Positions 1 to 64,000 of a stretch of 64,000 nucleotides of DNA are shown in pieces. Source of the stretch: Candidatus Deferrimicrobiaceae bacterium. GTDB taxonomy: Bacteria; Desulfobacterota; Deferrimicrobia; Deferrimicrobiales; Deferrimicrobiaceae. The position numbers and the translations under genes are program-made. The stretch's first letter is position 1. Every line of letters begins with the position of its first letter. The notes beneath the pieces were generated by a model. That model had not been told where the DNA came from. It saw only the letters and a program-made list of their open reading frames with translations, and ran no database searches. The DNA is taken from assembly GCA_963792415.1 (NCBI GenBank), contig CAWBVY010000008.1:1-64000 (forward strand), in the 5' to 3' direction.

Positions 1-2
1 AA

Positions 3-995
3 CTGCAAAAGCTGGGCGGGCTATACGGCCGCTTCATCAGCATGCATTTCCGTTATACACCGGGCGATGATACCACCGAAGTCAACGGTATCCAGGAGAT
101 GCTGGCCAATGCCGCTGCATTAGGGACACCGGCCATCGCCTCCCATTTCAACAATCCGGGATACAATATGGTGCATGAGCTTATGGTGCGGATGCGGGAA
201 CGGGGCTACAACGTCTGGGGTGAGATCTATCCATATGCTGCAGGTTCCACGGCTTTGAATGCCGTGTTTCTCGAACCTGAAGTCTGGGTAAAGGCCCTGG
301 GCAACAAATACGAAGACACGGTTCAGGATGTCGCGACCGGTGAATTCTATACCCAGAAATCCCGTGAGGAGATGCTCAAAAAAGAACCCACGCGTCTCGT
401 GATTGTCTACAAAAGCCCCGAATCGGCGATTGTTGACTGGATCAAAATGCCCGGCGTTGCCATTGGCAGTGACGGCATGCCCATGATCCCCGACGACAAC
501 CTGACCTGGGACACGCCCAATGAAGATCTGCCCAACACCCATCCGCGGACTTCCGGTGCTTTTGCCACAGTGCTTCGCGTTGCCAGGGAAAACAATATTC
601 CGCTGATGCAGGCCGTATCCATGACCAGTTACAATTATGCCAAGCCTCTGGGCGATATGGGCTTAAAAGCCATGCAGGTACGCGGCCGCATGCAGGAAGG
701 CATGGTCGCCGACATCACCATATTCGATCCTGAAACGGTAAGGGACAATTCGACCTACGCCAAAGGGACGCTTCCGTCCACAGGAATTAAGCATGTGATT
801 GTTAACGGGACAATTGTCATGAAAGACCAGAAGCCCCTGAAAGGGGTGAATCCCGGACAGCCGATCCGTTTCGAGCCGGTCAAGAGCCGCTTCGAGCCGC
901 TAACCATCAAGGACTGGACGTCGAAATATTATGCCTCCCCTATCGATTTTGGCGGCGGAGTGCCCGGTTCACAGCCTGACTTGCATATGCATTAA
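3..995 (+). CDS. Amidohydrolase, D-aminoacylase/N-acyl-D-amino-acid deacylase family (5' part outside window)
   Basis: Frame is open from the window edge. Motifs YPYAAGST, IGSDG, HPRTSGAF and RGRMQEGMVADITIFDP...GIKHVIVNG are typical of D-aminoacylases. Confidence 0.85.
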   Translation: MQKLGGLYGRFISMHFRYTPGDDTTEVNGIQEMLANAAALGTPAIASHFNNPGYNMVHELMVRMRERGYNVWGEIYPYAAGSTALNAVFLEPEVWVKALGNKYEDTVQDVATGEFYTQKSREEMLKKEPTRLVIVYKSPESAIVDWIKMPGVAIGSDGMPMIPDDNLTWDTPNEDLPNTHPRTSGAFATVLRVARENNIPLMQAVSMTSYNYAKPLGDMGLKAMQVRGRMQEGMVADITIFDPETVRDNSTYAKGTLPSTGIKHVIVNGTIVMKDQKPLKGVNPGQPIRFEPVKSRFEPLTIKDWTSKYYASPIDFGGGVPGSQPDLHMH

Positions 996-1154
996 CGTCG
1001 GACTTTGAATACTTGGAGCACACGATACTGTCGTTCGCCGGCCTTTGCCGGTGAAATAGTCAAACGCACTGCCCGGCTCGACGTTGTCGTTGAGCCGGGC
1101 AGCTCCTTATGGGGTCGTCGCAAACCATGGATACCGAGCGGAAGGGAGGTTTTC

Positions 1155-1907
1155 ATGAAACCGGTTCGCTCTCTTGCGCCACATCCGGGTCGAGTCGGAC
1201 TTACCCTTTTCCTCTTTCTGTTGCTGGTTCCGGGTGCCACGGTGGCTCAGGACGATATTCCGGTGTCGCGGCAACAGGTGGGGGAGAAGCGCGCGGCAAC
1301 CGGCGGTAAACCCGTCTCCACCGATCGCGCGGAGGATCCGCATCTCGTTCTCAACCGGACCTGGCACTGGATGGGGACGACTACTCCGGTCGAAAAGATC
1401 ACGGTTCCGGACTCCGGGCGGTACACGATTCGGTTGACCGACGACGGCAAGGTCGAGGCCCGGTTCGACTGCAACCGCGGGGGAGGGGCCTATGACATCT
1501 CCGAAGGGAAACTCTCCTTTGGCCCGCTGCTCTCCACGCGAATGGCCTGTCCGGCGGATTCCCTGGACAGCCGGTTCATGCGGGACCTTCAACGGGTCAG
1601 TTCGTTCTTCGTCCAGGATGGGGAACTCTATCTCGAGTTGCCGTTCGACAGCGGCACCATGCGCTTCCGGTCGCAGCCGCAGAGGCGGGTCATCCAGGGA
1701 GAGTTCGTGGTTCGTTTCGATCCGATTGAAGGCGGATGCTGGAACCTGGTCGCAATCGACAATGTTGTATACCTTCCCGTCAACCTCGACGCCCGTCTTC
1801 GGGTCAACGGCCTTCGAGTCACGGGATCGATCAGGCCATTGACGGATATCGCGGGTTTCTGCCCTGGAGCACCGGCGGAGATCGTCGAGATCGTGCCATT
1901 GCCATGA
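1155..1907 (+). CDS. Exported META (HslJ-like) domain protein with an extra C-terminal domain
   Basis: SD GGAGG precedes ATG 1155. Signal peptide, then META motifs DCNRGGGAY and FGPLLSTRMAC. The C-terminus has an EGGCW..YLPVNL..GLRV module. Confidence 0.8.
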   Translation: MKPVRSLAPHPGRVGLTLFLFLLLVPGATVAQDDIPVSRQQVGEKRAATGGKPVSTDRAEDPHLVLNRTWHWMGTTTPVEKITVPDSGRYTIRLTDDGKVEARFDCNRGGGAYDISEGKLSFGPLLSTRMACPADSLDSRFMRDLQRVSSFFVQDGELYLELPFDSGTMRFRSQPQRRVIQGEFVVRFDPIEGGCWNLVAIDNVVYLPVNLDARLRVNGLRVTGSIRPLTDIAGFCPGAPAEIVEIVPLP

Positions 1908-2093
1908 GGGCGATGGAAATCCGAACAGCCACAGGGGACTTGTCCCGTTGACTCTGACCTGCCCCCTGGTGTTTCCCGTCTTCGTCTGTAAGGGCGCCGG
2001 CGGCGCGTTTTGCGGCCCAGTTTGACCCGCTTTGATCCTGTTTGGCCCCTTGAAGTTGCCGAAATCATTGAAATTGCTGGCCCTCCCGGGGAT

Positions 2094-2138
2094 CTCTTAA
2101 TCAGGAGGTTGTAGGTTCGAATCCTGCATGGCCCACCA
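2094..2138 (+). pseudogene. tRNA-Lys(CTT) 3' half (anticodon loop to CCA), not a full tRNA
   Basis: Anticodon loop CTCTTAA, T-arm GTAGG/TTCGAAT/CCTGC, acceptor 3' strand and ACCA are present. No D-arm or 5' acceptor strand lies upstream. Confidence 0.85.
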
Positions 2139-2146
2139 GAATAACC

Positions 2147-2180
2147 AAGGGGTTACGGCGAGAGCCGTAGCCCCTTTTTC
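2147..2180 (+). terminator. Intrinsic terminator following the tRNA half
   Basis: AAGGGGTTACGGC-gaga-GCCGTAGCCCCTT followed by TTT. Confidence 0.85.
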
Positions 2181-2359
2181 GTTCGACTGCGAGGCAATCG
2201 TGAAGTTCACGCGCGGGATGAGAGAAGAGTTTTCCGCAATCGCTATATCGCGGCCGATACGAAGAAGGACCTTCCCCCCGTTGGTTTCCTTTCGTGTCTG
2301 GTAGACAAGGTTTGGTGACACATTTTATTGGCACGGTATGGAGTGACGGGCCGATCCCG

Positions 2360-2980
2360 TTACATGAACTTGTAGAAGCGGCGTGGAACGTACTTGTCAT
2401 CCAAATCCACGGATCGGAACACAACTCCTGCAGGTGGCGCACCCTTCTGCCGCACCCAGGAGGAAGATTCATAAGCCCACATCTGTCCTTCGCTGTCGTG
2501 ACTGTGAAAGAGCACCACATGTTTGTTTCTTGAATTGAGAATGTCTCCCGGTTTTAACAACTTCCGCGGAATTTTTATGGCGATTACCGGAAGCTCCAAC
2601 GTCGAGTAGCGTCTTACCTGCCAACAGCGCGAGACGAGACCGGAGCAGTCCAGTCCGGCAAAATCGAAACGGACGCAGAGTCGTTCCCCGCAACGTTTTT
2701 TGTAGTTTCCCGCCACCTTGCCGGATCGGACCTTCTCCGAAAACTCCGACGGCAGGTCAAATCCTCCATAATTGTAGGAAACGCCGAGATACGATTTGCC
2801 CGGTACCAGGAGATTGTATTCCCTGCTTGCGTTTTGTCCGCTCGCATTCCCAGTCGACCTCGGCGAAGCGTTTTTGCCCGCTCCATGATTTCGTCACGGG
2901 TGATGGGCCAGGCGTTCATTGGGGAAAGACCCGCGAAAAGCAGTACCGTGAACATCAGGAACTTCAGGGCTCTCTGTCAT
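2360..2980 (-). CDS. NlpC/P60-like (C40) secreted peptidoglycan hydrolase, frameshifted
   Basis: ORFs 2614-2955 and 2360-2716 join into one protein: signal peptide, ITRDEIMERA, YNYGG, GLDCSGLVSRCW (catalytic Cys) and LKPGDILN..HVVLF (His). Confidence 0.7.
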
Positions 2981-3948
2981 GAGGAACGCTTTCGAATCCA
3001 TCGATCGACATAGACCCCGTCTGGTTCCGTGCGCATCTGGTATATCGTGCCCTGTTCGTCCACAACCACTTTCTTGTAGACACTTGTGTGGTATCGATTT
3101 GGCAGCATGAGTTCTGCTATCCGTTTCCCCCGCTTGTTGAACACCCAAACGCCCAGTTGAATCCGGTCGTCATCGTCAATCCGCTGGGTTTCGATGTAAA
3201 TATTGCTTTTTTTGTCTTCCTCCAGGAAATAATTGTTGCCGAAATGATCGGACGTTTCGAGCAGGATCTCCTGAAGTACTTTTCCCTTGGCGTCCTCGAT
3301 CACCAGAAGACGTCTGCTGTCGGATTGTCGGATCAGACGGTACCAGCGATTCCCTCGACGATTGGGGGTTCCTGTGCGTTCGGTGGCAACCTGGCGATCC
3401 TCCGGAAATGCAACCTCGTCCACTTCGAAAAATATACGGTAAGACTTTCGGCCAGACTTGACGTAAAGGGCGTCGTCATTGGTAACCCGCAGCCACTGAC
3501 CGTACCCTTCGTGCAACTTGATGACCGGCGAGATCGGATAGACGCCGACTTCCAACCCGTTCTCGTCGTACTTGTGCAAAGCGTCTCCGTCCAGCAGGAA
3601 GAGGAAGCCGTCGTGCCAGGCAAGAGCGTAGCCGGACAGATTCTTGCCGATGCTTCGAATGAATCGCCCGTCGGAGCCGAATCGTTTGATGTTGTGTTTG
3701 ACGGTGTCAAAGATGTAGACGGTGCCGTTATCGGCCACCGCGAAGGTTCGCGGCCCGATAATTTCTCCGTCAGGAGGATAGAACAACCCGAACGTCCCCG
3801 GTTGCGGCCCCCAAACGGTAGCGATCAAAGTGGTCTTTTGATATTGGTACGTGGAGGTTCCGAACTCGTGTAGGAGCAGAAACACAAAGGCGATGAGGCC
3901 AACGACAACGATAAGGCCGACGAGGTAAACCCTGTTCCGCAAACCCAT
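2977..3948 (-). CDS. Membrane-anchored beta-propeller (NHL/6-bladed-like) protein
   Basis: N-terminal TM helix, then GPRTFAVADNGTVYIFDT..IKRFGSDGRF NHL-like repeats. The stop codon overlaps the probable start of the NlpC gene. Confidence 0.7.
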   Translation of the reverse strand: MGLRNRVYLVGLIVVVGLIAFVFLLLHEFGTSTYQYQKTTLIATVWGPQPGTFGLFYPPDGEIIGPRTFAVADNGTVYIFDTVKHNIKRFGSDGRFIRSIGKNLSGYALAWHDGFLFLLDGDALHKYDENGLEVGVYPISPVIKLHEGYGQWLRVTNDDALYVKSGRKSYRIFFEVDEVAFPEDRQVATERTGTPNRRGNRWYRLIRQSDSRRLLVIEDAKGKVLQEILLETSDHFGNNYFLEEDKKSNIYIETQRIDDDDRIQLGVWVFNKRGKRIAELMLPNRYHTSVYKKVVVDEQGTIYQMRTEPDGVYVDRWIRKRSS

Positions 3949-4025
3949 GGAAACAACCTTCAATGGTGCCCCATTCCACCGGTCAGATGAATTCGTTCTA
4001 TGTCGATAAGGGTACGGGAAAAAGA

Positions 4026-4054
4026 TTGACATCCGTGCACGGAACCAGCATACT
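4026..4054 (+). promoter_or_regulatory. Sigma70-type promoter for the riboswitch-terC transcript
   Basis: TTGACA (4026-4031), 17 bp spacer, CATACT (4049-4054), about 10 bp before the aptamer. Confidence 0.7.
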
Positions 4055-4061
4055 TTTCTTT

Positions 4062-4168
4062 GCGTAAAGGGGAGTAGTCATCGGCCACAGAAAAGGCCGA
4101 CCCGGTTCCCGTCAATACGGCCGAAAGGCCCGGGGCCGGGGCAAATTTCCGCCGACAAGACCTTTACC
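4062..4168 (+). ncRNA. yybP-ykoY (Mn2+) riboswitch
   Basis: P1 GTAAAGG...CCTTTAC, conserved AAAGGGGAGTAG, CGTCAATAC loop and ACAAGACC motifs, located upstream of a TerC gene. Confidence 0.92.
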
Positions 4169-4203
4169 CAGGCGAACATGCCGCGGGTAAAGGTCTTTTT
4201 TTT
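4157..4203 (+). terminator. Riboswitch expression-platform terminator
   Basis: AAGACCTTTACCC...GGGTAAAGGTCTT plus a T-run. It overlaps the 3' strand of P1, so it is mutually exclusive with the aptamer (ON switch). Confidence 0.85.
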
Positions 4204-4306
4204 ACTTCCGGCGATCGTCATCCCGTTGGAGGTGACAGCATGAATCGGATCCATTGAAACGATAGAATTCCGTCCCCCCGCATCCATATAAAAACAAAGG
4301 AGGCAT

Positions 4307-5125
4307 GTGATGTTTGATTTGAGCTGGCTCGGATCGATTTCCTTCGATGGGTTTTTGCCTGCGCTGCTCGGCACCACCCGGTACGACTTCGGGTGGCTGG
4401 GGTGGATCTCCTTCGACTACACGTTTCTTTCCGCGTTGTTGAGCGTCATCCTGGTAGATCTGGTCCTGGCGGGCGACAACGCCGTCGTCATCGCCCTGGC
4501 CGTCCGGAACCTCCCGCCAAACCAGAAGAGGTGGGGCATCATCCTGGGGGCGGGCGCCGCGGTAGGGCTGCGGGTCGTCTGCACCTTTTTCGCCGCGCAG
4601 ATGCTGCGGATCATGTTCCTGAAATTCATCGGCGGGGCGTTGATCCTCTGGATCGCGGTGAAGCTGCTGACGCAGGACCACGCGGACGAAAACGTCAGCG
4701 CGGCGTCGAACCTCTTCCAGGCGGTCAAGCTGATCGTCATCGCGGATATCGTCATGAGCCTCGACAACATGCTGGCGGTCGCCGGGGCGTCCAAGGGGAA
4801 CGCGTTCCTGCTGCTGTTCGGGCTGGGCTTGAGCATCCCGCTGGTCGTGGCGGGCAGCTCCATCCTTTCCACGCTGATGTCCAGGTACCCGGTCATCGTC
4901 GTCATCGGCGCCGCCGTTCTGGGGAAGGTCGGGGGCGAGATGATGATCACGGATCCGTGGATCCAGAAAACGTTCGCGATCCCGCACTGGTTCGTCTACG
5001 TCATCGAGGCTACGTTCGCCATCGGGGTCGTCGTGGTAGGGAAACTGATCATGAAGCGGAGGAAGGAGCAGGAGGAACTGGTTGGGGAGGCGAACTTGCA
5101 GGTACAGGAGAGCGAAACGGAATAA
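4307..5125 (+). CDS. TerC family (YjbE/Alx-like) Mn-related membrane protein
   Basis: Motifs DLVLAGDNAVVIALA and IADIVMSLDNMLAVAGA, multiple TM helices, SD AGGAGG. Confidence 0.93.
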   Translation: MMFDLSWLGSISFDGFLPALLGTTRYDFGWLGWISFDYTFLSALLSVILVDLVLAGDNAVVIALAVRNLPPNQKRWGIILGAGAAVGLRVVCTFFAAQMLRIMFLKFIGGALILWIAVKLLTQDHADENVSAASNLFQAVKLIVIADIVMSLDNMLAVAGASKGNAFLLLFGLGLSIPLVVAGSSILSTLMSRYPVIVVIGAAVLGKVGGEMMITDPWIQKTFAIPHWFVYVIEATFAIGVVVVGKLIMKRRKEQEELVGEANLQVQESETE

Positions 5126-5260
5126 TAAATCAGGAGGTTGCAGGTTCGATCCTGCATGGCCCACCAGAATCACGTTTGGCCCACCAGAATCACAAGGGGT
5201 TACGGCACACGCCGTAACCCCTTATTTATGAAAACGGACCGGGTGGCCAATTTGTGGCTC
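5126..5260 (+). mobile_element. att-like junction copy 2: tRNA-Lys 3' half + 17-bp duplication + terminator
   Basis: AATCAGGAGGTTGCAGGTTCGATCCTGCATGGCCCACCA ends at 5166. TGGCCCACCAGAATCAC is repeated at 5157 and 5177. Hairpin AAGGGGTTACGGC-acac-GCCGTAACCCCTT at 5194-5223. Confidence 0.85.
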
Positions 5261-5298
5261 GCGGGATTGTTCCGTTGGGGAGCCGTACGGTGAGTTTC

Positions 5299-6309
5299 CT
5301 ATCCCTTCCCCCCCTTCCAACGCCGCAGGCGGGCGGCCTCATCGTAGAGCTGACCCCATACCCGTTCGGATTGTCGACGCAGTCTCTCGTCGTGACGCCG
5401 CTCGTAGGCCTGAGCCTCCCGTTCGAGTTTCCGGTAGTGCTCCAGACGATCAGCGGAGAGGTCTCCCGACTTTACCGCCTCCACCACCGCGCAACCCGGC
5501 TCGGCGTTGTGGCGGCAGTCCCGGAAACGGCATCGCGTGGAGAGTTCGGCGATGTCCTCGAAGACCGAGTCGAGGCCATCTTCATCGACAAGCTGCAGCT
5601 CCCGCATGCCCGGTGTGTCGAGCAGCAGGCCGCCTCCGGGCAGCATGACGAGTTGGCGGTGGGTCGTGACGTGACAGCCGCGGCCATCGCGCGCTCGAAC
5701 CTCGCCGGTAGGCATCCGCTCTTCGCCGAGGAGTGCGTTGATCAAGGTCGATTTGCCTGCCCCGGATGAGCCGACGAAGGCCGCTGTCGATCCGTCCGGG
5801 ATGCTTGCCCGAATCATTGAGAGGCCCTCCGACCGGAGAGCGCTGGTCAAGTAGACCGGCACCAAGGGACAGTGACTCTCGACCTCGGCCGTGCGTGCGA
5901 CGGCGTTCTCGCAGAGGTCAGTCTTGTTGAGGATTACCGCGGGCTGTGCCCCGCTCGCCCAGATTCGGGCGAGGTAACGTTCGATCCTGCGAACGTTGTA
6001 GTCCGCGTCCAGACCGCAGACGGCGAACACCAGGTCGACATTGGCGGCGACAATTTGAACGCGTCCCTGGCGTCCGGCGGCTCCGCGGGTGAATACCGTG
6101 CGCCTTGCAAGCACGCGGTCGATGATGGTGGTGCGATCAGGGCCGGGTGCGTCCTTGAGGACGACCCAATCGCCGACAGAAGGGAGTTCTTTCTCCTCAA
6201 GCTGTGTGCGAAGCTTCCCGGAAAGCCGGGCACGGCCGGCGCCTGATGCGGACCAGACCTCATACCCGCCGCGGTGCTCGGCGGCAATCCTGGCGGGGAG
6301 AGCCCGCAC
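5299..6309 (-). CDS. rsgA: Ribosome small subunit-dependent GTPase A paralog (probably N-terminally truncated)
   Basis: VGDWV, AANVD, LNKTD, GSSGAGKST, TTHRQL, DTPGMRE and CRFRDCRH..EPGC zinc finger. No clear start codon or SD. Confidence 0.88.
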   Translation of the reverse strand: MRALPARIAAEHRGGYEVWSASGAGRARLSGKLRTQLEEKELPSVGDWVVLKDAPGPDRTTIIDRVLARRTVFTRGAAGRQGRVQIVAANVDLVFAVCGLDADYNVRRIERYLARIWASGAQPAVILNKTDLCENAVARTAEVESHCPLVPVYLTSALRSEGLSMIRASIPDGSTAAFVGSSGAGKSTLINALLGEERMPTGEVRARDGRGCHVTTHRQLVMLPGGGLLLDTPGMRELQLVDEDGLDSVFEDIAELSTRCRFRDCRHNAEPGCAVVEAVKSGDLSADRLEHYRKLEREAQAYERRHDERLRRQSERVWGQLYDEAARLRRWKGGKG

Positions 6310-6409
6310 GGCCCGCCAAGCACAGTAAAAGGACTGTAGTATAAAATAGAGATATTGTCTTGAACACGACAATCGGAAGTGACGATTAATGAAATTGAAA
6401 GGATTCGCC

Positions 6410-7186
6410 ATGCCCAAATTCGCCGCCAACCTGACCATGATGTTCAACGAGGTCGCGTTCCCGCTGCGTTTCGAAGCCGCGGCGAAAGCGGGTTTTACGG
6501 CCGTCGAGTTCCTCTTCCCCTACGACTACGCGCCGGCCGATGTTGCCGGCCGGCTCGCCAGGAACGGACTGAGCAACGTGCTGTTCAACATGCCGCCCGG
6601 CGACTGGGCCGCGGGCGAGCGCGGCATCGCCTCGCTGCCCGGCCGCGAGCGACCGTTCCGCGACGGCGTGGCCCTCGCCCTCCAATACGCGGCGGCGCTC
6701 GGCACACCCTGCATCCACGCCATGGCCGGCCTCCTGCCCGCCGGCGCCGACCGCGCGCGGCATCGCGCAGTGTTCGTCGACAACCTGCGCTTCGCCGCCG
6801 CCGAACTGGAGACGGCCGGGCGCATGCTGCTCATCGAGCCGATCAATACCCGTGACATTCCCGGCTACTTCCTAAACACCCAGGCCGAGGCCCACGCCAT
6901 CCGCGAGGAAGTGGGGGCGCCCAACCTCAAGGTGCAGATGGATTTCTACCACGCGCAGGTCGTCGAAGGCGACATCGCCATGACCTTCCGCAAGTACCGC
7001 GAACACGTCGGCCACATCCAGGTCGCCTCGGTGCCCGAGCGAAACGAACCCGACGACGGCGAGGTCAATTACCGGTACCTGTTCCGCCTGCTCGACGAGC
7101 TCGGCTATGCCGGATGGGTCGGTTGCGAATACCGACCGCGCGGCAACACCGTGGATGGCTTGGGCTGGTTGAAGACGCTGGCCTGA
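6410..7186 (+). CDS. otnI: Hydroxypyruvate isomerase family, 2-oxo-tetronate isomerase-like
   Basis: [62 protein letters not shown]. Confidence 0.85.
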
Positions 7187-7236
7187 GGGGGACGCCATGA
7201 AGATACTGATGTCCGGTTGCGCCGGCACCTGAAACG

Positions 7237-8394
7237 ATGTCGGGCCCGGGCGCCGCTGCAATCTTCGGTTCCTTCTTGCGCCTCGGCATCACCGCCTTCG
7301 GCGGGCCCGCCATGATTGCGCACATCAAGGAAATGTCGGTAATAAACAAGAAATGGCTGACCGAGGAAACCTTCAAGGATGGTGTCGTGATCTGCCAATC
7401 GGTGCCGGGGGCGACGGCGATGCAGATGGCGGCCTATGTCGGGCTGCGGGCGGGAGGGGTGCGTGGGGCGACCGCGTCGTATGCCGGATTCGGGCTGCCG
7501 GCATTCCTCCTGATGCTGACGCTGGCCGTATTTTATTCCGGTTCCAGGGAGTTGCCCCTGGTGGTTTCCCTGTTCCAGGGCCTTCAGGTGATGGTCGTCG
7601 CCATCGTGGCGAGCGCGACGTTCCACTTCGGGCGGGACATCGGAAAAAAGCCGGTAGACCTGGTGCTGGCCGGTGTCGCCGCCGCACTGTTCTGGTTCGG
7701 TGTGAGCCCGTTCGCGGTCATCGTCGGCGCGGGGATCGCCGGGGCCATGTTGTTCCGGGATGCGCCGCCCCTGACGTCTTCCGGCAGCCGCGAGGGAAAT
7801 GCCGGGAAGGTACCCAGGCCGATCGTCCTCTTCCTGATCCTGGCATGCGCGGGGGTCGCTGGGCTCTACTTCGCGGACAGGAAGCTGTATCAGCTTGCGG
7901 TGATGATGCTCCGGATCGACCTCTTTGCCTTCGGGGGAGGGTTCGCATCCCTGCCGCTCATGTTCCACGAGGTCGTGAATGTGATGGGATGGATGGACGG
8001 GAAGACGTTCATGGACGGAATCGCCCTCGGGCAGGTAACTCCGGGGCCGATCATCATAACCGCCACCTTTGTCGGCTACCTGGTCCGAGGGCTTCCCGGC
8101 GCCTTGGTGGCCACCGCGGCGATCTTCACGCCGTCCTTTGTTGTCCTGGTCACCGTCACGCCATTTTTCGACCGCTTGAAGAACACGAAATCTTTCTCCG
8201 CGACGACCCGGGGGATCCTGGCGTCGTTCGTCGGTCTTCTTTTCTACGTGACGATCCGGTTCGCGGCGGCCGTCCCCTGGGACGTCGTCAAGGTCCTGTT
8301 CGGGATCGCGGTGATCGTCGCGTTGGCCAGGAAAGTGAACATCCTTTATGTCGTACTGATCGGTTCGGTCTTTTCCTTTGTCGTTTTTCGTTGA
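7237..8394 (+). CDS. chrA: Chromate efflux transporter (long-chain CHR)
   Basis: Two CHR halves: LGITAFGGP...QSVPGA and AFGGG...GQVTPGP. Confidence 0.92.
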   Translation: MSGPGAAAIFGSFLRLGITAFGGPAMIAHIKEMSVINKKWLTEETFKDGVVICQSVPGATAMQMAAYVGLRAGGVRGATASYAGFGLPAFLLMLTLAVFYSGSRELPLVVSLFQGLQVMVVAIVASATFHFGRDIGKKPVDLVLAGVAAALFWFGVSPFAVIVGAGIAGAMLFRDAPPLTSSGSREGNAGKVPRPIVLFLILACAGVAGLYFADRKLYQLAVMMLRIDLFAFGGGFASLPLMFHEVVNVMGWMDGKTFMDGIALGQVTPGPIIITATFVGYLVRGLPGALVATAAIFTPSFVVLVTVTPFFDRLKNTKSFSATTRGILASFVGLLFYVTIRFAAAVPWDVVKVLFGIAVIVALARKVNILYVVLIGSVFSFVVFR

Positions 8395-8433
8395 ATTAAG
8401 TGGTCATAGGTCCCAGTTCCCTATGGAGCGTGA

Positions 8434-8640
8434 GCGGCGCGTTTGCCGGGTCATATTGACCCGTAATGGCCCGGCTTGATCCTTTTAAGTTTTTGATATC
8501 ATTGAATTTAATGGCCCTCCCGGGGATCTCTTCCTCAGGAGGTTGAAGCTTCGAATCCTTCATGGCCCACCAGAAAAACCGACGGATTACGGCGCAGGCC
8601 GTAGCCCCTTTTTGATTCTTGTTGCACGGGGGTTGCGGAT
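8434..8640 (+). mobile_element. att-like junction copy 3: arm repeats + IHF box + mutated tRNA-Lys 3' half + terminator
   Basis: Ungapped homolog of 2000-2179 (offset 6434). CTCTTcc tcaggaggtt GAAGC TTCGAAT CCTTC atggcccACCA at 8528-8572. TAAGTTTTTGATA at 8486-8498 matches IHF consensus WATCAANNNNTTR on the minus strand. Confidence 0.85.
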
Positions 8641-8726
8641 TTTTCCGAATTCTTTTTTTATTCTCGACCGCCATTATGGTCCGTCCACGGAAAAGGATTG
8701 AAGTTTCAGAGAGTTACTTCCGATAA

Positions 8727-11465
8727 GTGAAAACAGCGTATCCATTTGACATTCGAGGTGCAGTGTTGGGCCGGTTTGCGGGAATCTTTGGCGATGGCTG
8801 GGCGAGAATTTGCAAACTGCGCCCGCGGAATACCATCGCCATCCCCATCGTGTTGCTCCTCATCATCATCGGCGCAGGGATTCTCACCGCCGGCTACCAC
8901 ATCAACAAATCCGTTTTCCATACGGTGTTCGAGGAGCGGGAGAGCAACAAGGCAAGGAATATCCACCTGACGATCGAATCCATCGTCTCCACGGAGGTGA
9001 ACAGGATCGCGAGCCTCGCGAAGATCCTGAAAAACGATACGGACATCGTGTACGGGCTTTTCCATTACAGCGGGACGAAGGGCGACACCCGACCGCTGAT
9101 GTCGGCGATGAATCAACTCTATCCGAAGATGAACCTGCGGGTCTTCGTCATGGCCGATACCAACGGGAAGGTCCTGTACCGCGCGGGAAAGGAGAAGATG
9201 CCGGGAGAGGGAAAACTGGAAAGGATGCCGGCATTCAAAAGAGCGTTGAAAGGTGATCAGGTTGTAACGGCGATCCACACTCCGGAAGGATTCGGGATCT
9301 GGGCGATCGTCCCTGTCTACGTATTCGGGAAGGCGAGGCCCTCGGGATTGCTGTTCCTCGGCAACCGCATCGACAACGACTTTGCAAAGAAGATCGCCCG
9401 GGAAACAGGTAGCCAGGTGTTTCTGGCGACCACCGATGGGGTGTTTGCGGAATCGTACGACGTCGGAGTTGTCGGGGGATTCAATCCCCTGCTGGCCAAG
9501 AGCAGCATAGAGGGGAATCGGCCCATCTTCCACATGGACAGAGAAAACTACCGTTCCTATACGTACGTGCCGATCAAAATTGTAGAGGAACCGTTTTGCC
9601 TCGTGATCGAGACGGATACAAGCGTCATAAAGGATCTCCTGGCGATGAACAGGACCCGGATGATCCAATGGGGGTTCATCCTCCTGGTCGGCCTCGCGAT
9701 GGTCGGAACCGGTTTGACCCTCCTGCTCATCTGGCCGTTGAACCGACTGCGCGGAAAAGCGTTGCAGGCCATCCGGGAGTATTCCGGAGCAGGGCCCGAT
9801 GCCGTTCCCCGGGGAAATGAGCTCTCGACGCTGGTGCGGGCGAACGACATCATGCTGGATACCATCAAGAACCACCTCGCGGAGCGGACACGCGCCGAGG
9901 AAGCGTTTCGGGAAACCAGTCGTACTCTTCACGCCTTGATCGAGGCGTCTCCCCTCGCGGTGGTCGTCAGCGACCCTTCCGGAACGGTTCGCCTGTGGAA
10001 TCCCGCCGCCGTCCGGATATTCGGATGGACCGAGGCGGAAACGGTCGGTCACCCGAACCCCCTTCTATCCTCCGAGGGGAACCCGGGGCTGCGAGCCACA
10101 TGCAACCTCGTCTTGCATGGAGAGAGTTTCTCCAATACGGAGATCTGCGGCCAGACACGTTCCGGTTCGAAGATCTTCTTAACCTTTTCGGGCGCCCCCA
10201 TGCTCAACGCGCAGGGGGAGATCGCCTCCATGATGGCGATCATGACCGACATCACCGACGCCAAGGCGGCAGAGGAAGCGTTGCGCCGCAGCGAGGAGCA
10301 GCTGCGCCAATCCACGAAGATGGAGGCCGTTGGGAAACTGGCGGGGGGCGTCGCCCATGACTTCAACAACCTCCTCTCGGTCATTACCGGGTACAGCGAA
10401 CTCCTCCTGGCTCGCACCGACGACACGAATCCAGCGCGGCGGGAGATCGTGGAGATCCATAAGGCGGGCGAACGGGCGGGGGCCCTAACGCACCAGCTCC
10501 TTGCTTTCAGCCGGCGGCAGGTCCTGAAGCCGAAAATGCTTCGCATGAACGACGTGGTGGGCAACATTGGGAAAATGCTTCAGCGACTGATCGGAGAAGA
10601 CATCGACTTCGCCATGGAATCGCAGGAGGGCCTTTGTACGGTCCGCGCAGACCCGAGCCAGATCGAGCAGATCCTGATGAATCTTTGCATCAACGCCCGG
10701 GATGCCATGCCTGCGGGAGGAAAGCTGGTCGTTTCCACTGCAAACGTGACGTTGGATGCGCCACTCGTGGAACGGGAGTTGACCATCCCCCCGGGCCGCT
10801 ACGCGATTCTTAAGGTTGCCGACGATGGGAGCGGCATGGACGAGGAGACTCTCTCCCGGATCTTCGAGCCGTTCTTCACCACGAAGGATCACGGAAAGGG
10901 GACGGGCCTGGGGTTGGCCACGGTGTACGGGATCGTGAAACAGAGCGACGGTTACATCCGCGTCATCAGCGCACCGGGGGAAGGAACAACTTTCTCTGTC
11001 TACCTTCCCGCCGCCGAGCGGGAAGAACCCGAAACGGAAGAGGACCGACCGGCGACCGAATGCGAGGGTCCGGCAGGGAAGCGGACGATCCTCTTGGCCG
11101 AGGATGAAGAAATGGTGCGGGAGCTGGCCATCGAAATTTTCCGGAAGGACGGGTACACCGTCCTCCACGCCCCGAACGGCACCGGCGCTCTTGAGATCTG
11201 CGACCGCCATGAAGGCTGCATCGACCTGCTGGTCACCGACCTGATCATGCCCGGTATGAACGGGATCGAGCTGGCTCGGAGAGTGTGTGATTCGAGGCCC
11301 GGAATCCCGGTTCTCTTCATGTCTGGGTACGCGGAAGACGCCAAGGATCGCCTTGGAGACCTGGTCAACGGGCGGTACTTCCTCCAGAAGCCGATCACAC
11401 CGACGAAGCTCTCCCGGAAAGTGAGGGAAATCTTCTCTGAACGTGGGGTGGGAGTAGCGGTGTAA
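8727..11465 (+). CDS. Hybrid sensor histidine kinase (periplasmic Cache-like, PAS, HisKA, HATPase, REC)
   Basis: Two TM helices, PAS domain, H-box GGVAHDFNNLL, FEPFFTTK..GTGLGL, C-terminal receiver LLVTDLIMP. Confidence 0.93.
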   Translation: MKTAYPFDIRGAVLGRFAGIFGDGWARICKLRPRNTIAIPIVLLLIIIGAGILTAGYHINKSVFHTVFEERESNKARNIHLTIESIVSTEVNRIASLAKILKNDTDIVYGLFHYSGTKGDTRPLMSAMNQLYPKMNLRVFVMADTNGKVLYRAGKEKMPGEGKLERMPAFKRALKGDQVVTAIHTPEGFGIWAIVPVYVFGKARPSGLLFLGNRIDNDFAKKIARETGSQVFLATTDGVFAESYDVGVVGGFNPLLAKSSIEGNRPIFHMDRENYRSYTYVPIKIVEEPFCLVIETDTSVIKDLLAMNRTRMIQWGFILLVGLAMVGTGLTLLLIWPLNRLRGKALQAIREYSGAGPDAVPRGNELSTLVRANDIMLDTIKNHLAERTRAEEAFRETSRTLHALIEASPLAVVVSDPSGTVRLWNPAAVRIFGWTEAETVGHPNPLLSSEGNPGLRATCNLVLHGESFSNTEICGQTRSGSKIFLTFSGAPMLNAQGEIASMMAIMTDITDAKAAEEALRRSEEQLRQSTKMEAVGKLAGGVAHDFNNLLSVITGYSELLLARTDDTNPARREIVEIHKAGERAGALTHQLLAFSRRQVLKPKMLRMNDVVGNIGKMLQRLIGEDIDFAMESQEGLCTVRADPSQIEQILMNLCINARDAMPAGGKLVVSTANVTLDAPLVERELTIPPGRYAILKVADDGSGMDEETLSRIFEPFFTTKDHGKGTGLGLATVYGIVKQSDGYIRVISAPGEGTTFSVYLPAAEREEPETEEDRPATECEGPAGKRTILLAEDEEMVRELAIEIFRKDGYTVLHAPNGTGALEICDRHEGCIDLLVTDLIMPGMNGIELARRVCDSRPGIPVLFMSGYAEDAKDRLGDLVNGRYFLQKPITPTKLSRKVREIFSERGVGVAV

Positions 11466-11512
11466 CGTCTCCCGACCATCGCGGGTTCCCGCTCCGGAAG
11501 TCGTCCCGGGAG

Positions 11513-11941
11513 TTATTGCTGAAGCAGCAGATGCTCCTGGCGTGAGGTTCCCACCACCACCGTGACACGCGACCCGATCTTCAGTTTCCCCTCCTGGTTT
11601 CGGAACATTATGTGATGGATATCCTTTTCCCCGGGGGTGCTGAACGCGGCCATCCGGCCGATGCGTTGCAGGCGAACGACGGAAAACTTTTCTCCCGTGG
11701 ATTCGTCGACCAAGTAGATTTCCTCCGCCTCTGGATCGAACCGGTCCCCCCCGATCATCCGGAACCGGACACCCACAAACTCCCGGTTTGCCGCAAGCTG
11801 CAACTGGACGACTTCCAGGCGCGGCGGGGGAGGCTGCAGCGCTTCTTTTTTCGCGGAACACGACGCGATGAGGCACAGGGTTGCTGCCAACAGGACGCGA
11901 CTGCCGATCCACTTCCTTTCCCACCCCATACCGCATTCCAT
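11513..11941 (-). CDS. Hypothetical lipoprotein
   Basis: Lipobox-like LIASC and a coherent ORF convergent on the kinase. Confidence 0.65.
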   Translation of the reverse strand: MECGMGWERKWIGSRVLLAATLCLIASCSAKKEALQPPPPRLEVVQLQLAANREFVGVRFRMIGGDRFDPEAEEIYLVDESTGEKFSVVRLQRIGRMAAFSTPGEKDIHHIMFRNQEGKLKIGSRVTVVVGTSRQEHLLLQQ

Positions 11942-12039
11942 GGCCCGAATTGTACCACCCGTGGAGCGGGGCAGGAATATATCGAAACTATCCATGTCGG
12001 GACGGTCCGTTCCTTTTTGTTATCCGTCTGTCAGAACGC

Positions 12040-12083
12040 GCCGTAACCCCTTTTTCTTGCCGGGTGCGAACAGGGTGCAAGCC
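12040..12083 (+). repeat. att-like junction copy 4 (remnant: terminator 3' arm + paired arm repeats)
   Basis: GCCGTAACCCCTTTTTC matches the terminator arms of copies 1 and 2. It is followed by GGGTGCGAAC/AGGGTGCAAG, shared with copy 5. Confidence 0.6.
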
Positions 12084-12156
12084 GGGGAACCCGTATCGGG
12101 TCTTGTCGGTGTTTAGCGAGGGACGGTTTCAGGTACTGCACGTCAACAAATGAATG

Positions 12157-12402
12157 TTATGAACACTCCATTCCCGCGCGGAACCGAAGTTCGCGGGCAA
12201 ACCAGTCGTAATATTTCTCTCCGGGTCGACTTGTCTCGAACCATCGGTTATCTCCGTTCACCATTTCAGCCGCGGCCCATTCCACCGCCTCCTTCAACCG
12301 CTCATTTTCATCCTTCAATGTCTGTATCGTTTCCACTATCGGCATATTCGTGCCGATTATCCTTCCGATTTCTTCAAGCATCCGGGTTCTTTCTTCTTCC
12401 AT
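12157..12402 (-). CDS. Small phage-like orphan protein
   Basis: Strong SD AAGGAGG, 81 aa, coiled-coil LKDENERLKEA, lower GC, located between att remnants. Confidence 0.6.
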   Translation of the reverse strand: MEEERTRMLEEIGRIIGTNMPIVETIQTLKDENERLKEAVEWAAAEMVNGDNRWFETSRPGEKYYDWFARELRFRAGMECS

Positions 12403-12484
12403 TCCCCTTCCTCCTTCGGTGGGGCGGAGAGTGGGTGAAAACCTCCGCACCCGAATGATATGCCGCTCTGCTCATTTTATGCCT

Positions 12485-12537
12485 GGTTCGTGCCTGCAAT
12501 GGCCCCTTTTTCGTTCCGGGTGCGGACAGGGCGAAAG
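12485..12537 (+). repeat. att-like junction copy 5 (degenerate T-arm fused to terminator tail)
   Basis: GGTTCGtgCCTGCAaTGGCCC, then GCCCCTTTTTCGTTC (15 bp identical to 2170-2184), then CCGGGTGCGGACAGGG similar to copy 4. Confidence 0.6.
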
Positions 12538-12610
12538 TTTTTCCCCATTCAACTAAAATAAGGAAGTTGCCGCCACGGTCCTTGCCAATTTTTCCTCCGG
12601 GGGTGCATCC

Positions 12611-12985
12611 ATGCAACGAATCAAAATGACCATCGGTTCCGTGACGCTCGAGGCCGAACTCCTCGAGACGCCGACGGCGGAGGCGATCTGGAACGCCTTG
12701 CCGTTCACCTCCAGGGCGAATACCTGGGGCGAGGAAGTGTATTTCTCCACTCCGGTGAAAGCAAAACGGGAGTCCGACGCCCGGGATGTCGTCGAGCACG
12801 GCGAGCTCGCTTTCTGGGTGGAAGGGGATTCCATCGCGATCGGTTTCGGTCGCACACCCGTATCCCGCGGCGATGAAATCCGGCTCGCGGCCCGGACCAA
12901 TATCTGGGGCAAGACCAAGGGGGATGTCAGGCAGCTCAAAACGGTCACATCCGGCGCACCGATCAAGGTTGAGAAGGCCGGTTAG
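12611..12985 (+). CDS. Cyclophilin-like fold protein (TM1367/DUF369-like)
   Basis: [36 protein letters not shown] signature. Confidence 0.85.
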
Positions 12986-13075
12986 GGACCACCTGTTTTA
13001 TCGTGCCCCGCCCCCCGGATCCGCTCCGTTCGACCGGTGGTTCGGCAAGTCGTTTCATCACTGGTCCACCAGGCT

Positions 13076-13604
13076 TTACGCCCTCGTCCCGACCACGGCC
13101 TGGAGGATCGTCCGGCAAAATGCCGGCAGATCCTCCGGCTTCCGCGACGTGACCAGGTTGCCGTCCCGAACGACTTCCCGGTCCTCGTAGAGGGCACCCG
13201 CGTTCACCAGATCATCCTTAATCGCGAAGAAGCAGGTCGCCTTCCTGCCCCGCAGCACATCCGCCGAAACCAGCATCCATCCGCCGTGGCAGATCGCCGC
13301 GACCACCTTCCCCCTCGCGAACACGTCGCGGACCAGGTCCACCATCGCCTTGTGGCGGCGCATTCGGTCGGGCGCGTAGCCGCCCGGTATGATCAACGCG
13401 TCGAAGTCGGCGGCGTTTACTTTCCCCGCTGTCGCGTCCGGAGTCACCGGGTACCCGTGCTTTGAGGAGTATCCGCCAGCTACCTCCCCCCACGATGGTC
13501 ACCTTCGCCCCCGCTTCCCGGAACCGATACACGGGATACCACAACTCGAGATCCTCGTAGAGATCTTCCGCCAGAACGGCAATGTGCTTCCCTTTCAGTT
13601 CCAT
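13076..13604 (-). CDS. pfpI: PfpI/DJ-1 family intracellular protease/deglycase (one frameshift near 13480)
   Basis: YEDLELWYP in one frame. IIPGGYAPD, AAICHG and VTSRKPEDL in the next frame. Confidence 0.88.
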
Positions 13605-13849
13605 CTTCCCCTCCCGCTTGCCGGTGACCTGGATTCCGAATCCCTCCGTCCCCCTGACCGTTGGAGAGCGTTTCCGGAGGTCCGGTTTCACCTTTACGGA
13701 CGGCTCAATGAACCTGCGCTCCTTGTTGGGCCAACCGGACGAGGGGAATTTTCAAACGAGGTTGACCAAACCCTCCGCAATCGGTTCGCGATGTGTGGAT
13801 GCTTTTCAGAGCGGAATGGTTGATCCCGCGGGATCCAGCCGGCTGCGTG

Positions 13850-15277
13850 TCAGCCGCGAAGATCGATGACTTCCAGCCGTTGCGCCACGTCCGGGTGGTC
13901 CGGTGAGGGCCCCTCGATCAGGACCAGATACTCCCCCGGAACCCCCTGCGCCGCCACCCACTGTTTCGCCCATGAACGCCAGTCCCCCGCGGGTTCGTCC
14001 AGTTTCTCCGGGTGGATGCCGTATGCGAATTGAAGCCCCTGGCAGGTTTCCTCGCTGGTGGATGGGGCCGTGATCCAGACGGGAAGACGGAACCGGGCGA
14101 GCTGCCGCGCGGTGGATCCGCTGCGGCTCGGGACGATGACGCCGGCGACGGACATCCTGGCGAGGACGTTCTCGATGCTCATGGAAACGAGGTCGGATGG
14201 GGCGACGGATCCCGAATCGATCACCGTCTTCACGGCCTCGCGAACGAACTGACCCGTCCGGAACGGCTCCGCCGCTCCCGCGATCCGGGCGAGGGTCCGG
14301 ACCGCCTCGACCGGGTATCTCCCCATGGCGGACTCGCCGGAGAGCATCACGCAGTCGGTGCCGTCGATGACCGCATTGGCGACATCGGTGGCCTCGGCGC
14401 GGGTCGGGCGGGCGTTCTCGGTCATCGACTCGAGCATCTGGGTTGCCGTGATGACCGGTTTGCCGAGGAGATTGGCGCGGTGGATGAGCCGTTTCTGCTC
14501 GATGGCGATACCCTCGATGGGAATCTCGACCCCGAGGTCCCCCCGTGCCACCATGATGCCGTCGGAAGCTCCGAGGATCTCGTCGATCCGCCCAAGGGCG
14601 ACGGCGCGCTCGATCTTGGCGATGAGGAACGGGTTGCGCCCGGCCGCGCGGGCTGCGCGACGCACCTCGTGGATGTCTTCCGCCGAGGAGATGAAGGACT
14701 GGCTCACGGCATCGACGCCGCACTCGAGCGCGAACTTCAGGCACTCCCGGTCCCGCGCGGTAAAGGCGCTGATCCCGAGGTCGACGCCGGGGACGTTGAG
14801 CCCCTTGCGCGATCGGAGCTCGCCCCCGGCGATCACCCGGCATGCCACGTCGTTCCCCAGGACCTCCTCCACCTCGAGGCGGATGATCCCGTCGTTCAGA
14901 TACAGGTTGTTTCCCTTCCGGACCGAGGCGGGGAGACGGGGAAAATCGACCGATGCGCGGGAGCTGTCGCCGACGATGGTATCCGTCGTCAGGGTGAACG
15001 GGTTCCCCGGGAGGAGCAGGACCGGCTCCGCCGCCAGGGAGCCGATGCGGATCTTCGGTCCCGGGAGGTCCGCCATGATGGCGAGCCGGCGGTCCACCCT
15101 GCGGGAGGAGTCGCGGAGGTTTTCGATCGTCCGCCGGTGTTCCTCGAACGTCCCATGGGAAAAGTTCAGGCGCGCGATGTTCATCCCGGCGAGGAGCAGC
15201 TGGTCCATGACCTCGGGCGATTCGGACGCCGGGCCGATGGTGCAGACGATCCGGGTCTTGTGGGCGGGCAAGGTCAT
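13850..15277 (-). CDS. pyk: Pyruvate kinase
   Basis: KTRIVCTIGPAS, ARLNFSHG, DLPGPKIR, IMVARGDLGVE, ATQMLESM, PTRAEATDVANA. Confidence 0.96.
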   Translation of the reverse strand: MTLPAHKTRIVCTIGPASESPEVMDQLLLAGMNIARLNFSHGTFEEHRRTIENLRDSSRRVDRRLAIMADLPGPKIRIGSLAAEPVLLLPGNPFTLTTDTIVGDSSRASVDFPRLPASVRKGNNLYLNDGIIRLEVEEVLGNDVACRVIAGGELRSRKGLNVPGVDLGISAFTARDRECLKFALECGVDAVSQSFISSAEDIHEVRRAARAAGRNPFLIAKIERAVALGRIDEILGASDGIMVARGDLGVEIPIEGIAIEQKRLIHRANLLGKPVITATQMLESMTENARPTRAEATDVANAVIDGTDCVMLSGESAMGRYPVEAVRTLARIAGAAEPFRTGQFVREAVKTVIDSGSVAPSDLVSMSIENVLARMSVAGVIVPSRSGSTARQLARFRLPVWITAPSTSEETCQGLQFAYGIHPEKLDEPAGDWRSWAKQWVAAQGVPGEYLVLIEGPSPDHPDVAQRLEVIDLRG

Positions 15278-15352
15278 GAAACACCCCCGGTATTTCGGTT
15301 CCTCTCGCGTTCGCGAAGCGGATGTCCTTTGTTTCTCCCTTCAAATATTACC

Positions 15353-15523
15353 CCGATTCGGGAACCGGCGCTGATGGGAAGTCTCCGTCCACGGCGGGAT
15401 GGGAGTCCTTCAAGGGTCAAACGTTGGCGGGAAGGGAACCTTGGGAAGGCCGAATGCATTTCCTGCAACGGATGCTTCGCGCCGTCCGGCGACGGCCGAG
15501 GGCTCCACTGCGTGATCAAATAG
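15353..15523 (+). pseudogene. C-terminal remnant of an NADH:flavin oxidoreductase (OYE-like)
   Basis: PIREPAL...VKRWREGNLGKAECISCNGCF...LHC* resembles the C-terminus of Fe-S OYE-type oxidoreductases. The rest of the gene is absent. Confidence 0.6.
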
Positions 15524-15595
15524 GGGGTCGAACCCCACGGGGGGGAAGGAGCGGTTCGCGGTATCTCCTTCCCAACAATCCATGGGTTCGGTCGG

Positions 15596-16075
15596 TCACA
15601 CGGCGTGGTGAAACAGGACGGGAATCCTCGATCCACCGTTGGCCTTGACCTGGTTGAGGTCGAGCAGAGGTTTCGTCAAACCGAGCGCCGGGATCGAGGT
15701 GACGATGACGTCGCACCGTTTTTCCTCCGCCACCTTCAAAGCGCCATGCAGGGGAGATTCGCTCGAAAGCCGCATCTTTTCAAACCGGATTCCCCGGTCG
15801 GAGCACATCTTCTCGGTCGAATCCAGGGCTTCGTTCGCCAGATCAACCTTCCGTCTCTCAGCGGCGGCGAGTGCCTCCTTGCCGGACCTGCCCGCCCCGG
15901 ACCACTTCAACTCGTCCAGGCCGTAGATATGCCGGAGTTCCTTCCAGGTGAAGTTTCCCGTGACATAGACCGCCGTCACCTTGGCCTCGAGGGATTCGGC
16001 AAGCAGCACCCCGAGGCAGGTATGCATCGAACAACCCTCGCACCCGTTCCTTACCAGCAGCACGCTCTTGTACAT
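15596..16075 (-). CDS. Universal stress protein family (divergent)
   Basis: MYKSVLL..LAESLEAKVTAVYV..ALKVAEEKRCDVIV..SRIPVL, SD AAGGAGG. Confidence 0.75.
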   Translation of the reverse strand: MYKSVLLVRNGCEGCSMHTCLGVLLAESLEAKVTAVYVTGNFTWKELRHIYGLDELKWSGAGRSGKEALAAAERRKVDLANEALDSTEKMCSDRGIRFEKMRLSSESPLHGALKVAEEKRCDVIVTSIPALGLTKPLLDLNQVKANGGSRIPVLFHHAV

Positions 16076-16268
16076 GTCCTCGCCCTCCTTCCCGCATTCC
16101 CACAGGAATGCCGGCCCGGGATGAGTGAATTCCACCGGAGACGGCCCCGTCGCGCCGGCAGGGGCGGGTCTCCGACCGTAGCCCGCTTCAACCTCGTTGT
16201 GGGGGGAATTCTATGACCTGCAAGGGGACAGATAGTGTACAGATTACCGACCGGCCACCTCGGGGTGG

Positions 16269-19200
16269 TCAGGGGAGTGACTGGGCGGAAACGGCAGGGA
16301 CGGCCTTGAGGATCGCCTCGAGATCTTGCGAAGGGCTCACACCAAGCACGGCCGAGAGCATCCTGCGGTATCGGTGGTATACGGCGTGCGCCTCGGCGCG
16401 ACGCCCCATCCGGACGTGGCAGGAGATCAGGGAGCGGCACAGGTCTTCGGACAGAGGGTCGACCTCGAGCCCTTTCTGGTAGCAGGCCACTGCCGTCTCC
16501 CACTCACCGGACTGCTCCCAATGCCGGCCCGCCTGTACGACCACACGCAGGAACTTGCTTCGCAGACGGACGCGGCGGGTGACGATGTCCGGGCAGAACT
16601 GCTCCTCCGAGAGGAACGGGCCCCGGTACAGGGCGATCGCCTTCTCCCCGGTCCGCGCGATCTTCAGGGCGTCGGGAACCGCCGCGCCCGGATGTCGGCC
16701 CGCCTCCGTCTGCCCGACGATCCGCTCGAACGCCCAGGCGTCGACCCAGCAAATCCCGTTGTTCAGCGTGATGCGACCGTCGCGCAGCAGGACCGACCGT
16801 TCGTTCCCCAGCAGTTTGCGCAGCCGCTTCAGGTTCGACGACAGCGACTGGTGCGCAAGATCGCCGTCCGCGTCGGGCCAAAGTTTTTCGGCCAACTTCT
16901 CCTGCGGGACCTCCCTTCCTCCCAGGGCGATCAGCGCCTTGAGCAGTTGCAGCGGCTTCTGCGCGGCCTTCCTGCCGGATGGAGGGGGCGCCCCGTCGAC
17001 GACCAGGTTGAATCGACCGAGGGTGTGGATCCGGATCGGCCACGGCCACCGCCCGGAATTTCGAGCGGTGTCGTCGGGAAGGAGCGCATTCTTCCGGATG
17101 AGTTCCTCCACGTACTCCGGCTCGATTTCCTTTTCAAGCGCCTCGGCCGCGATCCTCTCCAGCAGGCCGGGGCACCACATGTAGATAGTGACGTACCCGT
17201 TCTCCCTCCCCTGACGCAATCCTTCCCGCAGGGGCGCAAGAGCCGACGCGTCGTCTCCGTCGCACAGGCGGAACCAGGCCGCCGCCAGGTTGCAATTGAA
17301 CCGGACGAAAACCATCCCGCGTTCCTTCCCGAGATGGCCTGCCTGCTCGAGATGGCGGAAGGCCTCTTCCGTTTCTCCTTTCCGTTGAAGCACGAAGGCC
17401 CGCAGCAGGTGCGCCAGCGCCTCCGGCCATGGGTTTCCCACCTCGTAGGACAGCGAAAGGGAGTGGTCGGAATGGAAGAGCGCCTGCGCCTGGTCCCCCC
17501 GGTTCAGAGCCTCCCATCCGGCGAGATTGTGGTATAAGCAGGCTTCCCACGGCTTCGCCGTCAGGATGGATGCCGCCATCTTTTCGAGAAACCGTTTTGC
17601 GGCCGGCAGGTCCCCCATGTGAAGGGAACAAAGGGCACCGTGCCCCGATCAGCAGGTGATCCATGAAGTGGACCCCGGTGGTTTCCGCGAACCCGAGACC
17701 CTCCTTCACCATGTTCCTGCAATGCTCGCGCTGACCGTCCATGTTTGCGTGGGCAGCTTCGAGCCAGAAAAACGAAAGCCGGGAGAAGTACGGAATTTCC
17801 GTTTTCCGGACCATTACACGCAACGATTTCAGCAGGAGGCGCACTGCAGGGAAATCGCCGCCGTGAAACCGGAAATACGCCACGTTGACCAGGAAGGTGA
17901 ACTTCAGAGGGAGGTCTTGGGTTGCGCGCGCCAGGACCATCGCCCGATCCACCCACTTCTCCATGTCGACGGAAGGGGGTCGCCTCAACGCAAGCGCCTT
18001 GACCACGCTGCAGGTGACGAGGGCCTCTACTTCGGGAGACCGGGAACCGGTTGTGGGTCCTCAGCAGACCCGACAGGGTGGAAAACCACGCGTCGACCGC
18101 CTTCAGGCTGGTGCCCCCGTAGATGTTCGCATCGACTGCGCCCGCCAGCGCCCGGAAGATCCCTTCCGGTTCCTTGCGCCTCCGAAAGCGTCGGAAGGCC
18201 TCCTCGAAATCGCCAAGACATTCCGGGGATCCGGAAGCCAGCCGGCAGATTCCCCTCCAGTAGAGGAGCCAGGGATTCCCCGCGCACTCCGTTTCCGGGA
18301 GGAAGTCGATCCATTCCGCGAGCGTTCCGCTTCTCCCCTGGAGGATCAGTCGTGGCGCCTTGCGCAGGATGATCCGGGCGACCCCTTCCCGATCGCCCAG
18401 TTCCCGATAGAGGCGAACCGCATCTTCGTCGTTGCCCGCATCCTCCAGGGCCGTCCCTGCGTTGTGCAGGATTCGCCGGAGATGTCGCGCGGGGAGAATC
18501 TCCCTCGCGCGCGCAAGCAGGAATTCCCGGAAAAGAGGGTGGTACTCGTAAACCGGCTCGGGGTGCGGGTGCACCTCCGTGAAGTAGTTGTTCCGGTTCA
18601 GGTAGGATAGAATCGCGTCTGCCCTGGATACCCCCGTGATCCGCTCCGCCATCCGCGCCGTCATTTTCGGCAGGCAGGCGCTCTTCAGCAGGAAGTGCTT
18701 CGTTTTTTCCCCTAGCGCGGTGAAGATCTCCCCGGCGAAATATTCGAACACCTTCTCGGGCGGATTGTCCGTCATCTTCAGGCGCTTCGTTGCGGGACCG
18801 GCACTCTCTTCGAGGAGAAGCACGAGCCCCGCCGCCCACCCGTCGGAACGGTCCTGCAGGGAGAGCACCTCTCCCGCGTTCAGCTTTTTTCCACGCAGGC
18901 GCGTGATCCCCTTCGCCTCCACCGGAGTCAGACGCAACTCCTTCCACCCGAGACACTCCATCCGTTGATGCGCCCGCTCCCTGGCGAAGATGGGAGGGGG
19001 ATCTCCACGGCTTATGAAGAAAGCGTGGATCCCGTCCGGCAGGCGGGACAATCCGTCGCAGATCGCCTTGTGGAAAAGGGATCGCGTCCCCACCTTCTGG
19101 TAATCGTCGAACACCACGACGGAACCCGGTTTCAGGCGCCCGAAGAGGTCTTCGAAATACTTCTTCGAGAACGAGGACAGCCCGGGAAGGTATTCGGGGG

Positions 19201-19501
19201 TCAGGAGCGGAAGAGTCTTTCCCTTCCCCGGTTCATACGCCCTGGCCGCAAGACCCATGTAATAGAAGAACGAGGCGACATCGTTGTCGCTCTCGTCCAA
19301 CCGGTACCACAAGCATGGAATCTTGCGGGCGGAAAGGTACGTGCTGGCCAGGGCAGTCTTTCCGCATCCCGCGGGCCCCGAGATCCATACGCTTGGGTGT
19401 TTCATGGCCTTGTCGAGGGCGCGGAACAGCTTTTTCCGCGGAAACACCCCGCTGAAGACCGGCAGCGAGATCTTCGCAATGGGGGAGAAGGTCCGGGTCA
19501 T
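16269..19501 (-). CDS. MalT-like AAA+/TPR regulator with C-terminal SARP wHTH-BTAD domain (two frameshifts)
   Basis: Walker A GPAGCGKT, VFDDYQ, SDGWAAGL, YHPLFREFL, then IHTLGRF, LWPDADGD, VDAWAFE, ALYRGPFL. Split over three ORFs. Confidence 0.88.
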
Positions 19502-19704
19502 ACCGGAATTGCCCGGGAGTTGGAGAGGGGTGGGTGATTTCCCGAAGACAACGGGTTCCTCCCTTCCCGATGAGGTCAATTCAATACGGAATCTTTCGCC
19601 ATCATATTGTATAATGCCGTTTTAATATTCGCAATGGAGTTGCGTATCGCTCCGATTAAAGCGATAAATTCGATGTAGACGATTCAGGGACGAAAATATC
19701 ATAA

Positions 19705-21894
19705 TTGCCGTCAATTGAGAGTTCCGCGAGGTGGCACGTGCCGAACCAGGAGTCCGGTCCCAGACTCGTTGCCATTCCAAGTGAGGACTCCGCCCGCAGA
19801 CTTGTTGCCCTTCTCAGTGCCGACGTCGTCGATTACAGCCGTCTCATGGGCAACGATGAGGCCGGAACCGTCCAGGCCGTAACCACCCACTTTCAGGTTG
19901 TTTCAGAACTCGTCGATCGGTTCGGGGGCCGGGTGGTCGACAGCGTGGGGGATCGTCTGCTCGCGGCATTCCGTAGCGTCGTGGATGCCGTTCATTGTGC
20001 CCTGGAGGTCCAGCGACAGGTCACGTTGCGGAGCGAAGGAGTGCCCGAAGACCGCAAGCTGAGATTCCGGATCGGGATCAACCTCGGAGACGTGATCGAG
20101 AAGGACGGCAGGTTGTATGGAGACGGGGTGAACGTCGCGGCCCGGATTGAAGAGTTGGCCGAGCCGGGCGCTGTGTACATCTCCGGAACCGCATACGATC
20201 AGGTGAAGAACAAGATCGCCGCCGGGTATGAATATCACGGAGAGCAACAGGTAAGGAATATCCAGGACCCGGTTCGGGTCTACAGTGTCTTTCCTGCTTC
20301 CGGGGGATCCGCGGTTCGAAAACCGGGGCGAGACCTGTCGAGACGCCCGCGGAACAAGATTCTGGCCGCCGTCGCCGGGGCGATGATCGCGCTGTCGGCG
20401 GTCGCCTTATGGTTCTTTACCGCCAACCCCCCCCGGAAGTCGGCGGTGGCTGCGCACGAATCGTCGACGGCGCTGGCGCTCCCTTCGGAGCCCTCTCCCG
20501 CTGTTCTCCACTCCGATAATGTAACCGGCAAACCCCGGCAGAAGTCGGCGGGGGCCGCGCCCGGATCGCTGTCGAAGCGGCCACCCCTTTCGAAACCGTC
20601 CCCCGCCATCCTCACCTCCACCAATATCGCCGGCAACCCACGGCAGGAGTCGGCGGGGGCCGCGCCCGGGTCGCCGCCGGCGCTGTCATTCCCTTCGGAG
20701 CCGTCCCTTGCAATCCTCCACTTCGAGAATCTGACCGGTGACCCCAACCAGGAGTTCATGTGCGACGGCCTGACCGACGACATCACGACCTCCCTTTCCC
20801 GACTCCCCAAACTCTTCGTGATCGCCCGCAATTCGACGAAGGGGTATAAGGGAAAGGCCACGGACGTGCGGACGATCAGCCGGGAGCTGGGAGTGCGATA
20901 TCTCCTGGAGGGGAGCGTCCAGCGGGTCGGGACGCGAATGCGGATCAATTGCCAGTTGATCGACGGCACCACGGGCGACCACGTTGTGGGCGGAGCGGTA
21001 TGAACGGGAGGAGGAGGAGTTCCTGGATGCGAGGGACGCGATCATCCTCGATGTGGCGTCCACAGCTGGAGGGGGAACTGACGGATGGAGAGTTTGCGGG
21101 GATCATCCGGCGACGAGTCAAAAGCCTCGCCGGCGTGGGAGGCCGTCCAGCGCGGCTACGATTACTACGATCGTTACACGGTGGAGGACGCGATCCGATC
21201 CCGCGAATGGTTTCAAAAAGCGGCCGACGCTGGAGCCGGAGTCGGTCGTGGGATGGATGGGGATGGCCTGGGCCACCTTCAAGGAAGGTCGCGCGAGGAT
21301 GGGTCCGGAGGGGAAGGAGTTGTACCGGAAGGCCACCGAGTTGGCGGAAAAGGTTCGCCGCATGGACCCTTCCTACTTCGGTCGCCGTATATGCTCTCGG
21401 CCAACCTGAAACTCCGGGAAGGGCGCTACGACGAAGCAATCGCGAACGCGAGAAAGGCGTATGAACTGGAACCGACCTTCATCAATTCCACGTCGATGCT
21501 GGCGAACGTGTTGTCGTATATCGGCAAACCGGAGGCGGAGGAAGCGATCGGGCTGTTGAAGTGGGTCATTCGGAAGAACCCGAACTTCCGTTCCTGGTAC
21601 GAGTACGGCCTGGGGAAGGCGTATTACATGGCGGGCCAGACCGACAATGCGATCGAGTGGTACAAGATTTCCGTCAAGAAAAACCCGAAGTTTATCGACG
21701 CGCATGTCAATCTGGCGGCGTATACGCCGATCAGGGTCGGGAAGACGAGATGCGTTCCCAGGCGGCCGAGATCCTTCGCCTCAAACCGGCGTTCACCGTG
21801 CGCTCGTTCACGGAAACGGCCTCCCTTCCGAAGGATCCGACGATGCGACAACATCTGGTGGACATGCTGCTCAAGGCGGGGCTGCCGAAGGTAG
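19705..21894 (+). CDS. Class III adenylate/guanylate cyclase with TM, TolB-like N domain and TPRs (several frameshifts)
   Basis: LSADVVDYSRLM, GDRLLA, FRIGINLGDV, GDGVNVAARIE, FVIARNST..RELGVRYLLEGSV, with TPR fragments downstream. Confidence 0.85.
20422..20754 (+). repeat. Three degenerate in-frame 105-bp tandem repeats inside the cyclase gene
   Basis: Units start at 20422, 20527 and 20632, with a partial unit at 20737. Consensus G(N/K)PRQ.SAGAAPGS...PS.PS.A(I/V)L..N.. Confidence 0.8.
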
Positions 21895-22046
21895 TCGTTA
21901 CCCTCCATGCCGCGCTATTTCCCTTAGCGGTCGGTTGCGGAAATTGTCGTGCGAAACGAATCCCCGCCCGTGCGAATCACTCGATTATAATTTCAGAATA
22001 CGTTCCATCGGGACCTGCATTGCATTCCCAGGAGGAGGAACGAGAC

Positions 22047-22751
22047 ATGAGGAACAACGGGAAACACGGAAACTGGAAGGGACCGTCGGTTGCCATCGCA
22101 CTCCTTGCCGCCCTGCTCCTGGCGGGTCCGGCGCCGGCGGCGTTCGCCGCGGATTCCGACGATGCGAATGCGATCGTCGAAAAGGCGCGCCTCACCCTCG
22201 GGGAATTCCTGCGGGACGACAATTACAGCGCGATCTGGGATCATCTCAAGCGTGCCAGGGGGGTTCTGATCTATCCGCAGGTGCTGAAGGGGGGCTTCAT
22301 CGTCGGCGGCTCGGGCGGCACCGGCGTCCTCATCGCCCGCGATGACAAGGGCGACTTCAGTTACCCGGCCTTTTACACGATGGGGTCGGTGAGCCTCGGT
22401 CTTCAGATCGGGGGCGAGTCGGCCCAGGTGGTGCTGCTGGTGATGAGCCAGAAGGGGATCGATTCCCTGCTCAGCTCGAAGTTCCAACTCGGTGGAGACG
22501 TGTCGATCGCCCTCGGGCCGGTCGGCGGCGGCGCGAAGGGGGACATCACGGCCGATTTCATCTCCTATGCCAAGTCGAAGGGGCTGTACGCGGGGCTGAA
22601 TCTTGACGGGTCGTACCTGAGCGTCCGGGACAGCCTCAACAAGGCGTACTACGGCAAGGAGGCGACCCCCGCGGACATCATCGTGCGGCGCTCGGTCAGC
22701 AACAAGGAAGCGGACCCTTTGAGGGAGGATATCAGGAAGGCGGCGAAATAG
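22047..22751 (+). CDS. YSC84/SYLF lipid-binding domain protein
   Basis: ARGVLIYPQVLKGGFIVGGSGGTGVL, SLGLQIGG, SKGLYAGLNLDG, signal peptide, SD GGAGGAGG. Confidence 0.9.
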   Translation: MRNNGKHGNWKGPSVAIALLAALLLAGPAPAAFAADSDDANAIVEKARLTLGEFLRDDNYSAIWDHLKRARGVLIYPQVLKGGFIVGGSGGTGVLIARDDKGDFSYPAFYTMGSVSLGLQIGGESAQVVLLVMSQKGIDSLLSSKFQLGGDVSIALGPVGGGAKGDITADFISYAKSKGLYAGLNLDGSYLSVRDSLNKAYYGKEATPADIIVRRSVSNKEADPLREDIRKAAK

Positions 22752-22767
22752 AGGATTACATGGGTGG

Positions 22768-25700
22768 TTACCCGGGGGCTCCCCCGCGGGTCGCCTTGCG
22801 GAAGGACGCCTGGAGCCGGTCCAGGGTCACGTAGGCGACCGGCGTGAGGTACAGGGTGATCAGCTGGGAGAAGAGGAGGCCGCCCACGACGGCGATCCCC
22901 ATCGCGCTCCGCGATTCCCCCCCCGCCCCGTAGCCGATCGCGATCGGAAGGGTGGCCATGAGGGCGGCCATCGTGGTCATCATGATCGGCCGGAACCGGA
23001 TGAGGCATCCTTCCAGGATCGCCTCGGTGGGCCCCTTCCCTTCCTTGCGCTCGGCTTCCAGCGCGAAGTCGATCATCATGATGGCGTTCTTCTTCACGAT
23101 CCCGATCAGCATGATGACGCCCACGAAGGCGTAGAGGTTCAGGTCCAACCCGAAGAGGAGCAGCGCCAGCAGCGCCCCCAGCCCCGCGGAAGGGAGGCCG
23201 GACAGGATCGTGAGGGGGTGGATGAAGCTCTCGTACAGCACCCCGAGGACGATGTAGATGACCAGGATCGCCATCAGGAGCAGGATCCCGAGTCCCTTCA
23301 GGGAGGCCTGGAACGCCTGGGCGGTCCCCTGGAAACTCGTGGTGATCGACGAGGGGAGGGTGGCGCGGGCCACCTTGTCCACCGCGGACACCGCGTCCCC
23401 CAGGGCCACGCCGGGCCGGAGGTTGAACGAGAGGGTGACCGAGGGAAGCTGGCCGAGGTGGTTGACGAGAAGCGGGCCCACGCCGGGGGTGAGGCGGGCG
23501 ACGGCGGACAGCGGGACCTGCGCACCGGAGGAGGAACGGACGTACAGCCGGGAGAGCGCCGTCGGATCCCTCTGGAATTCGGGCTGGAGCTCCAGGATGA
23601 CCTTGTACGTGTTGTTGGGAGCGAAGATCGTGGAGATCTGCCGGGCCCCGTAGGCGCTGAACAGCGCGCTCTCGATCTGCTCCGCCGAGACGCCCATCGA
23701 CCGCGCCTTGTCGCGGTCGATCTCCACGTTGACCTGCGGGTTCGCGATCTGCAGGTCGCTCGTCACGTCCTGCAGTCCCGGCAGGCCTCGCAGCTTCTCC
23801 TCGAGTACGGGGGCCATCCGGTACAGGTCGCCCGTGTCCGGGCTCTGGAGCGTGAGCTGGTACTGGCTCTTCGTGAGCTGCCCGCCGATCCGGATCGGGG
23901 GAAGGTTCTGGAGGAACGCGCGGATCCCCGGGACCACGGCCAGTTTCGGACGCAATTCCTGGATGACCTCGTCCGCGCTCAACGCCCGCTCCGCGAGGGG
24001 CTTGAGACGGATGAAGATGCGCCCGGAGTTCCCCGCCACGCTCGAGCCGCTTGCCCCGATGCTGGACATCAGGGACATCACGTTCGGGTCCTTGCCGATG
24101 ATGTCCGCTACGGCGATCTGGTGCTCCTTCATCGCGTCGAAGGAGGTCCCCTGCGCCGTCTCGGTGAACGTGAAGAGGAGCCCCCGGTCCTCGTTCGGCA
24201 GGAATCCCTTGGGCATGAAGACGAACAGGTACGCCGTCACGGCGAAAAGGACGATGGAAATCATGATGATGGTCTTCGGGCGGCGCAGGACCCGCGTGAG
24301 GCTCCAGTCGTAGCCCGCGAGCATGGCGTCGAAGACCCGCTCCGAGGCGGCGTAGATGCGCCCGTGCCGTTCCGCGGACGGCGGCCGGAGGAACCGGCTG
24401 CACAGCATGGGCGTCAGGGTAAGGGAGACGACCCCGGAGATGAGGATCGCGGCGATGATCGTCGCCGCGAACTCGTGGAGGAGGCGGCCGACGACCCCCC
24501 CCATGAAAAAGACGGGGATGAAGACCGCGGCGAGCGACAGGGTCATCGACAGGATCGTGAAGCCTATCTCGCGCGATCCGTCGAACGCGGCCTGGCGGGG
24601 ATCCTTCCCTTTTTCCATGTGCCGGACGATGTTCTCGAGCATGACGATGGCGTCGTCGACCACGAACCCGACCGAGAGGGTCAGCGCCATCAACGAGAGG
24701 TTGTCCAGGCTGTAGCCCAGCAGGTACATCACGGCGAAGGTCCCCACGATCGACATCGGAAGCGCCAGGCTGGGGATCACGGTCGCCGAGATGTTCCGCA
24801 GGAACAGGAAGATCACCAGGACCACCAGGCAGATGGCCAGGAACAGCGTGAACTTGACGTCGTGCACCGAATCGCGGATCGACTCGGACCGGTCGTAGAG
24901 GATCGCCAGGTCGACGGAGGCGGGCATCTGGGTCCGGAACGTCGGGAGGAGCTTGCGGATGGCGTCCACCACCTCCACGGTGTTGGTGCCCGGCTGCTTC
25001 TGGATCGCCAGCACGATCGCGCGGGTCTTGTTGTACCAGCTCGCCACCTTGTCGTTCTCGACGCCGTCGAGGACGGACCCGATGTCCCGGAGACGCACCG
25101 GGGCCCCGTTCCGGTAGGCCACGACCAGGGGGCGGTACGCCTCGGCATCCCTGAGCTGGCCGCTGGTCTCGAGCGTGAACGCCTGGTGCGGGCCGTACAA
25201 GGTCCCGGTAGGGAGGTTCACGTTCCCCTGGCCGACCGCCTGCGCCACCTCGTCGATCCCGATTCCTCGCGAGGCCAGGGCGTCGGGGTCGAGCTGGATG
25301 CGGATGGCGAACTTCTGCGACCCGTAGACGAGGACCTGGGCGACCCCGCTCACGGTCGAGACGCGTTGGGCGATGAACGTCTGCGCGTACTCGTCCACCG
25401 TGAACAGCGGAAGGGTGGGGGAGGAGAGGGCGAGGTAGAGGACGGGCTGGTCCGCCGGGTTCACCTTCTGGTAGGACGGCGGCGTCGGCATGTCCTTCGG
25501 CAGCAGGGACGCCGCCTTGGTGATGGCCGCCTGGACGTCCTGGGCGGCCGCGTCGATGTTCCGGTCCAGGGTGAACGTTAGCGTGATCTGGGTCAGCCCG
25601 AGGCCGCTGCTGGACACCATGGAGTCGAGCCCGGCGATCGTTGTGAACTGGCGCTCGAGGGGGGTGGCCACGGAAGAGGCCATCGTCTCGGGGCTGGCGC

Positions 25701-25857
25701 CGGGAAGACTCGCCGTGACCAGGATCGTCGGGAAATCGACGTTGGGGAGATCGCTCACCGGCAGGCGCTGGTACGCCAGGGTGCCGAACAGGAGCAGGGC
25801 GCCCATCACCAGGGTCGTCATGATGGGGCGGCGGATGAAGAGATCGGGAATGTTCAT
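22768..25857 (-). CDS. RND efflux permease (MdtB/MdtC-like)
   Basis: FIRRPIMTTL, LPGASPETMASSVATPLERQF, GFVVDDAIVMLEN, GIVKKNAIMMIDFA, RFRPIMMTT. Confidence 0.95.
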   Translation of the reverse strand: MNIPDLFIRRPIMTTLVMGALLLFGTLAYQRLPVSDLPNVDFPTILVTASLPGASPETMASSVATPLERQFTTIAGLDSMVSSSGLGLTQITLTFTLDRNIDAAAQDVQAAITKAASLLPKDMPTPPSYQKVNPADQPVLYLALSSPTLPLFTVDEYAQTFIAQRVSTVSGVAQVLVYGSQKFAIRIQLDPDALASRGIGIDEVAQAVGQGNVNLPTGTLYGPHQAFTLETSGQLRDAEAYRPLVVAYRNGAPVRLRDIGSVLDGVENDKVASWYNKTRAIVLAIQKQPGTNTVEVVDAIRKLLPTFRTQMPASVDLAILYDRSESIRDSVHDVKFTLFLAICLVVLVIFLFLRNISATVIPSLALPMSIVGTFAVMYLLGYSLDNLSLMALTLSVGFVVDDAIVMLENIVRHMEKGKDPRQAAFDGSREIGFTILSMTLSLAAVFIPVFFMGGVVGRLLHEFAATIIAAILISGVVSLTLTPMLCSRFLRPPSAERHGRIYAASERVFDAMLAGYDWSLTRVLRRPKTIIMISIVLFAVTAYLFVFMPKGFLPNEDRGLLFTFTETAQGTSFDAMKEHQIAVADIIGKDPNVMSLMSSIGASGSSVAGNSGRIFIRLKPLAERALSADEVIQELRPKLAVVPGIRAFLQNLPPIRIGGQLTKSQYQLTLQSPDTGDLYRMAPVLEEKLRGLPGLQDVTSDLQIANPQVNVEIDRDKARSMGVSAEQIESALFSAYGARQISTIFAPNNTYKVILELQPEFQRDPTALSRLYVRSSSGAQVPLSAVARLTPGVGPLLVNHLGQLPSVTLSFNLRPGVALGDAVSAVDKVARATLPSSITTSFQGTAQAFQASLKGLGILLLMAILVIYIVLGVLYESFIHPLTILSGLPSAGLGALLALLLFGLDLNLYAFVGVIMLIGIVKKNAIMMIDFALEAERKEGKGPTEAILEGCLIRFRPIMMTTMAALMATLPIAIGYGAGGESRSAMGIAVVGGLLFSQLITLYLTPVAYVTLDRLQASFRKATRGGAPG

Positions 25858-25868
25858 CGTCGTGCCCG

Positions 25869-27023
25869 CTACCGGCCCGTTCCCTGCTTTGCCTCCACCT
25901 TGGTGCCAGGGACAAGCCGGAGCTGCCCGTCGGTCACGACTTTTTCCCCGGCGGCGACCCCTTTCCCGATGACCGTCCCGCCCCCGAAGACCTCTCCGGC
26001 CACAACCGGCCGCGCTTCGACGGTGAGGTCGGGCCGGACGACGAACACGTACTGCCCCTGCTGGCCGGTCTGGATCGCCTCGGAGGGGACGACGACGGCG
26101 CCGGACCGCACGGCCAGCGTCAGGACCACGTTGGCGAACTGGCCCGGCCACAGGCGCCGGTCGGCGTTCGGGAAGGTTCCTTTCAGCTGGATCGTTCCCG
26201 TAGCCGCGTCGACCGCGTTTCCGATGAAGGAGAGGGCACCCGGGACCGGGTCCGCCTTCCCGTCCTGCGGCGCCGCCTCGACCTTCAGCGTGCCGGCGGC
26301 CCGGTATTTCCTCACGTCCGCGAGGTACTGCTCCGGGATGGAGAAGGAGACCCGGATCGGGACGACCTGGTTGATGGTCACGAGCGTCGCGTCGTTCGCC
26401 TTGACGACGTTCCCCTGCTGGACCAGGAGGCTCCCGGTCCGGCCGTCGATCGGGGACCGGATGAAGCAGTAGGCGAGCTGCACGCGCGCGTTCTCGACGG
26501 CGGCGGTATCGGCCTGGACGGTGGCCTCGAGGGCGGCGGCGGAGGAGACGAACTGGTCGTACTGCTGGCGGGGGACGAGGTTCTTCTCTACCAGGGAAGC
26601 GTAGCGGCGGACCTCCTTTTCCGCGTTCTCCTTCAGGGCGATGTCCCGCGCGCGGGCCGCTTCCGCCATCTTGAGGGCTGCGTCGTACGGCGCGGGGTCG
26701 ATCTCGAACAGGAGGTCCCCCTTGCGCACGTCCTGGCCTTCGGAGAAGCCGACCTTCATGATCTGGCCGCCGACCATCGTCTTGACGGAAACGGTGGCAT
26801 ACGCCTCCACGGTCCCGATCGCGCGGACCTGTATGGGGACGTTCTTCATAACCGCGGAACCGATCGTCACCGGGACGGCCTTCGGCGGTCCCGGGGGCGG
26901 GGTCCGGCCACCGGGAGAACAGCTGCAGAGAAGGGATGCGACGACCAGGGAAGAGAGCACCCGGAAACCGGACGGGAACGGTTTCCGGGAAAGGGGATGC
27001 TCGCGAGTTTCGACGACTTCCAT
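25869..27023 (-). CDS. RND membrane fusion protein (MdtA-like)
   Basis: GTVEAYATV, EGQDVRKGDLLFEIDP, IRSPIDGRTG, LWPGQF. Confidence 0.93.
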   Translation of the reverse strand: MEVVETREHPLSRKPFPSGFRVLSSLVVASLLCSCSPGGRTPPPGPPKAVPVTIGSAVMKNVPIQVRAIGTVEAYATVSVKTMVGGQIMKVGFSEGQDVRKGDLLFEIDPAPYDAALKMAEAARARDIALKENAEKEVRRYASLVEKNLVPRQQYDQFVSSAAALEATVQADTAAVENARVQLAYCFIRSPIDGRTGSLLVQQGNVVKANDATLVTINQVVPIRVSFSIPEQYLADVRKYRAAGTLKVEAAPQDGKADPVPGALSFIGNAVDAATGTIQLKGTFPNADRRLWPGQFANVVLTLAVRSGAVVVPSEAIQTGQQGQYVFVVRPDLTVEARPVVAGEVFGGGTVIGKGVAAGEKVVTDGQLRLVPGTKVEAKQGTGR

Positions 27024-27216
27024 CGTATTTCCGCTCCTCAAGGGGGATATACCCGGGGGACGTGCCCGTGTCGCTGCCCGTTCCGCAATATTAGACACCA
27101 TTTCGGTGGAATGGGGTTCCAGAGAACGATGGCATGAACAAAAAACATAAGGAAATATCACTTGAGATTATAATCGTCGTACTTTTAATCGATCCTGCCT
27201 CTCGAAGGGAAACCGG

Positions 27217-29571
27217 ATGCGTTCGATACTTATTGCCATCGCGATGGCACTATCGCTCCTTTCCGGCTGCGCGACAATGCCGCTTCCGCCGGTTGCCGTA
27301 AAAATTCCGACACGGCCGATCCATTACCTCTCGGAAGTGAAGCCCCTGCTGGAGAAACGGTGCACGGTCTGCCACTCGTGCTACAACTCCCCCTGCCAGC
27401 TCAAGCTGGACTCGTATGAAGGGGCCGACAGGGGAGCCACGAAGAAAGCCGTCTATAACGCCTCCCGCCTGAAGACGATGGATCCCACCCGTCTGTTCAC
27501 CGACGCGAAGAACACCGCGGAGTGGCGGGAAAAAGGCTTTTTCAGCGTGACACAAAGTTCGGTCAGCGACGGTTTCAACGACTCGATGATGCTTCAACTC
27601 CTGGATCACAAGAGGAGGAATCCCAGGAGCTCCGGCAATTATTACCCCGAGGCGGACGACCTGACCTGTTCGAAGGATGGAAGCGAACTCGCGGCATACC
27701 TTGAAAAGCATCCGAACAACGGGATGCCGTTCGGCTTCCCCCCGCTGAAGCAGGAGGAATTCGAGCTCGTCGCCGGGTGGCTGTACCAGGGTGCGAAGGG
27801 ACCGACTCCCGCGGAGCAGAGCGTCCTGGAGGCCTCGAAGCCGGAAGATGCCGCGGAAATCCGGAAGTGGGAGACGTTCTTCAACCAGGGCGATCCCAAG
27901 CACGCGATGACCGCCCGCTACATCTACGAGCATCTCTTCCTTGCGCACATAAAATTCGGCACACCCACGAACGAATTCTTCGAGCTTGTCCGCTCCAGGA
28001 CACCACCCGGGACGCCGATCGACCTCGTGGCGTCCGTCCGTCCGTATGACGACCCCGGTGTCCCCGTGGTCTATTACCGCTTCCGGAAGATTTACTCGAC
28101 GATCGTGCAGAAGACGCACATGGTCTACGAGCTCGACGATGCCAGGATGCGCCGCTTCGAGGAGCTTTTCATCGAGCCGGAGTGGCTTCAGGAGCCCCAC
28201 GTCGTGGGATTCGATCCCAAGACCAGCGCCAATCCGTTCAAGGCGTTCGAACAGATCCCTCCGCGTTCAAGGTACATGTTCATGCTGGACAGCGCCCATT
28301 ACATCCTCATGACCTTCATCCACGGCCCCGTCTGCAAGGGCCAGATCGCCCTGAATGTCATCGACGACCACTTCTGGGTCATGTTCCTGGACCCGGACCA
28401 CGACCTTTCCGTGCGCTATCCCGGCTTCCTGAAGCTTCACGGCGACAGGCTCGCCATGCCGATCGCGATGGGGAGCGACCCGGGGCTCTTCTCCGCCCTG
28501 ACGGACGAGCACAAGAAGCTCGCGATCGAGTATTACAAGGCCCGGCAGGATACCTACGCGGCGTTGAATTACGGGGGGCTCGGCTACAACGCGATCTGGA
28601 AGGGGAACCGTGCGTCCGATGCGCCGCTTCTGACGGTCTACCGCCATTTCGACAGCGCTTCCGTGCACAAGGGGGCGCTGGGGAATCTCCCCAGGACCCT
28701 CTGGGTGATCGATTACCCGCTCCTGGAACGGGTTTACTATGCGCTCGTCGCCGGGTTCGACGTCTACGGAACGGTCGGCCACCAGTTGGTCGTCAGGCTC
28801 TACATGGACAGGCTCCGGATCGAGGGGGAAAGCTATTTCCTCGATTTTCTCCCCCCGGAGAAGCGGAAAGAGATCATGCAGTCGTGGTACCTGGATATGG
28901 ACCTGGAGAAGATGGATTATTACCAGGGCGCGCTGCCGTCGGGAATCCGTTTCGCGACCCCCGACCCCAAGCGCGAGTTCGTCGAACATCTCATTACGAG
29001 CGAGTTCAACAAGGAAACGGCGATCATGTTCGACAAGGTCAACTACATCAAATCCGGCGAGGAGTATCCGGAGATCCCTCCGAAATATGAAACGCGCGAC
29101 GATTACCTGCAGGGGTTTCGGGCCGTTTCACGTCCGGGCACGAAGTTTGTCGCCCTCGTCAACGACCATAACGCCAACCTCGCCTACATGAGGATACGCC
29201 TCGGGAACGGGAAGGATGTCGTTGCCACGCTTGTCGTGAACCGCTGGCACAACAACGTGGCCTTCCTGTTGGGGGAGGACAAACGTCTGAATCCTGCAAA
29301 AGACAACATTGAATTCATTCGGGGAATGATCGGTTCCTACCCGAATATGTTTTTCGATGTCCACCAGGACGATATCCCGGATTTTATCGACCTGATGGAA
29401 TCCTTCGACGCCAGCGAAGGAAACAGGGCAAGACTGGCAAGATACGCGATCAACCGTTCGGATGACAGATTCTGGGAAACCTACGACTGGTTTCAGAAAA
29501 GGTTCGACGAGGATGAACCCGTCAGAGGGGGACTGCTTGACCTGAACCGGTACTATCATAAAGCAAACTGA
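27217..29571 (+). CDS. cti: Fatty acid cis/trans isomerase (heme c, lipoprotein signal)
   Basis: CTVCHSCYNSPCQLKL heme motif, RYIYEHLFLAH, FIHGPVCKGQIALNVI, RHFDSASV, GLLDLNRY. Confidence 0.93.
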   Translation: MRSILIAIAMALSLLSGCATMPLPPVAVKIPTRPIHYLSEVKPLLEKRCTVCHSCYNSPCQLKLDSYEGADRGATKKAVYNASRLKTMDPTRLFTDAKNTAEWREKGFFSVTQSSVSDGFNDSMMLQLLDHKRRNPRSSGNYYPEADDLTCSKDGSELAAYLEKHPNNGMPFGFPPLKQEEFELVAGWLYQGAKGPTPAEQSVLEASKPEDAAEIRKWETFFNQGDPKHAMTARYIYEHLFLAHIKFGTPTNEFFELVRSRTPPGTPIDLVASVRPYDDPGVPVVYYRFRKIYSTIVQKTHMVYELDDARMRRFEELFIEPEWLQEPHVVGFDPKTSANPFKAFEQIPPRSRYMFMLDSAHYILMTFIHGPVCKGQIALNVIDDHFWVMFLDPDHDLSVRYPGFLKLHGDRLAMPIAMGSDPGLFSALTDEHKKLAIEYYKARQDTYAALNYGGLGYNAIWKGNRASDAPLLTVYRHFDSASVHKGALGNLPRTLWVIDYPLLERVYYALVAGFDVYGTVGHQLVVRLYMDRLRIEGESYFLDFLPPEKRKEIMQSWYLDMDLEKMDYYQGALPSGIRFATPDPKREFVEHLITSEFNKETAIMFDKVNYIKSGEEYPEIPPKYETRDDYLQGFRAVSRPGTKFVALVNDHNANLAYMRIRLGNGKDVVATLVVNRWHNNVAFLLGEDKRLNPAKDNIEFIRGMIGSYPNMFFDVHQDDIPDFIDLMESFDASEGNRARLARYAINRSDDRFWETYDWFQKRFDEDEPVRGGLLDLNRYYHKAN

Positions 29572-29645
29572 GAAACGGGCGAGGTTGTCGACGACTCGAC
29601 GATGAAGAACGTGCCGTCGAGGAAAAACAGCAGGGAGGTGTTGTT

Positions 29646-30048
29646 ATGGGGAAGATTCGGAGAACCGCGTGGTTTTTCGCCCTGACCATCGTGATGGCGG
29701 GGTGGATGGGTGTGCTCGGGTCCTTCCGGGGAGTGGCCGAGGCGAGCGTGATCGCCTCCCACGGCGGAGTGGGTGATCTCCGTGCGGCGGATCTCACCAG
29801 GGTGCAGACCGTACTGGAGCAGAAGGTCGTCATGCAGAAACTTCTGGATTACGGTGTTTCCTCCGAGGAGGCGATGGCCAAGATCCGGTCGATGAGCGAC
29901 AGCGACCTGCACCGGCTCGCGTCCCTGTCCGACCGGGTGGCCGCGGGGGCGGACAGCGGGGTCGGTATCCTCGATCGGGCTGGCGATCCTGGTGATTCTG
30001 ATCATCGTCATCCTGAAACTCATGAACAAACAAGTCGTTGTCAAATGA
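29646..30048 (+). CDS. PA2779-family protein (frameshift near 29975)
   Basis: Signal peptide, then V..KLLDYGVS.EEA..I.SMSD.DL..LA...D...AG. The hydrophobic tail is in the shifted frame. Confidence 0.75.
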
Positions 30049-30102
30049 ACGGGGAGCGGTACCGCTGAAGGGGAACCAGGCGACGGCCCTGCGCCCGGGG
30101 GT

Positions 30103-30744
30103 TTAACCGTTTATTGAGAGTTCCTTCCACGGGAACCGGTCCGTGGCCGTGTTCTCGTACACGCGGCCGACCGTATCCTGGCGGCGAACGGAATCGGCGA
30201 TGGCCCCCGCCAGATCCACCAGGTACTCCACGGAGACCCGCGGCGTATCGTCGCGAAGATCGTACCAGGCCGCGGGCCGGAACACGGTCCACGCGCGATC
30301 CGACCCCCGCACCAGCGCTTCCGCCCTCCCCCTGGCGTCGAGGTACGGATCCGGATCCCCGGGGTGTGCTCCCGCGACGCCGACGAAAATCAGCCGACGG
30401 ATTCCCCAGACCGAAGCGGCGTGGAGGACGTTGGCCGCCGCGTGCACGTTCGCCTCCTCGAAGGTGATCCCCCGTCGAGGAGGCTCCTTCCACACCTCCG
30501 CGAGGTGCACGATCGCGGAGGTCCCCTGTGCGCCCATCTCCACCGACTCGCGGACCGTCAACTCCCCCGGGGTCACGCGGCACCTCTCGCGGACATCCGG
30601 TGCGATCCTCCCCTCGGACCCCGGGGCTGCGAGGAGGCGCGGCAGAAAGCCTTTCCCGATCAGCGACGGGCAGACGTACCGGCCGAGGAGACCGGTGCCC
30701 CCGGTGACCAGGACCTCTTTGTATTGCATGAAGGCGCTGTACAT
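30103..30744 (-). CDS. NAD(P)-binding SDR/epimerase (NDUFA9-like), short
   Basis: VLVTGGTGLLG Rossmann motif and AE..VRGSD..WTVFRP. Confidence 0.75.
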   Translation of the reverse strand: MYSAFMQYKEVLVTGGTGLLGRYVCPSLIGKGFLPRLLAAPGSEGRIAPDVRERCRVTPGELTVRESVEMGAQGTSAIVHLAEVWKEPPRRGITFEEANVHAAANVLHAASVWGIRRLIFVGVAGAHPGDPDPYLDARGRAEALVRGSDRAWTVFRPAAWYDLRDDTPRVSVEYLVDLAGAIADSVRRQDTVGRVYENTATDRFPWKELSING

Positions 30745-30759
30745 GACCGGAGCGCGGGG

Positions 30760-33089
30760 CTACCGCCCGCGCCCACCTCCGCCGCCGCGACCGCCGCCAC
30801 CACCATTCCAGCCGCCACCCCCATACCCGCCGCCACCTCCGTACCCACTGCTCCCGCCCCGGTAGCTGTCGAAGGTTTGCGACCGCTCGGCCCCGCGGGT
30901 TCTGGCCTGGGAATCCCGGTCCAGGGTGGGCGGCGCGGCCCTGCCACCGCCCGCGGAAGGCGTCGCGCCCGACGGCGGACGGGAACCCCCGCCCCGGTTC
31001 CATACGCCCTGTCCCCTCTGCTCCCATCCCTGCGGGGTGTTGCGGTACACGTTACCCCGCGGGTCGGAGTAGACGTTGTTCTCCCGGGTGACGGGTTGGG
31101 CCGACCGTGGGCCGCCGGGTGTGCCCGCCGGCCGGGTCGACGGCGCGACGCGGGATGTGCCCGCCTGCCGCGTCGAGGGACGGGCCGCGGGGGGGACCCG
31201 ATTCACGTTTCCCGGCCGCGCGTAGAGGTTGTCCCGCGTCGCCGAACGCGTCCCCGCGTAGGGGGTCGGACGGGTCCGGTAGAGAGGTCGATACCCGGGA
31301 GGATAACGGCCAGGCGGGTAATATCTCCCGTAGTAGGGAGGCGGCCGGTACCCCGCCGGTCCCCACCATCCATAGCCATACCCATATCCGTAGCCATAGC
31401 CTGGTGCGCCCCAGTAGAAGGAGAAGCCCGGTATGCCGATCCCGACGCCGAAGCCCCAGCTGCCGTAGTACGGGTTGTAGACGGCGTTGAAGCCGTACGT
31501 CACAGGGCGGGGGTAGTAATAGTAGGGGCCGTACCACCCCGGGTAGTAATACCCGGTCCCGTAGACCACGGTCCCGTAGTACGGGTACGCCCACATGTAC
31601 CCCGGCGTGTACCCGACGTAGACTTCCGTCGGGGTCGAATCGTAGATGTAGACGTACTTCACGTTGTAGACCGGGTATTCCGGCGGAATCGCCTGGATCT
31701 CCTTCGGGATCGAGGTTGCCACCGCCCAGGGTCCCTTCGGCGATACGGAGACGTACCACACCGCCTGGTCGCACAGGTAGAAGCGGTCGTCCCTCCAGAG
31801 GACCGACGCGTCGGTGTTCACGGCGTAGTAGAGGGGCGTTCCCTTGATCGGCTCGAACTTCGGCTCACCGTCGTATTTCACGCCGACCTTCGCGTCCTTC
31901 TCCCGTTTGATCGCCGACGTCTGGGGGATGTAGGTGTCGAGGACCGCCTCGTTCGCCGCGTCGGTTCCCGCCACGCTGGCCAGCACGTGTCCCTTGGGGG
32001 AATCGGCCGGGATCTTCCGGAACTCGGGGGGAGCTTGTCCGGCGCCACGAATTCCCACGGTCCGCCGGCAAGGGACGGGGTGGCGAACCATCGGCCCGAG
32101 AGAAGGGCGAAATGTTTCTGCGTGCCGATCGGCAGGAACAGGTCGGTCGCGGTGTTCTCCACGTACAGCAGTTCGTTTCCCGGGATGGAAGCGTACTTCG
32201 GGCCGCCGTCGGTCTGGATGAGCTCGGTGGGCTCCGTGGCCACGACGACCTCCGGGGGCACGGGTTTCTCCTCGCCCTTGGCGGGGGAAGCCTTCTTTTC
32301 GGTCTTTTGCCCGCCCCCTTTCTCCTCGGCCTTGGCCGCCACCGTCGCCTGCAGTTTCCGGACGGAGGCCGGAGGATTGGCACCCGCCTTCCACGTTCCG
32401 GCGGGGTCCGGGGCGCTGTACCAGAACTCCCCGAGGCTCAGATACCATGGCCCCGTGGCGTCCCGCACCACGAAGAACGGCGTGTTCTCCGCCCGTTTCA
32501 GGTTCGTCCCGTCGACCGCGCGGACGCGGGGCTTCCCGTCGTACAGGAGCAGCACGGAGGGATGGGTGCGGAACACGATCTTCGGCGGATCCGTCCGGAA
32601 CCGCTCGACCGCGGTCTGCTCCTTCTTCGCCAGCTCCAGCGCCGGAAGGATCGTGTCGAGGGAGCCGTGGATGTTCCACTTCGGTATCTCTTTTTCGAGC
32701 AACCGGGCGGTCTTCTCGGCATTCTCCGGGTCGGGCTCGGAGAACTTGACGCCGGGCACCTTGATCTTTTCAAGGGTGTAGGTTCGGGAATCCCGGTCGG
32801 TCCGGAGCTTCGCCTCGAACCAGAAGGCCCCGAAGGTCGGATCGCCTCCGGTGGGCGCGAAGGAGATCGCGGCCCTCCCCGTCAGCGTGTCGCCTTCCAG
32901 GGATTCGAGCTGGGGCTGGTAGACCAGGACCTTCCCTTCCTTCGTCAGGATCTCCTGGGGCCAGTCGTTCGCCGCGGCGAATTCCTCCGCCGGCGAGGGA
33001 TGGACGGAAAGGAGGAGGAGCAGCAGGGCGGCCGCGAGGGCCACCGAAAGGATCCTCTCCGGCAGGCGGTTTTGCGGTTCGGTGCGCAT
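30760..33089 (-). CDS. Large exported hypothetical protein with Tyr/Gly/Pro-rich and RGG-rich C-terminus (frameshift near 32030)
   Basis: Signal peptide, WPQE..VYQPQLE, PTELIQTDG.P, YVGYTPGY..VVYGTGYYY, NNVYSDPRGNVYR. Two overlapping ORFs join. Confidence 0.8.
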
Positions 33090-33384
33090 AATGCCTCTCT
33101 CTCCCGACGGAACCTTCACCATATCTCCGGCCTTGAATGCCATATCCATACGATACCGCTCCGTCCCGGGTAGATGCAATCATCGATGTCGAAACTTTGA
33201 TGCTCGTGGGGGGGAGAATATTCATCTGTCCCGTTTGTGAACAATTTTCCGGGAAGGCAAGCCGATTCGCAGCGGAAACCGTATGAAAACAGCGGTTTTT
33301 CATGGTGGATCAAGGTGTTATTATGACGCGGTGTCGACGGGGTGATCCCGCAGCGGGAAGAGCGGACAAGAGGAGGGGGAGAGG

Positions 33385-34236
33385 ATGAGGATGCATGCCC
33401 GTACCGTGAAGGCCGGTCTGGTGTTTATGGCGCTGGTCGCGATCTCCCTTCCGGCGTATGCAGGGGAACCGGCGCCGGCCGACAAGTGGACCTTCGCCGT
33501 GAGGCCGTACCTGTGGGCCCCCGGCATCGGCGGGACGCTGAAATACGACATCCCGCCGAGCGGCGGCGGCGGGGCCACCGTGGACCTCTCGAGCTACATC
33601 CTCCAGAACCTCAACATGGCGTTGATGCTGAGCGCCGAGGCGCGGAAGGGGGAGTGGTCCGTCCTGACGGACGTGGTCTACCTGGACGTCGAATCCGACG
33701 ACAGCAAGGTGAAGTCCGTCAGCTTCACGACCCCCGGGGGCCGGGTCGATGTTTCCGCCGGGGCGGATGTGGGCACCAAGGTCAAGCTCACCGGGTTCGA
33801 GTGGGAATTGGCCGGGGCCTACACCGTTGCGCGCGGCGGGAATTCGTCGCTGGACGTCCTCGCCGGGGTCCGCTACCTGGGGATCGAGTTGAAAACCGAC
33901 TGGCAGCTTTCCGGTTCGATCACGGGGCCCGGGTCGGGCCAGTCCTTCGCCGCTTCGGGGAGCACCTCGGATAGAGTGGACCTCTGGGACGGGATCATCG
34001 GAGTCCGCGGCTATGTGGGCCTGGGTCAAAGCAAGTGGGCCATCCCGTACTACCTCGACGTGGGGACGGGCGACTCGGCCATCACGTCTCAGGCGATGGC
34101 GGGGATCGAGTACCGGTATTCCTGGGGCGAACTGCAGCTGTTGTATCGGTACCTGTATTACGACCTGAAGGGCGACAAACTGCTGCAGAACGTCAGCTTC
34201 AACGGCCCCGCTATCGGCGTGAACTTCCGATTCTGA
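33385..34236 (+). CDS. Outer-membrane beta-barrel protein
   Basis: Signal peptide, W.F..RPYLWAP, alternating strands, C-terminal GVNFRF. Confidence 0.85.
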   Translation: MRMHARTVKAGLVFMALVAISLPAYAGEPAPADKWTFAVRPYLWAPGIGGTLKYDIPPSGGGGATVDLSSYILQNLNMALMLSAEARKGEWSVLTDVVYLDVESDDSKVKSVSFTTPGGRVDVSAGADVGTKVKLTGFEWELAGAYTVARGGNSSLDVLAGVRYLGIELKTDWQLSGSITGPGSGQSFAASGSTSDRVDLWDGIIGVRGYVGLGQSKWAIPYYLDVGTGDSAITSQAMAGIEYRYSWGELQLLYRYLYYDLKGDKLLQNVSFNGPAIGVNFRF

Positions 34237-34494
34237 CAGTCCGGACTACGGGACCGATCTCCTCTGTCCAGCTGCGGAACTCCTTCGTCCGCAGCGATTC
34301 GGCATCATCAAACACCAACAGGAGACGCCGGGACACAACCCGGTTTTGTCTCAGATAGGGGTCGCGCGGGCCTCTGCCTCGATCGTTCCCTTTTCGGCAT
34401 CGTTTGTTTCCGATTCTACCGTATTTCCGCATGCGGCAAACCGTCGCGAAAAATACTTCCTTATTATTCCGTTTGATTGCTATTCTGGCCGAAA

Positions 34495-36060
34495 ATGGGA
34501 AAAGGATCCTTCACGATGGTTGTTGCGGTTCTGGCGGCGCTGACGTTCGTCAACGGCTGCGCCACCTTGCCGAAGAACGTGAACCGCCCCGAATCGTTCG
34601 CCTACACCGACACGTTGGATACCGAATCCGGCAGGAGGTACGCCGAGGAAACGGCGGCGCATCCCGGAGAGTCCGGATTTTACCTGCTGGCGAAGGGCCT
34701 GGATGCCTTCGTGGCCCGCGCGGTCCTCGCGCATCTGGCCGAACGCAGCATCGACGTGCAGTATTACCTTTACCACGACGATCTCGTCGGCCGTCTGTTC
34801 ACCTGGCAGTTGATACAGGCGGCCGACCGGGGAGTCCGGGTTCGCCTGCTGGTCGACGACATGGATCTCGGCGGAAGGGACCTCGGCGCGGCCGTCCTGG
34901 ACAGCCACCCGAACGTGGAAGTCCGCCTCTTCAATCCCTTCAGCCGGAAGACGGGCAGAATCTCCCAATTCGTGACCCGGATGGGCGAGGTGACCCGCCG
35001 GATGCACAACAAGTCGTTCACGGTCGACAGCCAGGCGACCATCCTGGGCGGCCGCAACATCGGCAACGAATACTTCGAGGCAGATCCGGACCTCGCGTTC
35101 GCGGACCTGGACGTCCTCGCCATCGGGCCGGTCGCACGGGAGGTTTCGACCGCCTTCGACCTGTACTGGAACAGCGAGCTGGCCTATCCCGTATCGGTCC
35201 TGGTCGATGCGCCCCCGACCCCGGAAGAAATCGCGCAAAAGCGTCGGCAGTTGAGCGATTTCGTCGCGACGCAGGAGGATTCGGCCTACCTGCAGGCCCT
35301 GCGGAGCTCCGATCTGGCCGAAAAGCTCCGGAAGAATCAGGTCCGGCTCGTCTGGGGAAACGCCGTCGTCGTCTACGACCGGCCGGAAAAGATCCGCGAC
35401 GACACCGGCAAGAAGGAGTATCGCCTGCTCCCGCAGCTGCTGGCGTACGGGGAGGGGGTTCAAAAAGAGCTGATCATCTTCTCCCCCTATTTCGTGCCCG
35501 GGAAAGAGGGAACGGCCTTTCTGACAGGGCTTGTCGCTCGCGGCGTCCGGGTGCGGATCCTGACAAATTCGCTGGCCTCGAACGACGTGAGCGTCGTGCA
35601 CGCCGGGTATGCCAACTACCGCAAGGCGCTTCTGCGGGGGGGGGTCGAGCTGTACGAGATGAACAGGAAGCTGACCCCGGAACAACGGAAGGAGAAGAAG
35701 GGGGCGGAGGGATCGTCCAAGGCGAGCCTCCACGCCAAATCGTTCGTGTACGACCGCCGGCAGGTCTTCATCGGCTCCCTGAACCTCGATCCCCGGGCGG
35801 TGGAGCACAACACCGAGATCGGCGTCGTGCTGACCTCCCCGGAGATCGCGCAGGGAATGGGGGAATGGTTCGATAACAACATCGGGAAACTGGCGTTTCG
35901 CCTGGAGCTGAAGCGAGGCGAAGACGGGTCTGAGACCCTCCTCTGGCACGGCATCGTCGACGGCAAGCCGGAGACCTTCGACGCGGAGCCGTACACGGGG
36001 TTCTGGAAGCGGCTGGGGATCGGGTTCCTGCGCCTGCTTCCCATCGAGTCGCAACTTTAG
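34495..36060 (+). CDS. Phospholipase D family lipoprotein, cardiolipin synthase ClsC/YmdC-like
   Basis: Two HKD motifs (RMHNKSFTVD, LHAKSFVYD), GGRNIGNEYF, LLPIESQL terminus. Confidence 0.92.
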   Translation: MGKGSFTMVVAVLAALTFVNGCATLPKNVNRPESFAYTDTLDTESGRRYAEETAAHPGESGFYLLAKGLDAFVARAVLAHLAERSIDVQYYLYHDDLVGRLFTWQLIQAADRGVRVRLLVDDMDLGGRDLGAAVLDSHPNVEVRLFNPFSRKTGRISQFVTRMGEVTRRMHNKSFTVDSQATILGGRNIGNEYFEADPDLAFADLDVLAIGPVAREVSTAFDLYWNSELAYPVSVLVDAPPTPEEIAQKRRQLSDFVATQEDSAYLQALRSSDLAEKLRKNQVRLVWGNAVVVYDRPEKIRDDTGKKEYRLLPQLLAYGEGVQKELIIFSPYFVPGKEGTAFLTGLVARGVRVRILTNSLASNDVSVVHAGYANYRKALLRGGVELYEMNRKLTPEQRKEKKGAEGSSKASLHAKSFVYDRRQVFIGSLNLDPRAVEHNTEIGVVLTSPEIAQGMGEWFDNNIGKLAFRLELKRGEDGSETLLWHGIVDGKPETFDAEPYTGFWKRLGIGFLRLLPIESQL

Positions 36061-36225
36061 GGTCGGGCCTGAAATCGCAGGACACACGAAACGACCACGG
36101 ATTCTCCTTCATCGAAATTGATAAGAATCCGAATGTCTGGTATATTTAGGAACACGAATCCTCAAAGGGAAGATGAGAGCCGGAACTCTTCAGAATTACT
36201 CGGGATCACCGACCAGGAGGGGACG

Positions 36226-37809
36226 ATGCGATCACAAGGGAGAAAGGTCAGGGTCCGGTGGTTTACGGGATTGGCGGTGGTCGCCTTGGTGTGCGCCGTC
36301 ATGATTGCCGCCTCGCCGGCGGCCGCGGTGGACAAGAAACCGAACATCCTCGTGATCTGGGGCGACGACATCGGCTGGTTCAACGTCAGCGCCTACAATC
36401 ACGGCATGATGGGGTACAAAACCCCCAACATCGACAGCATCGCCAAGGAAGGAGCGCTGTTCACCGACTGGTACGGCGAGCAGAGTTGTACCGCCGGACG
36501 CTCGGCGTTCATCACGGGGCAGAGCGGCTTCCGCACCGGAAACCTCAAGGTCGGCCTGCCAGGTGCGAAGGAAGGGCTGCAGGCGCGTGACGTCACGCTC
36601 GCCCAGCTGCTCAAGGCGCAGGGATACATGACCGCGCAGTTCGGCAAGAACCACCTGGGTGATGCCGACGAGACTCTGCCGACCATGCACGGCTTCGACG
36701 AGTTCTTCGGCTCGCTCTACCACCTCAACGCGGAGCAGGAGCCGGAAAATCCGGACTACTTCAAGGATCCGGCGTTGCAGAAGAGGTTCGGCACGCGCGG
36801 CGTGATCCATACCTGGGCCAACCCGGACGGGACCCAGAGGATCGAGTCCACCGGTCCGCTCACCATCAAGCGGATGGAGACGATCGACGAGGAAGTCACC
36901 AGGGCCTCGCTCGAATACCTCGAGAAGGCGGCGAAGTCCGGCAAGCCGTTCTTCCTCTGGTGGAACTCCACCCGCATGCACGTCTGGACGCACCTTAAGA
37001 AGGAGAGCCAGGGGGTGACCGGCCTGGGCACCTACCCGGACGGCATGGTGGAGCACGACGGCCACGTCGGCCAGCTGCTCGACAAGCTCAAGGCGCTTGG
37101 CCTCGACGAGAACACCATCGTCATGTATTCCAGCGACAACGGCGCGGAGAAATTCACCTGGCCCGACGGGGGCACGTCGCCCTTCCGCGGCGAGAAGAAC
37201 GAGAACTGGGAAGGCGGCTACCGCGTTCCCACGCTGATCAAGTGGCCCGGCCTCATCAAGCCCGGCACGGTCAGCAACGACATCTTCTCGCACATGGACA
37301 TGCTGCCCACGATCATGGCCGCTGTGGGCGTTCCGGACGTCAAGGAGCAGCTCCTGAAAGGGATGAAGGTCGGCGACAAGACCTTCAAGGTGCACCTCGA
37401 CGGGTACGACGTGACCGACGCCTTTGCGGGAAAAGGCCCGAATCCGCGCCACGAGTTCTTCTATTTCAACGACGACGGCTCGCTGGTGGCGCTGCGTTTC
37501 AACCAGTGGAAGCTCGTGTTCCAGGAGCAGCGCGCGCACGGCTTCGATGTCTGGCAGGAGCCGTTCGTGGCGCTGCGCGTGCCCAAGCTCTTCAACCTCC
37601 GGACCGACCCGTTCGAGGAGGCCGACCACATCGCCATGGACTACGGCCACTGGCGGTTTGACCGCATCTTCCTGCTCGTGCCGGCGCAGCAGTACGTCGG
37701 GAAATTCCTCGCCACCTTCAAGGAATTCCCTCCGAGCCAGAAAGTCGGCAGCTTCAGCCTCGACCAGGTGATGCAACAGCTCACGGCTCCGGCGAAGGGC
37801 AGCAACTGA
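36226..37809 (+). CDS. Exported Cys-type arylsulfatase
   Basis: KPNILVIWGDDIG, SCTAGRSAFITG (CxAxR formylglycine motif), GKNHLG, SDNG. Confidence 0.93.
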   Translation: MRSQGRKVRVRWFTGLAVVALVCAVMIAASPAAAVDKKPNILVIWGDDIGWFNVSAYNHGMMGYKTPNIDSIAKEGALFTDWYGEQSCTAGRSAFITGQSGFRTGNLKVGLPGAKEGLQARDVTLAQLLKAQGYMTAQFGKNHLGDADETLPTMHGFDEFFGSLYHLNAEQEPENPDYFKDPALQKRFGTRGVIHTWANPDGTQRIESTGPLTIKRMETIDEEVTRASLEYLEKAAKSGKPFFLWWNSTRMHVWTHLKKESQGVTGLGTYPDGMVEHDGHVGQLLDKLKALGLDENTIVMYSSDNGAEKFTWPDGGTSPFRGEKNENWEGGYRVPTLIKWPGLIKPGTVSNDIFSHMDMLPTIMAAVGVPDVKEQLLKGMKVGDKTFKVHLDGYDVTDAFAGKGPNPRHEFFYFNDDGSLVALRFNQWKLVFQEQRAHGFDVWQEPFVALRVPKLFNLRTDPFEEADHIAMDYGHWRFDRIFLLVPAQQYVGKFLATFKEFPPSQKVGSFSLDQVMQQLTAPAKGSN

Positions 37810-37839
37810 CACGGCACACGGAAACATCGGGCCAACCTG

Positions 37840-37870
37840 GGGCCGCACCCGTTCCAAGCGGGTGCGGCCC
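37840..37870 (+). terminator. Intergenic hairpin (terminator or mRNA stabiliser)
   Basis: GGGCCGCACCCG-ttccaag-CGGGTGCGGCCC. Confidence 0.6.
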
Positions 37871-37895
37871 TGCTTTCTGCGGAAGGATCATCCGT

Positions 37896-38888
37896 ATGAA
37901 ATTCGCAAAACAGTTATTCCCTGTTGCCCTGTGCGTCGCCAGCCTGGCGCTGCCAGCGTTCGCCGCCGATCCCTTGCCGTCCTGGAACGACACCGCGCCG
38001 AAGAAGGCCATCGTCGCATTCGTCGAGCGCGTTACGAAATCAGGCTCGCCCGACTTCGTTCCGCCCGCCGAGCGGATCGCCACGTTCGACCAGGACGGCA
38101 CGCTTTGGGCCGAGCAGCCGATGTATGCCCAACTCGCCTTCGCGCTCAGCCGCGTGAAGGCGCTCGCGCCGCAGCACTCCGAATGGAAGGAAAAACAGCC
38201 GTTCAAGGCCGCCCTGGAGGGCAACCTGAAGACGGTCTTCGCCGGCGGCGAACATGCCTTGCTGGAACTTGTCATGGCCTCGCACGCCGGCAACACCACG
38301 GAGGAGTTCGCGCAAACCGTCAAGGAGTGGATCGCGACGGCACGGCATCCGAAGATCGGCCGGCTTTACACGGAGATGGTCTATCAGCCGATGCTCGAAC
38401 TGCTCGCCTACCTGCGTGCGAACGGGTTCAAGACCTACATCGTGTCCGGCGGCGGGATCGAGTTCATGCGCCCGTGGACGGAAAAGGTCTACGGGATCCC
38501 CCCCGAGCAGGTCATCGGCAGCAGCATCAGGACGAAGTTCGAGGTGCGCGACGGCAAACCCTTGCTCTTGCGCTTGCCGGAGATCGACTTCATTGACGAC
38601 AAAGAGGGCAAACCGGTCGGCATCAACCGGCACATCGGCCGCCGTCCCATCGCGGCCTTCGGCAACTCCGACGGCGATTTCGAAATGCTCGAGTGGACCA
38701 CCGCCGGGCCGGGCCCGCGACTGGGGGTCTACGTCCACCACGACGACGCCGGCCGCGAGTGGGCCTACGACCGCACGTCGCCCATCGGGAAACTCGACCG
38801 CGGGCTCGACGAAGCCCCCAAACGCGGATGGGTCGTCATCAGCATGAAGAACGACTGGAAGCGGGTGTTCCCGTTCGAGCGTCCTTGA
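37896..38888 (+). CDS. Exported HAD-family hydrolase (nonspecific acid phosphatase-like)
   Basis: FDQDGTLWAEQP, VSGGG, GKPVGI, FGNSDGD, signal peptide. Confidence 0.9.
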   Translation: MKFAKQLFPVALCVASLALPAFAADPLPSWNDTAPKKAIVAFVERVTKSGSPDFVPPAERIATFDQDGTLWAEQPMYAQLAFALSRVKALAPQHSEWKEKQPFKAALEGNLKTVFAGGEHALLELVMASHAGNTTEEFAQTVKEWIATARHPKIGRLYTEMVYQPMLELLAYLRANGFKTYIVSGGGIEFMRPWTEKVYGIPPEQVIGSSIRTKFEVRDGKPLLLRLPEIDFIDDKEGKPVGINRHIGRRPIAAFGNSDGDFEMLEWTTAGPGPRLGVYVHHDDAGREWAYDRTSPIGKLDRGLDEAPKRGWVVISMKNDWKRVFPFERP

Positions 38889-39002
38889 ACGGCTCGCGAA
38901 CAGCAGGCATTTGTTGATCGGCGCGCAAATAAATTACCTGCATCGGCCGCAATCCTTTCCCGAAAAGCGGCCGGGATGGGGAAAGGAACAGGACCCCGGG
39001 GT

Positions 39003-41402
39003 CTATTTCCCCATCGACTGGAGCTTGTTCCGGAATTGCGCCCGGTCGGGCTCCGGCAGCTCCGCGTTGTCCGCGGCCTTCCGGTAGACCTTCTTCGCCT
39101 CGCCGGCCTTCCCCTGTTTCTCGTAGATCGTGCCGAGCATCACGTATGCGGGCGAGTACGGCTGGTTCCGGTCCACGATCTTGCGTAACACCGGGATCGC
39201 CTTCGCCGTGTCCCCCTTCCGGTCCAGAAAGTACGCGTACGTGAATCCGTATTTCGGTTCTTCCGGGCGAAGGGCCGTCGCCTTCCTGCACCACGTGAGC
39301 GCCTCGTCCATCCGGTCCTTCGACGCGACCACGCACAGGTTGTAGGCCGCCTGTGCGGATTTCGGATCGGCCTTCGCCGCCGCACGGAACTCCTTTTCCG
39401 CCTCCTTCTCCTTCCCCATCTCCCCCAGCAGCATCCCGAGGTTCAGGCGCGCGGCCACGTTTTCCGGGGCGATCTTCACGGCCCGGCGCAGCGCCTTCTC
39501 GGCATTCTCCTTGTCGCCGAGGGCGTAGTAGGCCATCGACGCGTTGACCAGCGGCGGCACGCTGTCGGGGCGGAGCCTGGAGGAGATCCCGTATTCTTCG
39601 ATGGCTTTCTTCGGTTCGCCTTCGGCGAGGTAGAGGTTCCCGAGGTTGTAGTGGGAGGCGTGGTCGTCAGGCCGGGCCCGGAACGATGTAACCGCCTCCT
39701 CCCGCGCATTTTCCAGGGACCGCCGGTCCACTTCCCCGAGCCGGTCCGGCGGCATGCCGGCGAGCGCCTCGGCCGCGCGGACGCGAACCAGCCGGTAGTC
39801 GTCCCGGGTCGCCGCGAGGAGGGGTTGCAGGGATTGCGGAGTGACGTGCCCGGTCAGTGCAACCGCCGCTGCGCCGCGGACCAGGGGGGAGGGGTCCGAG
39901 AGGGCCTTGATGAACGCGGGCCATTTCTTCCCGTCCGGGCACGCCCGCAGGAGGCGGACGAGGGAGGTGGCGACGATCTCGTCCCGGTCCTTCTCCTCGA
40001 GATAGGCGAACATCTCCGGCAGATTTTTCCACTCCCGCTTCCGGGCGGCGGCCACGAGTCCGGCCTGCCGCAGCACCGGCGCCTGGTAATCCCGCGGACG
40101 CCACGCCCGGACGAGGTTGTCCGCCCACCCGGCGCCCTTGTCCGCGTGGCACAGGTTGCAGGCGTTGGGGGACTTGTAGGCGAGGGTCGCCGCCGGCGTC
40201 GGCGGCAGCATCGAGTGGTCGCTCCGGCGCATCCGGGCGAACTCCGTCATCGGCATGTGGCAGGAGATGCACCGGCTCGCCTCGCTCTCCGTCGGGTGGT
40301 GGCTGTGGGTGGAGGCGTTCGCCACCCGCTCCTCGTGGCAAGGGAGGCACGCCTTGTTCGCGTCCTCAGGCTTCTTGAAGCGATACCGTCCGCTCGAGGT
40401 GTGGCAGTGCATGCAGCTGAGTTTCCCGGACTTCACGCACGGGCTCATCCGCCAGCGCGTGTAGGTGTAGTTCTCCCCGAGGTCCCGGCCGTCCGGGGAG
40501 AAGTCCGTGTCCTCCAGGGTGGTGAGGTCGAAATGGTCGAAGAACCGCTCCCCGGGCGTGAAGGCCGGGGAGACGGGGGACATCTTCGCGTGGCACGGGC
40601 CGCAGTTGGAGTTGTGCTGCTCCACGGTGAACGTCTTGGTGACGATGATCTTCGGGTCCTTGAGCGGTTCCCCCTTCGGGGTCTCCCGGGCGACCCGCAC
40701 GTGCTCGGCCCCGGGATTGTGGCACGTCTCGCAGTTGATCCCCGGCTCCGTCCAGGTGGTGCGGTAAGTGTCCGTCGACAGGTCGTAGTTGATCGAGACC
40801 TGGCTCACGTGGCAGCCGTGGCACGCGGTGTTGAAGGTGTAGAGCGGATCGGTCCATGGGAGGGCCACAGCGTTGTCGGAAAAGGGACGGAGGTGGCTGT
40901 CGGTGGTCAGGAACCACTCCTGCTTCCGCACGTCGTAGGCGACGGGGAGGACCTGCAGGCGCCCTTTCTCGAGGGGCGTGAGGAAGTAAAAAACGTTTTT
41001 CCCGCCAACGGCGAAGTCGATCCGGTACTTCAGTTCCCCCTTCGGGCCACGCTCGACGACCCACGCGGTTTCCCCGTTGATGTCGGCACGGTAGCGCAGG
41101 TTTCCGGCCGCGAGATCCCCCGACGGCTCCGTAAGTTTCTCCTTCGCAAGCTTCGGGGTGAAGGATTGCATCGCGAGTCCGTGGAAGGAGGCGGACCAGA
41201 GCTGGTAGAACCGCTCGTGGCACTCCCTGCACCCCTTGGAGCCGGTCACGCCGGCCGTGGAGACCCCGGGGAGGGCGCCGTTGTCCCCGGCGGGGAGTCC
41301 CGGCGGGGATTGCGGGAACGCGATGCCGGCAGCGAGAAGCGTCGAAAGGAGGAGTGCGGCCAAAACGGCGGCTATCCGGTTCCGGGAAGGTTTCCTGTGC
41401 AA
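39003..41402 (-). CDS. Periplasmic octaheme cytochrome c with HEAT and TPR repeats
   Basis: Eight CxxCH motifs (CRECH, CHGCH, CETCH, CGPCH, CMHCH, CLPCH, CISCH, CNLCH), HEAT repeat DPSPLVRGAAA, TPR tail. Confidence 0.9.
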   Translation of the reverse strand: MHRKPSRNRIAAVLAALLLSTLLAAGIAFPQSPPGLPAGDNGALPGVSTAGVTGSKGCRECHERFYQLWSASFHGLAMQSFTPKLAKEKLTEPSGDLAAGNLRYRADINGETAWVVERGPKGELKYRIDFAVGGKNVFYFLTPLEKGRLQVLPVAYDVRKQEWFLTTDSHLRPFSDNAVALPWTDPLYTFNTACHGCHVSQVSINYDLSTDTYRTTWTEPGINCETCHNPGAEHVRVARETPKGEPLKDPKIIVTKTFTVEQHNSNCGPCHAKMSPVSPAFTPGERFFDHFDLTTLEDTDFSPDGRDLGENYTYTRWRMSPCVKSGKLSCMHCHTSSGRYRFKKPEDANKACLPCHEERVANASTHSHHPTESEASRCISCHMPMTEFARMRRSDHSMLPPTPAATLAYKSPNACNLCHADKGAGWADNLVRAWRPRDYQAPVLRQAGLVAAARKREWKNLPEMFAYLEEKDRDEIVATSLVRLLRACPDGKKWPAFIKALSDPSPLVRGAAAVALTGHVTPQSLQPLLAATRDDYRLVRVRAAEALAGMPPDRLGEVDRRSLENAREEAVTSFRARPDDHASHYNLGNLYLAEGEPKKAIEEYGISSRLRPDSVPPLVNASMAYYALGDKENAEKALRRAVKIAPENVAARLNLGMLLGEMGKEKEAEKEFRAAAKADPKSAQAAYNLCVVASKDRMDEALTWCRKATALRPEEPKYGFTYAYFLDRKGDTAKAIPVLRKIVDRNQPYSPAYVMLGTIYEKQGKAGEAKKVYRKAADNAELPEPDRAQFRNKLQSMGK

Positions 41403-41721
41403 TTCGGCACCTCGCGGGGAATCAGTGGAAGAGATCGGCCTACTCCGAATCTTAATGTAAGAACCTTGCCAAAGTCTCGGGGAAAGTTTTTGATGCGGAA
41501 AACCGCGCGGGAACCGGTGGTTTTCCGACCGGGAACGGGGGAAACCGGCCTTTTACAAATTCATTGCAATTATTCCTCCACCAAAATATGCTTCACGTAA
41601 ATCGGCACCAGGCTTTTCCTCCTGCTTCTCCGGCGGATCCGGCATGACGCCTTGCGGTGTTGCACGTGAAGTGGTTTCAAATGCCAGGGGATTCCATCTC
41701 AAGATTACCAGGAGGAAATGT

Positions 41722-42558
41722 ATGTTGAGAAAGGTCTCCGTCGGTCTGCTCCTTGCGCTCTCCTTCGCGATCCTTCCCCTGTCGGCCCACGCCGCGGACG
41801 ACACCGTTTACAAGCTTCCTTGGGAGAAGTTCAGCGTCGCGGGCGGCATCTTCTTTGCGGGGTTGAACAACAAGGTGACGGTCGGGACCGAGGGCACCGG
41901 GGTCGCCGTCGACGTGGAACAGGCCCTTGGGCTGGATACGCAGAACACCGTCTTCCGCCTGGGGACGCTGTATCGCATCGACCAGAAACGCCGGCACCGG
42001 GTGGACCTGGACTACCTGTACTTCAACCGGAGTGCCTCCACGACGATCGGGAAGGAAATCGAGGTGGACAACGTCGTCCTCGCCGTAGGCACGAAGGTGG
42101 AGACCACGTTCAACTACCAGATCATCCGGGCCGCGTACAGCTACTCGTTCTTCCAGGACGACCGGATGGACCTTGCGGCCTCCATCGGGCTCTTCGTGAT
42201 GCCCATCAAGTTCGAGATGAGCGCGTCCGGTCTCGGTTCCGGGAAGGGGGATTTCAATTTCACGGCCCCCCTTCCCGTGCTCGGGCTGCGCGGCGACTTC
42301 GCCATCACCCCCCGGTGGATGCTGCGGACCAACATCGATTTCTTCTACCTGGAGTACCAGACGTTCAAGGGGTCGCTCGTGGACTCGAGAATCGCCGTCG
42401 AATACAACCCCTGGGAGCATTTCGGCTTCGGCGTGGGATTGGACAACTTCCGGATGAAATTGGAGGCAAAGGATAAGGATTATCCGGCCATCGATTTCCA
42501 GGGGGACGTCAAGTCCGCGTTCATAGGCGTGCAACTGTACGCGAGGTACTTTTTCTAA
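41722..42558 (+). CDS. Outer-membrane beta-barrel protein
   Basis: SD AGGAGG, signal peptide, D.EQALGLD, APLPVLGLRG, C-terminal ARYFF. Confidence 0.85.
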   Translation: MLRKVSVGLLLALSFAILPLSAHAADDTVYKLPWEKFSVAGGIFFAGLNNKVTVGTEGTGVAVDVEQALGLDTQNTVFRLGTLYRIDQKRRHRVDLDYLYFNRSASTTIGKEIEVDNVVLAVGTKVETTFNYQIIRAAYSYSFFQDDRMDLAASIGLFVMPIKFEMSASGLGSGKGDFNFTAPLPVLGLRGDFAITPRWMLRTNIDFFYLEYQTFKGSLVDSRIAVEYNPWEHFGFGVGLDNFRMKLEAKDKDYPAIDFQGDVKSAFIGVQLYARYFF

Positions 42559-42593
42559 AAGGGGATTCCCGGATTCCCCGCACCCCTTATCGG

Positions 42594-42626
42594 AACCCCC
42601 TCGAGGCGGTACGCCTCGAGGGGGTT
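42594..42626 (+). terminator. Intrinsic terminator-like hairpin
   Basis: AACCCCCTCGAGGCG-gta-CGCCTCGAGGGGGTT. Confidence 0.7.
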
Positions 42627-42713
42627 ATTCTTGCCACCCTGACGAGGTACTATTAGGCAACGGTCCGATTCCGATAGGGAAAGACCCCGTCGGGGGGGCA
42701 TGGAGGTGACACG

Positions 42714-44519
42714 GTGACCTGGCGCAGGACCTTCATCATCGCGTTGCTGCTCGGGCTGGTTTCCGCCGCCTCGACCGCGGCCCCGCCGAAGGAAACTCCC
42801 GCGATTTCCACCCCCGCCGCCCCCGCAGCTTCGAAGCCGGCACCCGCCCCCGCTGCCCCCGCACCCACGAAGCCGGCGCCCACCCCAGCGGCTCCCGCGC
42901 CGTCGAAACCGACGCCCGCCCCCGTCGTCCTGAAAGGGAAAACCCTCTTCGACATCCGGGCGGCGGTTTTCTCCGCCACGCCGGAGGAGCGTGCGAGGGG
43001 GATCAACGAACGCCTGGCGAAATTGGTGAAGAACCGGCCGTTTCGCACGGACTTGCTCCGGGTGATCGACGACCAGGGGGTCTCCCTGATCGTTGCGGAG
43101 GGGACGACACTGCTCGGCGTGTTCGACGTGGACGCCGCCGCGGAAGGGATGAACCGCAAGGACCTTGCGGAACAGCGTGTCGAAGCGATCCGCGCGGCGA
43201 TCGAGGCGCACAACGAGGCGTTCAGCTTCCGGAGCCTCCTGATCGGCGCGCTCTACGCGGTCCTGGCGACCGCGGTCCTCCTCGGGATCCTGTTCCTCTA
43301 CCGGTACCTGTTCCCACGGATCTATGCGAAGATCCGGGCCTGGAGCGGGACGCGGATCCGCTCCATCCAGTTCCAGTCCCTGGAGCTCCTGAACGCCGAA
43401 CGGATCGTGGCGCTTTTCATCGGCCTGGTGCGCTGGTTCCGGATTATCACGACAGCTCTCTTCGTCTACTCCTACCTCCTCTTCGTGCTGAGTCTCTTCC
43501 CCTGGACGCACGGGATCGCCGCGGCGATCATCGGGTACATCCTCGACCCGCTCCGGCGCTTCGCGGCGGCCGTCGTGGACTTCCTGCCGGACCTCTTCTT
43601 CCTGATCGTCATCGCTTTCATCACGCGGTACGTCAACAAGCTCGCGCGGTTCTTTTTCAGCGAGGTGGAGAAAGGGAAGATCGTCCTCCCCGGCTTCTAC
43701 GCCGACTGGGCGACGCCCACCTTCAAGATCGTCCGCTTCTTCATCATCGCCTTCGCGGTGACCGTCGCCTTCCCGTTCATCCCGGGCTCCAAGTCGGAAG
43801 CGTTCAAGGGCGTCTCCATCTTCCTCGGGGTCCTCTTCTCCCTCGGCTCCACCTCGACGATCTCGAACGTGATGGCGGGCCTGAGCATCACCTACATGCG
43901 CGCCTTCAAGATCGGCGACCGGGTCCGGATCGGAGACACCGTCGGGGACGTGATCGACCAGTCGCTCCTGGTGACCCACGTCCGGACCATCAAGAACGAG
44001 GACGTCACCGTCCCCAACTCGATGGTGCTGAACACCCACATCGTGAACTACAGCGCCCGGGCGAGGGAGGGGGGGCTCATCCTCCACACCTCGGTCACCA
44101 TCGGGTACGACGCACCCTGGCGGACGGTCCACGAGCTCCTGATCGAGGCGGCGCGGAAGACCCCGTGCATCCTCGTGGAGCCTGCGCCTTTCGTGCTGCA
44201 GACCGCCCTCAACGACTTCTACGTGACGTACGAGCTGAACGCCTACACCGACGAGCCCCGGCAGATGGCGATCACCTACTCGTCGCTCCACCGCTACATC
44301 CAGGACACCTTCAACGAGGCGGGGGTGGAGATCATGTCGCCCCACTACGCGCAGCTCCGGGACGGGAACAGGACCGCGATCCCCGACGCCTACCTCCCGA
44401 AGGAGTACGTGCCGCGGTCCCTTCGGGTGGAGATCGTGCCGGGGGATCGGGGAACGCCGGGAGAGGCGGACGGAGAGCCGGCGGGGAAAGGACCCGAGGG
44501 AGCGGGTCCGTCGAAGTGA
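42714..44519 (+). CDS. Mechanosensitive channel MscS family with Pro/Ala-rich periplasmic N-terminus
   Basis: RAFKIGDRVRIG, VTVPNS, VTIGYDAPW, FNEAGVEIMSPHY, PAAPAPxKP repeats. Confidence 0.92.
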   Translation: MTWRRTFIIALLLGLVSAASTAAPPKETPAISTPAAPAASKPAPAPAAPAPTKPAPTPAAPAPSKPTPAPVVLKGKTLFDIRAAVFSATPEERARGINERLAKLVKNRPFRTDLLRVIDDQGVSLIVAEGTTLLGVFDVDAAAEGMNRKDLAEQRVEAIRAAIEAHNEAFSFRSLLIGALYAVLATAVLLGILFLYRYLFPRIYAKIRAWSGTRIRSIQFQSLELLNAERIVALFIGLVRWFRIITTALFVYSYLLFVLSLFPWTHGIAAAIIGYILDPLRRFAAAVVDFLPDLFFLIVIAFITRYVNKLARFFFSEVEKGKIVLPGFYADWATPTFKIVRFFIIAFAVTVAFPFIPGSKSEAFKGVSIFLGVLFSLGSTSTISNVMAGLSITYMRAFKIGDRVRIGDTVGDVIDQSLLVTHVRTIKNEDVTVPNSMVLNTHIVNYSARAREGGLILHTSVTIGYDAPWRTVHELLIEAARKTPCILVEPAPFVLQTALNDFYVTYELNAYTDEPRQMAITYSSLHRYIQDTFNEAGVEIMSPHYAQLRDGNRTAIPDAYLPKEYVPRSLRVEIVPGDRGTPGEADGEPAGKGPEGAGPSK

Positions 44520-44529
44520 CCCGCGGGAG

Positions 44530-45858
44530 ATGGGAGCGGAGTTGATGGACATCCGGGAGCGTATCCGGGCGCGCAGTCGAGCCGTGAGGTTGGCCCTTAT
44601 CGCCGCGGGTGCGGTCGCCCTCGCCGCCCTCATCTGGGCGATTTTGCTCCTGAACCCGGTGCCGCCGCGCACGGTGACGATGACCACGGGGGGGGAGGGC
44701 GGCGCCTATCACGAGCTCGGGAAGCGGTATCGGGAGATCCTTGCGCGCTCCGGCGTGGAGGTGCGGCTTCTTGTATCGGAGGGGGGAATCGAGAACCTCC
44801 GGCGGCTCTCCGACCCCCGATCGGGCGTCAGCGCGGGGTTCGTGCAGGGGGGCGCCACCGGGGATGCCGACCGGACGGACCTCGTTTCGCTGGGAACCGT
44901 CGCGTACGAGCCGCTCTGGTTCTTCTACCGCGGCCGGAACCCCGGAAGGAAGCTGGAGGGATTGCGCGGCAGGCGCCTCTCGATCGGCCCGGAGGGGAGC
45001 GGCACGAGGGACCTGGCGGTTACGCTGCTCGCGGCAAACGGGATCGACCGGGGCGTGGTGCAGCTTCTCCCCCTGAGCGCGTTCGACGCCGGGGAGCAGC
45101 TCCTGAGCGGACGGATCGACGCCGCCCTGATGGTCGCAGGGTGGGAATCCCCCGTCGTGCGGCGGCTGCTCGCCTCGAAAGACGTCGACCTCGTGAGTTT
45201 CCCCCGCGCCGACGCCTATACGGCGCTGTACCCGTTCCTCAACAAGGTGACGGTTCCCGCCGGTGTCGGGGACCTGGCAAGCAACCGGCCGCCCGCGGAC
45301 GCGGTCCTCCTCGCCCCCAAGACCAGCCTGGTGGTGCGGAAGGATCTGCACCACGCGATCCAGTACCTCCTGCTCGACGCGGCGGTGCAGATCCATTCCG
45401 GGGCGGGGATCTTCCGGAAGGCGGGGCAGTTCCCGGCCGCCGAGCCGGGCGATCTTCCGTTGAGCGATACGGCGCAGCAGTTCCACAAGACCGGGAGGCC
45501 CTTCCTCCAGCGCTATCTCCCCTTCTGGGCCGCCATGTTCCTGTGGGGGCTGATCCTCCTGCTGATCCCCGTGGTCGGGGCGTTCTACCCGATCTTCCGG
45601 ATCGCCCCGGCCTTGTACGGCTGGGGGATGCGGCGGCGCATTTTCCGGCTGTACGGGGAGCTGAAGTTCCTCGAAGGGGATCTGGAACGGCGCGATTCCG
45701 GGGAAGAGGCGGGTGACCTCATGGAGCAGCTGGAACGGCTGGACGTCCGTGCGAACCAGCTCCAGGTCCCGTTGGCCTACGAGAACCTGCTGTACAACCT
45801 GCGGCGCGACATCCAGCTGGTGCGGGAACGGCTTGCGGTGCGGCGGGCGGGTCCCTAG
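44530..45858 (+). CDS. TAXI-family TRAP substrate-binding protein, membrane anchored
   Basis: TGGEGGAY, GGIENL, YEPLWFFYR, SIGPEGSGT, FLQRYLPFWAA plus a C-terminal TM helix. Confidence 0.88.
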   Translation: MGAELMDIRERIRARSRAVRLALIAAGAVALAALIWAILLLNPVPPRTVTMTTGGEGGAYHELGKRYREILARSGVEVRLLVSEGGIENLRRLSDPRSGVSAGFVQGGATGDADRTDLVSLGTVAYEPLWFFYRGRNPGRKLEGLRGRRLSIGPEGSGTRDLAVTLLAANGIDRGVVQLLPLSAFDAGEQLLSGRIDAALMVAGWESPVVRRLLASKDVDLVSFPRADAYTALYPFLNKVTVPAGVGDLASNRPPADAVLLAPKTSLVVRKDLHHAIQYLLLDAAVQIHSGAGIFRKAGQFPAAEPGDLPLSDTAQQFHKTGRPFLQRYLPFWAAMFLWGLILLLIPVVGAFYPIFRIAPALYGWGMRRRIFRLYGELKFLEGDLERRDSGEEAGDLMEQLERLDVRANQLQVPLAYENLLYNLRRDIQLVRERLAVRRAGP

Positions 45859-48800
45859 GGCGAGAGGATGTGGACCGGAGCCTTCAACGTCCTTTCGACG
45901 ATCCCCAGGAGTCCCTCCCCCACGGCGGCCGGATCCAGCGGCGTCACCTTCGGGTCGTTGATATCCCCCCGGACGGCGACCGGGATCGTCACCAGCGTCC
46001 CGCCGAGGATGTAGCCGAGGACCGGGATCTTCCGGACGACGGCGTCCACCGTCCCGAACGGCGAAACCAGCACCTTCAGGTCCTCTTCCCGACGGAGGAA
46101 GTCCACCTCGCCGGTTGCCGCGATCCCCATCGACGGCGCGTCCATCGTCAATTCCCCCAGGAGGAACTTCCCGTCTTTCGCCTCCCCCCGGACGACGAGG
46201 GTCCTGTAAGGGAATCCCTCCTTCCCGAGGTCGGGGAGCTTTCCCCGGAGGAGTTCGGTGACGTTCAGGTAGGAGAAGACCCTCGAGAGGAAGGTCATCT
46301 TGTTGATCCGGCCGTCCTTCAACGTCAGTTCCCCCGGACCCCGGAGGGATCGCAGCAGCGCCTCGCCCGTCCCTTTCCCTGCGAGCCGGACCGACGCGCC
46401 GTACGTCCCGGTCAAGGAAACCTTCTTTCCGGACAGGCACATCATCGTCGCCTCGACGTCTTCGCCGGCGGCCGAAACGGCCAGTTCGATCGCCGGGCCG
46501 GTGGCATCCAGCGTCAGGGTGCCCAGCGTGGAGACCCCGCAAAGGTTCGCCTCGGAGAGGGCGAAGCGGAGCCGGTCTTCCCCGATCTCCGCCTCCGCCC
46601 GGACCGGCCGCCACGTGAGGCTGCCGTGCGACAAGGAGGCCGCGCGGAACCGGAGGACGCCCTGGACCGGGAGGCGTGGCGATCCGGGGGGTTTCGCCGT
46701 TCCTTCCTGCAGCGACTCCGCCACCCCGGGTGCGCCGGCTTCCGGTTTCCCGGAGCCTTCCGGCCGGATGCTGCGCGCCAGTTTGTCGACGTCGATGTCC
46801 CCCGCGGAGAGGTCGAGGTCCGCGACGACCTTCTCGCCACCGAATTCCGCCGTCCCGATCAACGAGAACGGGACGTTGTCCCACGCAAGATCGGACGATG
46901 CCACGCGGACTTTTCTTCCTTCCGCGGAAAATGAAACGTGCCGGATCGCGAGGGGGGCCAGCGGCTTCCACGGGATGGCGAGATCATCCACCTCGAGCGT
47001 CCCAAGGGCCGAGGACCGCTCGGGATTTCCGCGGTCAAGGACCGCTTCCATCTCTCCCTGGATCCGTTGGCCGGACCGCACTTGGACCGGCACGACCTTC
47101 CCGACCGTCGAACTCGAGAGCGTGCCGGTGAACTTCACTTTCGCCGTTCCCGGTTCGAGGTGGAAGGCTACTTTCGCGTCCGACGCCTCGTCCCGAATCA
47201 CGAGCGGGTCGACCGACAGCGTCTCCGGGGTCTTCCGGAGGGAGAGCGAGATGTCCGGTCCCTCTGGCCACGCGAGCGTCGCATCCACGACGACGGCGCC
47301 GCCCTTTTCCCAGGAGAACGTTGACCCGGTCACGGTGAAGGGCGCCTTGGGAGCGTACGGATGCGGGACCTCGATGCTTGCGAATGCCCACTTCGCCGCC
47401 TCCGCTTCGACGCGCCCGTGGAGAGACGCGGCGACCTGGTCGACCCCCTTCCTGTGCCCGCGCACCTGCACCCCTCCCCGGAATGTCGTGTCCAGGAGGG
47501 ACGCCTCGACGTCCGTGAAGGAGAGCTCTTCCGGGAGGATGCGGAATCGACCGCGCGGGATCGTGACGGGGCCGGGCAGCAGGCTGGTATCCACTTCCAG
47601 GTTCTCGACGCTCCCCCCGGCCTCGAACCTCCACGCCCCGGGTTCGCGCAATGGCCCGTCGCAGGACAGCGTCGCGATTTCCGCCACCCCCTGAACCGAT
47701 CGAACCGGCTTCACCGCATTCCGGATCCCGTCGAGCGATGCGATCCAGGGGTATACCTCCTCCAGCGCGATGCGCGCCGTGCCGCCGCGGATGGAGATCG
47801 CCGGGGGGTTCCCGAGGTCCAGCCGGCCGGTCAGCCCGGAGAACGTGGACCCGCCCAGGTTTCCCCGGAGATCCGTCACCGCGAAGGAAACGCCGTCGTA
47901 GGAGGCTTTTCCCCCGCGGATCGCGATGGGGAAGGGGATCGGGTCGTACTTCCCGGCGAGGTCCACGCTCGCGAGGGCCACCGTGGGTCGGATCGAAGAG
48001 AGGCGCTCCCCGAGGGTCAGGCGTCCGGATGCGGTGCCGCGCACTCCGTGGACCCGGTCGATCTCCTCGCGGAACCGCTCGTTCCGGACCAGCCGGCGGA
48101 GAAGCGGCTGCAATTCCGCGAGGTCGGCGTCCGCCGGGAGATCCGCGTGGAACGGCGCGTCGCGCCCCGTGATCCCCATCCGGAGCGTCCCCTCGCGAAC
48201 GCGGGAGTTCCCGAGGCGGGCCGACAGCCCCTGGCCGGTGAGGATCCCGCCGGAGAGGGACACCTCCCCGCCGACGTCGACCAGCGTCAAGTCGATCTTC
48301 GGCACCGTGAACGTGCTGCCGGCCACGGTCGCCCGGGCCTCAAGCTTCCGGAGCCCTTCCGTTTCGATTCTTCCGCGGAGGGAAACGACCGTTTCGCGGA
48401 GCCAGGGGACGGCTCCCGGTGCGATCCGGGAGACGAAATCGCGGACGCGGAACCTCGCCGTCTCCACATGGGTGTCCCCGCGAAGACCCTCCGGGTGCAG
48501 GCTCGACTCGATCGAAAGGTCCTCCCAAAACCCGGACGTGCAGCGGAGCTGAAGCGTCATCCGTTCCGGCGGGAAGCCGACCCGGGCATTCAGCTCGCGC
48601 AGGGACACGATCGGCCCGTCCCCGTCCGAGATTTCGAGGCGCCCGTTCCGCACCGTTACGACCATTGCGGGCGCGCTCCTTCGCAGGGTGTCGAGGAGGG
48701 AAGAGAGGTTCCCCTCGAACTCCTCCAGGGAGAACGCTTTTTCGGGCTTCGCCCTCGGGGGGATGCGCACCCGGAAGTCCGGGGCTTCCAGCAGGATGGC

Positions 48801-49118
48801 GCCGTTGCGAACGGTGCCGCGGAGCAGGGGGATCAGCTCCAGGTCGACCTGGAGGGTCGCGACCGTTCCGGCCGCCAGGCCGGGTACGTCGATGGAGGCG
48901 CCGCGGACCACTACCCGCGGCCGGGGGAAGAGGGTGACCTCGGCCCGGGCGTAAGAGAGGTGAATCCCGGTCCTGCGCTCGAGTTCCGCCGTGGCGAGGT
49001 CACGGACCGCCTTCGTGTTGAGGAGCAGCGGGCCGAGGAGGACCAGCGCGGCGAGGAGGGCCAGCAGAATCCCGGTTCCGGCGAGCAGGAAGGTGGAAAG
49101 GTGCCTGGATCGCGTCAT
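45855..49118 (-). CDS. AsmA-like (beta-taco) envelope protein
   Basis: N-terminal TM helix, about 1090 aa beta-rich body, C-terminal PFGTVDAVVRKIPVLGYILGG..V.GDINDP. Confidence 0.85.
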   Translation of the reverse strand: MTRSRHLSTFLLAGTGILLALLAALVLLGPLLLNTKAVRDLATAELERRTGIHLSYARAEVTLFPRPRVVVRGASIDVPGLAAGTVATLQVDLELIPLLRGTVRNGAILLEAPDFRVRIPPRAKPEKAFSLEEFEGNLSSLLDTLRRSAPAMVVTVRNGRLEISDGDGPIVSLRELNARVGFPPERMTLQLRCTSGFWEDLSIESSLHPEGLRGDTHVETARFRVRDFVSRIAPGAVPWLRETVVSLRGRIETEGLRKLEARATVAGSTFTVPKIDLTLVDVGGEVSLSGGILTGQGLSARLGNSRVREGTLRMGITGRDAPFHADLPADADLAELQPLLRRLVRNERFREEIDRVHGVRGTASGRLTLGERLSSIRPTVALASVDLAGKYDPIPFPIAIRGGKASYDGVSFAVTDLRGNLGGSTFSGLTGRLDLGNPPAISIRGGTARIALEEVYPWIASLDGIRNAVKPVRSVQGVAEIATLSCDGPLREPGAWRFEAGGSVENLEVDTSLLPGPVTIPRGRFRILPEELSFTDVEASLLDTTFRGGVQVRGHRKGVDQVAASLHGRVEAEAAKWAFASIEVPHPYAPKAPFTVTGSTFSWEKGGAVVVDATLAWPEGPDISLSLRKTPETLSVDPLVIRDEASDAKVAFHLEPGTAKVKFTGTLSSSTVGKVVPVQVRSGQRIQGEMEAVLDRGNPERSSALGTLEVDDLAIPWKPLAPLAIRHVSFSAEGRKVRVASSDLAWDNVPFSLIGTAEFGGEKVVADLDLSAGDIDVDKLARSIRPEGSGKPEAGAPGVAESLQEGTAKPPGSPRLPVQGVLRFRAASLSHGSLTWRPVRAEAEIGEDRLRFALSEANLCGVSTLGTLTLDATGPAIELAVSAAGEDVEATMMCLSGKKVSLTGTYGASVRLAGKGTGEALLRSLRGPGELTLKDGRINKMTFLSRVFSYLNVTELLRGKLPDLGKEGFPYRTLVVRGEAKDGKFLLGELTMDAPSMGIAATGEVDFLRREEDLKVLVSPFGTVDAVVRKIPVLGYILGGTLVTIPVAVRGDINDPKVTPLDPAAVGEGLLGIVERTLKAPVHILSP

Positions 49119-49128
49119 CGCGGCGGCG

Positions 49129-50295
49129 TCAGAACCAGGAGTTCCCGAAGACGACGTAGGCGGCCCACTGCTCCGGGCCCCGTGCGACGTCGATCCCCAT
49201 GTGGAGGCCGAACTCCCGGGCGGTGAGATAGCGAAAACCCCCGCCGGCGTTCCACACGGTCTCCGCATCCTGCAGGGCGTCGAATCCGTCCGCCGCCTTG
49301 GCGATCCCGGCGAACCCGACAAGGCCCCAGCGCGGCGTGACCATCCACCGTTCCTCCGTTTCGAGCGTCAGCACGTCGGTCCCCTGATACCGCAGCGCCG
49401 GGATCCCCCGCAGCTGAACGAAGGGGAGGGCGTAGAACGGGGCGTCCCCGTCGACGAACTGCCCGTCGGCGCGGAGCCCCGCGACGACGTTCGGCACCAC
49501 CGGCCAATACCCGACGGCCTTGGCGCGCAGCTCCCGGTAGTCGTAGTCCCCGCCGAAGATCCTGTCGAAGACGCCCAGGGACGCCTTCGCGTGGATGCCC
49601 CGGTTGGGCGTAAAGAAATTGTCCCTGCTGTCGTATTCGAGGTACGGGATCAGCCCGCCGATCTTCGAGTTCCCCGTCCACTCCCGGTCGGTGATGCCGG
49701 GGATATTCCTCCCCGGCTCGAACGTGATGTCCGAGGAGACGAATACGTATCGCAGTCCGGCGAAGAAGTCGCTCCCGGGGATCCGTACGCCGATGTCCTG
49801 CAGGAACGGGACCGTCCGGATCTCGACGTCGCGGGAGACGTCGGATGTTTGCGGCAGGGTGCCGTAAAACGTGAGCTGCAGATCCGCGTACCCCAGTCCG
49901 CCGAGGTACCGGATCCGGTCCTCCTTCCAGACCCCGCGGTGGCCGCCGAAGACGCCCCAGCTCCCGTTTTCCGTCGCGAAGCCCCCGACCGCCGTGAGGC
50001 TGGGCGGGACCATGCGGCCCTCCCCGGCGGGCGCCGGGCCCGGCGGGGAATCCCCTTCCTTCCGGTGGAAGAAAACGACCCCTCCCGCCGCCCCGTACCC
50101 CACCGCAGGCTCGGTGATGGGCGCGAGGATCGGGACGAACCCCGTCCGGGTCTTGATGAACCGGCTCACGTCGAAGGCCCCGTCCGCCGGATCGGTGAAA
50201 AGTTCCTTGAAGGAGGTTTCGGCGGCGGCAGAGGTTGTCGACAGGAGAAGAATCGTCGCGGTGAAAACCCCGAGTATCGCGACGCTCCTGCCCAT
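49129..50295 (-). CDS. Omp85/BamA-TamA-type barrel-only outer-membrane protein
   Basis: PITEPAVGYG, YDSRDNFFTP.RG, LRGIP..RY.G, GFRYL.AREFGLHMGIDVA, C-terminal W-F, no POTRA domains. Confidence 0.85.
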   Translation of the reverse strand: MGRSVAILGVFTATILLLSTTSAAAETSFKELFTDPADGAFDVSRFIKTRTGFVPILAPITEPAVGYGAAGGVVFFHRKEGDSPPGPAPAGEGRMVPPSLTAVGGFATENGSWGVFGGHRGVWKEDRIRYLGGLGYADLQLTFYGTLPQTSDVSRDVEIRTVPFLQDIGVRIPGSDFFAGLRYVFVSSDITFEPGRNIPGITDREWTGNSKIGGLIPYLEYDSRDNFFTPNRGIHAKASLGVFDRIFGGDYDYRELRAKAVGYWPVVPNVVAGLRADGQFVDGDAPFYALPFVQLRGIPALRYQGTDVLTLETEERWMVTPRWGLVGFAGIAKAADGFDALQDAETVWNAGGGFRYLTAREFGLHMGIDVARGPEQWAAYVVFGNSWF

Positions 50296-50468
50296 GTGCC
50301 CGATTATAGCAAGGCCCGCGCCGCGCGGGGGAATCGTGGGGCGGAGCCGCGTGTCGATCCGGCATGGCGTTCCCTCCCCGGGGGTTGATACTGACACCAC
50401 GTGCCTGATCGGCGTGTTCCTGCGCGCAAGGGGCCTTGACCAAGACCCCGGAAGAAGGAGGAATCATC

Positions 50469-51084
50469 ATGATGAGGATCCCATCGAAGGCGTCCGGGAT
50501 GTTTCATGTGCCGGGGATCTTCGTCGTCTGTCCTGCTGCTGGCTGCCGTGGCGTCTCCGCCGCTCGCGTCCGGGGCCGATGACGCGAAGAAGAAGGAGAA
50601 GGCCCGCGCGGACATCAACAAGATGTCGGACGCGACCCTCTCCCGGCTCTACAAGGCGCAGCCGCAGGCCAAAGACCGCCGTCGCGAAAGCGGCGGGGTA
50701 CGCCGTCTTCAGCAACTTCGGCATGAAGATCTTCTTCGCGGGGGGCGGCTCCGGCAAGGGGGTCGCCGTGAACAACGCGACGAAGAAGAGGACGTACATG
50801 AAGATGATCGAGGTCCAGGCCGGGCTGGGGATGGGGATCAAGAAGTTCCGGCTGGTATGGGTGTTCGAGAAGCAGAAGGACCTGGACGCCTTCGTCAACT
50901 CGGGGTGGGAAATCGGCGGGCAGACGAGCGCGGCGGCGCAGGCGAGCGGCCAGGGAGTGGCGTTCGCCGGGGCCATGTCCGATCGCTCCGGGAGTCTGGC
51001 TCTACCAGCTCACCGACGACGGGCTCGCGCTGGAACTGACCGCCAAGGGAACGAAGTATTACAAGGACGAACGACCTGAACTGA
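50469..51084 (+). CDS. YSC84-related exported protein (several frameshifts)
   Basis: AAGYAVFSNFG, GGGSGKGVA, YMKMIEVQAGLGMGIKKF, YQLT..GLALELT.KGTKYYKD across frames. Confidence 0.8.
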
Positions 51085-51095
51085 GAAATACGCCA

Positions 51096-51134
51096 TTGTA
51101 TACAACGACGGCATTGTGTACAATGTGATACAAG
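51096..51134 (+). promoter_or_regulatory. Toxin-antitoxin promoter with overlapping palindromic operators
   Basis: TTGTAT-17bp-TACAAT. Inverted repeats TTGTATACAA (51096-51105) and CATTGT-gt-ACAATG (51112-51125) cover the -35 and -10 boxes. Confidence 0.75.
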
Positions 51135-51153
51135 ACAATCGGGAGGTGTCGCC

Positions 51154-51372
51154 ATGAGTGTCGCAATATCGATCCGACTCCCTGACGAATTGGCGGAACA
51201 TCTGAAGGGGATCGCTAAAGAGACGGACCGGCCGAGGTCGTACATCATACAGAAAGCTATAGAGGTTTACCTGGAGGATTACTCCGACCTGCAGGTCGCG
51301 CTTGATCGGCTCCGGGACAAGACCGACGCGGTGATCACCGGCAAAGAGCTGAAGAAATCGCTTGGCATATAA
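51154..51372 (+). CDS. Ribbon-helix-helix antitoxin (RelB-like)
   Basis: ISIRLPDEL..L..IAKETDRPRSYIIQKAIE..LEDY.D, overlaps the toxin start, SD GGAGGT. Confidence 0.88.
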   Translation: MSVAISIRLPDELAEHLKGIAKETDRPRSYIIQKAIEVYLEDYSDLQVALDRLRDKTDAVITGKELKKSLGI

Positions 51373-51616
51373 AATCGTTTACAAGAAATCGGTATACAGG
51401 GATTTGAAGAAATTCGACAAGAAGGAAGCATCCAACCTGTTGGATCAGATCGAAAACATTTTATCGGAGCACCCCGCGTCTTTTCCCGTCTTGAAAGGGA
51501 AGTTCTCCGGTCTGAGAAAATATCGTGTCGGGGATTACAGAGTTATTTATGTGATTCTCGAAGCGGACGTGGTCATACTTCGAATTGGCCACAGGCGAGA
51601 CGTCTATAAGAAATAA
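51362..51616 (+). CDS. RelE/ParE-family toxin
   Basis: YKIVYKKS..DLKK, LKG..GLRKYRVGDYRVIY, IGHRRDVY. Confidence 0.92.
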   Translation: MAYKIVYKKSVYRDLKKFDKKEASNLLDQIENILSEHPASFPVLKGKFSGLRKYRVGDYRVIYVILEADVVILRIGHRRDVYKK

Positions 51617-51667
51617 GCCGATTCATGAAATCGAACCGGTAGCGCCCGGTTCCGCCCTGTTTGGGTC

Positions 51668-53999
51668 CTACGACTCCGGGAGGCCGCGGTCCCCGGGGAG
51701 GAGCTTTACCTCGATCGGCCCCTTCGCGTCCAGGTGAACGTCCCGCTGGGGGAAGGCGATGACGATCCCCGCCTGGTCGAGGGCCTCGGCGATCCGGTGG
51801 CGGAGGTCGCTGCACACGACCCGGTTGTCCTTATCATGGGCCAGCGTCAGCCAGAAGAAGGCGCGGAACATCAGCGCGTTGTCCCCGAAGCTCTCGAAGA
51901 TCACCACCGGTTCCGGTGAGGCCAGGACGCGATCGTCCTCCCGGATGACGCCGAGGATCCGCCCGGACGTTTCCCGCGTCGGGGAGCCGTACGCCGCGCC
52001 CACGGCGATCTCGTAGCGCACCCTCTGGTCCGACAGCGTCCAGTTCGTCACCTTGTTCTCCATGAACTGGCTGTTCGGGACGAGCACCTCCACCCCGTCG
52101 AACCGCCGGATGTTCGAACTCCGCAGGCCGATGGACTTCACCCGGCCGAGCTGCCCCTCCATCTCCACGACGTCCCCCACGGAGATGGTACGGTCGAACA
52201 TCAGGATGACGCTGCTGATGAAGTTGCCGATGAGGTGCTGGGCCCCGAAGCCGATGCCGATGGCCAGGATGCCGCCGAAGAACGCGAAGACGGCCAGCGG
52301 GATGTTCACGAAGGTCAGCGAGAGGGGGAAGATAGGAGGAAGCGAGAAGAAGTCCCATTTCCTTTCCATCCGGTTCATGCGGGAGGCGGTCCTGCGAAGC
52401 GCCGGGCGGCGAGACGCTTCATCAGGTTCCCAATCTTCCGCGTTCCCCAGAGCCCCGCCAGCAGGATGATGAGCGCCTTCCCGACCTTCCCGACGGTGAC
52501 GCTGAACGGGCGGACGATCTTCTGACCCTCGATGACCGTCGTCTCTTCCGCCACGTAGAGTTCCGTGTTCCACAGCTTCCCGAAGACGGAGAGGAGGGAC
52601 TTGCCGGTCTCCCGGGCCCGGGCGGCCGTCGCGACGTGCTCCGACGCGGTAATCCAGGTCCTCCTTCCAGCGGGTGGCGACCCGTTCCACCTGGTTGATC
52701 GCCTGGACGACCTGCATCCAGAGGTTCTCGCGCTCCCGGTAGGCGGCGACCCGGGAGCGGACGGATGCCTCTTCCGCTTCCGATAGCTTCCCGGAGAGCA
52801 GCCTCTCGTTTTCGGACAGGACCAGGGGGCCGTACGAGAAGGCGGTTTTTCCGAACGCCTCCTTCCAGGAGCCGAGCCGCTTCAGCGCCTTGTCGACCTC
52901 CGACCGCTTTCCCCGCAGATCTGCCAGGTCCTCGACCTGATCCAGCCGGTACCGGTCCTGCCAGAGCGCTTCCTCGAAATTCACGATCTTGATCGAACCC
53001 TGGTAGATCCCGATTTTCGAGGACGCCGTCTCCAGCCGGATCCGTTCGGTCTCGCCGTCGGTTTTCGACCGGCCGGTACGGGCCTTCTCCAACGCCGCTT
53101 TCGCGGTCCCCTCCTCCTGGATGGCCGCGGCAAGGAGTTTCTCCCGGTCCTTCCTCGTCCCTTCGAGTTCCGCCAGCTTCCGGTCCAGATCCTCCCTGGA
53201 AAGAGGGGACTGGACCTCCGCGCTGCGGTACTGCTCCTCGAAGGACCGGAGTCCCTCCCGTTTGGACCGGATCTTCTCCGCCGAGAGGAGTTGTGCCACG
53301 TCCTCGGCGAGGGCACCTTCGCTGTTGACCTCGTTGCGGAGCCTCGCCAGGTCCAACTGCCGGCGCGCGCGGACCGCGCTCTCCTTCCCGGCGGATTTCT
53401 TCAGAAGGTCCTCCGCCTGGCGAAGCTGTTTCTCGGTCGCTTCGCGGGATTTCAGGAACGCGTTGAGGTTGGCCTCCCGGAGCCGCCCGCTGGATCTCGA
53501 GCGTGTCGATCTCGCTGCGCAGGGCATAGATGTAGTCATAGAGGTTGACCACGGCGGCGAGCGGATACGGAGGGGATCCCGAAAAGCCTTTCCACGCGGA
53601 CCGGCCAGGATCCTCAGGGACTTCGTGCCGCAGCGTCTTGAGGTCCTTCAGGGCCTGCTCGTGCGTTTCGAGCAGGTAGACCAGCTGGAGGTTCAATCGC
53701 CGCCATTCCGCGGCTTCGTCGGGGGTCGTGCCGGGACCGGCGACGTTGTCCTGTCCCGCCGCCGACTGGAGGTGAAGTTCGCCGAGCCTCTCCTGGATCT
53801 GCCCGATCTTCCTGTCGATCTCTTCATCGGTGGCTGGAAGCGACTTCTCCGCACCGGGGGATGCCCGCCCGTCGGCCTTCTTTTCCGCCGACAGCAGGGG
53901 ATTCTGCGCGCCGGTCGAAGACGCCGGGAGGAGCAGGGAAGACGTTGCGGTCAGGAACGCCAGGAAGGCGAGCGTTGCCGGATGCACGAGGCGGCGCAT
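51668..53999 (-). CDS. Large MscS/MscK-like mechanosensitive channel (several frameshifts)
   Basis: Signal peptide, coiled-coil periplasmic region, GIGFGAQHLIGNFISS, VPNSQF..VTNWT, GIVIAFPQRDVHL. Confidence 0.85.
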
Positions 54000-54002
54000 C
54001 GT

Positions 54003-55125
54003 CTATCCTTGCGCGGGCGGCGGTCCGGGAGCGGCCGGAGGGAGCGGTTCCTCCAAGTCGGGGACCGCGTTGCGGGACTCTTCAAGGACGAACAGCAGGA
54101 CGGTGAGAATCAGCGGGCCGAGGATCAGCCCCATGAGCCCGTAGGCGAACAGATCCCCCGAGGATGCCGACGATCAGCAGGGGCAGGGGCATGCCGGCTT
54201 TCCCGCCGATCAGCAGGGGGCGCAGCACGTTGTCGGCGTTGCCGACCACCAGGACGCACCAGAGGAGCAGCCCCACGCCCCAGGCGGTCTGTCCCGTGAA
54301 GAACAGGTAGAGGACCCCCGGGATCCAGACGATCGCGGTCCCCACGAGCGGAATCAGCCCCGAGAACGCCATCACGGTGCCGAAGAGGAGCGGGGAGGGG
54401 AGTCCCGCGACCAGGAATCCCAACCCCCCGAGGACGCCCTGCGCGATGCAGGTCAACCCGACTCCTTTCACCACGGCTTTCGTGACCATCCCGAGGCGGG
54501 AGATCAACTCCCGGGTCCGCTCCCGGGGAAGCGGAACCAGCGCGGGCACCTCGCCGAGCAGGGACTCCCCCTGGACGTAGAAAATGCCCATGACCAGCAG
54601 CGCGAGGATCAGGTTGATGATAAACGTCAGCACGTTCGCGAGGATCGAGGTGAGCATCCCCGTGACGGCGCCGATCCCCTTCTTCATCGCGGCGGGCACC
54701 GTGTTCTTCGCATCCGCGGCGAATGCCGCGACCTGCGGCTGGACCCACTCGACGAACCGGCCGAGAAGGCCCTGGCCCCGGTACGCGTCGAGCTTGTCCA
54801 GGAATTGCTGCGCCGCGTTGTCCTGACCCGCCGTCTTTTCGATCCAGCCGTAAACGTCCGTCGCCTGCTGGCCCAGGGCGCCGATCAGCCCCACGGCCGG
54901 GATCACCAGCAGGAGGAGGACCAGCAGGACCATCAGCGTCGCCGCCGCCCCGTCTCTCCCGCCGAGTTTCCGCCGGAGTCGCTCGTAGAGCGGGAAGGTG
55001 ATCACCGTCAGGACCGCCCCGACGCCGATGGCGGCCAGGAACGGCCGGGCGAGCTGGTACACAAGATAGGCGAGAAATGCGAGCAGGGTGCAGGCGATGA
55101 AGGGTGCGATCACTCTTCGATACAT
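54003..55125 (-). CDS. AI-2E family transporter (frameshift near 54150)
   Basis: AQGVLGGLGF, IPLVGTAIVWIP, DNVLRPLLIG. YGLMGLILGP lies in the shifted frame. Confidence 0.88.
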
Positions 55126-55285
55126 GACGTGGTCCTCTTCCCGTTTTTTCCGGGGTGTAATGTATCACAGGAGTCGTTCCGGGGACGGGGGACGACCGGA
55201 TATTTTGCGTGCGATCAACGTGCTATGATTCGAGCTACCACCCCGTAGCGGGGGAGGAATATAACGGAACCGATGGGAGGAAACC

Positions 55286-55837
55286 ATGCGTCCCGCAGGG
55301 AAATGGTTTGCCGCGCTGGCCGTCTTCACCCTCTGCGTTCTTGCCTTCGCCGTGCGCCCCCCCGAGGCCTTGTCGGGGGACAGCTATCTCCTGGTGAAGG
55401 CGGGCGCCTACACTCCCCAGGCGAGCGACATGGACAACTTCGGCACGGGGGCCAACGTCGGTGTCGCGGTCGGGCATTACTTCCTGCCGTTCTTATCCGG
55501 CGAATTGGAGGGCGGCTACTTCGAATCCAAGGACGGTGGGGATAAGCTCAGCGTATACCCCCTGACCCTCGCCGCGCGGCTCCGGGTCCCCCTGCCGGTC
55601 GTCAAGCCGTACGCCATCCTGGGCGGAGGAGCCTATTTCACCACCCTGGACACCTCGGCCGGATCGAAGGATGACACCGCCTACGGGTACTTCGCGGGGG
55701 CCGGCGTGGACTTCAAGATCACGTTCCTCCTCCTGAACATCGAGGCGAAGTACCTTTGGGTGGAGCCGTCTTTTTCCGGGACCGACAGAAATGTCGAAGG
55801 CGTGGTAGTCACGGCGGGGGTGGGGGTGGAATTCTAG
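55286..55837 (+). CDS. Small 8-stranded outer-membrane beta-barrel (OmpW/OmpA-like)
   Basis: Signal peptide, KPYAILGGG, AGAGVDF, C-terminal GVGVEF. Confidence 0.85.
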   Translation: MRPAGKWFAALAVFTLCVLAFAVRPPEALSGDSYLLVKAGAYTPQASDMDNFGTGANVGVAVGHYFLPFLSGELEGGYFESKDGGDKLSVYPLTLAARLRVPLPVVKPYAILGGGAYFTTLDTSAGSKDDTAYGYFAGAGVDFKITFLLLNIEAKYLWVEPSFSGTDRNVEGVVVTAGVGVEF

Positions 55838-55927
55838 CGTTATCACCTTTTCGTTGGGAGGCGGGCGGGAACGCGAACCGAACACGAACACGAACGGTTG
55901 GACATTCCACTCCAAGGTGACGAAATC

Positions 55928-56731
55928 ATGAAGAAGTTGCGGGCGATGGTCTTATCGGTGCTGGCATTGACTCTCGCATTCCACGGGACGGCGGCCGCCG
56001 GCACGGTCCTGGACCGTATCCAGAAGAAGGGGGAACTGGTGGTGGGGATGTCCGGGGACCAGCCGCCCCTCAACGCCACTACCCGGGACGGGAAGATCAT
56101 CGGTCTCGAGGCCGACATCTCTTCGAGCATGGCCTCCGCCATGGGGGTGAAGCTCAGGATCGCGCGCATGCCCTTTTCGGAGCTGCTGCCGGCGCTTTCG
56201 GAGGGGAAAATCGACGTGATCCTGTCCGGCATGACCATGTCGCCGGCCCGGAACCTGAAGGTGGCGTTCATCGGGCCCTACTACGTCACCGGGAAGGCCT
56301 TTCTGACGAAGAAGGAGACGATCGCCTCGCTGAAGAACGCGGACGGCATCGATTCGCCGGAGTATGTCGTGGTCGCCCTGAAAGGCTCCACCAGCCAGGC
56401 ATATGTCGAAGAGGTTTTGCCCAAGGCGAAGCTTGTGACGACGAAAAATTACGACGAGGCGCTCGACATGGTCCTCCAGGACAAGGCCCACGTGATGGTC
56501 GCGGATTACCATTACTGCGTGGTATCGGCGGTTCGCTTCAAGGAAAAAGGGTTGACCACGGTGACGGCGCCCTTCACCTTCGAGCCCATCGGCGTCGCCA
56601 TGCCGGACGGGGACCCGCTTCTGGTCAACTGGATGCAGAACTTTTTCGTCACCCTGAGCGGATCCGGGGACCTGAAGAAGATGACCGAGCGCTGGTTCAC
56701 CGACGCTTCCTGGCTGAAGGAACTGCCCTGA
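55928..56731 (+). CDS. Amino-acid ABC transporter substrate-binding protein (SBP family 3), orphan
   Basis: LDRIQKKGELVVG, IIGLEAD, GKIDVILSGMT..RNLKVAF. Confidence 0.9.
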   Translation: MKKLRAMVLSVLALTLAFHGTAAAGTVLDRIQKKGELVVGMSGDQPPLNATTRDGKIIGLEADISSSMASAMGVKLRIARMPFSELLPALSEGKIDVILSGMTMSPARNLKVAFIGPYYVTGKAFLTKKETIASLKNADGIDSPEYVVVALKGSTSQAYVEEVLPKAKLVTTKNYDEALDMVLQDKAHVMVADYHYCVVSAVRFKEKGLTTVTAPFTFEPIGVAMPDGDPLLVNWMQNFFVTLSGSGDLKKMTERWFTDASWLKELP

Positions 56732-56751
56732 GCCCACAAGGAGAGGAAACG

Positions 56752-57357
56752 ATGAAACCCTTCGCGAAACGGTTCGTGCCGTTCCTGGTGGCCTGTTTCC
56801 TTCTGCCGGCCTCCTGCGCCACGACGAAGATGACGGATGTCTCGCGGGACGAGAATTACCGGGGAACGATCCGGAAGGTCGTCGTCGTCGGGATCTTCAA
56901 GGAGCCGGACACCCGGAAGATCTTCGAGGATGAATTCGCGGACCGCCTGAGGGCACGCGGCCTGGAGGCCATCGCAAGCCGCAAACTCGTCACCGACGCC
57001 GAAATGCCGGACAAGGATCTCATGATCCGGAAGATCAGGGAATTCGGGGCGGACACCGTGGCGGTGACGAGGGTGATGGACATGGAAACCGTGAAAAACT
57101 ACGTTCCGGGACAAGCCTATGCCATGCCGACGTATTACGGCTACTACGGTGCGTACTACAGTTACAGCTACCGGCCGGCGTACACGGAAACGAAGGGGTT
57201 CGCCTACATGGAAACGAACCTGTACAACACCGGCGACGAGAAACTGATCTGGTCGGGCCGCTCCACGACGAAATTGACCGAAACCCGGTATGAACTGATC
57301 CAGGCCTACGTCAAGACCATGATCGACGGGCTGGCGGAGGCCAAGCTGGTCCGGTAG
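56752..57357 (+). CDS. Hypothetical lipoprotein (DUF4136-like)
   Basis: Lipobox ASC, RKIFEDEF, Tyr-rich loop, ETNLY...LIWSG. Confidence 0.75.
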   Translation: MKPFAKRFVPFLVACFLLPASCATTKMTDVSRDENYRGTIRKVVVVGIFKEPDTRKIFEDEFADRLRARGLEAIASRKLVTDAEMPDKDLMIRKIREFGADTVAVTRVMDMETVKNYVPGQAYAMPTYYGYYGAYYSYSYRPAYTETKGFAYMETNLYNTGDEKLIWSGRSTTKLTETRYELIQAYVKTMIDGLAEAKLVR

Positions 57358-57400
57358 GACAACCGTTTCAGGAACGCTTGTTCGCGAGGGCCGGGGGACT

Positions 57401-57430
57401 GCCGTAACGGGCGGCCCCCCCTGTTACGGC
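57401..57430. terminator. Hairpin between convergent genes
   Basis: GCCGTAACGGG...CCTGTTACGGC. Confidence 0.55.
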
Positions 57431-57458
57431 CCTCCGCCATGCCGCGCGGGTGCGCCGG

Positions 57459-58925
57459 CTACTTCCCGGCCGGGGGGGACTCCGCGGATTCCACTCCGCG
57501 CGGCGGGCCGGTCGCCCCGGCGGTCAGTTTGTCCGCTTCCGTCACCCACCCCCCGCCCATGGCCTTGTACAGGTTGATCATGGCCTGGAACAGGACCCCC
57601 TGGTTCCGGGTGTAGCTCAGCTGGACGTTGAACAGCGTGCGCTGGGCGTCGAGCACCTCGAGGTAGCTGGAGTAGCCGTTGTCGAACCGGAGTTGGGCCA
57701 GCTCCACGTACTTCTGCAGCGCCTCCATCTGCCTGCCCTGGGCGGCCAGCTGCTCCCGCGTCCGGGCCTGGTCGGCGAGGGCGTCGTCGAATTCGCGGAA
57801 CCCCGCCTGGATGGATTGCCGGTACCCGGCCAGCGCCTGCCGCTGGATCGCCTCGGCCGCCTCGACGTCGCCGGCGATCTTCCCCGCGGTGAAGATCGGC
57901 ATGGTGATCGGGGCGCTGTAACTCCAGACCTGCGCGGGCCCGGTGAACAGGGTGGACAGGTCGGTGCTGGCGGACCCGTAGAAGCCGGTCAGGCTGATGG
58001 TCGGATAGTACGCGGCCTTCGCGACGCCGATCCTCGCGTTGGCGGCGATCAGGTTCTGCTCGGCCCGGAGGATGTCGGGCCGGCGCGCGAGCAGGTCCGA
58101 GGGGAGCCCGGCGGGGATCGCGGGGAGCGTCAGCTGGTCGATGGTTTTTCCCCTCGGGATCGGCCCCGGGTTTCGCCCAAGCAGGAAGGAAAGCCCGTTC
58201 TCCTGCTGGGTGATCGCCTTCTCGACCGCCGGGATGACGGCCATCGCCTCTTCGTACTGGGACTTCACCTGGACGTACTCCACCTCGGAGGTGAACCCGC
58301 TCTCGAACCGGAGCTTGAAGATGCCCAGCGACTCCCCGCGGGTCTTCGCCGTCTCCTTTGCGATCTCCAGCTGCCGGTCGAGGTCGAGGAGGTTGACGTA
58401 GGAGCCGGCGACGGAGCCGACCAGGGAGAGGATGACGGCCCGGCGGCCTTCCTCGCTCGCGACGAGTTCCGCGCGGGCGGATTCGGTGGCCCGACGGATG
58501 CGGCCCCAGATGTCCAGTTCCCAGCCGGCGCCGAGCACGGCCGAGTAGCTGTCGAGCGTGCGGTTGTACCCCGGGGGGAGGGTGTTTCCCGTCTCCTGTG
58601 TGGTCTGCTGGCGGCCCGCCGCCGCACTGGCCCCGACCTGGGGGAAGAGGTCGGCGCGGACGAAGCCGTACCGTCCGGCGAACTCATCAACCCGCGCGGA
58701 GGCGATCTGCAGGTCCAGGTTCTCCCGGAGCGCGCTGCCGATCAGGTTGTCGAGCACCGGGTCGTTGAACTGTCCCCACCAGGCGGTGTCGGCGACGTCC
58801 TTCGCCTGGGCGTCCGTCATGCGCCAGGCGGGGGGTGTGTCCACCGCGGGACGCACGTAGTTGGGTCCGACCGTGCATCCGCCGAGGGTCAGGGCGATCA
58901 CGGACAGGAGGATCAATTTACGCAT
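57459..58925 (-). CDS. RND outer-membrane factor lipoprotein (OprM/NodT family)
   Basis: LGGCTVGPNY.RP, WELDIWGRIR, PSDLLARRPDI, LEVLDAQR, LYKAMGGGW. Confidence 0.95.
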   Translation of the reverse strand: MRKLILLSVIALTLGGCTVGPNYVRPAVDTPPAWRMTDAQAKDVADTAWWGQFNDPVLDNLIGSALRENLDLQIASARVDEFAGRYGFVRADLFPQVGASAAAGRQQTTQETGNTLPPGYNRTLDSYSAVLGAGWELDIWGRIRRATESARAELVASEEGRRAVILSLVGSVAGSYVNLLDLDRQLEIAKETAKTRGESLGIFKLRFESGFTSEVEYVQVKSQYEEAMAVIPAVEKAITQQENGLSFLLGRNPGPIPRGKTIDQLTLPAIPAGLPSDLLARRPDILRAEQNLIAANARIGVAKAAYYPTISLTGFYGSASTDLSTLFTGPAQVWSYSAPITMPIFTAGKIAGDVEAAEAIQRQALAGYRQSIQAGFREFDDALADQARTREQLAAQGRQMEALQKYVELAQLRFDNGYSSYLEVLDAQRTLFNVQLSYTRNQGVLFQAMINLYKAMGGGWVTEADKLTAGATGPPRGVESAESPPAGK

Positions 58926-61900
58926 GGGGGCCGCCCTCCTTCCCGGCGGGATCTCCCGGCGGCGCGTGGTCTTTCGGACCCTCGTGCTTCCCGAACCGGA
59001 TGGCGAACCGTTCCATCACGTAGAAGAGCACCGGGATGAGAAAGACGCCGATGGCCGTGGCGACCAGCATCCCGCCGATGACGGTGGACCCCATGACCTG
59101 CCGGGAGATGGCGCCGGCGCCGCTGGCGATGGCCAGCGGCACGCAGCCGAGCATGAAGGCGAAGGAGGTCATCAGGATCGGCCGCAGTCGCAGCTTTGCG
59201 CCTTCCAGGGTCGCTTCCACGAGGGGCCGCCCCTTGTCGTACTCCATCTTCGCGAACTCGACGATCAGGATGGCGTTCTTGGCGGCAAGGCCGATCAGCA
59301 TGACCAGGCCGATCTGGGCGTAGACGTTGTTCTCCTGCCCCCGCAGCAGGAGGGCGCCGAAGGCGCCGGCCACGGCGAACGGGGTGCCCAGGAGGACGCT
59401 GAAGGGGAGGGACCAGCTCTCGTACTGGGCCGCCAGGATCAGGAAGACGCACAGCAGCGAGAAGGCGAAGATGACCGCCGGGGAGACCCCTTTCTGCGCC
59501 TGCTGCTCCTGGAACGACATCCCGAGGTAGTCGAACCCCATCTCCCGCGGCATGGTCCGTGCGAAGACCTCCTCCAGGGCTTTCATCGCCTGGGCGGAGC
59601 TGAACCCCGGGGCGGCCGAGGCGTTGATCTGGGCGGACCGGTACAGGTTGTACCGCATGGTGAACTCCGGCCCCGCGATGTTGCGGGCCGACGTGAGCGC
59701 CGAGAGCGGGACCGTCTGCCCCTCGTTGTTGCGCACGTAGAATTGCCCAACGGACTCCGCCTTGGTGCGGTACTCCCCCTCCGCCTGGACGTAGACCTGC
59801 CACTGGCGGCCGAACCGGTTGAAGTAGTTGACGAAGCCGCTTCCCAGGAAGACCTGGAGGGTCTTGTACACGTCGGAGAGGTTGACGCCCTGCTTCAGCA
59901 CCTTGTCCCGGTCCACGTCCAGAAAGATCTGGGGCACCGAGGGGAGGAACGTGGTGCTGACGCTGGCCAGTTCGGGGCGTTTCCGCGCCGCCTCCATGAA
60001 CTTGTTGACGTTCTCAGCGAGGAACGGGATGTCCTTGCCGGCCCGGTCCTCGAGGATGAACGTGACCCCTCCCGAAGTGCCGATGCCGGGGATGGCGGGC
60101 GGTGGGAAGGCGAAGCCGATGGCCCCCGGGATCTTCCGCAGCTCGTCGGAGATGTGGTCCTTGATCGCGTTGTACTGCTCTTCGGGTTTTTTCCGCTTCG
60201 CCCACTCCTCCAGGTTGATGAAGAAGAAGGTGCTGTAGGTGCTGCTGACGTTGCTCAGCATGTTGTACCCGACGACGGTGGCGCAATCCTTCACCCCCGG
60301 CGTCTTCCGGATGATCTCCTCGGCCGTCCGGGCGATATCGTCGGTGCGCTGCAGGGAGGCGGCGTTCGGGAGCTGGATGCCGGCGAAGAGGTACCCCTGG
60401 TCCTCCTCGGGGAGGAAGCTGGTGGCGATCGACTTTCCGAGAAATCCGGTCAGCACCACCACCCCGACCAGGAAGAGGAGGCTCACCCCGCTCTTCCGGA
60501 TCGCCAGGTCGCAGGTGCTGACGTACCCGTTCGTGGCCCGGCCGAAGAGCCGGTTGAACCCGTCGTAGAACTTCTGCAGGAGGCCGGTTCCCCTCACCTT
60601 CGGTTTCAGCAGCATCGCCGCAAGCGCCGGGCTCAGGGTCAGGGCGTTGAACGCCGAGAGGATGACCGAGACGGCGATCGTCACGGCGAACTGCTGGTAC
60701 AGCCTCCCCGTGATTCCCGGGATGAAGGCGGTCGGGATGAACACGGCGGACAGGATGATCGCGATCGCGATGACCGGCCCGGACACCTCCTCCATCGCCT
60801 TGAGGGCCGCCTCCTTCGGGGCCATGCCGTGTTCGATGTGGTGTTCCACCGCCTCGACGACGACGATGGCGTCGTCCACGACGAGCCCGATGGCGAGGAC
60901 CAGCCCGAAGAGCGACAGGGTGTTGATGGAGAAGCCGAAGAGCGGGAAGAGGGCGAAGGTCCCCACCAGCGACACCGGGACCGCCAGGAGCGGGATGAGC
61001 GTCGCCCGCCACCCCTGGAGGAAGATGAACACCACGATGATCACGAGGATGAGCGCCTCGAAGAGGGTGTGGACGATCTCGGTGATCCCCTCGGAGACCG
61101 CCAGGGTGGTGTCGAGGCAGACCGTGTAGTCCAGGTCGTCGGGGAAGCGGGTTTTCAGCTCTTCCATCAATTTCCGGGTGCCGCGTGCGGCCTCGAGGGC
61201 GTTGGTGCCCGGCATCTGGTAGAGGGCGATCAGCGCCGCCGGCTTCCCGTTGAGGCGGGTGTTCTGGCTGTACGTCTGCGCGCCCAGTTCGACGCGGGCC
61301 ACGTCCTTCAGGCGGAGGATGGAGCCGTCGGGGTTGGCGCGGACCACGATCCGGCCGAACTCCTCCTCGGTCTCGAGCCGCCCCTGCGCGCGGACCGCGT
61401 ACGTGAACTCCTGCCCCTTGGGAACCGGCTCCGCGCCGACCTGCCCGGCGGGGTTCACCTTGTTCTGCGCGTTGATGGCGTTGACGATCTCGGGGATCGT
61501 GACGTTGAGCTTGGCCAGCTGGTCCGGCTTCACCCAGAAGCGCATGGCGTACTGGCCGGCGCCGAACACGGAGACGCTGGCGATCCCCTTCACCCGGGTC
61601 ATCTGGTCGTTGATGTTGATGTAGGCGTAGTTGGCCAGGAAGACGCTGTCGTAGGTCCCTTTCGGCGAGTAGAGGGCGAACATGATCAGCGGGGAGGCGG
61701 TGGACTTCAGGACCGTCACGCCGTAATCGCGCACTTCCGTCGGCAGCTGGGACGCCGCCTGCCCTTGCCGCATGTACGAGAGCACCTGGTCGATGCTCGT
61801 GTCCGTCTTGACGTCGAAGTTGACCTTCAGCGTCATCTGCCCGTTGTTGGCGTTCGTGGAGTACATGTAGGCCATGTCGTCCACGCCGGACATCTGCTGC

Positions 61901-62097
61901 TCGATCGGGGTGGCCACCGACTGCTCGACCGTGAGGGCGTCCGCGCCGGTGTACGTGGTCGCCACCTGGATCTCGGGCGGGACGATGTTGGGGAACTGGG
62001 CGACGGGGAGCCCCGTCATGGCGACCGCACCGATGATCACCATGAGGATGGCGATCACCATGGCCACGATCGGGCGGTTGATGAAGAATTTGGCCAT
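58918..62097 (-). CDS. RND multidrug efflux permease (HAE1 family)
   Basis: MAKFFINRPIVA, GLVVDDAIVVVE, GLAAKNAILIVEFA, RLRPILMTS. Confidence 0.96.
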   Translation of the reverse strand: MAKFFINRPIVAMVIAILMVIIGAVAMTGLPVAQFPNIVPPEIQVATTYTGADALTVEQSVATPIEQQMSGVDDMAYMYSTNANNGQMTLKVNFDVKTDTSIDQVLSYMRQGQAASQLPTEVRDYGVTVLKSTASPLIMFALYSPKGTYDSVFLANYAYININDQMTRVKGIASVSVFGAGQYAMRFWVKPDQLAKLNVTIPEIVNAINAQNKVNPAGQVGAEPVPKGQEFTYAVRAQGRLETEEEFGRIVVRANPDGSILRLKDVARVELGAQTYSQNTRLNGKPAALIALYQMPGTNALEAARGTRKLMEELKTRFPDDLDYTVCLDTTLAVSEGITEIVHTLFEALILVIIVVFIFLQGWRATLIPLLAVPVSLVGTFALFPLFGFSINTLSLFGLVLAIGLVVDDAIVVVEAVEHHIEHGMAPKEAALKAMEEVSGPVIAIAIILSAVFIPTAFIPGITGRLYQQFAVTIAVSVILSAFNALTLSPALAAMLLKPKVRGTGLLQKFYDGFNRLFGRATNGYVSTCDLAIRKSGVSLLFLVGVVVLTGFLGKSIATSFLPEEDQGYLFAGIQLPNAASLQRTDDIARTAEEIIRKTPGVKDCATVVGYNMLSNVSSTYSTFFFINLEEWAKRKKPEEQYNAIKDHISDELRKIPGAIGFAFPPPAIPGIGTSGGVTFILEDRAGKDIPFLAENVNKFMEAARKRPELASVSTTFLPSVPQIFLDVDRDKVLKQGVNLSDVYKTLQVFLGSGFVNYFNRFGRQWQVYVQAEGEYRTKAESVGQFYVRNNEGQTVPLSALTSARNIAGPEFTMRYNLYRSAQINASAAPGFSSAQAMKALEEVFARTMPREMGFDYLGMSFQEQQAQKGVSPAVIFAFSLLCVFLILAAQYESWSLPFSVLLGTPFAVAGAFGALLLRGQENNVYAQIGLVMLIGLAAKNAILIVEFAKMEYDKGRPLVEATLEGAKLRLRPILMTSFAFMLGCVPLAIASGAGAISRQVMGSTVIGGMLVATAIGVFLIPVLFYVMERFAIRFGKHEGPKDHAPPGDPAGKEGGPHA

Positions 62098-62104
62098 GCC
62101 GGGC

Positions 62105-63323
62105 CTACTTCTTCTCGCCCTTGGCGGGGGCGGGCGGCGGGGTTGCCGGCTTCGCTTCGCCTTCCGCGGCGGCGTGCGTCGGGTTGACGCGAACCCCGGT
62201 CTTTACCTTCTGGACCCCCTCGACCACGACCCTCTCGCCGGGTTTCAATCCCTCGTCGATGACCCACAGGGAGCCGACCCGCTCCGCGGGAGTGACCGGC
62301 CGGAGCTCGACGACGTTGTCACTGCCCACCACCGCGACGAGGAACTTCCCCTGCACCTCCGTCACCGCGCGCTGCGGGACCAGCAGCGCCCCCTTCTTCG
62401 TCTCCATGGTCGCCCGGACGGTTCCGTACTGGCCGGGGCGCAGCAGGTTGCCCGGGTTGGGGAAGAGCGCCCCGACCCGGATCGTGCCGGTCTTCACGTC
62501 GACCTGCCGGTCCGACAGGGAGAACTTCCCTTTGTGGGGGTGGACGCTGCCGTCGGCGAGGATCAGTTCGAGCGGGATGGCGTCCGCGGACCGTTCTCCT
62601 CCCCGTTTGTCCCTTCCCCGCCGGAACTTCATGTACTCCTGTTCGCTGACCGCGATGTACGCCTTGATGGGGTCCACCGTCGACACGGCGGTCAGTTCCT
62701 GGATCTGTCCCGGGCCCACCAGGTTCCCGATCTGGGCCTTCGCGATGCCGGCGATGCCGTCCACCGGCGAGGCGATCCGCGTGAACCCCAGGTTCAGACG
62801 CGCGGTCTCCAGCTGTGCCTTCGCGCTTTCGACGGACGCCCGGGTCGACAGTTCGGCGCCGATGCTGTCGTCCAGGTCCTTCTGGCTTACGGCGTTCTTC
62901 TCCGCCAGCGGCCTGACGCGGGCCAGGTTCGCCTTGGCCGTTTCCCAGCGCGCTTCCGCCTGGGCCAGGGAGCCCGCGGCCGCGTCCACGGCGGCCTGGA
63001 AGGTGCGCGGGTCGATCTCGAAGAGGACCTGCCCCTTCCGCACGAGTTCCCCTTCCCGGTAATCCTGCTTCACCAGGTAGCCGGTCACCTGGGCCTGGAT
63101 CGTCGCGTTCACCAGCCCGTCGGTGGTTCCGACCCACTCCGTGTAGATCGGGACGTCCTTCCGGATCACCTCCGACACCACGACGGCCGGGGGTGGCGGC
63201 GCCGCCGCCTTCTCCTCCTTGCCGCATCCGGCCGCGAGAAGCAGCGCCAGGCAGGACCCGACGAAGGCGGAACGTCGAAGGATACCGGGACAGGGAAGCA
63301 CGTCGCATTCCAGGGAGAAACAT
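62105..63323 (-). CDS. RND membrane fusion lipoprotein (probable indel near the start)
   Basis: SD AGGAGG before ATG 63323 (different frame), LAAGC lipobox, QVTGYL..EGELVRKGQVLFEIDP, NLLRPGQY. Confidence 0.92.
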
Positions 63324-63477
63324 AGACCCTCCTGCAACCGGAAATTCTTGATGGGATGAATCTTTTCCCCGCGATGCAAACGACCGATCGCCTTCGCAGA
63401 ACGCGTTATTTTGACATCGTTCCATGAGCGCGACAAGGGGGTCCGCACTCCTCCCCTTATTTGCGAACGTGCGGGCG

Positions 63478-64000
63478 TCAGTAGAGAAAGGCGAACCACG
63501 GCACGCCGATCAGCAGGTAGGCGGCGATGAAGATCGCACCGAAAATCGCTCCCATCCGCCAGTAGTCGGCGGAGGGGAGGTACCCGCTGCCGTAGTAGAC
63601 CGGGGACGGGCCGGTGGCATACGGGGTCTGGATTCCCATGATCCCCAGCGTTCCGCACAGCATCATGGCGAACTGCGGCATGTCGATCCCGGGGATCGCC
63701 GAACCGACGGCCAGCATCACCGGCAGCACCGCGGTGACGTGCGCGGTCACGCTGGCGAACATGTAGTGGATGAAGAAGAACATCAGGGTCAGCAGGATCA
63801 TGGCCATCCGCGGCGAGAGTCCGGTCATGTGACCGCCGATCACCTGTGCGAACCATTTGACGAAACCGACCTGGGAGAGTCCCGACGCCAGCGTCACCAG
63901 GGTGCCGAACCAGATCAGCGTGTTCCAGGCCTGCTTGTTGGCCAGGATGTCGTCCCAGGTCACCACCCGCAGGAAGACCATCAGAGCCATCACCGTGATG
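63478..64000 (-). CDS. DASS-family anion permease (CitT/TtdT-like), 3' part
   Basis: VTWDDIL.NKQAWNTLIWF, HYMFASVTAH, TPYATGPSPVYYGSGY. The ORF runs off the window edge. Confidence 0.92.
   Translation of the reverse strand, partial: ITVMALMVFLRVVTWDDILANKQAWNTLIWFGTLVTLASGLSQVGFVKWFAQVIGGHMTGLSPRMAMILLTLMFFFIHYMFASVTAHVTAVLPVMLAVGSAIPGIDMPQFAMMLCGTLGIMGIQTPYATGPSPVYYGSGYLPSADYWRMGAIFGAIFIAAYLLIGVPWFAFLY

Follow-up and report, generated by a model that had tools for sequence, protein, structure and literature searches.

The 64,000-nucleotide stretch of DNA analysed here (the window), located at the start of contig C8 of the uncultured Deferrimicrobiaceae genome G000, probably contains the distal portion of an array in which integrative elements were inserted in tandem, one after another, at a single tRNA-Lys(CTT) gene and have since decayed. 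The arrangement has already been described in print as tandem accretion and CIMEs, in the portions of PMC5704250 and PMC3146451 drawn on here. An earlier note had reported five same-strand copies of one module in this region and had likened the segments between them to the cassettes of an integron.

Three full modules were found in the window, all on the plus strand, each consisting of a tRNA-Lys(CTT) 3′ half followed by a GC-rich hairpin and a T-run. Module 1 (2094-2184) comprises a displaced half extending from the anticodon loop to CCA (2094-2138), identical at 44 of 45 positions to the intact gene at C7:224808-224884 of the same genome, and a terminator with a 13-bp stem and T-run (2147-2184). 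In module 2 (5128-5226) the first 5-6 bases of the half are missing; 37 of 40 positions are identical to the intact C7 gene, with one gap, and a 20-nt tandem duplication spans 5158-5193, ahead of the terminator (5194-5223). Module 3 (8528-8613) carries a half that is 40/45 identical to the same gene and a loop mutated to CTCTTCC, plus the terminator. Matches of 40-45 nt at 89-98% identity are not attainable by chance. The copies are thus displaced tRNA-Lys(CTT) 3′ fragments of the type left by site-specific integration, as had been proposed. A sixth copy, 36/45 identical to the intact tRNA-Lys, lies outside the window at C8:94357-94441. No intact tRNA was detected in the window by ARAGORN. The hairpins at 2147-2176 and 8587-8604 were classed as terminator-like and the same hairpin is present 3′ of the intact tRNA gene on C7; the terminator of the module is therefore the tRNA gene's own.

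The other two of the five reported copies are debris. At 12036-12056 only terminator remains (loop, 3′ arm and T-run) are seen and no tRNA half was found (local alignment score 5). At 12485-12511 local alignment with tRNA-Lys recovers only GGTTCG; by our own reading of the letters by eye, this part could at most be a degenerate T-arm/acceptor remnant fused to the T-run. Each site is followed on the plus strand by a P2′ arm of arm family 2, the debris and arm together occupying 12036-12125 and 12485-12540, and a right flank of 25-30 nt is common to both on alignment. Because this flank adjoins tRNA-Lys or integrase remnants in relatives, the two sites are best regarded as real att debris and not as full modules. 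The P2′-type arm of 12036-12125 follows a full half in G011:C10. A 97-aa orphan ORF lies between the two sites (12157-12450, minus strand), and its homologue in G011:C10 is located between a P2′ arm and an integrase fragment. The segments between copies are about 3.0, 3.4, 3.5 and 0.45 kb long; the lengths given before stand, with the third at 3.4-3.5 kb.

The acceptor strand ATGGCCC is present in all halves of the window and fits the 5′ half on C7. The T-stems of the displaced halves are GCAGG/CCTGC at 5128 and GAAGC/CCTTC at 8528, against GTAGG/CCTAC in the resident gene, as would be expected if a different element had brought each half. At 2094 the T-stem is a hybrid of GTAGG with CCTGC, and several mixed combinations occur among metagenome loci.

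Whole-genome BLAST was carried out with the module and four arm sequences as queries. Within G000, matches were confined to C8, the intact gene on C7 and the cut end of C9, the only other similarity being a short one to tRNA-Thr. The first module lies 2 kb from the left end of C8; the intact tRNA-Lys is on C7, 11.4 kb from the end of that contig. In G011 and G033 the array is followed by an AcrB gene whose counterpart is located at C8:22796-24171, and therefore the chromosome resumes just right of the array in the window. With copies confined to these places, REP/MITE-like scatter is absent, in line with the earlier view. It is thus highly improbable that the module is a dispersed tRNA-derived repeat (REP/MITE/SINE-like) or a regulatory terminator module: each full copy does directly follow a plus-strand gene and contains a strong terminator, and the META-domain, terC and chrA genes upstream now end at a tRNA-derived terminator, but the module is absent from the other 2.7 Mb of G000 and in relatives occurs only downstream of tRNA-Lys, on the same strand.

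Of the 28 genus genomes searched, 23 gave a match to the module, and the arrays of relatives are headed by the intact gene. ARAGORN identified an intact tRNA-Lys(CTT) in 6 of 8 stretches from relatives. Relatives with longer contigs have an intact His-Arg-Lys tRNA cluster and, downstream of it on the same strand, as many as five displaced halves spread over about 57-59 kb. A proximal intact tRNA with same-strand halves downstream is present in G011:C23 (4 displaced halves over 59 kb), in G038:C8 (5 displaced halves and one terminator-only copy over 57 kb) and, with at least one displaced half each, in G039:C10, G007:C84, G033:C78, G051:C23, G067:C7 and G080:C7. Strict polarity was observed in every array, including the one in the window, where all copies are on the same strand. 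The claims that the array is polar and that an intact tRNA-Lys(CTT) in plus orientation should head such arrays were thus borne out, the latter in relatives with contiguous assemblies.

The sequences flanking the modules define at least two families of attP arm. The left arm of family 1 (P1; 2000-2093, plus strand) has three direct repeats of about 10 nt resembling TTTGACCCG and directly abuts the tRNA-like core. It is 74-91% identical to the 12 other copies; the 13 copies are distributed over 11 stretches, 10 from relatives plus contig C8. A diverged P1 copy, 74-80% identical to the first, precedes module 3 (8434-8527, plus strand). P1 is also partially matched in another genus and is present in 43 metagenome loci. 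The right arm of family 1 (P1′; 2185-2235, plus strand), with two GTGAAG-type repeats, is found behind intact tRNA-Lys in G011:C23, G035:C12 and G039:C10. The left arms of the window are shorter than the arms of roughly 230 nt in relatives, and in many elements the arms at the two ends belong to different families. Clustering of the neighbouring sequences gave 29 clusters for the 37 left flanks and 22 for the 27 right flanks.

The genes of the window were assigned by Pfam. An amidohydrolase fragment open at the contig start (3-995) and a META-domain protein (1005-1907), both on the plus strand, are the right-hand genes of an element ending at the first left arm; no homologue of them was found in any fetched relative locus. 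Behind P1′ are minus-strand ORFs of no assigned family (2360-4032), of which the block 2364-3978 is shared, 91% identical, with G005:C100, followed by a gene for a TerC-family membrane protein (4307-5125, plus; E 5e-44) that has an 83% paralogue at C7:109705. Not every segment boundary is an att site: the stop codon of terC directly adjoins the tRNA half of module 2, and no left arm intervenes. The next segment contains rsgA (5299-6447, minus), a xylose-isomerase-like TIM barrel gene (6389-7186, plus) and chrA (7237-8394, plus), each of which is in a different context in relatives. Downstream of module 3 and its right arm are a hybrid sensor histidine kinase (8727-11465, plus) and a 160-aa ORF (11513-11995, minus), together in a block (8692-11995) that has the same sharp ends in six relatives. 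The TerC, RsgA, TIM-barrel, ChrA and hybrid kinase assignments of the earlier note are supported by Pfam, whereas its 'NlpC' and 'propeller' ORFs gave no Pfam match at E ≤ 0.1 and no riboswitch, including yybP-ykoY, was obtained from Rfam at E ≤ 1 in 1-16000.

Some of this cargo looks like resident chromosome, because rsgA is single-copy in G000 and the kinase block occurs with no adjacent tRNA half in four other species (G017, G010, G015 and G001). The latter indicates that some segments may never have been mobile.

Contig C8 has no PF00589 match, and the segments are indeed devoid of an integrase. In the G000 sequence covered, which is all but 72,000 bases of the genome, there is no integrase of the relevant clade; only fragments beside tRNA-Thr, XerC/D and two unrelated recombinases were seen. 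A cognate-type integrase is present in a sister genus, where a complete tyrosine integrase of 417 aa, with Phage_integrase, SAM_3 and Phage_int_M domains, on G045:C112 is convergent with an intact tRNA-Lys(CTT). It sits behind a right arm which, on alignment, resembles 8614-8650 of the window (plus strand); in the window no integrase follows this arm. The arrays of G011, G038 and G049 and 3 of the 43 metagenome loci carry integrase fragments only, the remnants in relatives' arrays belonging to at least two clades. The 43 metagenome loci yielded no full-length match, about 18 having enough flank to hold one. In 8 genus stretches no complete tyrosine recombinase was found beside intact tRNA-Lys, short fragments only, and the fully bounded elements of G011 and G007 contain no integrase. 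The 28 genus genomes yielded no intact element. In MAGs, intact mobile elements are prone to be missing or to coincide with assembly breaks. The integrase fragments in relatives' arrays, the complete integrase at tRNA-Lys in the sister genus, the short left arms and the two debris copies make erosion evident, and erosion was one of the outcomes that the earlier note had named as refuting its cassette reading.

These results suggest the following course of events. A tyrosine integrase would join the attP of an element to the tRNA gene by recombination within the anticodon loop or immediately 3′ of it. This attP would comprise a left arm, a tRNA-like core, a tRNA 3′ half with terminator and a right arm, such that the 3′ half of the element restores the gene while the old half and its terminator are displaced downstream. 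Repeated insertion would generate the order tRNA, element, half, element, half and so on. Later deletions would have removed integrases, parts of arms and parts of halves, and rearrangements would have mixed in resident genes. G000 would thereby have been left with integrase-less, CIME-like segments, att-flanked on one or both sides. The order of events is probably as given, and the elements are presumably immobile now unless an integrase arrives from outside. For family 1, decay is what we infer and not what was seen, because nowhere did the searches turn up a complete family-1 element that carries an integrase. The segment 5128-8527 has attL and attR and no integration or transfer genes, as CIMEs do, with a half and terminator on its left and a P1 arm and the next half on its right. 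The other segments keep one end only.

An alternative, which appears unlikely, is that the integrase-less family-1 units (right arm, cargo, left arm) are active non-autonomous cassettes moved at tRNA-Lys in trans, with the integrase supplied by family-2 elements or an incoming element and the locus acting as a family-wide gene-capture platform. No integrase was found behind any family-1 right arm examined, either among the P1′ copies in the genus or the P1′-type flanks of the 43 metagenome loci, and the cargo of the fully bounded 13.3-kb element in G011:C23 (14.9-28.2 kb) is limited to regulators and a metal-efflux pump. The arms are conserved like genes while their neighbours differ, as the flank clusters indicate, and they extend to a second genus. 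The same Pyr_redox block is first after the tRNA in G000:C7 and second in G038. However, any element that has its integrase at the opposite end should show variable cargo beside its left arm. The window has truncated and diverged arms, the core of module 3 is mutated and G000 lacks the relevant integrase. In Logan contigs the joints at the modules are ambiguous; no circle or empty-site junction could be demonstrated, and two candidate joints are explained by the 20-nt duplication. Arms of mixed families at the ends of elements fit deletion and fusion better than clean exchange. It is doubtful that tRNA-Lys(CTT) is a standing gene-capture site across Deferrimicrobiaceae at which integrase-less units are shuttled by borrowed integrases. 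Such a unit would be defined solely by a left arm of about 100-230 nt with the three repeats and a right arm that brings a spare half and terminator. If this were true, integron-like logic would have evolved independently, with a tRNA gene as entry and lambda-type att arms as cassette ends. Whether integrase-less family-1 units still move in trans is of some wider interest.

Still less probable is a mosaic produced by rearrangement, in which unequal crossing-over, gene conversion and illegitimate recombination copied the halves left by one or two old integrations and shuffled them among chromosomal genes, and most of the 'cassettes' are not separate insertion events. The hybrid T-stems, the single-copy rsgA inside the array and the gene-sized blocks found in different contexts in each species are in its favour. 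So is a structural variant, found in two studies and in species G005, that joins 3997 to 6297, with the loss of terC, module 2 and rsgA together; its breakpoints cut across a module instead of coinciding with modules, a further case of a boundary that is no att site. Against it, the two or three arm families, at least, and the different T-stem alleles imply several independent incoming elements, relatives' arrays have integrase remnants of at least two clades, and polarity is kept throughout. Serial insertion followed by decay is the preferred explanation.

Integrons, the analogy drawn at the outset, resemble the array in being ordered and polar at a single hot spot of recombination, where the newest unit should lie closest to the entry site, and in having units without their own recombinase. 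The analogy fails, however: no intI-type gene is present on C8 and no integrase lies beside the site, the repeat is a tRNA 3′ half and terminator with lambda-type arms and not attC, the units hold 2-4 genes on both strands where an integron cassette has a single ORF, mostly promoterless, with all cassettes oriented alike, and there is no common promoter.

Closer parallels are available. In the parts of the tycheposon report consulted (bioRxiv 10.1101/2020.12.28.424599), Prochlorococcus islands likewise have tyrosine-recombinase elements at tRNA genes, partial tRNAs alone separating neighbouring elements, fragmented integrases and extra partial tRNAs scattered through the island, and adaptive cargo; this likeness is one of architecture alone, and intact tycheposons are present in 1-2 copies per genome, against none in the 28 genus genomes here. 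In Dehalococcoides, as far as the consulted text of PMC3146451 goes, multiple tandem ssrA islands similarly occupy a region of about 100 kb downstream of a single small-RNA gene. Direct repeats of the 3′ end of the target gene, with extra conserved bases beside them, form the island borders. An integration module is missing from about half of the islands (15 versus 16), for which CIME status was proposed. Those islands target tmRNA, with a 20-bp repeat and an integrase of the serine type; the Deferrimicrobiaceae array has a tRNA-Lys target, a 45-nt half with terminator, a tyrosine recombinase and long arms. Streptococcal ICE/IME accretion and CIMEs, as covered in the consulted part of PMC5704250, include a tRNA-Lys site in S. 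agalactiae and share the site-specific use of the 3′ part of a tRNA gene for integration, decay that keeps att sites and loses the integrase, and insertion of new elements at the retained site to form a tandem. Relative to that account, genes for conjugation or mobilisation were not seen here, each array contains many more units (up to 5-6 displaced halves), and the host is an uncultured Deferrimicrobiaceae lineage.

This accretion-array way of collecting genes is therefore already known in bacteria, and the host lineage is an uncultured sediment group. The cargo is ecologically relevant, with chromate and metal efflux, sensor kinases and, in relatives' arrays, cytochromes. Since the repeated halves break assemblies, as at the contig ends of C8 and C9, MAGs of the group will under-report this very portion of the pangenome. 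Past insertions can be read from the array, and a little-known, uncultured lineage of sediment and groundwater builds its hypervariable region as streptococci, Dehalococcoides and Prochlorococcus do, the shared principle being the stacking of elements at one small-RNA gene.

A direct-repeat search and BLAST of the window recovered a single repeated module, the displaced 3' half of tRNA-Lys(CTT) with the terminator of that gene. The genome bin G000 comprises 11 contigs (2.84 Mb), and the window covers C8 from its start to 64 kb. No tRNA gene was found within the 64-kb window by ARAGORN. As intact template, C7:224808-224884 carries a tRNA-Lys(CTT) gene, the last in a cluster ordered His, Arg(CCG), Lys, with a GC-rich hairpin and a T-run behind it. 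Five copies had been claimed in the earlier note, and three of them stand. The first (2094-2184, + strand) has a tRNA half identical to the intact gene at 44/45 positions and the same terminator; the second (5128-5226, +) lacks the first bases of the half (37/40) and carries a 20-nt tandem duplication and the terminator; the third (8528-8613, +) has a half with a mutated loop (40/45), again with the terminator. The sites at 12040 and 12485 did not hold as full copies: each consists of the terminator 3' arm with its T-run, and a common 25-30-nt flank comes next; at 12485 a degenerate T-arm and acceptor read by eye were not recovered by the aligner. A further copy is located outside the window at C8:94357 (+, 36/45), and every copy on C8 is on the + strand.

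In whole-genome BLAST with the tRNA plus terminator and four arm queries, matches were restricted to the intact C7 gene, the copies on C8 and bases 1-28 of contig C9, so a dispersed repeat of REP/MITE type can be dismissed. Rfam searches of the terminators gave only sub-threshold BjrC68 matches and no tRNA or riboswitch family. The riboswitch proposed upstream of terC (4052-4306) was not borne out, since the sole Rfam match there at E <= 1 was a weak one to an sRNA (ncS035, 21 bits where the threshold is 79), and yybP-ykoY was not reported. At C9:1-300, outside the window, the contig ends inside the 5' half of a second tRNA-Lys, after His and Arg(CCG). This half differs from the C7 gene at 2 positions, and half and spacer resemble a sister-genus locus (G045:C112); the C9 cluster is either a second locus or a mis-binned contig. 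The His-Arg-Lys cluster is also present twice in the relative G011 (C18 and C23).

The 91-nt module was matched in 23 of the 28 genomes of the genus, with many same-strand copies on several long contigs. In the fetched stretches the head of the array is the intact tRNA-Lys(CTT) gene of the same tRNA cluster, and tRNA-Arg(TCT) is found upstream on the opposite strand in the fetched genus genomes and in G067 and G080. On G011:C23 the intact gene is at 14831 and halves are at 28243, 35353, 41827 and 73604; on G038:C8 the intact gene (276172, minus strand) is accompanied by five halves and one terminator-only copy across 57 kb. G039, G007, G033, G051, G067 and G080 each have the intact gene and at least one displaced copy. 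In G000, C8:22796-24171 carries the AcrB gene that comes after the array in the relatives G011 and G033. Thus, the window copies probably represent the distal end of such an array, and ordinary chromosome is back within about 10 kb. C8 starts 2 kb to the left of the first module, and the intact tRNA-Lys is on the separate contig C7; zero overlaps between contig ends were found that would join an end of C7 or C9 to the C8 start.

Comparison of 25 junctions, followed by alignment of their flanks, defined at least two families of attP-type arms. The left arm of family 1 (P1; 2000-2093 and 8434-8527 in the window) contains three roughly 10-nt TTTGACCCG-like direct repeats, and its conserved end runs into a loop-like CTCTTAA. 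P1 is about 230 nt long in some relatives; the window copies are shorter, and the second one has diverged (74-80%). The right arm of family 1 (P1'; 2185-2235) contains two GTGAAG-type repeats and is also seen after the intact tRNA in G011:C23, G035:C12 and G039:C10. Family 2 has a left arm of its own in G011:C10 and G038. Its right arm, P2', is present at 12057 and 12516, and a variant of it at 8614-8650; the right flank of the second module was also considered as P2', and the similarity was unconvincing.

In nearly all junctions the tRNA identity starts at the anticodon loop, as with the integrases that cross over at this sublocation, in a scheme reportedly due to Williams 2002. Among the junctions, truncations recur both behind the loop and within the T-loop, and hybrid T-stems occur; these features show extra recombination inside the half, which blurs the crossover point. 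Halves in G033:C78 (9438-9467 of stretch L035), at G038:C8:269659-269689 and in the metagenome loci L126 and L136 stop at one T-loop point, after GGTTCGAATCC, and unrelated DNA follows; this shared breakpoint may be a second recurrent recombination point. A tRNA-like 3' piece is located ~100-150 nt to the right of P1' in G011:C23 (about 15010-15130 of stretch L009), G039:C10, G035:C12, G007:C84 and the metagenome loci L110 and L136. It has a long variable arm, a T-arm and an acceptor ending in ACCA, and resembles tRNA-Leu(GAG); tRNA-Sec was rejected as its identity on a poor alignment score. In G007 an intact tRNA-Leu(gag) directly follows the last Lys half. The motif GTGCAAACAAC is present just left of the tRNA-Leu-like piece and recurs in the long form of P1; piece and motif may point to a second att system or to arm-type sites that are shared.

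If every half with its terminator opens the element to its right, and every left arm closes the element to its left, the first element in the window would be a tail only, with an amidohydrolase, META and a P1 arm. The second would have a P1' arm, no left arm, ORFs of no assigned family and terC, and the third would be a 3.4-kb unit with both ends, carrying rsgA, a TIM barrel, chrA and a P1 arm. The fourth would start with an arm of the integrase-side type, yet hold the kinase block alone, and the fifth would consist of two family 2 stubs.

The segments are free of integrases, as had been claimed: none of the seven PF00589 matches in the G000 genome is on C8. The full-length proteins are XerD, a XerC-like protein, a 340-aa recombinase and a weak 339-aa one beside tRNA-Ala. 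The same search in ten relatives gave short integrase fragments only in their arrays (G011:C18:106118, G011:C10:14781, G011:C23:34331 and G038:C8:245655). A 1.8-kb contig of G049 carries an integrase with an internal deletion, in convergent orientation to a displaced half, and when this integrase was used as query against 70 family genomes a complete 417-aa gene was found in G045:C112. This gene is directly behind an intact tRNA-Lys, the terminator and a P2'-type arm, and its product has SAM-like, central and catalytic domains as in phage-type integrases. In G000 the integrase of the G045 clade is represented by fragments only, beside tRNA-Thr. The complete gene in G045 and the fragments in the arrays show that the family has a matching integrase, of which most arrays retain the wreckage.

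In the G045 locus (L051, 982-2235, minus strand) the integrase frame remains open past the catalytic Tyr region and through the right arm and terminator, and its stop falls within the tRNA-Lys gene, read on the opposite strand; the last roughly 45 residues would thus change on excision. tRNA-Thr(CGT) occurs on three G000 contigs (C1:187770-188320, C2:1768-1851 and C3:1-480), with integrase fragments beside the C1 and C3 copies, and C1:187770-187969 matches the start of C3 at 99% identity. These copies probably mark a further tRNA hot spot, where alternative islands forked the assembly.

Behind the family 1 right arm no integrase was found, either in the genus loci or in 43 metagenome contigs with a P1-core junction. 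tblastn of the G045 protein against these 43 loci gave 0 full-length matches and three remnants, in a search with a single query and short flanks (about 18 of the 43 extend 1.4 kb or more to the right, room for an integrase) that distant or serine recombinases could escape. The lack of an integrase behind family 1 would fit an integrase-less cassette system served in trans at tRNA-Lys, as the earlier note had proposed; on balance this reading appears unlikely. The analogy drawn with integrons fails, as none of the defining integron features tested was found.

The view of the segments as cargo cassettes was upheld in part: constant arms with varied neighbours speak for it, and resident genes and a variant cutting across a module speak against it. 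Beside the constant arms, 37 left flanks fell into 29 clusters and 27 right flanks into 22. In G011 a 13.3-kb unit between P1' and P1 holds regulators and an RND metal-efflux system only, and a Pyr_redox block that comes first behind the tRNA in G000:C7 takes second place in G038. rsgA (5299-6447), normally a housekeeping gene, is the sole genomic copy and is located between two att modules; in G011 it is also inside the array, 1.2 kb to the right of a P1 arm. The kinase block (8692-11995; a hybrid sensor kinase and a 160-aa ORF) recurs with identical sharp ends in six relatives, and in four of these there is no half close to it; chrA of G011 is carried by a different contig, at 7 kb distance from a tRNA-Ser cluster. 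A joint of 3997 to 6297 represents a variant from which terC, the second module and rsgA were lost as one piece; this form is seen in contigs of two independent studies (sequencing runs X1 and X9) and is similar to the arrangement in the species G005 (C100). The region is thus a mosaic in which inserted units stand beside resident genes that were rearranged, and from which pieces were deleted.

Parts of the stretch were found in 20 public runs, all analyzed as Logan contigs; the runs belong to 12 metagenome studies of sediment, aquatic and estuary samples. In X1, joints of 2145 to 5193 (skipping 3047) and of 5141 to 2113 (going back 3029) are seen in one contig each at a depth of about 17.5, with shorter sides of just 46 and 74 letters. 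Their reading as an empty site and a circle was set aside, as a strain without the 20-nt duplication of the second module would map in the same split way. At 2094, loose ends with the sequence of the tRNA 5' half are explained most simply by intact-gene contigs mapping onto the near-identical half, and low-depth, short-sided joints (such as 4915 to 8854 and a 103xx-to-108xx group) were discounted as likely paralogues of other organisms. One X9 contig of depth 2.1, too thin for use, links 8390 to 12036 across 22 intervening letters and hints at a form without the third module and the kinase block. The junction pattern had 0 matches in viral contigs.

Overall, the observation made in the earlier note was confirmed in part and its interpretation found partial support. 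In streptococci, elements including those at a tRNA-Lys site are described to integrate, decay to CIMEs with their att sites kept, and be joined by a next element at the retained site (PMC5704250). Dehalococcoides has multiple tandem islands downstream of ssrA, with repeats of the ssrA 3' end as edges; 16 islands have an integration module and 15 do not, the latter being proposed as CIMEs (PMC3146451). The C8 array fits this kind. Compared with the arrays described there, it has a whole arm family, family 1, with no integrase seen; its host is Candidatus Deferrimicrobiaceae; and its displaced unit differs in length, comprising the tRNA half and the terminator.
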